The position numbers and the translations under genes are program-made. DNA of 61,428 nucleotides, filler included, from Platydemus manokwari (Eukaryota): assembly GCA_037951405.1 (NCBI GenBank). It is 4 parts of 4 records of this genome, joined end to end, with 100 filler letters (N's around TTAATTAATTAA, not from the genome) between each part and the next. Parts side by side here need not be neighbours in the genome. Positions count along the whole stretch, not along the records: positions 14,082 to 33,628 come from JBBMOY011866942.1; 3 more parts are not named here. The stretch is one strand, 5' to 3'. The stretch's first letter is position 1, and each line of letters opens with the position of its first letter. A model generated the notes under the pieces. The model saw only the letters and a list, made by a program, of their open reading frames with translations, had not been told where the DNA came from and did no database searches. This document shows positions 1 to 61,428 of the stretch, piece by piece.

Positions 1-4
1 CATT

Positions 5-21
5 TGGTGCACCAAGTGAGG
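5..21 (+). promoter_or_regulatory. Primer-binding site of an LTR retrotransposon
   Basis: Window starts CA (LTR-end-like), then TT, then TGGTGCACCAAGTGAGG. Its reverse complement CCTCACTTGGTGCACCA resembles a tRNA 3' end with CCA (Ile/Met-like). Followed by an A-rich leader and gag. Confidence 0.6.
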
Positions 22-447
22 ATATAAATCATTTTAAATATCCTTAAAGCTTTTAATACAATAATCAAAAACATAACCAATTATTTAATAGATAAAAACA
101 GCAATAATCAAACAATTAAAGACTAATAAGAAAAATGTATTTAATAAAACATCAATTTGACATTCTTCAAAATCTGCAAGCCTGAATAAGACCGAAATTT
201 ACCTGAAATAATAGAATTAAAAATTAATAATTAAGAAACCTTGAAAACACCTAAATTCTTGAAAAGCTGCTTGGAAAGTTAATAAAATAGGAATAGTAAA
301 ACAACTGAAATTGAAAGTTAATTAGAAATTTTAAAATAAATTGGAATTTCAAAATAAGTTTGATTAAGGAATTAGAAGTTTAAATTTAAAATTGATAGTA
401 GATAAAAGTTAACTGAAAGTTAAAAATTGAATTAAAATTAATAAATC

Positions 448-3400
448 ATGGATAGTAAAAGCTTTATCAATACATCTGATATAGTACCAATGTTTAGAAT
501 GAATTATGAATATAATAATAACATATATATCCCCATAAACCCATACGATGGAAAGGAACAAATTTACGATGATTTCTTTAACGAGTTTGATAGAATAATG
601 GATGGACACGACTGGGCCGGAGCAGAGAGGAGTCAGCGTTTATCATTATAACTTAAAGGTTACAGCCTAAAAACTTATCAAGATCTAAAATGCAATAATA
701 CAGAAACTTATGCGCAGTTAGTAGAAGAGTTAAGGAAAAAGTTAGTTAAAACAGAAGAAGTCCATGAGTATTATGTAAAGAAGTTCTTGGATAGATGTCA
801 ATTATCAGGGGGAAATGTAAGAGAATATGCTATGGTATTAAAACAATTGGCTGCAAAAGCTTATGATCTTAAATATGTGACACTTGGGGGTAGAGATCAA
901 ATAGTGATGGATCAGTTTAAAATAGGAATTTTACTTGCGTTAAAAAGTCCAATAGCATTGGCTGAGTTTAAAAACTTAGATGAATTAATACAAAAGACAA
1001 GAAGAATCGAAACAATTTATGGAGAAAATCATGATATAGGATATAGCGCACCAATGAAAAACCCATTAATTAATGCAGTCGTATTTAGGGATAATAAAAA
1101 CGAAAATTTATCACCACTACTAAATCAAAAAAAGATGTGAACGTGACTTGTTTTGAGTTAAATAAAATGTAAGAAAAATTTTGAAAGAAAGACGATAATT
1201 ATAATCAACGAAAACAAACGCGCGAAAATAGGAATTATGGCAGAAATAAACATAATTCCAACAACTATTACTACAATAGGGATAGGAATAAGGAAAATAA
1301 ACAGCAAAATTACAAGAATTATGAGCATAGAGCTAATAATAACTGTAGTCGGGAAAATGAAAATCAAATAAATAGTAGAAATTATCCACAGTATCAGAAT
1401 AGGTTTTATCAAAATAGGAAAAATAATAGGTATGGTGAAATAAGAGATAGAAGTAGAAGTCCATGTGAAAGAAAGAAATATAACTTACAAAATCAGAAAA
1501 TAATAATGTAAGGAAGAAGCAATATAAAAACTATGACATCCCAAGAGGTAGATATGTTGATAAAAGTAGGAATAGTTTGAGTCATACAAGGATAGTATCA
1601 TATGACAAGAATAAGAATCGATTAAGAGAGAATTTTCCAAACAAAGACAGTAATATACAAATACACAATTATACAAGAAATTTACAATGTGACTACTGTA
1701 AAAGAACTAGACATTTAATATCAACGTGTGAGCTGAGAAAAGAACAATATGAAAGGCAAAGATATAGAGCGAAATTAAAAAGAGGAATTGGAAAACAGAA
1801 ACAAATACATCAGGGAATAATGAGAAAAAAAAGAAAAAAGAAGAATATGATAAGAACCAAAGGCAAATTTAGTAAAAAAAAAAAGAAGAAGATAGAATAA
1901 TGTAGAAAGAAAGAGCAAAGAATACTGAGAGAAATAATGGTAGTAGACAAACTAAAGAAATTAAAGGAATCATTTCAAGAAGCTAAAATGAAATATCAAA
2001 GAGAAATTAGAAATTTATTAGAAAAAAAAGAAAAATTAATTAAAAAGATAGAAAGAAGGCAGACAGGAAAATATCTGAAGCGAGAGAATAAGAATATGAA
2101 TCACAATCAAAGACCAGTAATGAAATTCTATCCAATTATGGAAAAGGAAGATGAAAAACAATTCAAGAAGGAGAGAAAACAAAATCATAGATAATAACAA
2201 ACATCAAATGACAAAACATCATATGGATGAAATTGAAATGATGAAACAAGCATCTGGAAAACAAATAGATGAAGAGGAACACAAATATGACATAAAACCA
2301 GAAGAAAAGAAATCATTAACATTGACGAAAAAAGTTGAAAAGATACAAGTACTAGTAAATGAAAATGAATTCGAAAAAGCCAAGAATACAATTCAACAAG
2401 TACAACAATATGCAAGAGATACTATACAAATAAATGATGGAGAATGGAGAACAATAAAAGTATGTGGAACAATAATATGGAAAAATCCAGAATTGAAAAA
2501 CCATTAAAAGTAAACGTATGGGCATTTCACCGAGAAAAGGAATATGAAATAAATTTCACGACACATTCATGCACAAACAATTAAGAAAATTAAGAGAAAA
2601 GTAGCACAACAGTTAGGAGATAATTCTAGGTTAGTAACATTGGAAATAATAATATTACACAAAATAAAGAATGTAAAGGACGAAGAATATTTGATTGACG
2701 TAGGATTTTCACAGTATGAATTAAACAGTATCTATGCGCAATTAAGAGATGTAAGGGGAAACAAACCAATAAAGGAAACGCAAAATTAGGAAGTACAAAA
2801 TAGGAGAATATTCGTAGTTAGTAAGGAAGATGAAATATTGGAATTAAACTCAGAAAAGGAGATAATAGGAAACTTAATGATTACAAATCATCCTTTTGAA
2901 AAGGAATCACAGTTAATAATTGACGAATTTGGAAATGAAAATAATTCGAACTAGATTGACAATGAAGCAAATTCTGATAATTATGAGTTACAATTGTTCA
3001 ATGATAATGAATATGGAATCAAATATGAAGAAGTTTGCAATAATGGTGAAGACAAATCATTTGGATTAATATAATCTTCTAGAAATTGATTAATCGATAG
3101 TGATGGGTTGATAAATAGTTGCGAGGGTGATAGTAAAACAGAAATAATAACGAGAATAGATGTAGAAGAAAAATTAATGAGGAAATTATTCTTACTAAAA
3201 GAGATAAGAATGGGAAGGATACTGTCATTGAAAGAAATATGAAAAGAAGAAGATAAAGAAGAACTAAGTCCAAAGATGCTACAATCGGAAAAAATAGACA
3301 AAGATGATCAACAAGTGTCTAATCGAATTCATGTAAAATATAAATATTGTTTAGACGGACAAACATATAGGATAAAAAATAAATTACGAGATATATACAT

Positions 3401-3520
3401 ACCAGAAATAATTATACACAAATTAGACAAACTGATAAGGAATAATGAAGATGTTAAAATAGAGAGACGTGGGAACAAGAAGAAATTGAATAAATAAAAG
3501 AAAGAGACATCATAGAAGGA
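448..3520 (+). mobile_element. gag: Degenerate Ty3/gypsy-like gag with capsid region, CCHC zinc knuckle and long charged tail; no recognisable pol
   Basis: ORFs 448-651 and 787-1140 are the same frame split by a stop at 649 (PYDGK..DFFNEFDRI...W....RL..LKG...Y..L.EEL, Q...V.EYA..L..LA.KAY pattern). CDYCKRTRHLISTC knuckle near 1688-1730. Several stops and frameshifts downstream; strongly A-rich sense strand. Confidence 0.75.
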
Positions 3521-3714
3521 AAATTACTGTTCTTCAAAATTTCAATTTTTTCAACAGCAGTTAACTTTTCACACTTTCATTTTGCCATAAATAAGGTCCA
3601 GTGAAAATATTTTCATAAAAAATTAATATTAAAACAACGTTATCATGTCAAAAATAAAAATAAATGATTAAGATATTTTTTATCTAATGTGGTAGTTAAC
3701 ATAACTGGCAGCTA

Positions 3715-3795
3715 CTAGGAATTTTCTATTATAATTTTTGGACTTTCAAAAAATTTGGCAATTATGAGTGGCCGTTAGTAAGAGGAAAACTGTAT
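3715..3795. mobile_element. Possible pogo/Tc-family MITE terminus
   Basis: Ends GGCCGTTAGTAAGAGGAAAACTG-TA, resembling ...ACTG-TA termini; no partner TIR identified. Confidence 0.25.
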
Positions 3796-4640
3796 TATCA
3801 TTAATTTTTTATATGATTCAAGTAAATATTTAAAAGAGAAAAAAAACAAAATCTTATTTGATTATTGAAAAATATAAATACATGTTCAAACAATTTTGAT
3901 TATGTTTTCATTCAATTCTTTTCATTAAACGATTGGCGATAAGGCAAAACTTTTCTCCACTTTTTTTTATAAGCCAAAAAATAGAAAAGATTTTTTGACA
4001 CATTTAAACAAATCATGTATTAATTTTTCAATTGATTTCAATTGAGAATTGGTCGGCATTTCATACAAAATTGAAATTCATCCATTTTATTTTAGATTGG
4101 ATAAATCAAAACCAATTCAAAGGGCTTCCGGTGATTGATTGTGCGAATTTTTTGAAAATTAATTTCCATTAATGATTTAAATATTTAATTAGAATATCTT
4201 ATTAAAATAACTATTGAAATTCGAATCTGTTTTAAGATATTGTTTTTATCAGCACTTGATAAAATTAATAATAATAAAATTTAAATGAATGATAATAATA
4301 ATTTGGATAAATATTTTAATTCGAGTCGAACAAGACCGATTTAATTATAATTTTGATAATTAGATCTCTTCGAGGTTTAACATTATAACCCTCTGGATAT
4401 TTTCAGCATAAATTTAAACCCCATTGCTATACTTAGAATTAATCTCGTTCACACATTTATTGGGAAATCTTATCTCGAGATATAATAATTTCTTGAAGCG
4501 AGAAGCACAGTAATCCGATGTTATTTAAGTAATAATCAAATTTTAAGAATAATATTAATAATATAAAATTAATAATTATTATAATAAATGGATATATTGC
4601 TTTGTTCAATTATAAAAATCGAAAATTTTGACATTGCTAG

Positions 4641-5233
4641 TTCGGCAAAATTTAAAAAAGGGTCCAAAAACAAAATTTTTAATTTGTTGAGTGTATTGCA
4701 AAATTCTATATAGTTTATTTAATTATATTCTTTAAAAACATTTTGAACTTTTTATTTAAGTACTTACAAAAAGAATCTTAGTTGTTTGAAATCAAATATT
4801 AAATAGACTAGAGCTTAAAAATCTCCTTAAATTTGATTATTTGAAAAATTGAAAAAAGTAGATCGAATTGTAATTTATTGAAAATTAGCGAGGACCCCTT
4901 TTTAACATTAGAAGCAAATCGAGAGATATTCTCAATGTTTACAATTATTTTATAAAAATAAGCAATGATATTATTAAACATGTCTGTATTTAACTAACTC
5001 GATTTATAATTATAAAAATTTTAATTTAAAAACTCATAATCATATAGAAGTGTTGTGATTAGAATGGGAACTTGGTTTGAAAACAATGTTTTGTCACTAT
5101 TAGACATCTGAAAAAATGAAATATTAACTGAATCATACAAATAAATCAAACAAAACAGTTATATATTAAATAATCTCATGCGCGAAAATTAAGCATTACG
5201 AAAGTAGGTCAAAAGACCCATTTTCTTAATTTA
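4641..5233 (+). repeat. ~600-bp interspersed repeat, family A copy 1
   Basis: Aligns by eye in reverse orientation to 27331-27926 (e.g. TAGAATGGGAACTTGGTTT, GAGGACCCCTTTT, CGAAAGTAGGT) and partly to 50860-51186. Confidence 0.85.
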
Positions 5234-6002
5234 ACCCGACAAGATCATTAGTTGATTTGAACCAATTTATTAGAACAGCCTTGATTAATCTTTAATTCAA
5301 ATCCAGACAATTCATTATCTTGATAACCTTATAAATCATCAACTTAATACATAATCATATTTTATAAATTTTTAATAATTTAAATTACCTTAACCTTTCA
5401 AGTTAGATTTTTGAGTCAAATTTTCCTTGATCCTTGTCAATTAATCGTCTAAGTTTTTTTTTAATTTCACAAATTTGATTAACCTTTTACAGACTTTATA
5501 AATCCATTTTAAATCGTCAATTAATTATCTCATTATTAATTGATACCAAAATTTATTATTAACCATTTTGGTTGTTTGTTTTACGTAAAATTAGTTGGTG
5601 TTTCAAGTTTAGCACGCCAGCATAAACGGTGTTTCTACTCTCAAGCTGTTACTGTCAAGTATCGATTTAAGTATAGTGATAAAATATGAAAATATATTAG
5701 TTATTCAATGAGTATGTCATACCCGGAATACAAACGTGTTATAACATCAACATCAAAGATTTGGTTTAATGATTAGTGAGTACTGAAAATTGTTATAGAT
5801 TCGATTTTATCTTCTCAGCGACATAAAAATTTACGTTATTTCTACCCTGTCATTTCAGTAGATAATGATCTCCTGTCATTGTGATGCAAATGTATTTCAA
5901 ATCAATCAAAAATTAAACGATAATTATAAATAATATATATCTTTAACTAATAATTTAATTTTAATCTTCTATCAAAATAAATAAATATCTTTTTATTTGC
6001 AG

Positions 6003-9000
6003 AGTATGGTTGTCAATGGCTTTATCAATTCAAGTTTAGCATCATTCGAGAAACGGTACCAATTATCAAGTGTCGAATCATCATTTATAGCATCATCATT
6101 TGATATTGGATGTATGCTTGTCGTTATTCCAGTATCATACTGGGGAACTGATCGTCACAAGGTTCAGTGGATTGGAATAGGATCTGTTATAATGGGTTTT
6201 GGCAGTTTTATCATGGTCAGTCCCCAAATTTTGGCTGGAAAATATCAATATAGTTCAGTTTTACAGGTGAATTAGTTGCGATTTGTTGTTGTGGATTCAG
6301 ATAATTCTCGTGACTTATGTTGATATGTTTAAAGGAATTTTTATTGCTTGTGAATAAGACAATATAATAAAAATGACCTCCTTTAATTAGTATTTAAATT
6401 ATTCTTTTATATTTTGAATTTAGGAGACACATAAATCTATTTTTCTATTATATATCCTTACAATTATAATTATTTATTTTTACTATTTATTATTATTATT
6501 GTTATTATTATTTTATTTCAGAAAGATATTCCTTTATGCACAAATAAGACGACTATTGAAAACTGTACCCACTTCGATAGCAGCAAATCATTGCAGACAT
6601 ATAAATATCTCTTTTATTTGGGTCATTTCGTCATTGGGATCGGATCGTCACCATTATATACTTTAGGAATTGCTTACATTGAAGAAATAGTCGATATGAA
6701 AACCTCAGCACTTTATATTGCAATCGCAACCGTCGTATCATCAATTGGCCCAGCTGCAGGATATGTTGTACTTGGACTGAGTCTGAAAATATATGTCGAC
6801 ATTGTGATTCCATCAAGTGAAATGACACAAGAGAACACCGATATTTGGGTTGGGGCTTGGTGGCTACCATTTGTGATTGCAGGGATAGCATTCCTTGTAT
6901 TTTCTGTACCATTAATTTTCTTTCCACACCCCATATACCGTGCAGTTGATTTCGACATTATTCAAATCATGAAATTAAATGCCACTGATCTGAAAAACAT
7001 ATTCAATATATCGAAAAGTGTTTTGAAAAATGCAACATATATTTGTGTCACAGCGGCATCGGCTTTAGGAAGTATAATATATTAGTTTAGCAAAAATAAT
7101 ATCTACATTTTTATAATTAACTTCATTCTAATTTATTATTAGTATGATTAAAATGAAATATATTTTACCATTAGATTTGCAAATATTCATATTGGTTTCT
7201 AATCATTCAATCAGTTCAGATAACCTATTGAAGAAGGCACTAATTAAAATGTTGATTTACCTCACAGAAATATTGAAATTTAATGTTGGTATTATAAACG
7301 TATGAGAATAAGAATTTTGATAACATTGTGTGTGTATGTGTGTTTCATTCTAACTCTGGTAATTAATCATTATAAAATTATTCTATTAATCTAAGATCAT
7401 TACCATCATTAAATCATTTTAAATAGTTCTTATACTACTGAAATTTATAATGTTAATTTTAATAATATAATGCAATCCAAATAATAAAACCGTTGTTTTA
7501 TAATTTTGTATTAATTTTCAGTGCTTTCGCTCTGTGGATTATCTACGTACGGTCCAAAATATTTGGAAACCGTATTCGGTTTGACAGCAAGCATTTCTAC
7601 AATAGCTGCTGGTAAATTTTTTATTGTATCTCATTGAAATAAACCATATGATCAGGTGTGGTCACGATTCCGTCTTTGGCTACTGGAGCACTGGTTGGTG
7701 GATTATTGTTGAGTCATTTCAATTGGAAACTAAAAGGATCGCTTTTATTTATGACAATTACCACTCTTGTTAGTGTTCCATTGGCTTTCAGTTTCTTTCT
7801 TAGTTGTGAACAGGCCAAATTTGCTGGAATCGATACTCCGATTGGTGACTCGAAGTAAAGTTGTTTGTGAACATTACCAACGATGTTTCATTGATAAATT
7901 TAGACGGTTCAGTCATACTTTTCATGCCGACTGTAATGAAAAATGCAATTGTCTAGTATCTCTTGATTTCTTTCGACCGACTTGCGCTATAAATCAAGTG
8001 ACGTATTACTCCCCCTGTGTAGCAGGCTGCAAGGAGAAGTTAGAAAAAGATAACGTTTATGTAATTGAGAATTTCAATTAATTTTCACTTTATAATTCAA
8101 CTATAAAACATCTAAATCATCTCTCTCTTAGAATCATTATTTTATTTCCTTGCTAATTCTGATACCTATTTTTTCAATATTTTGTTTCATATTTATTTAT
8201 TTAATGAATACAATGCAGCTTCGGAAAACTGGTGAATAAACTCTGCACTATATAATGAAATGAAATAAAATTATCGTAGAATAACATATCTAATTATCTG
8301 TTATTGCTATTCTTTATTATTACTGAGATATTTTATATGAATTAAATTTTTAATTCACATTTAATTCAAATTTTATTTAGATGTAATCATAATTTTATAA
8401 AAAAATTATATTAATATAAAATTAGATTTATTTGTATTTAAATAGATTGGTGGTGTCTTGACTTTCCAGTTCGTGTTTAATGTGTGGTTGTTAAAATAGC
8501 TGCAGCTAACAATTACTCTTACGTTCTATTATCATTACTTGTTTTTATTATTTATTGTCAATGTTCATATCATGTATTAATTAACCTTAATATTATCTAA
8601 TCATCTCCAATTGAATTATCAATCAATTAAGATTTTTATTATTTCTTATTATTAAATCATTATAATCATTTTTCGGAACTAGCTATTTAGCATATCCGAC
8701 TCTTCTTTATGTTAAAACACTTACAGGACCTTCAAGCTTAGACAATATAAAAAGTTAAAATAGGACTGAGTTCTTCCTTACAACATCGAGTATCTGGCTT
8801 GAAAGAATTTGGAAATGTATTAAATTTTTAAGATTTAATTCAAATTTGACATAAAATCATATTAATGCTTATATAATTGTGTTTAAACATATAATTTGGC
8901 GTCATGATGTCTCAATTATTTTTCAATGCGTATTTTCTAAAATAGTAGCTTACACTGATCACAATAAACTCCTTTTCAGCAACGGTTTCAACTACTATCA

Positions 9001-10295
9001 CTGTATTCTACACTGGTACAGTTTATAACTCTAAAATATTATGACCCGAATCAGTTATTTTCGTTTTGTATGACGAAATGTGTCCATTTTCGTTAATTCT
9101 TATCAAATATTGAGTGGTCATGAAGAGACTTTTGGAATAATTAGTCGTTTTAACCATTTTAACTTGAAATTATCTATTTAACAATTTTAGAATTTTACTG
9201 GCATTTTTCGGTGATAATTTGTGTTATTGAGTTATCACTTTTGAAATTTGTGAAATCATTTAACCTGGATTGTTCTAATTTTTTATGATTTTTAATTTCA
9301 ATTCGGATTTTTAATTTAAATTACTTTTATTATTTTCAATTTTTTTTACTCATCTAAATCAAATTAAATAAATAAATAAATCCAAAATTTAAATTCAATA
9401 TAATTGATACAAAGTAAAACAAAACACTAGTTGAATGCTATTATTCATGTTTAATATTGTCGTAGACATTTCGAAATTGTTCCTGCATCAAACCAAACAC
9501 AAAGTCACCAGATGGCGTTCAACTATTCGATCAAACTTGCAAGGAAGTTATTTGTGGGAATTTTTATCTATTTTTAAGCCTTCTGGCGATTTATCTTTTC
9601 ATAACTTATTTAAGAGGAACTCCTTTGGTTACATCGACCATTCGTTCAGTGAAAGGAAACGAGATTACATTGGGTCTCGGTATTCAGAGCATCATTACCA
9701 GAGTCTTCGGTTGATTTAAATTTATTTTAGATACTTTGGTTTAATAATAATGAATTTAAAAAAGTGCATTTTATTTGTTGATAAGCTAACCAATAACGAT
9801 AATAAGTCAGTAATACATTTCTAATATTACCATATATATATTAGTTTATATTTGCCTTGGTTTCTGTGAAAGACCAAAAATTAGGAAAAAAACCATTACA
9901 AGAAGCCAGTATGTCTCGAGTCGTATTTTATTAATAAAATTTCTAGAATTGGTACCATTTGTTTTAATGTAAACAGTTGATTCATAAGCCCACTCAAAGT
10001 TGACAATAACAGATAATAGAGCCATTTATTAAAATAATTATTTGTAATTAATTATTAATAATGTTGATCATGTTCGACAGGTTCTATTCCTGGACCTGTT
10101 ATATTCGGATATTTCATTGACAAATCCTGCATTTTCTGGCATAAGAAATGCAACAAATATGGTAATTGTTTGAAATACGATATTCGATTATATTCGGCTT
10201 CATTTTTATTTCTAATAATTCTGATCACAATATCCAATGCCATATGTTTTATTATTGCTTATGTTAAAATGACTTGCAAGCCTCCAATTCAATAG
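6003..10295 (+). CDS. SLCO4: Organic anion transporting polypeptide, OATP4/SLCO4-like, spliced. Exons ~6003-6266, 6522-7071, 7522-7611, 7656-7855, 7904-8060, 9467-9709, 10081-10295; 5' exon(s) probably at 5708-5860
   Basis: MVVNGF..SSL..FEKRY.LSS....IASSFDI; YTLGIAYI; GPAAGY; WVGAWW; GPKYLE; Kazal-like CN..C.C....F.P.C.....YYSPC.AGC; IPGPVIFG.FID.SC..W...C...GNC..YD. GT-AG boundaries checked join in frame; stop TAG at 10293-10295. Confidence 0.92.
8322..8489 (+). repeat. ~165-bp interspersed repeat, family B copy 1 (OATP intron)
   Basis: TGAGATATTTT..TGAATTAAATTTT...TTTGTATTTAAATAGATT...TGTCTTGACTTT..A.TTCG..T..AATGTGTGGTT shared with 39245-39401 (+) and 15490-15650 (-). Confidence 0.75.
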
Positions 10296-13200
10296 TAATT
10301 GTATTGAGAATATATATTTTAAAACATTGCATTATTCTTTTTAATAATAATTTTGTAATAATAATGGTAATAATCATAATCGTAATAACAATAACTAAAT
10401 CTATTATTAATGCTGGCATGTTTGTCAAGAAAACCAGCATATGAGTAAGGAAAAAACACCCTTTGAATGTGTATAAAAATGCTTGATTGACTTTGTTGTA
10501 ATTTCTTGTTAAAATGATGGCTTGTATTTGTTTGGTGTTTGTCAGTGAGGGTTCAACTATTCAGTATTTGCAAGGTTTATGAAAAAATTTAAAAAAAATG
10601 ATTATATTTTGAAATGTTAAGTTTGGGTTTCTAGATAAATTTTTAGTGTAGAAAATATGGAACCTATTTGAATTACAGGTTGTTCATATGTATTTGGACT
10701 TTGATTTTTAAAAATGACTTTCAAATAGTCATCAATGGTGGTTACACCGGTTTAATTTACTAGTCTGATCATGAGAATTCCTATTCAAATTCTGGATGCA
10801 CATATGTATTACTAGTCTGCTATAGGAATTTGAATACTTTCCAAAAGATTGCCAAAACATAAACAATGTATATATTTGATCCATAAAAATGAAAAATAAA
10901 AAAATAATATTTGACTTTTATCTGTGAAATTTTTTCAAAATATTTCCAGAATTTTAAGCTTCGACAGTTATTATGATGCATGGGAAGGTATTTTCACTAT
11001 TAAAATTGAAATTATTTGGAATGTAAATCTCATTTTTCAGATGAATTTTTAACCTTTTAAATATAGGAACTCCTCTGAAAAGAGAATCGTGACAAATTGC
11101 TTAAATCTGAAATGTGATGGAGCTCATATTCATTGACAAATTATCTTTAGATTTGTGGTAAATATTGTGACGAGAAGGACTTTAAATTTCGATCAGAGGT
11201 TTGTACAAACTGTTATTTTATAACTCATTTTGTAATCCAAGCTTAGCGATTCCAAACAAGACGCATTAAGCTGGAGAACTATATGGCTTAGCATAACTCT
11301 TACCAAGAGAATAGTAATAATAAAAACAATACCTAAAAATGGAATTAAAAACTAAAATAAAACTAACATGTTATTAAAATTATGCGATCAAGAAAATCAA
11401 CCTAACTGTATTTCACATATTGGCGAGTCTTTTTTCGGTTTCACATATACCGATTGTGGTTCAGAAATTTATGACAAGGATTTGAAACCATATAATTTGC
11501 GCTGGTTTAAAATGGACGGAAAATGAAAATAATATGAATGACCAACATTTTAGATATAATCATGTGTAGTTTTCAATTTGTTTTCATCATCGATTGACAC
11601 GGGATGATAGAAATTACAATTCGAATAACAATGAATTACAAATTTAGCTAGTCACCAAATACATTCAGAAACCACGATAAGCCTACAGTAGATATCACTC
11701 AAGGTGGAATCAGCATCCAAAAGTTGAATATAAAGCAGAAGAAAATCACGAAGACCGGTTGTCAGAAAGATCACGCAAAAGACACACTGAGTAAGAATTA
11801 CTGATCAGAAAGACGGACAGTTGCTCGTGAAATCCAACTCATTTATAGGCTTATCGTGTGTTTCATTGATGTCTCAAAGCTTTGCTTTTCATTTGTTAGA
11901 GTCCTCCGCATGACACTCTGTTAACAAAATATCTCTCATACTCGTAAATTATTGAATTCTAAATATGGATTTCTGTAAAGAACGAATCTGATTTGTGTGT
12001 ATCAACCCTATGATTGTTATTTCCATGGTTTCCGGGAATATTTTGGTTGTTTTTATGACCTACCCAACAAATTCATTAAAACAAGTACTGTGAAATTCGA
12101 GAAAAAAATATTTTTCATTCATTTTCAAATCCTCAACAAAGCAAAAGAAACAAATCCACCGTAACAAATGAAAAATGGTTTTCTCAGTAATTTACATCCG
12201 TGCATTCAAGAAAGTCGGTGAAAGAATGTGTAGACTTGATACAAATTATGATTAGAAGAGCTTTTGTTGTTCATTTGACAAATTGTATTTGAAATTCACA
12301 ATCATTCTTAGATTTTTGCAAAGAAAAATACATCATTAATTTGCCTCGCTGACAACAGTTAATGAAAATTTAATTATACATTTACAATGAGTTTCAAAAC
12401 TTATTATAATTGTAAAATGCTGGGTTCTTCTTTCATTTTGCTCTGGTAGTTTTGATAATTGTTTGATATAATCTTTTCCTCATACAAATTCATTCTTAAG
12501 ATTTCTTAGTGGATATCATTTGTATCTTTCTCAATGATCGATATGCCATTCGACATCTACATTTAAATCGTCAAAAATTATTTCTCCTCATTTTAACAAT
12601 TATACCGCTCGATTTAGTGATCTCTAAATGTTCAGTCCGAGAGATGGTTTCTGAATAAAATAAAAGTCTACATAACATTATCTTTATCTCTACAAGGATT
12701 ATCTTTGAGTTATAGAATTAATTTTATCGAAAAAATGCTGTTTATGAGATTACGATTACGTTTCCTCTTTACTTTATTGAAAAAAATAATTATTTAATTC
12801 CTTGATGAAGCTGCCAATCAAATTTTTGTTGTACTCTAGTCTCGGTGAATGTTATGCTGATATGAATCTTACTCAGAATCCATGCAACTACTTATAGCTC
12901 AGATACAATTTATAAATTAATCTTTGTCCTATTCAGAACTTTGATGCTGTAGAATTTGAAATGGGTCTACATTATAAAATGGAGCAGTCATTCAACCCCA
13001 TTACGTTATGGAGATTCTAAGATATCACGTGCAGTTTTCGTTTGACGACATAAGCACTTATCATTTCTGAATGATTTGAAAATTATTTTTAGTTTCAATT
13101 TTTTTTACTTTCAATTATAAGTAGTAAGGAGTCATTTAAAAATAATTAAATAAAATGTGTGATTGATACTTTCACTTTGAATAATATTATTTAATTTAGC

Positions 13201-13981
13201 TCCCTATAATTGTTAGTAGTATATATCTCGAATAATTTATTAATTATAAATAATATTTCTCACTTTAAGCGATTTAAGAAACTCCAAAATCACGTTTCAC
13301 GTCTTATCATAAAAAAAATATTTGCTTAACATCATATAAATCCCAAAACCAAATTTCGAAAAACAAGAATTTATCGAAGAGATTTGTTTGCAACAGAAAA
13401 TACGTAAAATATATGAATATTAAAACAAATGTCGAAAATGGATTTTTCTTTGAAAATATTGATAGGAAAGATAAAATGGATAATTAAAGGGAAACAAGGC
13501 GGAATCATGATGTTATTAAATCAATATTTTATTAAATCAACTTACCTCAAGCACCTCAATTAGTCTCACTCACAAAAATCATATTGAGTAATTTTTCTCA
13601 TAAATCAGTATTAATTATTGAGAAAAACGCCTTTTAAACTGTCAGCAGTACTAGAAACATGATTGATTTATTTACAATTTCAAACCAACAATCGACTACG
13701 AAAAAACAAATGATGACACGGACAAATTAATTGACGGATATGAGCCATTTGATTGCGTCAGCTTATCTGATTTTGTGAACCCATATTGTAATATTCAGAG
13801 AAATTAGCTAATTGATCTCGATTCGTCGTAGTCAATTATTGATAAATATGGATAAATTCGAATATTTTGTTTTACTAGAATGAGTGATTTTTTAGGGAAA
13901 AATTGATTGTTTTCTATTTTTTTGTTGGTCATTCCGTCATTGATATTTGCTGTTATTATCGTATAGATAGTTTCTTGGATG

Positions 13982-14081
13982 NNNNNNNNNNNNNNNNNNN
14001 NNNNNNNNNNNNNNNNNNNNNNNNNTTAATTAATTAANNNNNNNNNNNNNNNNNNNNNNNNNNNNNNNNNNNNNNNNNNNN
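13982..14081. other. Artificial contig linker N44-TTAATTAATTAA-N44
   Basis: Identical 100-nt structure at three places; the 12-mer puts stops in all six frames. Confidence 0.97.
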
Positions 14082-14158
14082 TCATAAGATCTTCAATTTA
14101 ATATTTAAAAATGAAAAGCCAATTTAAAAAAGGCCATTATTTTTGCACCAACCTAATA
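14082..14158 (+). mobile_element. Mariner element terminus (TIR plus TA)
   Basis: GGCCATTATTTTTGCACCAACCTAA-TA is the reverse complement of the TTAGGTTGGTGCAAAA mariner-type TIR; it sits at a contig start. Confidence 0.8.
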
Positions 14159-14189
14159 AATGATATATATATATATAATATTATATTCT

Positions 14190-15430
14190 TGGATTCATTG
14201 AGATTAGTAGAGCCTGGAATTTCTGTTAAAAAGCAAGTAATATATTTATTTTGAAATCTAAAAAATAAATATTTCTACATAAGCATATTAAAAGAATTAA
14301 TTTTAACAAAGCTGATGCAATGTTAAATAATTCATTTCCAACAATTGATAAATTTTATTCAAGAAAAATGAGAAAAGGATTAAGTAAAAAAGAATGTCCA
14401 TAAGGATCAAGATTACATTGATTTAAAACTTAAAAAATTATACGAATCTATGATATATTATATAAAATTAGATGTTTTAATATCGGCAGGATAATTTTAA
14501 AAAATGTGAGATCTATGTTTAGAATATTCTCAAACTGATCTTTGTGATTGTTACATCTGAATTGTATCCGAAATTTGAATTGAAATTTAGTAAAATTAAA
14601 TTAAAATATTATAAAGAGAATATATCTATGATAAACTACTATTTTCGAAGCACCGATGGGTGATTTTGGTTTAGTAATGAATAAATTTAGAAATATTGAA
14701 ACAAATTTTCAAACAAATTATTTTTAGCAAATTAGGAATAAATAATTCATATCTCGAATAAACAATACAAAAACAACCTCATTTAATAATATGTATTTGC
14801 AAATTCATTATATACAAGTTGTATAATATCGCACAAATCTAGATTTAAACTATGAAAAAGTGAATTATTCAAAGATGTTTATAATAGGAAAGAGAAGTGT
14901 AAAATCCATAAGCAATTTGTATTCGAAGTTGATTTAGAATATCCCTTAAATATTCGCAAAAGATCAAAATATGTTTCTTTATCTGCAAATAAAAGAAAAA
15001 TAAATTATGACATGATGTTTCCTTATCAAAAAGAAACCAACCATTTTACCGAGATATTAAATTAACACAAGAAAATCAATATAAATATGTTATATTAGGA
15101 AATAATCTAGATTTCTTTATAAAATAGAGAATAATAACAAAAAGATATATAGAAAATTAATTATAAAAACTTAATATTGGTAGCATATATGTAGCATTTC
15201 ATCTAAAATAAGAAATATAATAAACACAAATAAAAATGAAATAATGATAGTGATTCAAGCTGCTTTCAAATGCGTTCGAAGGGAACACAAAAGAGAATCC
15301 GAGAGAGCTACAAAATATTAGAATTGTTAATAATGAAAAACTTTCAAACTCCAACGTCTATATTATCATTCAAACATTCAAAAATATTTACTGAAGATGT
15401 TAAAGCAGTGCTTTTAAATCAATGATAGAT
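14190..15430 (+). pseudogene. Polinton/Maverick-like family B DNA polymerase fossil
   Basis: Ordered motifs with stops and frameshifts: YIKLDVLISA..F....DLCLEY..TD (cf. YLKTDVLLLADVFENFR), ANSLY (cf. DANSLYG), EVDLEYP at ~14925, KYV....L, NAFEGNTKENPR....IRIV (cf. NAVFGKTMENVR). Confidence 0.75.
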
Positions 15431-15489
15431 TTGTTTCGATTGATCTTTGTTATTAATATCATGAATGTAAACCGCAACTATTTTATAAG

Positions 15490-15650
15490 ACTCACCGAAA
15501 ACGAATTGTAAAGTCACGACATCAAATTATAGTTAAATACATTAATTTAAACAAATTAATTTGATTTTATTCAAAAAATTTTTTATAATAAATCAAATTT
15601 TATATAAAATTTAATCTATAAAATTTTAATTCAATTTAAAATGCTCACAA
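15490..15650 (-). repeat. Family B repeat copy 2
   Basis: Reverse complement matches 39245-39401 (TGTGAG.ATTTTAAA.TGAATTAAA...TTTGTTTAAAT...TGTATTTAA...TGTC.TGACTTT.CAATTCG). Confidence 0.7.
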
Positions 15651-15858
15651 TTAATATTATATATATGACGTCAGAAATCAATTTTAAGATTCCTCAAGAA
15701 AACAATAAACACTTCAATTGTGAAATGATTAAATAAACTCAATAAATAATGAATAGAGGTAAAAAACAACCAAATGCCATGAAGTTATATTAATTCAAAT
15801 TACATTCAAGAATTGTCGACAAGTCAAATCAATAATAATAATCATAATGTTAACGCAT

Positions 15859-18800
15859 TCAACAACAATTGACAACCTCATAGAACGTATGAGGAATGCA
15901 AACGCTATCGCTGAACCAAGTCTTGATGACGAGTCGTTTGTTGTAAAGACATTTGCTACGGCGAACTTGAACGACCGAGCATCGTTTATTGCAAGGATAG
16001 AGATTCGTCGCCGTATATTTCCTGCAATATCCTTTCGTATTGGCCCAGAACGAAATGTTCACCACTCGAGATTTGTAATTACAAGCACTAATTTTCGTTT
16101 CGGTTGTCTCGCAGCAATTTTCGCACGAATAAAATTCTCTCTTTTCTTTGTTGACACAATTTCCATTCGGTAATTTCTGGACATATCTCGTCACAACCAC
16201 TCGTCGTCCTTTCTTGCATTTGCCAACGATTTTGATCGGCGTTTCGTCGCATATTTTACAGAATCCTTCATAGGAGATCTTTTTCACGAAAATACTGATG
16301 CCATGTTCTCTGATGTATTTGATTCGCAACACTTGATATCGGCCTTTGTTCGGTCCTTGTTGGACACAGATTTTGAAGGCTTCTTGAATTTCACATCGTC
16401 GACATCGACGATTGCAATGGTATGGGCAATTCCTTCTCACTGTCGGTTTCGAACAGTGGCCACGTTTGTATGCTCGTCGACAGATAGCATTTGGATATTT
16501 GTTGACACAATTGCACGGCGTTTCCACGACACGGTTGACGATGACACATCTTCGGCCTCTTCGAACGTGTTGGATGATTCTTAATTTTCTAGAGCATATC
16601 TTTTTGCCGGCATATATTTTACAACGACATCCAGTGAGATATTTATCAATCTTTACCGGTGGGCATTTTTCTAATAATGATAAAATAATAATAATTATTA
16701 TTATATTAATAACAATAATAATAAATAATCAATCTGATAGAGAACTCACCGCAGTAATTACATGTTTCCGCACATAGATATTTGCGATAAATGTTCCTTG
16801 TTCCACAATGGCCGGATTTTCGAATAATTTCGCATTGACTTTTTGGTAGAATGTCATGGCAAATACTTCCACATTTTGTGTTTGAATCGATTTGTGTTTC
16901 ACGAACACATTTGCAATTTCTGAGATTATAAACTGTCCATTTGACAATACGTTTTTTATTCACGCATCTACTCTGGAAATCATCATCGGGACATTTGACA
17001 TCGGTTCCAAATACTCTATTTATCGCTATACATTTACAGTTCGGTATTCTGGCTTTAGTACATACCAGTTTCTGAATTATTATCAATGTAATTTGATAAA
17101 TAATAAATATTTAATTTAATAACTTAAAACATGAATAATTTCTATAATACACTCAGTTTTTGCTTAACATCATAAAAATAATAAATTAAATTGATCCGTT
17201 TAAACAATTTTTTCATTAATATAAATGTATAATTTGATTTATGCATTATAACAATCAAAACTATTTATATTTAAAAAAATTCTTTATTGTAAAATTATAC
17301 CGAGATTAGTAGCACATTCATTTATTGTAATTAATATAAAACTGAAATAATAAAAAAATTACATGGAATTGAATGGTTTTTATTATTCGACCATCACCGA
17401 TACATTTTCGATGTGTTTCTTTCCTTCTTGGACATGAACAACGAACTCTGAAAACTTTTATTCTTTGAATACATCGGCATGAAACAAGAGAATAATAATG
17501 TAAAGTGTAAATTTTATAGGAATTGATACATGGCCCAACTCTAAGATATGATCCCTTGCATCGTATTTGGCGTCCCAATGTCATCTAAATGAAAATCTCA
17601 AATTTAATTATCTTTTCACTGGGCTGATTATTAATTATTAAACAACTATATTTTGCAAACAAAAAAAACATTTTTTAATATCAAAAATTATTTAATTCAA
17701 TAAATTACTTTCACTCTTCTTTCGCATTTATACCGATACTTTTTATCAGTAGACTTATTTTTCACATAATATATTGTGCGAATCATCGACTTGTTATTGA
17801 CACAAATCTCTTTAGTGGATCCTTTGGCACATCGACACAAAACATATTTCTGTCTCGATTGTCTGCAACATTTGCAACCAATTCTCGATACCCATGAGGT
17901 GAAGCAAAGTTTATATAAACCTTTTTGATGTCTCTTTCTGCAATTTCCACATCTGCGACTTATTGGTTTGTGACAAACTAAATATCAAGTATAGATGAAT
18001 AAAACTTAAATTATTAATAATTTCATGTCTAAATTAAGTGAATTGATTTTTATGAAATTTGAGTGGTGAAATTATAATAAAATTTTATTATCTTTCTATT
18101 ATAATAATCTAATAGGTAAATAATATTCAAAATATATTAATTTTTTCAATTTTATTCAGCTTAATAAAATTTTAAACATTAAATAAATAAATAAATATCA
18201 ATTCATACCAATTCTTTGATCAGTATATCTGATATATTTGTGGCATTTATTTAGTTTTTCGTCTAATTGGTAAGTTATTGTAGATCTTCGAATGATTCCT
18301 TTCTTTTTTAAACATCTCACCTTAACACTGTTACGTGGACAACCTGAAAATATTATCATAAAAAACTTAAAAAATAGAAAAATTAGTTTAAGAAAATCTG
18401 ATTCAGAGTACAACTCATAAGTCACTACATCAAGAAACATTATTTTGTTTTAATATTTTTATTCCAAGGGTCGTTTATTTTTCTCTGCATATACATCTAT
18501 ATTCATTGGAATGATCGTATTACATTGATTTACCTAATTTTCACCAATAATATATATGTGTATGTGTGTGTGTGTTTGGGTGCTTGAGTGTGTGCATATC
18601 ATAACTATAAAAGCCACCACCTACCGAAAACCATTAATAGTTAAATTTAATAATATAACAAAATCATAATTAATTAAAACTTACAGCAAATTATTTCTTT
18701 AACGGATACCTTTGGTATGCATTTACAATTCTTCAATTGATAAGAATATATTCTGTCGATTCTAGTCCGAGTTTTATAATTACAAATACCTCGTCTGGTA

Positions 18801-21800
18801 CGTGGTTTACGGCATCGAATTATATGAACTCGGCGATTAGTAAATCTTCTGCATTTTCCATGAGAAAATACGAATCTGTGATTCAATACCACAGAAGTAT
18901 TTCTAATACATTTGTATTCAAAGTAATCTTTCTTCACACAACAGCATTTTCCCAGTAGACTAACTCTTCTCGTTTGACAACGACATTTAACCAAACGTTT
19001 AGTGATGGTATGACTAGAAATTTCACATGTTCTCTTGTTACATTTGCCCTGAAATTAAAATAGTTAACGTAGGATTTCGTGATCTGATAAATCATACCAT
19101 GATTACAGCGCGTCTTGGTCGACAGGGTGGAGTCACATCAGATTTGTATTCAACGATGTTACAAGTTTTATGGAGTTGATTGAAATAGTATTTCTTGGTC
19201 TTTCTTATCAGTCGATTATTGAAACAAATTGTGATTGGTTTTGGATTCTTTGGACAACAACATTTCTCTCGTCTTGATTTTCTTTCATCTTCACAAGTTG
19301 TCTTCCCGTTTCTAAAATACGAAAATATGTTTGAATCCGATATTAAAGTAATTTATTTTATGCTAAAAATGTCTTTTTTATCAAGAATAATATTTCAAAT
19401 TTTACCTCAAAACAACTAAATGTGATCTGGTGATTGTAATATACCTGATGCATGTTCTTCTGTTACATGCACCTTTACTAATTTGCCTTGGTTTGCAACC
19501 TGAAATAATTAATAATATATGGGAAGCATTTGAATGAAACATGAATGAATTATTTAATAGATCTTAACCAATTTTAAATACCTATCACGGTTTTACGTTT
19601 TTATTTTAGAATAACAACAAAGCTCTTATGATTTTCCTATGGTTACTAGGTACCGATATGAATCTGAAGATCTGATATATTGTTAGAAGTGTTATTTTAT
19701 GTTCACAGAAATGTAAAGGAATTATAAAAAAATAATAAAAAAATGGATCAATAAATTGAATGAAAATGCCACTTATTTGTTCGGAAAAATCTTTAAAAAA
19801 CCCATAAGTAGGAATTTATTAAAATTTGAAGTGTTCAAAAGAGCAAATAACGCTTAAGGAAAAGGCTTGAATGAAGGACATTTCATCTCATTTCTCTCCT
19901 ATTTCTGTTAATAATTTGTAAAATAATAAAAATAAATTTCACTTACGACAAGGATATCTTTTCTTGACTTGTGTATTAACGCATTTGCAATTCCCTTTGT
20001 GTGATATGACACATTTAAATTGTTGAGTCAATGATCGTTTGTTACAAGGCGTCAATTTGAAACAATTTACCATCAAAGGACAATAAACTTCTTGAATACG
20101 AATTGTTTCTAGCTTACTAAACCAACCATCAGATCTTATTACAAATCGTATGGTGATAATTTCGATTCTGTTTGTTAGTTTATTGCATCTTTGTCTTACC
20201 ACTGGTGGGATATAGCATGTTCGACAAGGTCTCGTTACAATTCTACGCCTAAAACGGCACTTACAATTCACAGATTCGTGATATTCATAAACATCATCCC
20301 TGACACATCTTCGATTTCCATTTATTTTCTTGCAATTTCCACGAATTACTCGTCTTCTTGAACATCTTACATTGATTACATTTTCCGATTTGACGAATCT
20401 TCGGCATTGACAATTTATAATTCTATATACAAAATTTACGTTGTGAATTCTTTCTTTTATACAGGTTGATGATACCCTTGGACCATAACATGCACAAGCA
20501 CAACGTCGAATCTTTGTAACTTGTCTACAGTGACATTTATCATGAACGAATTTCGAATAGATCAAGTCCTTAATTCCATAAGATAAATACGGTCTACAGC
20601 TAGATTGTCCAGTTAGACGCCAATGACTATGACAGACAATTCGTTTCCTTTTTGTGATTGAAGTACGGATGCATTGATGATTTCTTAAAACCGTGAATGA
20701 ATTTAGAGTGACTATTTCATGTCTCTTTGCATCACAAGACTTTCTTACTTTTAACTTGCGTTTGCAAGCGCAAACATACACACGGACATCCTTATTAGGA
20801 ATATATTTACAATGTCCATTGAGATAATAAGTAATTTTCGTGCGAGTTCTTGTCGAATAGTCTTTGCCTCTAACGAGTGTACAGGGTGAAACATTCAAAA
20901 TTATTTTTGGAGGTCGAATATATATTCTTACACAACGAGTCCTCCTCACACATTTGCACATCGAAAGATGGTATGTAATGAATGTTTTCAAAATGAATCG
21001 TCCTGCGCGATTACAAGATATTTTCGTTTGACTTCCTCTACATTTGCAACGGCAAGGGATTGGGTTTACACTCCATGGCACACACTTACAATTTCTTAAT
21101 ATATCTCGATAATATCGAATGATTCGATAGCCGTTGGACCCACATCGAGTTGTCCTTTTATCAACTTTTGATGAGCACTTCGGAACCATATAGGTCCTTG
21201 TTACTTGTTTTTTGCATCGATGATAATAGAGTTTGTATGCAACCTTTTTCGTTACAATACGATTATGTACACATAAACGATGGTAACGTGTTTTAGGGCA
21301 ACAACATCTCACAGATCTCTTTGTAATGACATTTACACAATGTCTATTTCGAAGTTCTTGATGACGATATATATCTATTCTTATGCATGAAGGATGACTA
21401 CTGCATTGACCTTGTTTTATTAATACTGGTGTTTTCTTACATTTACAGTCAAATTTTCGAACAAATCTTACCATGATACATTTGCATTGCCTAACATGGT
21501 ATCTTATAGTTACTTCTGTTTCTCTTCCAGTGATAACATTGCAAGTCCTTCGAACTTTATTTTCTGGACAAATTACGCTTTGTATTTTTAAAACTTTACT
21601 GTATCTTACACATTTATTTCGTTTATAATCGAGTAAAAATCCTCTTATTTCTGTCACTTTTCTATTACGTTGACATCTTTCATATCGAGTGACTTTTGGT
21701 GAACATGAACAGATTATCGATCTTTTTGTTTCGACAACTTCGCATTTGCAAGAATGATATCTCCTTCTTAACCTTCTGGTTATTATCACTCGAAAACTGA

Positions 21801-24800
21801 AATGTTTATGGGGAATACATTTTCCTATTGTTTGAGGAATAAACCTGGGACATTCTGAAGAGTTTAGATGAAAATGAAATAAAAGGTCACAATAATAATA
21901 ATAACAGTACTTGGTCTGATTAATTTTAGAGATTTTCTTGAAAAACATCGACAGTTCTTCCTGAAATGTGTCCAAGTTATTTCGTGAATAAAATACTTTC
22001 CTCCACATCTTCGATATTTGGAATTTTTTCGACATCTACAATCACATGTTTTACGCTCGACTTGTGGACAGCAAATGCAATTGCGAAGATAAAATCTTGT
22101 TATTGTTTTAAGGTATTTATTGCGCCTGCATCTAGATTTTCGTATTATCGGACGCTTGGAACAAGAAACGGGATATATTTTTCTGTCAGCTCTTCGACGA
22201 CAAAGACCTTTGATGACAACATAACTGTAAGTCGTGACAATTATATTTGATCCAACACATTTTCTCACACTATGGCTGCGTCGACATCCTGAAAGATTTA
22301 GATAAATAATCGATAGAAATTTTTATTTTAATTTTTGATTAATAATAAAATTATATTTTTCGGTATTATTATAATGTTCGTGCTATAATTTTTGCATATA
22401 CAAAAATTTGAAATTTTTATTAAAAAACAATGACTGTTTTGTTTTATTAAATCGATAAAAATACTCACTGCAATCTTTTAGTTCTTTTCTGATAATTCTG
22501 CGATAACACTGACAATTCTTCACATAATATCTCACATATGTATACCGATTGACACTCACACCATAACCACGAGATAACATAAAACATTTACTCACTTCGA
22601 CCTTGATTCTATTGCATTCCAATATTGGTCTTGAAACGATAGATATTTTCCATGTTACATGATTTCCTCTGCAAATAGCGACTCGGGTTTCGACCACAAC
22701 GATGCGATTATCTTTACAATATGCCCTTCTTTTGTTTGCAAATGCTACTCCACAAATGCATATCTTGGATTTGGTAAACCTTTTGCGCATACATTTACAA
22801 TTTTTAGGATATCTGGTTTCGAAAATAATTTTTCCCCATCCAGTTTTTCTGTCACAGGTTTCACCAATTTTGGTTGTTGTGATTTTGGCACAACGACGCA
22901 TCAGATGGATTCTTTCTCTTTTGATTTTATGGCATGCGTAATATTTGAGTAGAAATGAATATGTGGTTATTTTGAATGAGTTGTCCATGTAGCATTTCTT
23001 GGTGGTATACGGTTTGCGACATCTACAGATTTTATATTGTTCTTTCGTGACTTTAGCTTGGCAACGATTCACGTGCTTATTGAATACCAATTTATAATAT
23101 CGAATCCTTATGAAATATTCTTTGTGTTTATCGCATTTTCCTCGTTTCGTCCAAATAAATGAGCCACCACAGCATTGACGATATTCTTTTACTTTAACTT
23201 TGGAACATCGACAACCTATTCTTCTGTAGCAGAACATTTTCACAGTGGACGTTCGACGGACACATCGACTTTCAATCTTTTCACATCGCCATCTCTGGCA
23301 TTTTACTGGTTGCGAAGTTATTCTACGGACTTTGATGCATACATTATCTTTCGAAAGAACAAATCGAACATGGATGAAAATTTTTAATCCCCGTTTAGCT
23401 TGGCATTTGGAAATAGTGTAAGGCTTCTTGTGAAGACAACCTAGTTCAAAATAAATATCAGTCAAATGAAAAATAATTCCTATGGAAACTAACAGTTCTC
23501 CTTATATTCAACACGTTGGACGACAAAACGACATCGGCAGTGTCGTTTGTAACTGGAGAAGTATTCAACTTTGTATGTACATCTACCAGTTTGGGTTCGT
23601 CTTGGTGGTTTAGTATGACATACCACGTTCAACTTATTGATTTTAGTAACTGGATAACATCTGAAATCTCGTAATTGATAATATGTTATCGTGATAACAC
23701 GGGTTCCATGGTGGACGCATTGTCTGGTGATTATGGCCTTTTGACAACATTCTTAAAAAATTAATTTCGTGTTCACAACAATGAATGAAAAAATATTCTT
23801 ATAATTCAAACAATATTCACGATACTAACAGATAAATTTTGGGATCTGATAAATGTAAAAGCTTATGCTATTAAAAATTAACCCATGGTAATTAAATTAA
23901 AAATATAGTCTATTATGTTAGAGATATTTGATTGGCTAATATCTTGAATTAATATTCTAAATGAATATTGGTCTAGTAAATTTTATTCCTATTTTCATTA
24001 TAATTATTGATTTATTAATCACAACTTACTGTAATTTAGTATTTCCTTTCTAATGAGTCGATCTACACATTTACAATTCTTCACTGTTTTTCCATAATAA
24101 GATCTTTCAAATTTGCAGTCATTGATTTTCCTGTCTTCAATTCTAATGGACATGATGCACATAATTCCATCGTATGACACAATTGGTTGCAGAGGAACAC
24201 ATCTACCATTAATCAATCGATAACAATATTTTGTAATTTTTATTCTATTGTTCACACATTCTCGACGGTCTGGTCGTCTTGGTACAACAAAGTATCGGAA
24301 ACGTCTTATGCATCTACAATTCACGAGATTGTAGGTCGTGACACGATATCTTATAAATTTGCCATTACAACCGCCGATCACTTGTCTTTTTGGTTTGGGA
24401 CATGCTGAATAATATTATGATAGAATAAAATCAATAATTATTATTAGGAAAAAATTGCGTTGCTAAAAAATTAAAAAGTCTTTCGTTACAATTGTTTTTA
24501 TTACAAAAATAAAATCCAATCTAACTTATTAATCTTCTTCTTATCGATGATCGAGGATAGCATTTCAAATTTCTATTAGAATAACATGTTGTCTTATATA
24601 CGTAATGATGATTGATACATTTGGTGCTGTATCGACATGGTCGACAACATATATTGATTTTGACAGCTTTATTAGCCATCCTACATCCGCATCGCTTCGA
24701 ATCATATTCAAGTCTTCGATAATATTTCACGGTGAATTCACCAGGTTTTTTGCAGTATTTTGTTCTAAATAAAATCCATTTGGTCTTTTTGTAGCATGGC

Positions 24801-27800
24801 ACTGATTCAATTCGCTTTTTGATTGTTGGTGTGCAAGGTGGCTTCGAATATAAACTGTACAACACGGTCTATTTATATAAAATGTATTAAATATTAATAA
24901 TTATAATAATTGTGAGAATTTAAAATTTAAAATTTAGAAGATTTTATATATTCATATCAAAGAATATTAATTTGTTTAAATGATTGTGTCGTGAATTTTC
25001 CAGTCGTTTTCAGTTAAATAGAAGCTTTATTAAATAGAGCGGCTTACCATAATAATAATGATAATAATAATAATATTAATAATAATAACCGTATATATTC
25101 TTTTCCCGTATTGACATGAACTGGAAAATTTCGGTTTCTGACAACGGCAAATCCTTTTGAATCTTTTCACAAATTTTTTGCAAGTATTGTCTCTAAATTT
25201 TCGCCAATATGTGATTGTAATATCCTGATATGAGTTTTCATTTTTACTCTGAGGTGGGCATTTTGATCGGACAATTATCTTTTTTGGGCACGGTTCTACA
25301 AATATTATACAGCTCTTATGAAGACCGTTTGTTCAACGATATCTATAACACTTACTACATGAAGTTCGAGTTGTTCTCACTCTCTTCCTGCACTTACAAC
25401 GTTCAACGGTATAATAGTAGTGGCTGATCGTTAAAGCATTCGTCTTTGGATTGCAAATTACCGTTTTGTAACCAGAACGACATCCGATATATCTGACCCA
25501 ATGCTTTTTCACCAGTCTACATGATGTCATCCTTATGTTGATGCGAGTATAGGGAAACAGATTTATTTGCAGTGTTATTTGACGATATTGTTTTTGAACA
25601 TATAACTGAACCCAAAAGTTGATTCAAAGAAAAGTTTTAAAAAAATATTTTTACCCAATGATTATTTTTACATATTTTTTCAACAGTAACCTTTCGACAA
25701 CATCTGGGATTTCTTTTGACAATGACACCTTTGGTACACTTACAATGTCTTATAACGTAAAAGGTTAACGTGTATTGTGTAGAACATTTGTTTTCTCGCC
25801 TAGATACGTGAGGATTGTCACATACTGTGATAAGAAAAAGGATTTTTAATATCACCAGAAGAAATCACATTACTTACCTATTCTTCGTCTATGCAACGTT
25901 TTCCTGGGTACACACCTATTGTTGATTCGAACGTAGTTGATTTGCTCAGTGTAACTTGTATTGCGAATACATTTATAATATGTCTTTCCATCTCTACAAT
26001 ACTTCAATTCCCATTTTCTATCCACACGTTTACAACAACGACATTTATCATAGACGTAGTATGTTTTAACACAGAATCGATAGAATCCATGACCTCTTTT
26101 GATCAATTTCGTTGAGCATCTGTACGATGGTTTGGGGCATTTTTCCATTATTGGAGTTTCATATCGAGAAACTTCGCATTTTTTCATTCCCGGTTTGAAT
26201 TTGAAACATACAGTTTTCTTCACATTTCTAATGCATTCTTGTTGACAATAATTCAACTTAGAACAGTCGCAAGGACTCCTGAATGATGTCCGTGAATTTT
26301 TCTGACATCGACAATGGAATTTTGTCCAGGAATGTGTCGTCACTAATAATCTATGTCTTATGCATCTTTTTTCACTGAAACGTTTATTGCAAACTATAAA
26401 ACAATGAATACCAGATCAGTTGGAATCAGGAGAATTTAAAACTATAACTCACCAACTCGTTTTTCTCTCACACTTACACGTCTAACACATCGATAAATAG
26501 GAATGTAATTCATGAATGACTGTCGCTCATAACTGGTGATTATTGTTTGGTAAATCGAATGACGAACACAAATTCTCCTTTTTCTTCTGGCAGGACAGTC
26601 TGGAGAAATATATTTCTTTAACTCAATGCAATGAAAAACATCTCACGGCAATCCTCAACGAGCGATTTGGCCACAAACCAACGACAAACACCATTCACTC
26701 GTTTATATCTAAGTATCTCGACGATTCTCTTTGGTAATCTTCCACATGGTTTTCTTCGAATACGATCTTTTTGTCGACATTGACACGGTAAGACATATCT
26801 TTCCACTCGAAGAATGCATTTACAATTCACCACAACGAAAGAGAATCGTTTAACAGATATTTGACCAGTGATATAATTGCATTTGCTACGAATTTCATGG
26901 CTGGGTCGACATCCTAAATTAAATATCTCAACTGGAGTTTTCCAAATTTTATCAAGAATTTTTCTTAATTAATTGTCAGATAAAGAATTATAAAAATTTA
27001 ATAAATCGATTCTTTAAATTGATTTAACAGCTAATTCTAATTCTACAAAAATCACCTATTTAAGTTGCAAAATTTGGAATGACTTTCCGAATTTTCATTT
27101 TAAAATTTTACAATTTGTTCTTATAATTTATCTTATTATACTATCATTTTACATTATCATTTCTAAATATATAAATAAAATTGCAATGTTCTGGTTTTGA
27201 AAATTAATAAAATCGGGTATTTTCTATGTGTATAATCAAAATGATTCGGATATTATCAATATTTTAAATTGATTCTCTGTCATATAATATCTAATTGGGT
27301 TTTTGCGTATTTCTTAAAAGAAATATTGGCTTAATTTAAGAGAAAGGGTCTTTAAACCTACTTTCGTTATAATGAATTTTCGCGGAAGAGATAGTTTTAT
27401 AACGCAATTTAACAAATAACTCCTATATTTGATTTATTCGTTTAATTCAGTTAATATTTTACTTTTTATGATATCTAATAGGGACAAAACACAGTTTTAA
27501 AACCAAGTTCCCATTCTAATCACAATACTTCTGTGTTTATTTGAGTTTTTAAATTTAAATTTTTATAATTACAGTTAATTACAGACATGTTTAAAAATAT
27601 CATTGGTTATTTTTATAAAATAATTGTAAAAATTGAGAATATCTCTCAATTTCATTCTAATATTTAAAAAAGGGGTCCTCAATAATTTTCAATAAATTGC
27701 AATTCGACCCCCTTTTTATTTGTTCAAATAATCAAATTTTAAGAGATTTTTAGGATCTAATGTATTTAATATTTGATTTCAAACGACTAAAATTTTTCTT

Positions 27801-29635
27801 AAATACTTAAATTAAAAAAATTAAAATACTTTAAAGAATATAATTAAATAAACTATATAGATTTTGCAAAACACTCAAAAAATTTAAAATTTCATTTTAG
27901 GACCATTTTTTTAACTTTGGCCGAAATATTTTTGTTTATTGCGTTATATTTACAGAAAATATAATGAAATAAATTAACTTCTACAACAAATGTAAATATA
28001 AAATTTACACAACATTTTATATTTTTTGATGTATCGATTTATAAACATATAATTAAATAATTTTCATCACTCAAAAACCTTACTTATCACTGCATATCTG
28101 AACTTAACGAATGCAACACAACGCCATCGTTCGGAATTGAATCTGTAAGTCGTTACAATTGTTTTCAATCTAAATCCCTCGCATACAACTCGTTTTGTTG
28201 GTCGTGGACATTTGCAAGTTTTCCTTAACCTTATCGTTCTTGAAACACATTTGCAGTCGTTAATCACAAAGAATCGTTTAATAATCCAATATATTCCTTT
28301 ATGGCATCTGGTTCTTCTGATCCGGATACTATTTTTGCAAACTGGAAAGTGATTCAATCAAATTGTAATTCAATATCAAATCTTTTAACTTTAACATCAA
28401 TTATTTTTTGTTAAAATAAGTTGTATTGGGGATTGAATGAAACATGCCGACAACCTATTTTTCATACGCTAATTAAAAAAACTAAAATAATAATTAAAAT
28501 TAAAATACAAATCGTGCATTTATTGAACTGAGATTTTGAGCAATTACAGAAACAGATTAAAAAAATCATATTTGAATAATAAAATTATGATAAAATTTTA
28601 TTGGCAGACTTAGATAGAAATATACCATATATATATTTATTGTAAATCTAAAATTTTGTCCTTTCCCCAGTGGTTTTAATAAAATATTATGAATAAAGGT
28701 CATGAATATAGTAATGTCTAAGGTTCATTTTAATCTTAACAATAATATTAACAAAAAGCATAATTATAAAATATAAACAATTCTTAATGTCACTCACCAA
28801 CAGCAATGAAATTAGTTTGAACTACACGTACACATCGTTTTCTATCATGAGCGACTACGTATGTGATAGTCACTATACGAATTTTGTTTTTGTTGATACA
28901 TTGAACTATTCTTTGGGGTTTCTTGTCACAACATCTATACCGTGTCCTTATCCGTTTCACGGATTTGCATTGGCAATTTTTAACAAAATGCCGTTCTGAG
29001 TGTACTTTATAAACACATTTACTAATGTTCTCTATACGAGATGTGCTTTGTGATCGACAAGGCACTTCTTCTCGCCAGTATCTTACTGAAGGGACGCACT
29101 TCGTCTTTTCATAATTCATTTGACTGCTAGTCTCTTTCACGTAATAATAATTTCCTCGGCATATTCGTTGAATAAGCTTTCGTCTAGAACAACGACAAAG
29201 TTTCCAAATGATTTTGGTTGTACGTCTACATTTACAAGTACTGCGGTGATGTCTCCACGTTGTTTGGATTATTTTCTTGAAATATTTTCTGTCTTTGTCA
29301 CATTGGCCAATTTTAAAATTGACTTTCTTGCATTTCACGTGGATACGTGTTTTCCTAGATTTTTGGATGCACATACGCCGTCTTGAATCGAAACTAAACC
29401 ATTTGACAATGCGATAGAATACTCCAGTATATCGATCACAAAATGAACTTCTTATAGGAGGATTCAAACAACAGCATTTATATGTACATGTTTTGACTCC
29501 TGTTCGACACTTTTCATCACGAAAGAATAAATGTTGTTTCATGAGACAAGTTCTTCGGTCACATTTTTCTTTGTCTTCACGAATTATTGTATATTTACAA
29601 GGGCATTGCTGAAAGAAACATTAAAATAGTATTAA

Positions 29636-29666
<31 letters not shown>

Positions 29667-32600
29667 AACAATAATATTAATTTCCTCACTTCAAATCTGT
29701 GCTTCCTTCGTTGTTCGCAATTGCAGTTATTCCTAACATAGTAAATAGTTGTCACCTTTCTTCTACGATGAGGATAAATACATTTCGAAACAATCAAACG
29801 TTTTGGTTGACAGTTAGTGGGTCGTTTATATTGGGAAATCAAAATATTAACGCATACTCGCCTTTTCAATACTCGTCTGAATACTCTTGTTACCAAATAA
29901 TCATTGATACAACGGATCCTTGTGACCTGTTGTGGTTTGCAACCTTAATTAAAAATATTGAATCATCACAAAATTCGCATCCAACAATTTCATCTTACAG
30001 CATAATCGTACTTCATTTCGAACATGTTTCGTTTTAATTTTACACCGATGAAGATACTTCTTTATGATTTTAACGCGTCTCGTGCAATTCACTTGGCATT
30101 TGCCTTTATTTTCTATGTATCGTGGTGGGAAAATAATCTTTCTCTTTCTAATTTGGACGAATTTTCGACACCTATACGTTCCTCTCCACTTTTCTAATTT
30201 ACTATATTCACTGGTGTGTAGGATAATTCCCAATTTTTCAATGCAAATTTGATGACTTGATGGTGGATGACAACCTGATTAACAGAAACTTGATATTTTC
30301 GACATGTAAAATAGGTACTCACAGCATGTTCGTTGATGTTTAGTTCGGTAATCTTGGCATTTACATTGTTTATTTCGTCTTCGAACGATATGAATATCTG
30401 TAGCTTTGCAGAAAAACTTTCCATTCTTAAATCGATTGCAAGTACCTTTTATTGATGCTTTTTGCCTGCACCCTGGTAATATTTTAATCAAAAATTATAA
30501 ATATTATTTTTTCTATCCGCAAACAAACACGAACTTTTTAAACTTCTATGTACTGAAGTATTTCATAGTGAGTTCGACAATCAATTCAAATTTACATAAA
30601 AAACATAATTACTTACTTTGAGTTACATCTCGATCATTATAAATTGGAATGCATCTACCTCTGATGAATTTATAAGTTATTGTTCGAATAATCTTTCTCC
30701 TCGCCACACAAATTCGCCTTACTATTGGTCTTTGATTACAGCCTATAATCGAAAATTACTTTCAGATTTTCTGCAAATTATTTTGAATTATTTCACGGAA
30801 ATTGTGCAAGTAAAACGGAATTTATTAAAAAGGATAATCAAGTTTATTATAATCTTTCCAAGATCAATTACGAAACTTGGTATATTTGAAGGCAGGTAGA
30901 ATGTTAGCAATACAATTAATTAACTTACACCAAACAGTCACTCGTTTAATGACATTACTATCGCATCTGCAATTTCTTGGACGCCTTTGGATAATTGTTG
31001 TGAGTTTCAAGCATGTGAATTTATCCATCTTGATTTTCTTAGTACTTTTGCATTTTGTTTTTCTCACTCTGACAGTTCTACTTGGTACACATGAATAGCA
31101 TCCATTAAGTTTGTGGAAGAAAACTGTTGTTTGGTAATTCCTATGGTTTATACATCTGTGCACTACGCGCTCATTTCGTCTGCATTTATGACAATTTTCG
31201 AATACCACTGCCCGACTTTTTATGCATCTGTTGGCGACTTCTTTTTTAATATAATAAACAATGCGTCGCTTCCCAGTACACATGTTACAGCGGCCTGTTA
31301 CTCTTCTATGTTCTAGACAATCTGAAAAACAAATAACACATGAAATCACAAGCTAATGTGTCACGTATTTATACCGCAAATTCGAGATATTTTTCTGATC
31401 AATTTAGCACATCGTCCTTGGGAATCTCTAACGAATTTGTAGTAGGTCGTTATTCGGATATTAATTCGGTAATTACATTTTCCAACATGTTTCCTGCTTC
31501 TACCACATTCTAAATTTCAGATTAATTGACCCTAAAAATTAAGTTAAATAACACTTACGACATCGATCGTAATTGCAAGTCAATCCACAAATAGCTTTGT
31601 AGAACTCGTGAAAGCACAGACCCTTATTTCGGAAGTGTAAACATTTCTTAGTACTCAGCTCGTCTTCGCAATTACCACCTGAATCATCAATTAACAATAG
31701 ATAATAAAAGATTTCAGTTAACAAATTGAAATTGGAAAAAATATTACTTGTTGTCTTGCACATGCCACACATTTTCGGACAAAGCATATTCATCTGCTCG
31801 GGAAATTCTTGACATTGACCTTTATTTTTCCATTGCCTACATTTCTCAGAACTTTCTCTGTCGACGCATAGATTTATACATTTACAATGCATTGGTTTGA
31901 CACAAAGTGCACCATCTCGTATGAATCCCTTTTTACATTCACAACCTTCTCTTGACGGTAGATCATAACATGGATTTTTAGTACCATAGAAATAGTTTTC
32001 ACAAGTTCTTGGACATGATGTAGCTTTTTGAGAGAAATATTGATTGATTCCACATTTCATTGGGCACCTGAATGCAGTTCTCCACTTGATTCCACTGAAA
32101 CCTGATTCGGAACAAACTTCGGCCAGACCAGATAATATCTCACATCGAATTTTGTCCAATCTTCTTGGATTTCTTTTGTTTACGCACATATCAATCAAGC
32201 AGTCATCATAGAAACTTTTCATGTCAACATGACCGTTTTGACCACATTTATAGAATGGACTATTTTTAGACAGAATACCACCGCAATAGTTATGCGCTTT
32301 GAGCTTTCTGATCCAATCTCTTCCACAAACATTCTCATATCTGATATCGTTTGCTTTCTTACAGATTTGACCTTTCGATGAAATACCATAACTGTTTCCA
32401 ATGAGACTAAATTTGTTTTTGCTTTTTGAGACATCTTTCCCAGATTTCGTTCTAAAAATAAACAAGTAACAATGATGTCAGTTAAGTTTAGAATTATTAT
32501 CATTGTTAATATTGATCATGGATGTTCCGAAATACGATTGTAGACGGTGCTCAAGTCTAAAGATATGGTGACTATTGTGCAATGGTGAGATCAAAGTTTT

Positions 32601-33534
32601 ATTCGATATTCATTAGCGAAAAGAATTAAGATTCCACTCAACAAGAAATTATCTGCTGGAATTGGTAATAATTCGATCATTAAACTATCGTATCTCTTAA
32701 GTTTAATTCCTAATATCAGAACTATTATTACGATCATTATCTATAATATCATTTTAATTAATAAAAAATGGTACCTAAAATCATCTCGTTTCCCGTTGCA
32801 ATCACCACAGATGCCACTCATTCGATTAGCATAACGTTTTGAAACTTCGACGAAGGCGTTGGATTTACCGTCAAATGCAACTCGTACGAAACATGATGGT
32901 GCAACGAATTGTAAAAATTGATTCGATCGGAATATTCTGACCTCATCGCCGTGCTCGTATGGGATTGGAGTGATGACATTGTTTACCTAGACAAAATAAT
33001 AAAAATTAATTTACCATCGATATTTTTGTAAATAAATAGAAACTAAAATACTGACCTTCAAAGTTCTGTGCTTTCCGAGCTCGTAAGAATTCCCAAACAT
33101 GTAAACAGTCACGCTCTGGGTATAGGTGAAATATTTATTTCCGTTGCGGTATTCATTTTGAACTTCAATATTAAATCCACAATGTCTACTTTTAAATTTT
33201 GAAAGCGTATATTTGCAATCCCCATAGAAATGTATTGTTTGTCCATCATAGGTTCTGTAGTGAGGATCACCTACGGCGCTACATTTGCATAAGTCCTTCT
33301 TCTCCAAATCGCAGTGCAATTTGGTCATTGTTGGAAATGGTGTGCAAATACCATTTTCTCTGACGTAGGTAGTTATTCTAGCATTTTTCGTTCCGTTTGT
33401 ACATGGTCCTCTATCGCGACAAGATACAATGAAATATAATTGAAAATAAACACTCACTTTTTGACAATTGATCTGTGACAAGTGCCATGCCTTGTCATCG
33501 TCACATTTTCGATAGCAAGTAAATAAATGATTAA
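15859..33534 (-). CDS. Giant (~4,000 aa, manual estimate) secreted Cys/Arg/Lys-rich protein: signal-like segment, VWD, C8, TIL, 2x ShK, ~75 tandem ~45-aa Cys-rich modules, 2x ShK, Cys-rich tail; ~30 exons; first exon lost in the gap
   Basis: Continuous series of minus-strand Cys-rich ORFs bounded by GT-AG sites. Junctions checked join in frame, e.g. exons 33458-33534, 33056-33410, 32775-32986, 31748-32451, 31559-31678, 31375-31509; the largest is ~19946-21856 and the last ~15859-16670. The most 5' visible exon reads LIIYLLAIENVTMTRHGTC (hydrophobic, signal-like). Stop TGA at 15859-15861. Confidence 0.88.
16410..16862 (-). other. Two ShK-like domains near the C-terminus
   Basis: CHDILPKSQCEIIRKSGHC.......YLCAETCNYC and CVNKYPNAICRRAYKRGHC......NCPYHCNRRC. 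Confidence 0.72.
27331..27926 (-). repeat. Family A repeat copy 2, in an intron of the giant gene
   Basis: Reverse complement aligns with 4641-5233. Confidence 0.85.
31560..31868 (-). other. Two ShK-like domains after TIL
   Basis: CVDRESSEKCRQWKNKGQC...M..LCPKMCGMC and CEDELSTKKCLHFRNKGLC......ICGLTCNYDRC fit the six-Cys ShKT spacing. Confidence 0.8.
31888..32290 (-). other. C8 and TIL domains of the giant protein
   Basis: C..IL..NSPF..C.....FYDDCLIDMC...C..L..LA..C...G....WR....CP (C8), then CG.NQ.F......CPRTC......C.....EGCECKKGFIRDG..CV....C (TIL-like). Confidence 0.88.
32390..33289 (-). other. von Willebrand factor type D domain of the giant protein
   Basis: CSAVGDPHYRTYDG..IHFYG.CKYTL; V.FDG; GICGDCNGKRDDF across three exons. 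Confidence 0.92.
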
Positions 33535-33555
33535 CTAAATCAAGTATAGAATTTA

Positions 33556-33556
<1 letters not shown>

Positions 33557-33628
<72 letters not shown>
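33557..33628. repeat. (AAT)n microsatellite at contig end
   Basis: More than 20 perfect AAT units running into the gap. Confidence 0.95.
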
Positions 33629-33728
33629 NNNNNNNNNNNNNNNNNNNNNNNNNNNNNNNNNNNNNNNNNNNNTTAATTAATTAANNNNNNNNNNNNNNNN
33701 NNNNNNNNNNNNNNNNNNNNNNNNNNNN
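33629..33728. other. Artificial contig linker
   Basis: N44-TTAATTAATTAA-N44. Confidence 0.97.
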
Positions 33729-36700
33729 TTTTATTATCTATTATCACTGTTCTTAACAATATCAATATTATCAATATTGTGTCCCTGTAATATCAAATGA
33801 ATAATTTGATAGAAGTCACATGAGAGGTGTTGAGTGTGTGATATAAACAATTAAGATACCTAAAACGCACACGGAACAGACCTCAAGGTCTTCATCCAAG
33901 CAAGCCCGATAAGCGCACGTTCTGCTTGCCAATCGGATGCCTCAACAATAGCAACCAATAAATAGAATTCGATCGTGAATTGGTGCATAGCGAACATTAA
34001 GCATCGCACATAAAGATAAGGCAATGAAATGAGAGCCATAAGTTAGTCTTTAGACGGTTCTGAAGAATATGAAGAAAAACCCGCAGAACACTAGATAAAT
34101 AGACACGAAAAATCTACAAAAATAGTTGAATGATAACAGCAAGTGCCAGTCTTTCAGAGTCGGTAACTTTCTATCTATCGTAATTCGTTATGTGGTCATC
34201 CTGATAAATAACCCTTTATGGTTGTTAATTTCTGTAGCTGTTTAATCTTTTCGTTGTGAATTGATAATTGACTCTGTTCTTATGAGTGAAGTGAGCATCG
34301 ACGATCTAGATAAAAGTGTACAACTGTAATTTATAATCATAAATTTGAATATTAATTGTTAGTTTAAATAGAAATATACAGACTTAGCATATTCAATGTA
34401 TGATAGTGCTAATATACATATTATTGATTTGAGGTGAGGGAGTTATTTATTTTTAAACACTTACTTTACTCAATTCATTCCGTTAAACACTTCCTAATAT
34501 ATTTTCACCTTTATGAGTTTTTATTTATGAGTTTTGTCGAACAAACACACTTAATAATAAATATCTCTTTTGTAAATTTATTGTATAACCTTTGGCAAAT
34601 TTACTTTTATATTTAAATATTTTAACTCGATCTAAAATTTTAATTTTGGTTTTTCATTTCAATCTTTATTTTCTTCATTATGTTTCTCTATTATTTCTAT
34701 AACGATTTCGTCATATTTACTAGCTTCAGCAAGACTAACTTCAATAATAGAATGAATTTTATTATTGTGTTTATTAACAAAGCTTTGTTATAAATTATAA
34801 TTTCATTTTTTATTTCCAACGGCAGTGGTTTGTTTCCACATCATTTTTTTAAGTTTTAACAAATCTTTCATCAAGTACAGCTTTCACTGCATTATCTCTA
34901 TGGGATAAAATATTATCATTATCATAGTAAGCCGCTACAATTATTCAAACAAATCAATATTTTATAAAACTTTGATTAAAAATTTTTGCAAATTTCATTT
35001 TTTATAAATCCTCACATTTTCCTTTCTTTTAATATCTTTTATTTTTTTTTAATTAATAATTATCTATGTATCAAATGCTCAAAATATTTATATACATAAA
35101 AATTTCAGTTTTTTCTCTACTTTATATTTCTCTTTTCCTTTAATTTTTCTTCTATACAACTTCGGTATACCGTCTTTACATCATTGTATAGACATTCTCA
35201 ATATCGAATAGCCTTGTAAGACGATACAAAACAAAGCGATTACAATTATTCAAATAAATAAATATTTTATAAAAAATTATTTAAAATTTTTTTACAAAAT
35301 CTTAATTTATTACAAATCCTTACAATCACCACAAAACTTTTTACAAAATTCACTTGTTATTCCAGATTCTTGATCAAATTAAATATATTTTAAAATTCTT
35401 TGATCTTTCTCAAAATAATTTCCAAAAACTTCAATCAAAATTCCACCAAAACTTCAATTTTAGTGTTTCTTATCTTTTAAAGACATACATCAACGATAAA
35501 ATTTTAATGGGAGAATTGTGTAAATTTCAGGTATTAGGTATGTTTTATAAAAAGTTTGAAGTGTTTGAAAATGATTCAGCTTATGATTACCATGAATCAA
35601 ATTTCTGTAGATGGAGAGTTGATATAACTTAAAAATGAAGAAAAATTCGGATTTACAGATTTTTAAACAGTTTATGAAGATAGTTATAAAATGACAAGTT
35701 CGGTTTTAAGAAAATTGAACTTAATTTAGTAGTTTCAGAGTTTTCAGTTATTGGGAAATAAAGATTATTTCAGTGTTAACGTAAACGGGTTATACGCTTA
35801 AAAATATTAAAGAGATTCAACGAACTACATGAATTTTCAGAAAAATGTTGCAGATATTAAAAATGAGATAGAGCTATCTTTTGCCACGGGTGTTATTAAT
35901 GATAGTTTACAGGACTGTAATTATAAAGACGTGCTAAACCTTTTTAATTTCAGAAGTAATAATCATTTTGAATGATTTATAATGGAAATATTTAGACATG
36001 AGATTCGTTTAAATTTCGTGAGTATTGTAGGTCTTGCTAGTATATTGCTCACAAACTTTTTTACCCAAAGTCAAAATATCAGGAATGTATACATTATTTC
36101 GTTTAATTCTTCAACATAGAGATCAAAGACAATGTATAATAATCTTTGAACCTCATTTCTATCATACTGAAGCAAAATTCTGTGATGATTTTAACAACCT
36201 ATCTCGTATTAATATTTATGGTAATGTTTATTATATCTGAACTCTAGTTAACTGTTGCTTGACCATATTTTTTGACATTATTTTGAATGGGTGTGATTCG
36301 AGAAAAATATGTGCAAAGAAGATCCATTGAATTTATTAAAAATGGTATATATTGGATGACATTCCTTTTTATGTGATGAGAAATACCTTTATTAAATTAT
36401 TTATCACTACTAAATTCTGCATTATGAATTCTGATCTAAGGTTGAAATAAAAAATGGAACTTATTGATTTCAAGATTTGACATCTTACAAGAATACTTCT
36501 TATAAAAAGACCAGACTACATTAAATTACCACAATGCCCTTTAAACTCTTGGAAGAATAACTGTATAGTTAAGCAAACGACGAAGTTTTGATCCAAACTG
36601 AGACCTAATTAGGTTCTGTTGTCTGATCATGATTCACTTACTCGTTGTTAAAAAACAGAGAGCCAGTAATTTAGCATAGACAAAAAAATAGAAAACAGCA

Positions 36701-38199
36701 AATGTAAAATGCAATTAAATTAAATTCAGCTTAAAATATAATCAAACTCACGTTCAAAAAAACATCATTAGTTAAGCTGACATAAACAGAATGAAAATTC
36801 ATAATAATATATGATATTATTATCATTATTAAGATTATTAGATGATCACCATTATTATTAATATAATAATAGACAAACACAAGGACACAAAATACATAAT
36901 ATTGACAATCATCACAAAACATAATATGGACACCTCATGTCCAACCGCCCTAAGATTGTTGATTAGTTCGACTTTTTCTTTCTTTACAAAACTGTAATTA
37001 GATGATTTTGATTCAGAAAACATTACGAGAAACTTATATCTTCCAAAGTAATTCTTTTTTCTATTGATCAACTATACAGATAAGAACTTATTTTGTTTTT
37101 TGTAAACAAGAACAAATTTATTTCGTTAGAATTGAACATTTCCTTTAAAATAACCCCCGTAAGATACACTCTCACTTCTCTTCTACTTTTTATTTTACAA
37201 TAGCAGATGTTAACTAAAACTGTTTTAGCTTAAACACATATGTTACTGGCACAATAAAAAACAAAATATCGAGTGTTTATAAAATTGTATTTAAATAAAT
37301 GTTTTATCATATTTGATGTTATCCCTAGATTTTAATTAATGATTTTCAGCTTCGTAAGGTTAACACCTAAACTACGATTCATATTATCATCCATCAATAT
37401 TATTTTTATTATAACAAATACAGGTGAATAATATCGCAAATAATCTTTGGAGTAAGATTATTTAATTGTTGTTCGATGATTTTGATCCAAATTGAGATTC
37501 CAACTATTTTATTACTATAATGTCGAAACTTTTAAAACCTAATGACAATATTTGTATTCAGAATGTATATAATAAGGAGCTTATATTTTCATTGAATAAT
37601 GATGTTTACAAAAACTATCACCTATTGATTTGAATACTGAAAAGTGTCTCATAGAGTCTTCCTGACAAGTTAAGAAATACATACTAATGAGAATTTCGAT
37701 ATTTTTCAGATGCTATTAATTTACGAAATATTATAAATACAGTTGATCGATACTGCGTGGACTAAATGATTTCTCTAAAATAACCTATTGAAATTCTTTA
37801 GATAATATTGTGAGATATGTTGCCATGAATATCTAAGCCAAACAATCACTACATAGAGGAAAATGTTATCTTATGAATATGCTATCAATAAATAGAGATT
37901 GATAAGGAATTGTTTCATTAATGAAAGAAGAGTCCATTCGATTTATTAACATTTAAGATTAAGAAAAATAAGGCTATCAGGTTTTCTAATGATTATCAAT
38001 AAAAATCATCTTTTCGAACGCATTTTTCTTTCGAGAAAAATCGATAAATGATTTCAATTTTTCAAATACCTAAAAAGTTATTGGTTATGAATGATAAGTT
38101 ATTGTGGAAAAATAAAATCATTGAAGATAACCATTCGATAATTTTAAGCAATTCCATGAAATAAGGAAAAGTAATTGCTACTGTTTTGTGATTTAAATA

Positions 38200-39200
38200 T
38201 AGATTCATCGATTTCTTTTATTCCAAACCTGTTCCGTTTTCTAACGAATCGTCCAATCTCCCCGGAGATAACAACTGTCTCGGCGACCCTGAAATTACAA
38301 GCATCATAAACAGTTTCAGTAATGTTGGAACAGAGTCAGGGATTCGTGAAAATTTCCAATATCTAAAAACATAGAAAAATATTCCGACAACTGATATAGA
38401 AATACATCAAATCATTTGGTTTATCGATTAATAAAATGACTGTCGGGCAGACTTTCATTGTCAAAACGTCATTTCTCTCAACATCAGGAGAGTACATTTG
38501 ACAAAAACGAAAAAAGAAAATCGAATTAATAAAAATAGAAATACATTAAACACCGATGAGAAACAAACTAGAAATTAATATAATCTTTTCTACAGAAAAA
38601 AGATCCAATGATGAGTCCCAATGATATTCCTACAATCATCCAACAAATGACCAAAGATTGAGCTAGTCCATTTAAAAACTTTCGATTGGAATATTTGAAA
38701 ATGAGATGAGATCGAATTTTTACGAAATCCTTAGATGGGTACACAATTCAAAATCGTCTAAACACGATAAAGATTTATTCGTTTGGAATCAAAATCCATA
38801 TTAGAAATGTTGTCAGAAATTATATGCCCCATTTGGCAATATAAATTGATTCATCCTATAGTAAGCGTTGCTGAATAAACCACAAAATTATTATCAAATT
38901 ACACACAAAAAAACCATAAGAAATTATCTCAGTCTTTATTATTTTTCTCTTTTACAAGTATGAAAATAATATAAAATCAATTCCATAGTAAGAATTTACA
39001 ACAAGTATCGTTTTTAAATTTGTAAAGATAATACGGTTTCGTCACTGTAATCAAACCCGATCCCTATCTCACAACATTAGCTTAAAATCAATAAATAAAT
39101 TTACAGGATTTGTCGGTGACATCTAATAAACCAGAACAAAATGATCTATTTGAAACAATAAAACAATAATCAAAATCATTAATCACTGAACTCCCTGTCA
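38200..39200 (-). mobile_element. Possible decayed Penelope-like reverse transcriptase
   Basis: Minus-strand remnants in the expected order: LDVT (cf. SLDVTSLF) ~39120, IA-MG-like ~38830, CLDDF (cf. YVDDIF) ~38760. No open frame. Confidence 0.3.
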
Positions 39201-39244
39201 AGATTATCAATGACTCAATTAAAATAAAATCAACTTTTACACAC

Positions 39245-39401
39245 TGTGAGATATTTTAAATGAATTAAATTTTCAATTCTAATATAATTCTAATTTAATA
39301 TAAAATCATATTTATATAAAATTAAATTTATTTGTTTAAATATTTGTATTTAAATAGATTTTTTATGTCTTGACTTTTCAATTCGATTTCAATGTGTGGT
39401 T
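39245..39401 (+). repeat. Family B repeat copy 3
   Basis: Matches 8322-8489 and 15490-15650. Confidence 0.75.
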
Positions 39402-39610
39402 TTTGGTTGGCCATTTTTACATCGATTTTTATATTCGCGAACTGCTTGTAATTTTTTGTGTCACATTGTATCATATTTTGATCCAATATTTGTTTTTATA
39501 TGCTCCTATTGGGTTTTTGAGTTTTTTAATGAGTGGGATTGGTCAATCCCTATGTATGCGTTGTTGTGTACCTATGCCCCTATGGTTGCGTATTCTTATA
39601 TGGTGCTTAA
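39395..39610 (+). pseudogene. atp6-like mitochondrial fragment (NUMT candidate)
   Basis: T-rich; FGWP...FLCHIVSYFDPIF....VFEFF..then (frameshift) SLCMRCCVPM, resembling FLAHLVP.GTP...IE.IS..IRPLTLS.RL.ANM. Confidence 0.35.
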
Positions 39611-39789
39611 ACAAGGATTCCAAGGTGCAAACCCGTTTTTTCTTTTTCCAGAATTTCATCTCATTCGACAATATAAATTGTTTCTAAGGAATATAATTTT
39701 GTAACAATAAGATTAAAGGAGAATACTTTTATCTTTGAAATAAAATAGTAGCATTTTATCTAGAAAATCACTGGGGAATTCAAAAATAA

Positions 39790-39900
39790 TATAGTTACAT
39801 TTAAAATAATGTAAAAGAATAAACATCCATGCAGAGTAATCGTATAAATAAGGGGGAGTTTCAATGGCATATGCCCATTAATTGGAGAAACCACTAAGAA
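39790..39900 (-). pseudogene. cox3-like mitochondrial fragment (NUMT candidate)
   Basis: VSPINGHMPLKLPLIYTITL resembles WPP.G....P..LPLLNT.IL. Confidence 0.3.
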
Positions 39901-41044
39901 GAACTCTATCGTTTTGAACAGCATAAACTTTGCAATATATACTATCACTTTTTTATGCTCTAAGATTTTGTATACCATTGCCTGTAAGCCTATAAGCTTG
40001 AGTAAGCGTTTAGTATTATAAACCACTTATCGATATTATATTCTCTGTGATTTCCTACTACCGAGCTTTGTCTCAAATATCTTTCGGTAAAGGTTTTGCT
40101 CCAAGAGTGTGGAGTTTATCAACCGTCGCTTATTCTCGAAATTATCATGCTGTAGTAACAATAAACTTTTATAAAATCAAAATTTGGTTTTTTGAATGAT
40201 TGGAATAAAAAATAGAACAATTGGATAAGAAATAGCATTCAGAGGCATTAAGAGAGAAAAACTGATTAAAGTATCTACAATAATTTACAGGATACTGTTG
40301 CCGCTTTTATAGTCTTCATACAGTGTTAAGATAGAGGTAAATAAAAAGTTATAATAAGGTTAAATTGTGACCTGGGGCTTTGGTCAGATACTCACTGATA
40401 CTCATTAACACAACGGTGATATTCAATATAAAATCATTCAAGAAATTGTTAAAAATAAAAGCCAATAAGGCCCAAACCCAAAAACTAAAGAATTTCATAA
40501 AATTAAAACAAAATATCAAAGTAGAAACTTAATTTTTAATCTTAAATTCTAAATTTCAATCACTAATGTTGCAAAATTTCATTAAGATCAAGAATTTTTA
40601 ATATTCAAATGCAATATATCACCAAATACAATATATTTCCAAAATATAATAATATAATAAATAATACGAGTTTATTGGTCAAAATAATTCATTGATATTA
40701 TCGATATTCAAATAAATATTTGATTCACCGTAGACAGTGTTAGTCACTTAACTAAAAATTAAAATAATCATGCCTATTCAACTGCAGTTTATCTCTTTTT
40801 ATTGATCTCTCTATTTGATTTATTTACAACACCTCATACAATTTAGACATTCTTCAAGCACATAAAGAAATTTCCGTATAGAATATTAGATTATTATCAT
40901 AATAATAAACAAATAATGAAACAAAAGAAAATTCCAAGCACCTAAATTTGGGAATATTTTCAGCAACTGAAGATTACGTAAATTACTGCAATCTTTTAAA
41001 TTTTGTCACTCTATAATTCATGGCGAGTTGGTAAGTATTGTTTA

Positions 41045-41225
41045 TCATGCTTTTACAAATGGTCAATTTTCTTATTAGTTTCTTATCGCCTCACAGCAGA
41101 GATAACTTTTATGACTATTCTTACAAAGATGGTTAGCTTTATCATGCTCCCAACCCCAGGGGATGCACGAGCCAGAAAAGTAGTCTCTTGTTTAAAGTTA
41201 CTGGGCAGATAATGCACTTAAAACT
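41045..41225 (-). pseudogene. Mitochondrial large-subunit rRNA (rrnL)-like fragment
   Basis: Minus strand carries CTGCCCAGT, TTAAAC, CGTGCA, AGCATGAT, TTGTAAGAAT, CTGT and AAATTGACC in the same order as conserved mt 16S motifs. Confidence 0.5.
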
Positions 41226-41396
41226 AAAAAGTGCATCTTCTCATTATGCCCAAGCCCCAAGATATACTCAAATATGGGAGAATAACCCAAGCTTGTTGAT
41301 TCTTTTAGACCTATGAACCAAAGCAAACGTTGATTAATCTGTCAGTTGATCAAGCCCTGAAAGATTACCTAATGCTTTACACCACCAAGGACGTCA

Positions 41397-41612
41397 TTAA
41401 TGACCCAAACTACAGAACAATTTTCAAGGGATCGGAGCCTCATATGCCGATACCGTAAATAAGATGAATATCAAAGAGTGTAAATCAAGGCAATTCAGGA
41501 AAACTGATAATATAAAAAGAATGGAAATGAAATTACTCAGTAACTCGAGGCTTAGTAACAATGCTAACTTACAAAGAAACAAAGTATCGATGATAAAAAT
41601 GACCTTGCGCAC
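41397..41612 (-). pseudogene. nad4L-like mitochondrial fragment
   Basis: LLLSLELLS....FILFTVSAYEA matches nad4L (LLSLE...FL.F.VCE). With TGA=Trp the frame continues to TAA at 41397. Confidence 0.55.
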
Positions 41613-41860
41613 AACAAAACTACTAATGACCGAACCATTGTGACAAAGGGATCAAGATCGAAACCAATTATTTATGTACCCAAAACAGCACTTAGAGTGT
41701 ACTTAGGTCTATCACTATCAATGTCAACAGTGATAATTGTAAACTTGAAAAGCCTAATATTCAAAACTTGTCAGAGTTATAGACTCAGGAATCTCCAGAA
41801 AAATGCTGGCGAACAGAAAACAACAACCATTAACTGAAAAAGCAGTCAAATCAAAACTAA
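41600..41860 (-). pseudogene. cob (cytochrome b) 3'-part-like fragment abutting nad4L
   Basis: FCSPAF, LEIPESI (cf. LVTP.SIKPEW) and LGT..IGFDLDPFV (cf. LTWIG..PVE.PF) across frameshifts, directly upstream of nad4L on the same strand. Confidence 0.35.
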
Positions 41861-42299
41861 AATCTGCTAAAAATTAGGTAAAATTAAAAGTTAAAGAAAT
41901 GCTCAAACTATTCCAGTTATGACTAAAAAATATCTAAGTATTAATGAAAATGTTTCCACTAAAGCACAAAACTAACGTGTTTTCAACTCAATAACGATTC
42001 TTAACTCAGTAAAACAAATGCCTATCTCAAATAATAAGACTCTCGAGAACTTCGAGAACTAAAGTTAATCGAGACTCGAAAAAGTGCAATTCAAAAAAAA
42101 TTATTTCAGTGGTTAACCCAAAACATACTTAAATTCAAAGAACTCTAAATTAATTCAATAGATTAAATAATTATAACAAATGATATCAATAAATCAAATA
42201 ATTTATTGAAATAAATTCATATAATCGATAAAAATCATTTTGAAATTAATGCATAATTAGCGAAAATACTTAACTCAACGAAATAACCAAAAAGTAACA

Positions 42300-42800
42300 A
42301 ATTTGTTTATTTAACAAATAATAAACAATAAAAATATAAATACAAAATATGTAAATACAAATAGTCACGACAATTTACAAGTCGCAACGACAATTTGCCC
42401 AGTTATCATGGCAACTGGATAAGGAAAGTAAGTAAACAGCCAATCAGAGGTAAACACAAACATAAAAAATAGTATAAAAAGCAGAAAGAATTGGCAATAC
42501 CGCAGAAAAACTTTGGGCAACTAATCACATTTCAGATTTAATTATTTTTGTTTATATATAACGCGAATTAACACACGCAACCTACGCTTTGGCACTGTGA
42601 CGCGTCAGATATTGTTCAAATTAGCTAACAATATATCAACCCTTACAGCTAATAATTTATCACAGACATCATCAAATTCCAGCATATCAACGAAAATATG
42701 CATTCATTTGACCCAAACAGCGATCAAGATTGAAGGAGAAAATGAACAATTCGAGTATGAGGACAGTCGACATCGACCAGAATGATTAAGAGCAGTGAAT
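42300..42800 (+). mobile_element. Possible LTR remnant between the cob-like pieces
   Basis: AGCCAATCAG box (~42438), TATAAAAAG (~42473) and PBS-like TGGCACTGTGAC (~42590); palindromic CCAGTTATCATGGCAACTGG at 42399-42418. Confidence 0.3.
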
Positions 42801-43189
42801 GAATTCCCTAGAATCACACAGTGATTGGCAAGAAAAGGATACCACTAATGGAGGAGTTAGAACCTGTTAAACCCATCTAAAATTGAACTCACACCAGTAT
42901 TGTATATCGGAAAAAATGCAGGAATGTCTTGATATAAATGTATAAAGTATACAAAATGAAATTCTATCTTAATAATTATTCAAATAAAGATAAAATAATA
43001 TATAGTCGAAAAATAAATTAACCCCATCTGAAATAAATATAATAAATTATGAACAACAATAACGAGAATAAGTACCGACAATTTACCAAATTAATCGATA
43101 GTAAAATTTTATATCCCAACTGAAATAAAAGCCATTATCGATAAACCGTCATAAAATATTTAAGACATTAATGTCCATATAAAATATTC

Positions 43190-43500
43190 GTTTATTTTTA
43201 GCAAAATAAAATTATCAATTAATCCATGAGGAATTCGAAATAATAAAACCTAAAAATAGATTGATAAAAACTAAAAATAGTAGCCAATTAATAAAAGATA
43301 ACCCTTAATTTTAGGAAATCATGAACTAATAATTATTTTTCATATAACATCTGAGGGATTTATGTTACCTATAAATATGATCGTAAAACACAGACCTAGG
43401 CCTATAATACTGAAACCACCAATAAACCACGAATAAATTCACCGGCATAAATTCAATATTCTGAAAATGATGATTTAATCCCTGCAATTAAATTCATCGC
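43190..43500 (-). pseudogene. cob middle-part-like fragment
   Basis: WFIGGFSI (cf. WIWGGFSV), GNINPS (cf. GSNNPT), PHGLIDNF (cf. PNLLGDPDNF) in the right order, with stops and a deletion. Confidence 0.45.
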
Positions 43501-46500
43501 ATAAAACATGAAGAAAAGAAGCACATGTCGACTAAAAATGAAATTCAGAGGATAAAATAAATAATAACCCGGATTATAGCAGTCAGAACAGCAGGAAAGC
43601 ACAGCCAAAGAGTGTTGAAGGCCAACAATTTTCAGAAATCACTAGCTGTTAGAAGAATTAACCAAAGTAATTGTCTGTTGAAGTTATCTGAAATTAGAAT
43701 CACCAATTCAAGTATATATCCCCGTTTGTACTGGATGTGAGCAACAGAGTTATCTATCATACTTAATCGAAGGAATCACTTGATTTATAAAATATCCTCC
43801 TATATCATATTGTTGGGTATGGCCCTATAATAAAGAAATAGTTATGATTAATAAATAGAGACAAATTAATTTTAAAAATACCGAAAATAGCTATTAAACA
43901 ATAAAGAAGACAAAAATAACAACAATAAAATCCTAAAAAAATCCCAGAATAATAAAAATCATAAATAACTAATATATAAACGGCAACACATTCATAAAAT
44001 TGGCCCGAAAATTATAACGTGCAAAATATCGGAACATTATTTGAGAAAACTCTATAAGTTATCTGGGAAACATCACATTTTAAGCTAGCGTTCTATCTTA
44101 TTCGGCGAATCGATTTTGAAATTTCAAAGCTGTTAAACAATTTTGATTGAAAATCGCAATTTCGTTTCAAAGTTGTAGAAAAAACGATTGAAAATCACAA
44201 TTGTATGGATTATCAGTGAGGTGTAAAACTAATGTTGAATTAGACTCAATCGATAAAAAACTATACAAAGAACCATTGGACATACAGACGACCCGAAGAA
44301 GCCACCAAGAAGCTAGAAACTATTTACTAGGAAAAATTCTTCTCTAAAGAAAGGAAATATCGAATAGCATCTGAGTCAAATATATATATAGGCTCCTGGA
44401 AGAAACCCACATAAATTTATATCAACGTGAAACCGAGTCAACTATATTTTATATATTTCGGCTCCTTGAAGAGATCTTAATATTATTCAATTGGAAAAGA
44501 ATAGTAAGAATAGTCATTAGTTGTTGATAATATTTAAAGGCTAAATTACTTATTTACAGTAACCTTTTAAAATTTACCATTATCCGAATAATCCTGTTAT
44601 AAAATCCTTGATATTATCGAAATTATTCCCTTATATAATTTTAGATGTTAGTGCTCATAAAATCTATTGACATACAGAAATATTTCTATATTGAACCCAA
44701 TTCAACTAGAGACGAAAATTAAAAACTAAACTCTAAAAATCATATTACAAATCAATTCCAGTGGTTACGGTACCATTAGATCTAACCAATAATAAAATAA
44801 TTGGGAGGAATCTTATTGTCATAGCCATAAGAACTTGAATAAATTGCCACTCTATCCTAATAGAGTCAAACAATAGAAAATTAACCACTATAATCGCCTG
44901 GTTATTTGTTCAAATTATTGATTCATTGATCATTTATTGAGAGATTGTGTAACTTGTTATTAAAATTATATTTATTCCATTGTTATTTATTAGTTCAATC
45001 AGTATCGCTTATAATTTTATTTACATACAGCTTTTGGAATTGGGTGTACTATAACTAAATAAATCAATAAAGGCTCAGTTATGATGGGTTGTGACATTAA
45101 AGCAATTATCTTTAAATTATCTAGTTACAAAATTAATATCAAAATCTTAACTTGGATATCTTTTTATAAATTTTATTACAGTAACTATCAACCAACTTTA
45201 AAACTCCAACAAATTATAAAACGTGTTCGATCGCGTCTCAATAATATGAAATAGCAAGTGATTCAAAACATCTTTGTGAATTAGAGCTTAAAATTAGCGA
45301 AACAATATTCTTTGGCTACCATTTTATCATTTTTATCGATTCAATAGATTGTCATGATTACAGAAATATCTCGGTGTATTTAGATTTCATTAAACTGCAA
45401 TAATTCTCATAAATTTTTTAATATTTCATAATAATGACATCATCAGCTCATTTCATTATCCTACAATATCATTTCATCTCACTAATCGTTATTAGTGATA
45501 TCCAATCTTGTTATCATTTGTTAGTGCATGAAGCGATTAATTGAGTTTGTGTGCCCGAATACATATATTGTAACAGCTTAAGTCTTCGCAGAAGTGTCCG
45601 AATGCAAGGCGAATAAACCACTTTTGAGACTGATAAGACGTGGATAGTGATAGTCATTGAATTTGGAACATTTTCGAGAATGATAAATAATTTCAATCCC
45701 AAAAATCAATAACACTCAAAAACGACACATTTTCAAAAACAAAGAGGGAATATTGATTTTTAAAAAATAAAAATAATTAAAAAATTGTTAAGAAAAAACC
45801 AAGAACTGGTAAAATATTAACATCAAGATTTATGAAACACAAAGATAGATGAAATACTTTTACGTAAAACCATAACTTCAAGACGATCTCTTTTTAATGC
45901 AACTTTATTTTATCGAAATCTTTTAGCAGAAAATATTAGTTTGTATATTGAAATTTAATTTTAAAAAAATCTTTAAAATTTAATTTTTTAAGTGAAAATA
46001 AATTTGAAAAATTCGAGATAATCAAAATAATTTAAAATATTTATGTGATAATTGGAGAAGTATTTTAGGTGAAAAATTTTATTACAACAACAATTATCAT
46101 CAATTAAAATTAAGATTTGTACCAATCCATTAAAAAAATTAAATAACTTTTTAATTTAATTGAAAAAATAAATTTTAAAATAAAATTTTAAATATTTCAA
46201 ATATATTTAATTTTAGAAATACCCGAAATTACTGTTTCATTATATTTATAAAAGGATAAAGAGTCTCTGAGAGATGGTAAAAATGCCATTTTATAAAGAA
46301 ATGGTTAGAGAAGTAGCAATTGAGTCATTCAAAAAATCATGTGATCAATGAACACCCACCTTTATCAAATAATTGATGAAAAGTGATTTTTAAATAACTA
46401 TTGTGGCAAATACCGGCATGTGCAGGGCATCGTGCATACAACAGGCAATTATACATACAAAGAAGGTTGGGCAGCGAAAGTCATAAAAAAGTAATAAAAC

Positions 46501-47572
46501 AATTCACAATTCATCGATCAAGGAATTTAACATGACAGTAAAAAAAAGGGTAGCGATATATTTTTTTTGTTAATTCTAAAGGTCATGGCAATGTTGATTT
46601 TATTACAGACCCGGATCAACTCAACAATCTTCAACTCAATCTTCAGTAATATCTTCTCAACAGCAATTAATGGGATCATTTCAGTCCTTATCTTCAACCT
46701 ACCTGAAGATAAGAAACAAATCCCAACAATTGGATTTGTAAAATAATTTTAAAATTCAATAGGAAAAAAGAAACCTATAAACAAAAATGATTTTTCAGAA
46801 TCAGTCATAGAAATTATTATAAAAGGAACGGAAAAATCATAAAATTCGCTCACACAAAAAGATTCTTACTAGCAGCTTTTGCTTAGGAAATAAGTGAAAC
46901 TTTAGAACGTTCTTTTTGAAAAAACAAAAAATAATAGGACGAAAATAAAAACAAAGATGCGGATTATCAAAAATGGGGAAAAGATTTAAAACGGCCGCCC
47001 ATATCATTATATGCAGAAGGTTGGGTATCTGAGCCTTCCCTTGTTGAATATTGTTATTAAACTGCGTGATTGCATAACTTTAAAATATTATTTGATTGGA
47101 TAATTAAGTTTGATTGCGGAATCGAGAGCAAAAGAGATTTGTAATATTTTTATGATAAAGAAACATGGTATATTTGTAGCTTTGTGATAAAGACATACAT
47201 TTTATTGTCACATTCTTTGTGTTAATTTATTTCTGATTATAATTTTTAAGAGCACGCACCAACCGGGTTGATATTACACTTCAACCCCTACTATCGAACT
47301 CACATACATAATTAATAGATAATAACCCCAACAATTTTAATTCTATATGCACAAAATACCTGCCCGCGCGAGAGTTGTTTTCTTTTTACAATTATGATAA
47401 AATTTGTACCATCATGTTGGGCACATTTTCATTCTCTTAGAATTAAAAATCATCACAACCACTTTTGAATTACAACAATTTAAAAAAAAATTTAAAAAAA
47501 CTTAAAAAATAAAAATAAATTTGTGATAAATTTTATTACTCGAAATACAGAAAAATATATCTTTTGAAAAAT

Positions 47573-50017
47573 CTACGAATTATTTATTCGAACTAGGTTC
47601 TTTCGTTTAATTATCAATGAACACTTTGGACAACGTTTCGTTGCATTCTCACCGTCGATAATTCTTTTCCAACATTCAAAGCAGCAAATGTGCTTACAAG
47701 GAGCCCCTAAAGGATTTTTAGCAGGTGAGGCGAAACAACACACGCAATCCAATGTTTTATTGGAAATTGTCGATTCGCTTGAATTAAGACTATTTTCTTT
47801 GTCGGGACAAGGTTCCAAACCAAGAACCGATTTACAGAGTTCATAAAAACGTGCTTGAAATTCTGGTCGAATTAATTTACCGAAATCTTAATTTGACCAA
47901 TCAAGATAAAGTGGTTAAATACAAAGAATTTATATACCAACGACAAGACCTGGTCGATCTTTTTCACATAAAAGCGAATTAAGGCTAGAAAACAAGGCAT
48001 CGACATTATTATTTTCCCTGAAATTATTAACTGCAATTTTGAAGCTCTGTGCTCCTATTGGATCGTCAGCAAATAAGTGTTTTATGATTTTCGAATATTC
48101 GTTAAAGTTTGCAGTCGATTCTGATGCTATGAAAAATGATATTTAATCCAAACAAGCATGTGATATTGATTTTTCTAAGCAATGTATTTGTGAAGAGATT
48201 TTTGTTTTGTTAAAGTATAGAAATAATATTAAAATATTTTGTTTCAGAATAAAATGAGTAAAAAAACAAATCCATTTATAGAATTCAAATTATAAAATTC
48301 AATTTTATATTGTCGATATAGAAAATCAATAAAAATATTTATAAAATTATATATTAGTGAATCGAATTTAGAGATTAATAATTTTCCTGCTTGCTCCTAC
48401 TTCTCATATCGTCATAACTCACGATATTTATTTTATGTAAAACATTTCCATTTTAATATTGATTTGTTTTTAAAATATCATTTATACCAATCAATAAATC
48501 ATTTTTAATAAATCAATGACAAACAAAATTACTTTTTTTATCCACCAGTTTGTATTTCTTAACTTTTCTGAATACCTTTTCTGGACTTTTATCACTATTT
48601 ACATCAATAAATGATCGTTTTCGACAAACTGGTTCGTCGGGAGTTATCTTTTCGGCTTTATTTAAAATATCCATCAACGATGTACTTTCGTCAGATGTTT
48701 TCCTTGATGGACAATTTTCATCGGAATATAACGAATAGATATCGAATTTCTTTTCCGTTAATGCTGCAGAATTATTTTTCAAACTGGAACAGAAAGACAT
48801 AACCTAAAGGAACAATGTTTTCTATGTTTAATTTGTTTCAAATGTGAGAGAGAGAACAATAAAAATTGAACTCCATTTTGATGAATAAAAATATATTCAA
48901 TATCGTTAAAACATTTAAAAAATTCAGTCATTCATATTCAATGCTATTTTAAAAAATACCCAATGAAACAAATCGCATAGTAAAATCAATTAAATTCAAT
49001 ACAATTAGTAAAAATCGATAATCAATAAAAATTAATTAATATCTATATTCTATTAGGTTTGATAAAATTATTTTATAATAAATCAATGTTTTATAATAAA
49101 TCAATATTTATAATAAATCAATATTTTATAATAAATCAATATTTATAATAAATCAATATTTATAATAAACCTTTATTTTATAATAAATTAATCGATATAT
49201 AATTTTAAATAAAAAATCAATAATTAATTAAGATATTTAAAATACAAATGAAATGACAAAGAATCCAAAACTGGGGCTCAGAAAAGATTTACCTCAGCTG
49301 AGAATGGAATATCATAATTTGGTTTGAAAGTTTTCTTTTGTGATTTTTTAACATAATTTTCTTTAATATTTTCTGATAAATCGATATGTTTTGGAATGAC
49401 TTCATTGCGATTCAATGTTGGTGGGGGATATTTAATAGCTACATTTCGGAAGAATTTTGTGGTATTTTGAATGACTTCGGTGAAGTTGGAGAAGACGGAT
49501 ATATTGGGTTGAATCCACAATGGTAACTGGGATTTCGAATCCGATGTGGCAAACCTCTCATCACACAGATAGACTGCACCATAATCACGATTGTGTCGAA
49601 TAACTCTACCAATCGATTGATTTACAGCACGATATGCTTGTTGTTTATACCAACTCCGACCACTGAGTCCAATTTTAAGAAGAGTCAACCGTTCGTCGAG
49701 AAAAGACATTTTCAGACGAATTCTCGGATCCAACATAGCAGGATAAGGCAAACCCACCAATATTACACCACGACCTTGATGATCAGATAAATCCAGACCT
49801 TCACTTACTTTACCTCTGGCAACTGCTAATAAAATAGCGCCGCTACAACTTGTCGGATCGGAATTCTTCTTATGAAATTGTTCCATAGCCTTTCGACAAA
49901 ACATTTAATTTCATCAATGATAGCCAATAAATATATACCATTGAAAATTTGACTTTATCTTGAGGTTCCATAATCAATTGCTTGTATTGCATAATGGAAT
50001 TATATATCATGCAACCC
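47573..50017 (-). CDS. RTEL1: Regulator of telomere elongation helicase 1, 3' portion. Exons ~49940-50017, 49292-49888, 48533-48803, 47938-48127, 47573-47887; 5' part cut by the gap
   Basis: GAILLAVARGKVSEGLD.SD..GRGVI.VGLPYP, WY.QQAYRAVNQSIGRVIRH..DYGA..LCDERF, LP.W (XPD-family helicase C-terminus). Spliced harmonin-N-like domain (Y...IK..F.....F..A...F.....D.L...L..L.......L...FG.LIRP..Q.RF...C) and KKYKLV motif favour RTEL1 over XPD/FANCJ/DDX11. Terminal RING. Confidence 0.9.
49070..49190. repeat. Tandem 17-18-bp minisatellite (TTTATAATAAATCAATA)n in an RTEL1 intron
   Basis: About six head-to-tail copies with no spacers. Confidence 0.85.
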
Positions 50018-50859
50018 TATATAAATGACTGATCGATCAATATCGTATGGAAGATACAAATATAAATTCAATTATGTCACTTTATTTTTAAATTAAATTT
50101 AAATAATTCCACAAAGTGATAATAATGATGATAATAATAATTAAGATTATATCAATAATGATGATAATAATAATGATATCGATAATGATAATAAAAATGA
50201 TAATAATAATATTGATAATAATAATGAAATACTGAATAAATTTCAACAAAAAATAAATCAATTGAAAAAGCAATATTAAATAAAATAAATGACCTAAATT
50301 AAGAAAATTGATCATTTGACCTCATTTTAATGTGATGATTCTAAGGTGTATTATTTAATTTGATAATTTATTTATAATGATATCTTTTAAAATTCAATTT
50401 TAGTTTAAATGGAATAAAAGAGCTAAATTCTCCAACCGAAAAACAACAGTCACAGTTTTTGCCGATTTCACGTTTTAAGTATCAATATCTCGATTATCTG
50501 AATTCGCAAAGCACTTACAATGATTCACAGTGCTATGTTGATAATCTATGTTTGGAAGGCATCTATAAAACCCTCAATAAAACCTCAAAGTGATTCATCC
50601 GGCTTCATCTATCATCAATTAAATATGAAGTAATTCTTTAATTGTTAATTCTTATATTTATCCTGCAAGATTTTCCTCTGGGATTGTCACAAAAAGAGAA
50701 GACATCAAGAAATCGTCAAATTTTATATAATATCGATTTCTTAAAATATTTAGTTTTATTTCTGATGTTTTTTATCATTTTGTGAAAATTGATTTATTTA
50801 CATAATTCAATCGATAGTTCACATTTTATGATGTCGAATAGGAATTCAATGGAATCGTT

Positions 50860-51186
50860 AAACCAAGTTCCTATTTGAATTTTCAAATTTAAATATTTTC
50901 AATTATAAATCGAGTTAGTTAACTCCTGACATTTTTAATAATATTATTGATTATTTTTATAAAATAATTGCAAAAATCATTTTGAATTTTTTATTTAACC
51001 GATTAAGAAAAATTTTAGTTTGAAATCAAATATTAAATACACTGGAGTTTGAAAATCTAATAAAAATTGATTTTTTGAAAAAATGAAGAAAGTAGGTCGA
51101 ATTGCAATTTATTGATAATTAACGAGGACCCTTTTTAATATTAGAAGCAAATTGAGAAATCACACAATTTTTACAATTATTTTATA
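50860..51186. repeat. Family A fragments in opposite orientations (50860-50980 minus, 51015-51186 plus)
   Basis: AATTATAAATCGAGTTAGTTAA is the reverse complement of part of copy 1; TTTGAAATCAAATATTAAATA...GAGGACCCTTTT matches it directly. Confidence 0.75.
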
Positions 51187-51286
51187 NNNNNNNNNNNNNN
51201 NNNNNNNNNNNNNNNNNNNNNNNNNNNNNNTTAATTAATTAANNNNNNNNNNNNNNNNNNNNNNNNNNNNNNNNNNNNNNNNNNNN
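51187..51286. other. Artificial contig linker
   Basis: N44-TTAATTAATTAA-N44. Confidence 0.97.
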
Positions 51287-51433
51287 GATGGAATCAGGAA
51301 ATTACCTGAAAGATGGACAAATGTTATAGCTTCTGATGGAGAATACTTTGATTAATGTTACTAAGCAAAATGTACTTTAAATAAATAAATATTTTTCAAA
51401 AAAAACCGAAATTTTAAGGTTATACACCTAATA
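51287..51433 (+). mobile_element. Mariner transposon 3' end (transposase C-terminus plus TIR)
   Basis: DGIRKLPERWTNVIASDGEYFD* (51287-51355) is the canonical mariner C-terminus; ends ...TATACACCTAA-TA. Confidence 0.92.
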
Positions 51434-51703
51434 ATAAATGATTGAAAGACAAAAACTAAAATTTCTATGCCATATTTTGTTACACAATTAATTAAATATA
51501 TAATTAAAGAAATTAATTCTCCAAATATCAATTTTTCCCCAAGTTTAATTTTGTAAATTTGTTTGGGCAAATTTTTGATATGCTATTGACAAGCTTTATT
51601 AGCAAAATTAACAAAAATTCCATCGAAAAAAATCAATTATTTTTCTCAATCAAAATGTACATATATATGGGTATAAAATCAGTTTGACTTTCTACTTCAT
51701 TCG

Positions 51704-51717
51704 GTTGTCATGACAAC
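51704..51717. promoter_or_regulatory. Perfect palindromic RFX X-box
   Basis: GTTGTCATGACAAC fits GTTGYCATGRCAAC, ~70 nt upstream of an ATG-open segment that ends in a GTAAGC donor (51788-51846). Confidence 0.4.
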
Positions 51718-53240
51718 GATAACGCGCTTCTTTGAATCGGTGTTTTTATATTATCTCATTAAAAAAAATCTAGAAATCCAATGATTTATGGAAATGTTCA
51801 CTGACTTTGATTTCCGAATAATACAATACCAATCAATTATGGACATGTAAGCAGTATCTTTTTTTAAAGCAGAGCATTTCTGAAAAAACTAGTTGTAGGA
51901 TATTGTAAAAAAATTTCGGTCATTTGTTATGCATTGAATAAAATAATCTGGGTCTAATTGGGTTTATTTATATCGTACGTTTATTATCATTTGAACAAAT
52001 CAAGTGCGTGACGATAAAATGAGAAAAAAAAACCGTGGACTGTTAATATGGAAATATATTTATTATTGTCTACAAAATGAAACAATTTAATCGAAGTCTA
52101 GAAAATTTGCTCAACAAAATAATTCCCGACGATTCACCAGATGTGAAACGACAATTGTGATTGGTCAATAATTTTGAACTTTAAATATCAGACTCTTTCA
52201 TACTCTACGAGGAATTTTTACTTCCTTCATTTTGCAATATTTCGTTGGATTCTATATGGTAAATCAAGAGCGATGTGTCTAGGAATCACCTGCTTAATAA
52301 TTGATACAAATAAATTCTCCGATTTCCATGGAAAAACGGTCACAAACTTCAATAAAAAACATCAATCACAGTGACAGATAAAAACATATTCTAATTTGTT
52401 ATCAAAATGTCAGTCTGGCATTTATCATGTTTTAAAAATCCAGCCAGAGGTGGCCGATTAAAATTTTAAGTTTTGATAATATATTGGTATATAATTTCCT
52501 ATCTACGAATCTTCTGCACACAGTGTAGAACGGCGTAAAACTGTTACAGCATATTGAAATGAATTGCGTTGAAATTTTAACTATGAGATTCTAATTTCTC
52601 CACAAATTATTCGATAATCGATCGATATGGATGAATATGAGAGTTTAAATGAAAATGCCATCCAATGAATCTCACGAAGATTAGAAAAATGACAAATGAC
52701 GATAGCGTCTAATTGCGGATTTCAGGAAAATGTTGATGTGGACAAAAATCCATTCCAACAAATACAAGCCTATAAATGAGATAGACTCATTTGATAGTCA
52801 TTTTTGTAATAATTAAACCAATATCATTTGCACTAATTGACTCGTTTTTACCCACACTTGAAGAGATAAAAGAAAAAAAATTAACATGGTCATTAAAATA
52901 TTATTAAGTAATACCAATAACATAATTTATTATTGGTTTTAATAAGGAAAATCAATAAAGAAATAAATGATATTAAATTTAATAAAACAAAACAGTGGTT
53001 TTCAGCAGAGGATACACTCGACCTGGAAGTACCGTCATTATAGACAAAGAAAACCAACTGTGCTCAACTCATTTCCAGCTAAACAAAAGAACTAAATGTG
53101 CGCTACATCTTCAACAGATTTTCTGCATGATTACATTCTTTACTATTTTCCTTCAAAAACAATTTTCAGTTGCTTGTCTTAAGTCGATAGAAATGGATAA
53201 CTAAACGAAAACTGGAAAGGGCATTATTATTCGGGCTCTT

Positions 53241-54097
53241 GCCATACATCGTCTCTAGCGCGTATTTGCATTTTTACAAAAACACTTGCTATATTTATCT
53301 CTTTGGTAACCGTCCAAAAAAGGGAACAATAAGCGACATTCATAAATTTGTAGTTGGTTAGACTGTGCCATAAATTTTATTGGAATTTGAAAATTATTAT
53401 TCGCGTTACTGCCATACATCGGCTCTAGCACGTACACGCATTTTAACAACAACACTTCGTTATATTTATCGATTCTTTAAAAGAAATAAAGGAAAAGTTA
53501 ACAATTTCAATTTTTCAACATATTTACGAGTATCATTCACATAGAATTTCGAGAACTAGATGAGTGGTATGGGATTCCGAGACAAACCGGGTATTCGTAA
53601 AGGGTTCCATGGCCACAAAAAGTTAGAAAGGCACTTTAATAAAGATTAGTACCCATTTTTTGAATGATTAACTACAAATTATTTGAATATAACAGTCAAT
53701 TTAATCATTATATTAAGAGCTCATTCTGAAAACTCCTATCATATTTAGATTTCACTTCTATAACAGGGCGGTGGAGAAATTTTTGGAAAATATCATTTAT
53801 TATTATTATTTATAAAAAAGATAATCATTTCATAAATATTATCGGTAGCATTGATTTGCTTTGATTTGGGTGTACGTTTTAGAGCTAATAATTTATCTGA
53901 TTTAAAGACACGCGAGATATCAAAGAGAAATTTTAAGAAACATAAATCTAAGTAAAAATAAAAATCATAAATATAAATACATATAAATAAATATTATAAA
54001 TCTCTTTGGTAACCGTCCAAAAAAAGGAGCAATAAACGACATTCATAAATTTTTAGTTGGTTAGATTATGCCATAAATTTTATTGGAATTTGAAAAT
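53241..54097 (+). repeat. Local interleaved direct duplications
   Basis: 53241-53298 ~ 53411-53470 (GCCATACATCG.CTCTAGC.CGTA...) and 53296-53395 ~ 54000-54097 (ATCTCTTTGGTAACCGTCCAAAAAA...). Confidence 0.85.
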
Positions 54098-55609
54098 CGA
54101 TACCACAGAAATAATGATCTATAATTGATAAATACACTTAATGAATGTGTTATCCACCATGTTTCACATCAAACAAATTTAGACACCTACATTGTCTTAG
54201 AAATAGAGTCTGGTCAAAATTTTCTGCATGATTTTTATCCAATAATCGTCGAGATATTATTTTCATCAAGTACAGCTTAGTATTCTAAATTGTTATTGTC
54301 CTTACGTAATTAACGGGAGAAAAAACCCCACGGGTTATGAATGAGTATGCCTTATGAAATAATTAACGAAAATATTTTTGATCGTTGATCAAAAATAATT
54401 TTTTCGACATTGAATAATAATAAATCATTTATTCTCGTTGAATCAACAATATTTCAAGCATAAACCATTCTATATTCTGCATATTCTTTTCTTGAGGCAA
54501 AATTCAACTGGTGGGCAAGACGAAGAAGAAAAGCAATAAATATCGAAGAGAACACTAATGAGTTTAAATTTATTTCATTTTCTTTTCTTCTACATTTCAT
54601 GACTAATCAATTTATTTTCTGATTCTTGCCATTGATAAATTGTGATCAATAAAAATAATACCCGTTTACGCCAGCTCAGTAATTCAGAATTTTTTTTTGG
54701 AAAAAACTTATTAACAACAATTAAAAATTTAATTCGGGAAAAAAATTGTCTGGCTTTATTACCGAAATTTCACCCATATATTTATTTATTATCTCGAATG
54801 GAAAAATTCTCCAGTCCCAAATCAACAAATGATGTTACTAAAAATATCCGCCAATTAAATTGTAACTGTACATTTGCTTGTGATGGGAAATAAAAGAAAA
54901 TATACCAGCTAAGTTGTGAGTGTATGTAAACGATATTTGATGCCAATTATAGGAATACATAGCATAAAAATTCAAACAGAATAGTCTAACCTTTTTTCAT
55001 ATTAATATTTGGCGAAGATCGATATGAAAAATTTTCTGTAAAATGAGAAACATATAATCATTATAAATTATAAACAACTAAACAAAATTAAAATTTATTT
55101 CAACAGCATGCATCGAAAAATATGGAAAATCCAATCAAAAAAAATTAATTATTAATAAAATCAATACATAATTATAACCGAGATATAAGTGTTGGCATTT
55201 CTAGGAGAAGAAATATCACTTTACAACTTGTTAAATCAAGGTGCATAATATAAGAAAATGTATACAAAGCCAAATTTGAAATCGACTGTAATTATATATA
55301 CATATAAGAATTTTTCAAATAGTTTGCTTTATAATTGGAATGGGTTTTTAACTCAAATAATGATTCCAAACGGATAAAATATTGAATTCAATGCCGATAT
55401 TGAATGAAGCGGTACATTAAGCAGATTTGAAATTTAAGCCAAAAATATCTTTCAAATATGGTACCAATTATTGATAATAACAACAAACAATCAAGGTTTC
55501 TTAGACATGTTTTTTCTTGATTTTTCAGTTTTTTTTTATTTCTAAACGATAAACTTGTCATGTAACAAACTTGTTTGAACGATTTCTGACAAAATTTATA
55601 ATTAATCTT

Positions 55610-56210
55610 GTGATCATTATTATTATTTTCATTATTATCATAAATATTATCACTATTATTATAATATAGTTATAATTATTATTACCATAAATAATATTGA
55701 TATCACCATTATTATTACTATCTTATCATTATTATCATTGCTGTATTATTTCCATTATCAATATTATCATATTATTATAAATATTTCTAATACTATAAAT
55801 ATTATCGCTATTATTATATAGTTATAATTATTATTACCATATATAATATATTGATATTATCGTTATTACTACTATATTATTATCAATATTATTACTATTA
55901 TTTTCATTATTACTATAAAAATTATTGCTATTATTATATAGTTATAATTATTATCACCATAAATAATATTGATATTATCATTATTAGCATTATATTGTTA
56001 TCATTAATATTATTATTATTACTTTTATTATTATTATAAATATTATTATTACCAATATCTCTATTACTATGAGCATTATCGCTATTATAACTATTTTTAT
56101 TACTATTATATAGTTATAATTAATATTACCATAAATAGCAATGGTATCATTATGATTATCATTATTATTACCATAATTTTATAATAATTATTAATAATTT
56201 TATTATATGC
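55610..56210. repeat. Degenerate (ATT)n tract with ~120-170-bp higher-order unit
   Basis: ATATAGTTATAATTA.TAT.ACCATA recurs near 55665, 55816, 55935 and 56108. Confidence 0.8.
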
Positions 56211-57407
56211 TTGGAACTATAATATATTTTCCCATATTGATAGATAATATAAAAATATAACTGAATTATTTATCATCTTGTGCTCAATTAATATTAACCA
56301 CTGGCTAATTTTCCATAATTCTAATTATATTTAAAAATAGTAGATATTAGGTGAAACTTTTAGTAGTAATGAGATTATGTTAAACATTCAACCAGTCACT
56401 ATTGAAACACAACATAAATTAATAAAGGGAAAATTGGACAACATTTGAATAATAATGATTTAATTAATCCCCACATCAAGATATAACTTCAAACGATCCA
56501 TCTCACAATAGACGCTACGTATAAGAAAAGGAATTGGACAATAATAACAATGAAAGTAGAAATAATAATTATTATTATATTAATCATAATGATAATAATA
56601 ATTGGTATTGTGAACATTGTTTACATAAATTTTCAAAACAACTTGTTAAAAATGGTAATTTTAATTAATCGGAGTTCACGGGTTCAATATGAGTTACAAA
56701 AATTCATATCAGTAAATGAATTATCTTAAAAATAATACCATTGTGAATAATATGTCGATAACACTTATAAGAGTCTTATAATTTGATGATTAAACCATTG
56801 AAAATTCGAACGTGTATTCCACAAACAGACTGGTTTCATGATTTTTACACCTCATACCTTTATCCCACATTTCACTACTCACTACTGGATTTTGAAACAG
56901 AATGATCTTACTTCATTTCATTATTTATCATTGGGCTGTTGGATTTTGTTGTAATCATATTTTGGTACCACACCAGCATATTTTTTCCATAATCAATAAT
57001 CAATATGGAAATTAGATAATGGGAAATCTGGACTCAAATCTCGGTGTTACAGAATTTTCGTTTTAATTTAATTATCAAATCACAAAGTAAAAAATGCAAA
57101 TCAGACAGAAATATTCAATGCTGTCTTGATTTTGAAAAAAATCACGTGATAATTCTTTCAGTTCATAGAAATAACGATGGCGTTACAGAAATTTAAGAAA
57201 AAAATTTTAGACATTGGTAATCGCAAATACTTATGCCGGTTCATTTTAATTAACAAAAAAACATCAACGGTTTAGATTCCTAATTTTGATTTATTTTAAA
57301 CAATTTTAAGATACATTTCCCGTAAAATTGTCTAGATTACAATGGATATGCAATTGGCACTAAGGCAGCATTCTTGGAGAAATTTGTTGAAATAATTTAT
57401 TTGTTGT

Positions 57408-58671
57408 TTAGTTTTTCCAATTTTGAATGATTGGGATCCATTTTCTATCATTAGAGAATGAGACACAGAAATCATTATCGATATCAAAAAACCATTGGAA
57501 AAACTCAAAAAATAGTTGACCTCGAAATGTCAAAAGTAAATCAGTGTTCAAGTGATTGATTAATCCTCTCATAGAAATACTTAATTGTTTGCTTGTGTTT
57601 TGATGTAAATATCCAATTGAAACAATTCGATTATGGATTTGTGTCAACCAGGCATCGATTGGCCTGGGAGAGAAAAAAATGCAAGAGATAAATAAATTTG
57701 TGATTGATTTGTTTTCAATGACGAAAAGGGTATTATGAAAATTTTAACACTTACATTTCCATGATTTCCAGTGATATGAGATATCTTTTATTCATTTCTG
57801 CTTGTATATTTCTACAAGGTTTAAGAAACATTGTTGGTGACAGAACAAATAACATTAGATCATTCTCTAGAAAACACTTTACTGGGCATAAAATTCATAA
57901 TCTTAAAGAATGAACAAGTCATTGAGCAGTTTATTTTATACTTAAAAAATGTAATGAGTTCAACCCATATGATTTATATTATGATATAATTTTAAAATTG
58001 ATTTATCGATTAATTTTTAAATAATTTGTAATATTATTTATGGAATGATAATATATCTTCTTAAATATTAGTCGTTAATATTAACGTTAATCGAATGCTT
58101 TCCATAAAAGTTCAAAGTAAAAGCATTCTTCTATGTCATAGTATTGAGACAAATTATCTCGCTATTTTTGTAATCTTATGAAACTACTTATATAAATATT
58201 GATATTAACAGGCTTTATCTGTTAATAAAACTGTGTCTTCGACATTTTAAAACATTTTCTGAGTGGATTGTATTTTTAAAACATCTTTCAATCTATTTGT
58301 CTTTAATATTTACATACGTATATCAATCGAGTTTATTAAAAAACTAATTCAAATTTAATTAAAAATTTAAAAACAATCAATAAGACATTTTAGATAACCA
58401 GCAACAAAAAGTCGAAATTGAATACATCTCCAACTGTTTTTTTTTAAATCATCAATCAATCATAAATTCAACCAATCAAAATTTACCATTATTAACATTA
58501 TTAAAGTGATTTTATTAAGCATTTCTAAAGTCGAAATTTTAAAATTTCTCAGCGATACTAATCAAAACAAGAAAATCAATTTTCGGTTACGAAGATGTTG
58601 AGAGTAGAAACAGATCTAATAATGCAGAATCTCATACCAAGACATTTATCCGCCAAAACATTTAATTCGTC
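57408..58671 (-). CDS. 3' exons of an unidentified spliced gene (58638-58671, 57755-57866, 57408-57663)
   Basis: Three segments with GT-AG ends and compatible phases join to DELNVLADKCLENDLMLFVLSPTMFLKPCRNIQAEMNKRYLISLEIMEMPIDAWLTQIHNR...IIQNWKN*. No family recognised; upstream exons unresolved. Confidence 0.5.
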
Positions 58672-59949
58672 CTAAATGCATTTCATGCAACTTGTAATAA
58701 ATTGTAACATAATGGATTGTCGTTGCATGTAAATATGCAATCGATATAATTTATAGATATCTGTCATAATTTCAACCCACAATGAGCCATCTCATTGACA
58801 ATATATATAACAGAAAATATATCCTGCTTAAAATCGATAATTTATTATTATGTAAATAAGAAAGAAATTATTTTTCTCATCAAGTTTCAATAAAAATCAA
58901 TTATTAGTTGGAATTGGTAATTTATTGACAACAATGTCTCCATTGTTTGAGTGATTTCGTTAATATTTTATCAATGTCACCTGAAATTCCCTTTATACAG
59001 TTTCATCTTCAATGAAAACGAATCTTTCTTCAGAATATTATCATTTAAATTTAACTCTTCGAACATTTTGCTTTAAATTTTATCCAATAGAATCGAATTT
59101 ATAATGGCCATTGCATAATGAAACTCAAAAACAATTACAAGTCGTACTCAAGGTAGATCTGGCGCGAAGTCGGTGTTTTCCCCGTTTAATTACTCAGTAT
59201 AATTACTCTATAATCAATATTGTTAATAATACATAGAAATTTGAGCTACAGCCAAATTTATTTTAGAATTTAAACGAAATAGAAATGAATGATAACAGTG
59301 AATCTATTGGATGACAAAATGATGTTGTTCATTTCATACTATGTCTAGAATGTAATAAATAATAATAAATTATGGCAAAGCTTAAGTATTACTCGATTCT
59401 GTTGTTATTGTCAATTCACTCAACAAATATATCATGCCACTAACAATATTTCACAGAATTTCGATTGATAAATTTCAAAACGAATCGATTGTATCTGTTT
59501 TATGATTCAAAACAACCAGACATATATACATTTGTCATCATTCAAATATCTCCATTCATTGGAAATTCAATGTTTGAACTTAAGAAAATCGAAAAATCGA
59601 AAGACATTGAAAAATATGATGGGAAATTAAATGTCACAAATGATAACGATCACATTAACTAATGAGTTGAGAAATGTTACACCAATCGTAAAGATGGCTG
59701 ATAAAACTGTCGGATTTTATTATCCCAACTACTAAGAGAAAGATTTGTTGCTTGAGATAATTGACATTGTTTATTCTCAAAATACAAAATGACATTTCGT
59801 GATGTATTTCTTTTAGAGAGCGTTCAATTTGTCTTGTATTGATTTCCAATATCAAAATGACGACTGTTCGGTTTATATATATATAATTACCATTTTAATC
59901 AGAAATTTTTAAGGTTATCTCACTAATAGATTTGCGAAAAATCGAAAAT

Positions 59950-60420
59950 TAAATAACTTGATTTACTTCCTTAATATTTAAATAATCAGGAGGAACACTA
60001 TTAACTGTAAAATTATAAATTCTATTTCTTCTTTCTCCAGATACATAATTTTCATCAGCTATTGAACATTCAACATTTATTCATGTAAGCTCAGAGATAT
60101 TTATTTTATTTTCTGATAAATGAGGTCCAGGAGCATATGACTTATTCTTATCAAATCCTAATACAAATCCTAAAGCAATAAATTCTATATTCCCTTTTAC
60201 AATTAGTTTACATTTTAATGTTGCTTTATAAGGTTCTATTATTGCATTATAAATAGAGTTGTTATTGCTATCTACTTGAATAACATCATTAATTTTATAT
60301 AAAGCCTAACACCTCTTTTGTATCACTTCATTTATATCCGGAATTTCTCTAGCACCTGGTGGAAGTTTATAACTTTTTCTACTATCTCTAAACTTGTTAT
60401 TATTTCTGGTAATGCTGCCA
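59950..60420 (-). mobile_element. Decayed non-LTR (LINE) ORF2 fragment
   Basis: NKSYAPGPH at ~60120-60150 resembles the KAPGPDG motif that precedes LINE RT; no open frame. Confidence 0.35.
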
Positions 60421-61428
60421 AAAATTAAGTGAAATAATAAATATTATATTTTAAAAATATAGCGCAGTAATAATATATATACATATATACGTGTGTGTGC
60501 ATTAAGAACAAAATTAATTATTCGACATGCCGAATCACATAAAGATTAACAATTCTATTAGTATCCTATGAGATGGCTAAAATCCAGAAATTAAAGCGTC
60601 ACTCAATAATTTAAAAAATGACCAATATTGATATTGAAAAATCATTATAAATAACAATACATTGTATTTATTCTTCCCAAAAATGGTCATGGATTACTCC
60701 GATTTTTCATGCATTTATATTTTATAATCAATCCTAAATTTCATTCGATATTCAATACTGAACTACTCAAAACATAACTATGGACAGAAATGTTCATGAA
60801 AAATTCATAATCTGATGTCATAATCGATATATTGGAACAATTATTTTTCTACACAATAAATGGATTTATTGATCATGATTCTAATGACAATTATATGAAG
60901 CATAAAATTTGTAAAATTAGTCCATGTGTATTAATATCATCTTTTGAAACACATCTCAATATACATGGCTTTATTTTATAGGTTATTTAAATATTTTTCA
61001 ATATCATCTGGTAAATGTACAATTCGATCATATATTTCTTCATCTAAACTTAACAGAAGGATAATCGAATAAGTACAACAACGTTTTGCTGTAGAAATAA
61101 GGTATTTATTATTTATTTATAATTTTATTAGATTTATCGGAAATCGTTAAAATGCCGTTTAAGTCGGCTACAAATTAGGTACCATTCAACGGTTTATTTT
61201 AAAGATACTTGGTAGGGATCCTGGTAAAGAATTCATCAAGTTAATAAGGGAACTACATACTTGGAACAGGAACTCAATCACAACTGGTGATCAAATTACC
61301 GGTGTAAATGATAATGAAGTCAGATAGTGGCCAATTTATGGATTCGAACCAAAAGCTGAGAAGAAAAAGTGAAAAATAACACAAATATGTTATCATTAAA
61401 TCATCATATAAAAGTTCAATAATTTATT

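What the first reader, a model, noticed from the sequence alone, without database searches (positions are those of the whole stretch)
15859..33534. Giant cationic cysteine-rich secreted protein: VWD-C8-TIL and ShK head on ~75 unrecognised Cys modules; candidate glue/mucus/matrix scaffold
Seen: a ~12-kb spliced CDS (manual exon sum). After one VWD-C8-TIL unit and two ShK domains, ~3,400 aa are diverged ~45-aa modules rich in R, K, C, Y, I, V and T and poor in D/E. Known: VWD-C8-TIL units drive polymerisation in gel-forming mucins, VWF and zonadhesin; those proteins usually carry several units, and mucins carry PTS tracts, which are absent here. Flatworm adhesive proteins such as Macrostomum Mlig-ap2 combine vWD/C8/TIL with thrombospondin-like repeats. 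Inference: a polymerising, strongly polycationic fibre for adhesion, mucus/rhabdite material, egg capsule or antimicrobial coat. I do not recognise the module as a named domain.
Basis: partly seen in the sequence, partly recalled or inferred. Interest (0 to 1): 0.8.

Follow-up and report, generated by a model that had tools for sequence, protein, structure and literature searches.

The report
Giant cationic cysteine-module flatworm secreted protein
This is one intact, very large minus-strand gene for a ~0.5-MDa secreted, strongly positively charged protein made of about 80 copies of an undescribed ~44-residue disulfide-stapled beta module behind a von Willebrand-type head; its only relatives are uncharacterised flatworm proteins, and its job (probably a structural or cohesive scaffold in a secretion) is still unknown.

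Summary
On the minus strand (33534..15859) my exon chainer gives 33 GT..AG exons and 4,018 codons. The 5' end is cut by the piece edge. Pfam confirms VWD, C8, TIL and ShK; a second ShK is weaker. The remaining 3,540 aa have pI 10.2, net charge +729 and 10% Cys, with no PTS tract.

They consist of about 80 copies of a ~44-aa module. Two subtypes alternate, and one copy precedes the VWD. The module matches no Pfam family and no PDB sequence. AlphaFold models of 3 and 6 modules are confident (pLDDT 93): three long antiparallel strands per module. Fold searches give only weak, generic hits (Z up to 4.4).

An exhaustive search of 1.84 billion proteins found nine relatives. Every named one is a flatworm protein (Macrostomum, Cichlidogyrus), and none is characterised. 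Orthologues align collinearly across about 15 introns, so this is one old, conserved gene.

Function is inferred, not shown: most likely a secreted polycationic rod that binds polyanions and crosslinks through its D assembly. No RNA, start codon or tissue evidence was obtainable. The closest analogues are avian CREMP (architecture) and flatworm Mlig-ap1 (charge).

The parts
15859..33534 (-). Whole gene as visible in this piece. It has 33 predicted exons, 4,018 codons and a stop codon at 15861-15859. It is 5'-incomplete.
   Evidence: Exon chainer. All junctions are GT..AG and most introns are 47-94 nt. Orthologues align collinearly across about 15 of the introns.
33458..33534 (-). First visible exon. 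It follows an AG acceptor after an (ATT)n tract. In frame it reads LIIYLLAIENVT-MTRHGT-CHRSIVKK: a hydrophobic, signal-peptide-like stretch, then the start of a module. There is an in-frame stop immediately upstream and no earlier ATG.
   Evidence: Sequence read. Cichlidogyrus has the same order: LSLLLAWAFAQ, then one module, then the VWD.
33338..33412 (-). Single basic Cys module N-terminal of the VWD (GPCTNGTKNARITTYVRENGIC).
   Evidence: Module HMM 17.9 bits.
32780..33283 (-). VWD domain, split by a 69-nt intron (33055-32987).
   Evidence: Pfam PF00094. The two halves score 45.7 and 40.0 bits against a 22.9 cutoff.
32061..32288 (-). C8 domain.
   Evidence: Pfam PF08742, 43.2 bits against a 23.7 cutoff.
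31884..32054 (-). TIL domain.
   Evidence: Pfam PF01826, 30.8 bits against a 24.5 cutoff.
31758..31868 (-). ShK domain 1.
   Evidence: Pfam PF01549, 33.6 bits against a 20.9 cutoff.
31569..31673 (-). ShK domain 2 (weaker). Its motif KCLxFRNKGLCxxEFYxxxCGxTCNxDxC is conserved in Cichlidogyrus.
   Evidence: 18.3 bits alone, below the cutoff. It was counted as a second ShK stretch in the whole-ORF scan. The Cichlidogyrus ORF carries the same motif.
16877..31509 (-). Main array of about 75 basic Cys modules of ~44 aa, in 26 exons. Module consensus: CRCKKRIRKGKCNKKTGRIIVTIIRYVLRNCKCVRRVKRKRVPC. Subtypes A (C..C..NCxC) and B (CxCP..C..GxC) alternate. Net charge is about +9 per module.
   Evidence: Module HMM, alignment A2, charge and intron phases. 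Of 28 body introns, 19 lie within 3 aa of a module boundary, and 22 of all 32 introns are phase 1.
19948..20766 (-). Six consecutive modules modelled by AlphaFold2. The first three (20371-20766) were also modelled alone.
   Evidence: Mean pLDDT 93.1 with pTM 0.52 for six modules, and 93.5 with 0.66 for three. The models are all-beta with three long strands per module.
16751..16861 (-). Borderline ShK domain 3 near the C-terminus.
   Evidence: Pfam PF01549, 20.6 bits against a 20.9 cutoff.
15859..16670 (-). Last exon. It holds a Cys-rich stretch (six-Cys ShK-like pattern by eye only, with no Pfam support), then about 3-4 more modules, ending ...EVVNCC and the stop.
   Evidence: P0001 ends at the same C-terminus.
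14082..15858 (.). 3' flank, 22-26% GC. No ORF of note, no RNA gene, only AT-rich low-complexity repeats.

Best explanation
This is one intact gene of a probably platyhelminth genome, cut at its 5' end by the edge of the piece. It encodes a secreted protein of about 0.5 MDa.

**Architecture:** signal peptide (only its hydrophobic part is visible), one module, VWD-C8-TIL, two ShK domains, about 75 basic Cys modules, a ShK-like element, then a few more modules.

**The module:** it is a previously undescribed domain of about 44 residues. It is predicted to fold as three long antiparallel beta strands stapled by about two disulfides. It carries about +9 net charge. Two subtypes alternate.

**Inferred mechanism:** the array forms an elongated, disulfide-stabilised, polycationic rod. 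The rod binds polyanions such as sulphated glycans, acidic mucus components or negatively charged surfaces. The N-terminal D assembly, and possibly odd cysteines, supply intermolecular association or crosslinks. Together they would make a cohesive or structural component of an extracellular secretion such as adhesive, mucus or rhabdoid material, or egg-capsule cement.

**Status of each step:**
- Shown here: gene structure, domain content, module reality, charge, family distribution, predicted fold.
- Inferred: secretion (from domain types and orthologue signal peptides), rod shape, polyanion binding, polymerisation, the tissue.
For: **Gene model and composition**
- The model has 33 exons and 4,018 aa.
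- Pfam finds VWD, C8, TIL and ShK.
- The body has pI 10.23, net charge +729 and 356 Cys.

**Module reality and exon structure**
- Module HMM: 45 six-frame hits of 10 bits or more on the gene strand. There are 0 on the opposite strand and 0 in shuffles.
- Phase-1 introns sit at module boundaries: 22 of 32 are phase 1, and 19 of 28 body introns lie at boundaries against about 4-5 expected. This is the usual layout of shuffled extracellular modules.

**Predicted fold**
- AlphaFold pLDDT is 93.5 and 93.1, all-beta.

**Single conserved gene**
- P0001 aligns in one HSP with model residues 2321-3970 at 41% identity.
- P0002 and P0003 extend collinear coverage to residue 1514.
- P0013 matches the head at 36%.
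- The Cichlidogyrus locus has the same VWD-then-modules order. Its C8-TIL-ShK is 32% identical, E 1e-43.
- Orthologous three-module segments are 45-48% identical, against 14-25% between paralogous modules.
- There is no DNA-level tandem repeat in the coding sequence.
- Together these show an old array under selection.

**Secretion**
- All recognised domains are extracellular types.
- Relative P0004 starts with a clear signal peptide, and P0013 with a hydrophobic N-terminus.

**Analogy**
- Cationic K/R-rich cohesive proteins act with negatively charged glycans in flatworm adhesion (PMC6410801).
- Rhabdites are organised by sulphated GAGs (PMC5450325).
- CREMP combines 81 two-disulfide modules with VWD and C8 in a fibrous material (PMC12723725).
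Against: - There is no transcript evidence. The only run holding the locus is genomic DNA.
- No initiator Met or complete signal peptide lies within the piece.
- No expression, proteomic or functional data exist for any family member.
- Polymerisation is unsupported. There is only one D assembly and no CTCK was detected.
- In Macrostomum the modules lie upstream of the VWD rather than downstream. Module order relative to the head is therefore not fixed.
Disulfide pairing and rod geometry are deduced only from strand order.
- The characterised duo-gland adhesive proteins of Macrostomum, Minona and Theama do not include this family.
Confidence: 0.6

Rival explanations
1. It is an egg-capsule, eggshell or egg-cement structural protein made by female accessory glands or vitellocytes. 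It would be crosslinked by disulfides and by quinone tanning of its Tyr and Lys, as a flatworm counterpart of avian CREMP or octopus octovafibrin. This is a specific version of the structural reading, not exclusive of it.
For: - The family occurs in Macrostomum, in a monogenean and in the window's species. The common secretory systems of these groups include egg-envelope and cement glands, whereas rhabdites and duo-glands are absent from Neodermata (general knowledge).
- The body is 5.6% Tyr and 11.6% Lys.
- Relative P0003 begins with HRRYYSNYY tandem repeats.
- CREMP has the same overall architecture: about 81 two-disulfide modules plus VWD and C8.
Against: - There are no expression data at all.
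- Known trematode eggshell precursors are small Gly/Tyr-rich proteins rather than Cys-rich giants (general knowledge).
- No paper on flatworm eggshell or vitellaria that I found mentions such a protein.
Confidence: 0.25
2. It is a polyprotein precursor. It would be cleaved at its many basic sites into dozens of ~44-aa cationic disulfide-stabilised peptides with antimicrobial or toxin-like activity. The ShK domains would be part of that arsenal.
For: - Each module is small, very basic and Cys-stabilised, like many host-defence peptides. ShK domains occur in toxins (general knowledge).
- Charge is about +9 per module.
Against: - Predicted strands run straight across module boundaries, for example strand 79-93 of the model spans the next module's first cysteines.
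- Modules are individually conserved between orthologues in fixed order.
- No spacer or regular processing motif separates the modules.
- A D assembly is not a feature of peptide precursors.
Confidence: 0.06
3. It is a secreted regulator of growth-factor signalling of the kielin/chordin-like or crossveinless-2 type, in which arrays of Cys-rich repeats are joined to one VWD-C8-TIL unit.
For: In Macrostomum the order is many Cys modules followed by VWD-C8. This mimics the KCP/BMPER layout (general knowledge).
Against: - The modules give no VWC hit in any of 47 segments, even at E up to 1.
- About 80 repeats and a net charge of +729 are far outside that family.
- In the window and in Cichlidogyrus the order is reversed.
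Confidence: 0.04
4. It is not one functional gene. It would be either several adjacent genes or a decaying pseudogene array that my chainer stitched together.
For: - There is no RNA evidence.
- Annotators split the Cichlidogyrus locus into five calls.
- A few of my exon junctions are uncertain, and lower penalties produced micro-exons.
Against: - The model has 4,018 codons with no in-frame stop across 33 exons.
- Single proteins from other species align collinearly over 1,650-1,700 residues and about 15 introns, to the same C-terminus.
- The head and the first module exon are 49 nt apart and in frame.
- Macrostomum P0013 carries modules and VWD-C8-ShK in one protein.
Confidence: 0.04

Closest known systems
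Uncharacterised flatworm proteins: Macrostomum lignano BOX15_Mlig022069 g1-g3 (PAA78532.1, PAA78542.1, PAA90218.1), Cichlidogyrus casuarinus KAL3314545.1 and its neighbouring gene calls, plus unnamed UniParc, IMG and Logan entries
   Same: - They carry the same ~44-aa basic Cys module (4-23 HMM hits per protein of 180 aa or more) and high pI.
- The Macrostomum and Cichlidogyrus members have the same VWD-C8-(TIL)-ShK unit.
- P0001, P0002 and P0003 are collinear with the body at 31-41% identity.
- These are true family members.
   Different: - None is characterised or named beyond automatic labels.
- In Macrostomum the module array precedes the VWD unit.
- P0004 has a signal peptide and modules but no VWD, and is less basic at pI 8.7.
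- No entry exceeds 41% identity, so the window's own species is not represented.
[quoted passage not shown]
   Same: It is a giant secreted structural protein. About 80 tandem small two-disulfide modules make up most of the chain, combined with VWD and C8 domains. It is about 10-13% Cys and forms a fibrous extracellular material.
   Different: - CREMP modules are about 25-28 aa with Cx4Cx5Cx8C spacing and an EGF-like loop plus short hairpin. Here the module is ~44 aa, C-x10-C-x18-C-x-C, with three long strands.
- CREMP has three VWDs at the C-terminal side.
- CREMP is not described as polycationic.
- There is no sequence relationship.
Flatworm adhesion proteins Mlig-ap1, Tmed-ap1 and ap3 (PMC6410801, PMC9229212)
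   Same: They are flatworm secreted giants that combine, or split between two proteins, a vWD-C8-TIL unit and very cationic K/R-rich regions. Their cohesive function depends on charge interactions with anionic glycans.
   Different: - ap1 has a C-type lectin and 17-19 EGF domains. Its K/R regions are low-complexity (GRK/KR, pI above 13) and not Cys-structured.
- No sequence similarity was found by exhaustive search.
- This family was not among the adhesive-gland transcripts reported in the three species studied.
Thrombospondin type-1 repeats and the TSR-like heparin-binding domains of pleiotrophin/midkine; bacterial G5 rods
   Same: - They are small, elongated, three-stranded antiparallel beta domains. 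TSR and pleiotrophin domains are disulfide-stapled, and pleiotrophin is basic and binds heparin.
- Weak whole-domain structural alignments were found: 6rk1 46/46 aa at Z 3.3, 7r84 51/52 at Z 3.3, 8voi_B at Z 3.7, and G5 clusters at TM 0.34-0.42.
   Different: - The Z scores are tied with many unrelated three-strand meanders.
- There is no WxxW or CSxTCG motif, and the module has four rather than six Cys.
- Pfam TSP_1 gives no hit in 47 segments.
- This is a fold-class resemblance at most.
Gel-forming mucins, VWF and zonadhesin
   Same: They share the VWD-C8-TIL (D assembly) unit, large size and high Cys content.
   Different: - Here there is only one D assembly, no PTS tract and no detectable CTCK.
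- The bulk of the chain is a different, cationic module.

Membership tests
Flatworm basic Cys-module / VWD-C8-ShK family (unnamed; Mlig022069-like) | Tandem ~44-aa modules with Cys at positions 1, 12, 33 and either 31 or 3, basic composition, and a beta-rich core with a ..TxxxY.. motif. | tested here: met
   - The HMM gives hits in the window and in all nine relatives.
- C12 and C33 are present in 36 of 36 modules, C1 in 31 of 36, and C31 in 25 of 36.
Flatworm basic Cys-module / VWD-C8-ShK family (unnamed; Mlig022069-like) | Orthologous VWD-C8-(TIL)-ShK unit in the same protein or locus as the modules. | tested here: met
   - P0013:1630-2101 matches head residues 16-460 at 36% identity, E 1e-95.
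- The Cichlidogyrus ORF is 32% identical over C8-TIL-ShK, E 1e-43.
Gel-forming mucin / VWF-type polymer | Several N-terminal D assemblies (D1-D2-D'D3). | tested here: not met
   Only one VWD-C8-TIL unit is present in the visible gene.
Gel-forming mucin / VWF-type polymer | Long Pro/Thr/Ser-rich O-glycosylated tracts. | tested here: not met
   The maximum P+T+S is 29% in any 100-aa window and 15% overall.
Gel-forming mucin / VWF-type polymer | C-terminal cystine-knot (CTCK) dimerisation domain. | tested here: not met
   - Pfam finds no family in the C-terminal 270 aa at E up to 10.
- The chain ends in ordinary modules.
- A very divergent knot cannot be excluded.
Flatworm adhesion protein ap1 (Mlig-ap1 / Mile-ap1 / Tmed-ap1) | C-type lectin plus vWD-C8-TIL plus a long EGF array. 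| tested here: not met
   vWD-C8-TIL is present, but Pfam finds no lectin or EGF anywhere in the ORFs.
Flatworm adhesion protein ap1 (Mlig-ap1 / Mile-ap1 / Tmed-ap1) | Expression in adhesive gland cells and presence in footprints. | not testable with these tools
   No RNA run holds the locus. No literature mentions the family.
CREMP-type tandem two-disulfide-module structural proteins | Dozens of consecutive small modules with about two disulfides each, together with VWD and C8. | tested here: met
   About 80 modules, about 4.4 Cys per 44 aa, plus VWD and C8. This is a resemblance of architecture only.
CREMP-type tandem two-disulfide-module structural proteins | Cx4Cx5Cx8C spacing and an EGF-like / follistatin-N-like module fold. 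| tested here: not met
   Spacing here is C-x10-C-x18-C-x-C. The model has three long strands per module. No Pfam EGF or FOLN hit was found.
Thrombospondin type-1 repeat (TSP_1) | WxxW / CSxTCG motifs, six Cys, and a Pfam PF00090 match. | tested here: not met
   No TSP_1 hit in 47 three-module segments at E up to 1. Trp is 0.8% of the body.
Thrombospondin type-1 repeat (TSP_1) | Elongated three-stranded disulfide-stapled fold. | tested here: inconclusive
   Whole-domain alignments to TSRs reach Z 3.2-3.5 and to the pleiotrophin C-domain Z 3.7. These are tied with unrelated meanders.
ShK (ShKT) domain | Pfam PF01549 at or above 20.9 bits. | tested here: met
   - ShK1 scores 33.6 bits.
- ShK2 scores 18.3 alone and is counted as a second stretch in the whole-ORF scan.
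- The C-terminal ShK3 scores 20.6.
- A fourth, by-eye candidate has no hit.

The most novel reading that the evidence does not exclude
The ~44-aa module is a previously undescribed, platyhelminth-restricted extracellular domain with no detectable relative of known structure. About 80 of them, possibly stapled to one another by inter-module disulfides, would build a polycationic beta rod on the order of 100 nm or more in length. This rod would be the so-far unidentified protein counter-ion or scaffold that organises sulphated glycans in a flatworm secretion (rhabdoid or mucus material, adhesive, or egg-capsule cement). It would be conserved from Macrostomorpha to parasitic Monogenea.
Probability: 0.3. 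Interest if true: 0.75.

Novelty: new variant of a known kind. Interest (0 to 1): 0.6.

Why it matters
**A new domain family.** A confidently foldable domain makes up about 90% of a half-megadalton protein. It has no Pfam entry, no solved relative and no literature, and it is confined to flatworms. That is a concrete addition to the catalogue of extracellular modules.

**A candidate flatworm material protein.** Which proteins give flatworm secretions (mucus, rhabdites, adhesives, egg capsules) their mechanical and charge properties is still mostly unknown. A conserved polycationic, disulfide-stapled rod is a testable candidate.

**Possible parasite relevance.** The family is also present in a parasitic monogenean, so it may matter for attachment or egg biology in parasites.

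**A design of interest for biomaterials.** The protein combines high positive charge, ordered beta structure and dense disulfides. This differs from the low-complexity K/R adhesives known so far.

Tried and rejected
- **Word-indexed protein search.** I queried the 635-aa exon and found nothing, because of the tool's length filter. The exhaustive search later found nine relatives.
- **ESM Atlas by sequence features.** No usable hit.
- **RNA evidence.** The only run holding the locus is genomic DNA; its contigs run straight through the introns. Splicing and expression could not be tested.
- **Exon chainer settings.** Low intron penalties created micro-exons of 4-18 nt and over-spliced the C8 domain. 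I rejected these in favour of a model with exons of at least 40 nt, which also scored best against the orthologues.
- **Fold searches.**
  - Foldseek against the PDB returned only GFP barrels at about 29 A rmsd.
  - VIA-align wide reached Z 4.4 at best.
  - The Atlas reached TM 0.45 at best.
  - No fold assignment was made from these.
- **Module profile searches.** The profile against all PDB sequences gave 0 hits at E up to 10. Pfam on 47 segments gave nothing recurrent.
- **Fourth ShK near the C-terminus.** I saw a six-Cys pattern by eye, but Pfam gives no hit, so it is not claimed.
- **Disulfide map and rod length.** Model coordinates are not exposed to scripts. From strand order I only infer that each module junction gathers four Cys. 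These are C12 of one module, plus C1, C33 and either C3 or C31 of the next. That count could give one intra-module and one inter-module bond. This is untested.
- **Literature on expression.** Searches for Mlig022069, planarian glands, rhabdites, eggshell and Macrostomum organ screens gave no mention of the family.
- **Origin of P0001-P0003.** They are UniParc-only entries, and no encoding contig is on record.

Full report
**What is in the sequence**

The piece (14082-33628) is AT-rich, with 20-37% GC per kb. Its minus strand carries a dense series of stop-free segments rich in Cys, Lys and Arg. I wrote a small dynamic-programming exon chainer. With a minimum exon of 40 nt it gives 33 exons and 12,057 coding nt, that is 4,018 aa and about 480 kDa. 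The stop is at 15861-15859. Half of the introns are 47-69 nt long. Lower intron penalties gave micro-exons and spliced out part of the C8 domain. I rejected those models because they scored worse against orthologues.

**Known domains**

Pfam gives the following:
- VWD at 46.3 bits, split by a 69-nt intron.
- C8 at 43.2 bits.
- TIL at 30.8 bits against a 24.5 cutoff. It is seen only when the sub-sequence is scanned alone.
- ShK1 at 33.6 bits.
- ShK2 at 18.3 bits alone, below the 20.9 cutoff. It was counted as a second stretch in the whole-ORF scan, and its motif is conserved in a monogenean.

A third ShK near the C-terminus is borderline at 20.6 bits. A fourth candidate that I saw by eye has no Pfam support. 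No C-type lectin, EGF, TSP1, VWC or CTCK was detected anywhere.

**The module**

The remaining 3,540 aa have these properties:

| Property | Value |
|---|---|
| pI | 10.23 |
| Net charge | +729 |
| Cys residues | 356 (10.1%) |
| R / K | 14.0% / 11.6% |
| I / V | 8.6% / 7.9% |
| T / Y | 6.5% / 5.6% |
| D / E | 2.1% / 3.0% |
| Net charge per 44-aa window | about +9 |
| PTS tract | none |
| N-glycosylation sequons (whole protein) | 9 |

- An HMM seeded on the Cys pattern and iterated gives a 44-position consensus, CRCKKRIRKGKCNKKTGRIIVTIIRYVLRNCKCVRRVKRKRVPC. It makes about 80 hits along the model.
- Independently of my splicing, the raw six-frame translation has 45 hits of 10 bits or more on the gene strand. 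There are none on the opposite strand, and 20 shuffles of the body give none.
- C12 and C33 are invariant. C1 is present in 31 of 36 modules and C31 in 25 of 36. Modules without C31 often have an extra Cys at position 2 or 3.
- MAFFT alignment of three-module segments reveals two alternating subtypes. Type B is CxCP..C..GxC and type A is C..C..NCxC. This makes an ~88-aa super-repeat. The CxC spacing histogram also shows it, with peaks at 13 and at about 74-92 residues.
- One module lies directly N-terminal of the VWD.
- 22 of 32 introns are phase 1. Of 28 body introns, 19 lie within 3 aa of a module boundary, where about 4-5 would be expected by chance. This is the usual layout of shuffled extracellular modules.
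- There is no tandem repeat at the DNA level in the coding sequence.

**Is the module known?**

- No Pfam family matches the long exons or any of 47 three-module segments at E up to 1.
- A profile of the modules finds no PDB sequence at E up to 10.
- AlphaFold2, with alignments made only of this gene's modules and its relatives, gives very confident models. Three modules reach pLDDT 93.5 and pTM 0.66. Six modules reach pLDDT 93.1 and pTM 0.52, with no residue below 70.
- Each module has three long antiparallel strands. Some strands run straight across module boundaries.
- Foldseek against the PDB gives only meaningless rows.
- The exhaustive VIA-align search reaches at best Z 4.4 over about 40 residues, tied among unrelated three-strand meanders.
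- Among those weak rows are whole-domain alignments to thrombospondin type-1 repeats and to the TSR-like heparin-binding domain of pleiotrophin. The Atlas rows include G5 rods.
- I take this as a hint of fold class (small, elongated, three-stranded, disulfide-stapled), not as homology.

**Relatives**

The word-indexed search found nothing because of its length filter. The exhaustive search of 1.84 billion representatives with the 635-aa exon found only nine proteins.
- Those with names are Macrostomum lignano BOX15_Mlig022069 g1-g3 and Cichlidogyrus casuarinus KAL3314545.1. The M. lignano entries carry automatic labels such as 'VWFD/ShKT/VWFA/CTCK domain-containing'.
- The others are UniParc-only, IMG or Logan entries.
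- All carry the module and are basic, with pI from 8.7 to 11.5.
- The M. lignano proteins carry VWD, C8 and ShK.

P0001 (1,694 aa) aligns in a single HSP with model residues 2321-3970 at 41% identity and ends at the same C-terminus. P0002 and P0003 extend collinear coverage back to residue 1514. P0013:1630-2101 matches the head at 36% identity. Orthologous three-module segments are 45-48% identical, against 14-25% between paralogous modules. So the array is ancient, each module is conserved individually, and the exon chain is one gene.

In the Cichlidogyrus contig, a VWD-bearing gene call is followed on the same strand by four module-bearing calls. Its C8-TIL-ShK is 32% identical to ours, E 1e-43. 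In M. lignano the modules lie upstream of the VWD unit and none lie downstream. The order of head and array therefore differs between lineages.

**The 5' end**

The piece starts with an (ATT)n tract. After it comes an AG acceptor and, in frame, LIIYLLAIENVT-MTRHGT-CHRSIVKK. An in-frame stop lies just upstream, and the only nearby ATG in another frame is followed at once by a stop. The Cichlidogyrus ORF reads LSLLLAWAFAQ-DS-C..module..-VWD at the equivalent place, again without a Met. I conclude that the hydrophobic stretch is the h-region of a signal peptide. The initiator codon would then lie on a small exon beyond the piece edge. This is an inference. The ATG at 33498 that my chainer used is probably internal.

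**Expression**

The single public run that holds the locus consists of contigs collinear with the introns, so it is genomic DNA. No paper mentions the Macrostomum gene. None of the characterised flatworm adhesive proteins (ap1-ap5, ao1) resembles it. Searches on rhabdites, eggshell and organ-specific screens gave nothing specific.

**Interpretation**

Shown here: one intact, conserved, giant gene; extracellular domain types; a new, confidently folding, very basic Cys module in about 80 copies; restriction of named relatives to flatworms.

Inferred:
- The protein is secreted.
- The array forms an elongated disulfide-stabilised polycationic rod that binds polyanions.
- The D assembly mediates association or crosslinking.
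- The protein is a cohesive or structural component of a secretion.

The charge-based logic follows the flatworm adhesion model, in which K/R-rich cohesive proteins interact with anionic glycans (PMC6410801). It also fits the finding that rhabdite material is organised by sulphated GAGs (PMC5450325). The architecture parallels avian CREMP, which has 81 two-disulfide modules plus VWD and C8 in a fibrous material (PMC12723725). Which secretion is involved is open. The family's presence in a monogenean and in Macrostomum keeps an egg-capsule or cement role as likely as a somatic adhesive or mucus role.

Less likely readings are a peptide polyprotein, a chordin-like signalling regulator, or an artefactual join of several genes. 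Each is argued against by strand continuity across modules, the absence of any VWC signal, and orthologue collinearity, respectively.

**Novelty and score**

The kind of protein is known: a giant tandem array of small disulfide modules with VWD. The module itself, its charge, its predicted fold and its flatworm-restricted family are not described. I rate it a new variant of a known kind, with interest 0.6. It is a real and unusual gene with a new domain, but there is no functional evidence yet.

Noticed in passing
window 33554-33628, 29630-29666, 25049-25088, 16672-16729: (TAA/ATT)n microsatellites of 12-25 copies sit in introns and at the 5' edge of the piece. The one at 33554-33628 is where the public run's contigs break, and it is probably why the assembly or piece ends there.
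   Followed up: partly
window 31679-31747: The 69-nt segment between ShK1 and ShK2 has GT..AG ends but is also stop-free and in frame (..SNIFSNFNLLTEIFYYLLLIDDS..). It could be retained without breaking the frame. I treated it as an intron because it is AT-rich and has no counterpart in Cichlidogyrus.
   Followed up: partly
window 26914-28083: This is the largest predicted intron (1,170 nt, about 20% GC). No module hit, ORF or RNA family was found in it.
   Followed up: partly
window 30366-31240: The public DNA run differs from the window at 8 positions within one 1.6-kb contig. Four of them (31234, 31235, 31239, 31240) fall within 7 nt inside a module exon. This is probably allelic or strain variation.
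   Followed up: no
P0003 (UniParc UPI000865A87B), residues 1-~50: This relative begins with perfect HRRYYSNYY tandem repeats (Tyr-rich, basic) ahead of its module array. The motif is reminiscent of tanned structural proteins. Its organism is unknown.
   Followed up: no
L001 (Macrostomum lignano NIVC01000681.1) 14392-42648 and gene end 49468: In M. lignano all module hits lie upstream of the VWD-C8-ShK unit and the protein ends soon after the ShK. This is the reverse of the window and of Cichlidogyrus. UniProt labels one fragment (P0018), which contains only modules, as 'CTCK domain-containing'. A PROSITE cystine-knot profile may therefore weakly match the module.
   Followed up: partly
L002 (IMG sample 3300073438, 6.7-kb contig) and L003 (Logan SRR23162813, 5.6-kb contig): - P0004 is an uninterrupted 2,157-aa ORF with a clear signal peptide and 17 modules but no VWD, and a milder pI of 8.7.
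- P0009 is extreme: pI 11.5, 21% Arg and under 1% Asp+Glu.
- The family therefore spans a wide charge range and includes VWD-less members.
   Followed up: partly
L005 (Cichlidogyrus casuarinus JBJKFK010000966.1) 879-14212: Five consecutive same-strand gene calls (489, 535, 741, 839 and 672 aa) look like one giant orthologous gene split by the annotator. A 4-kb stop-free stretch (3058-7125) already spans two of the calls.
   Followed up: partly
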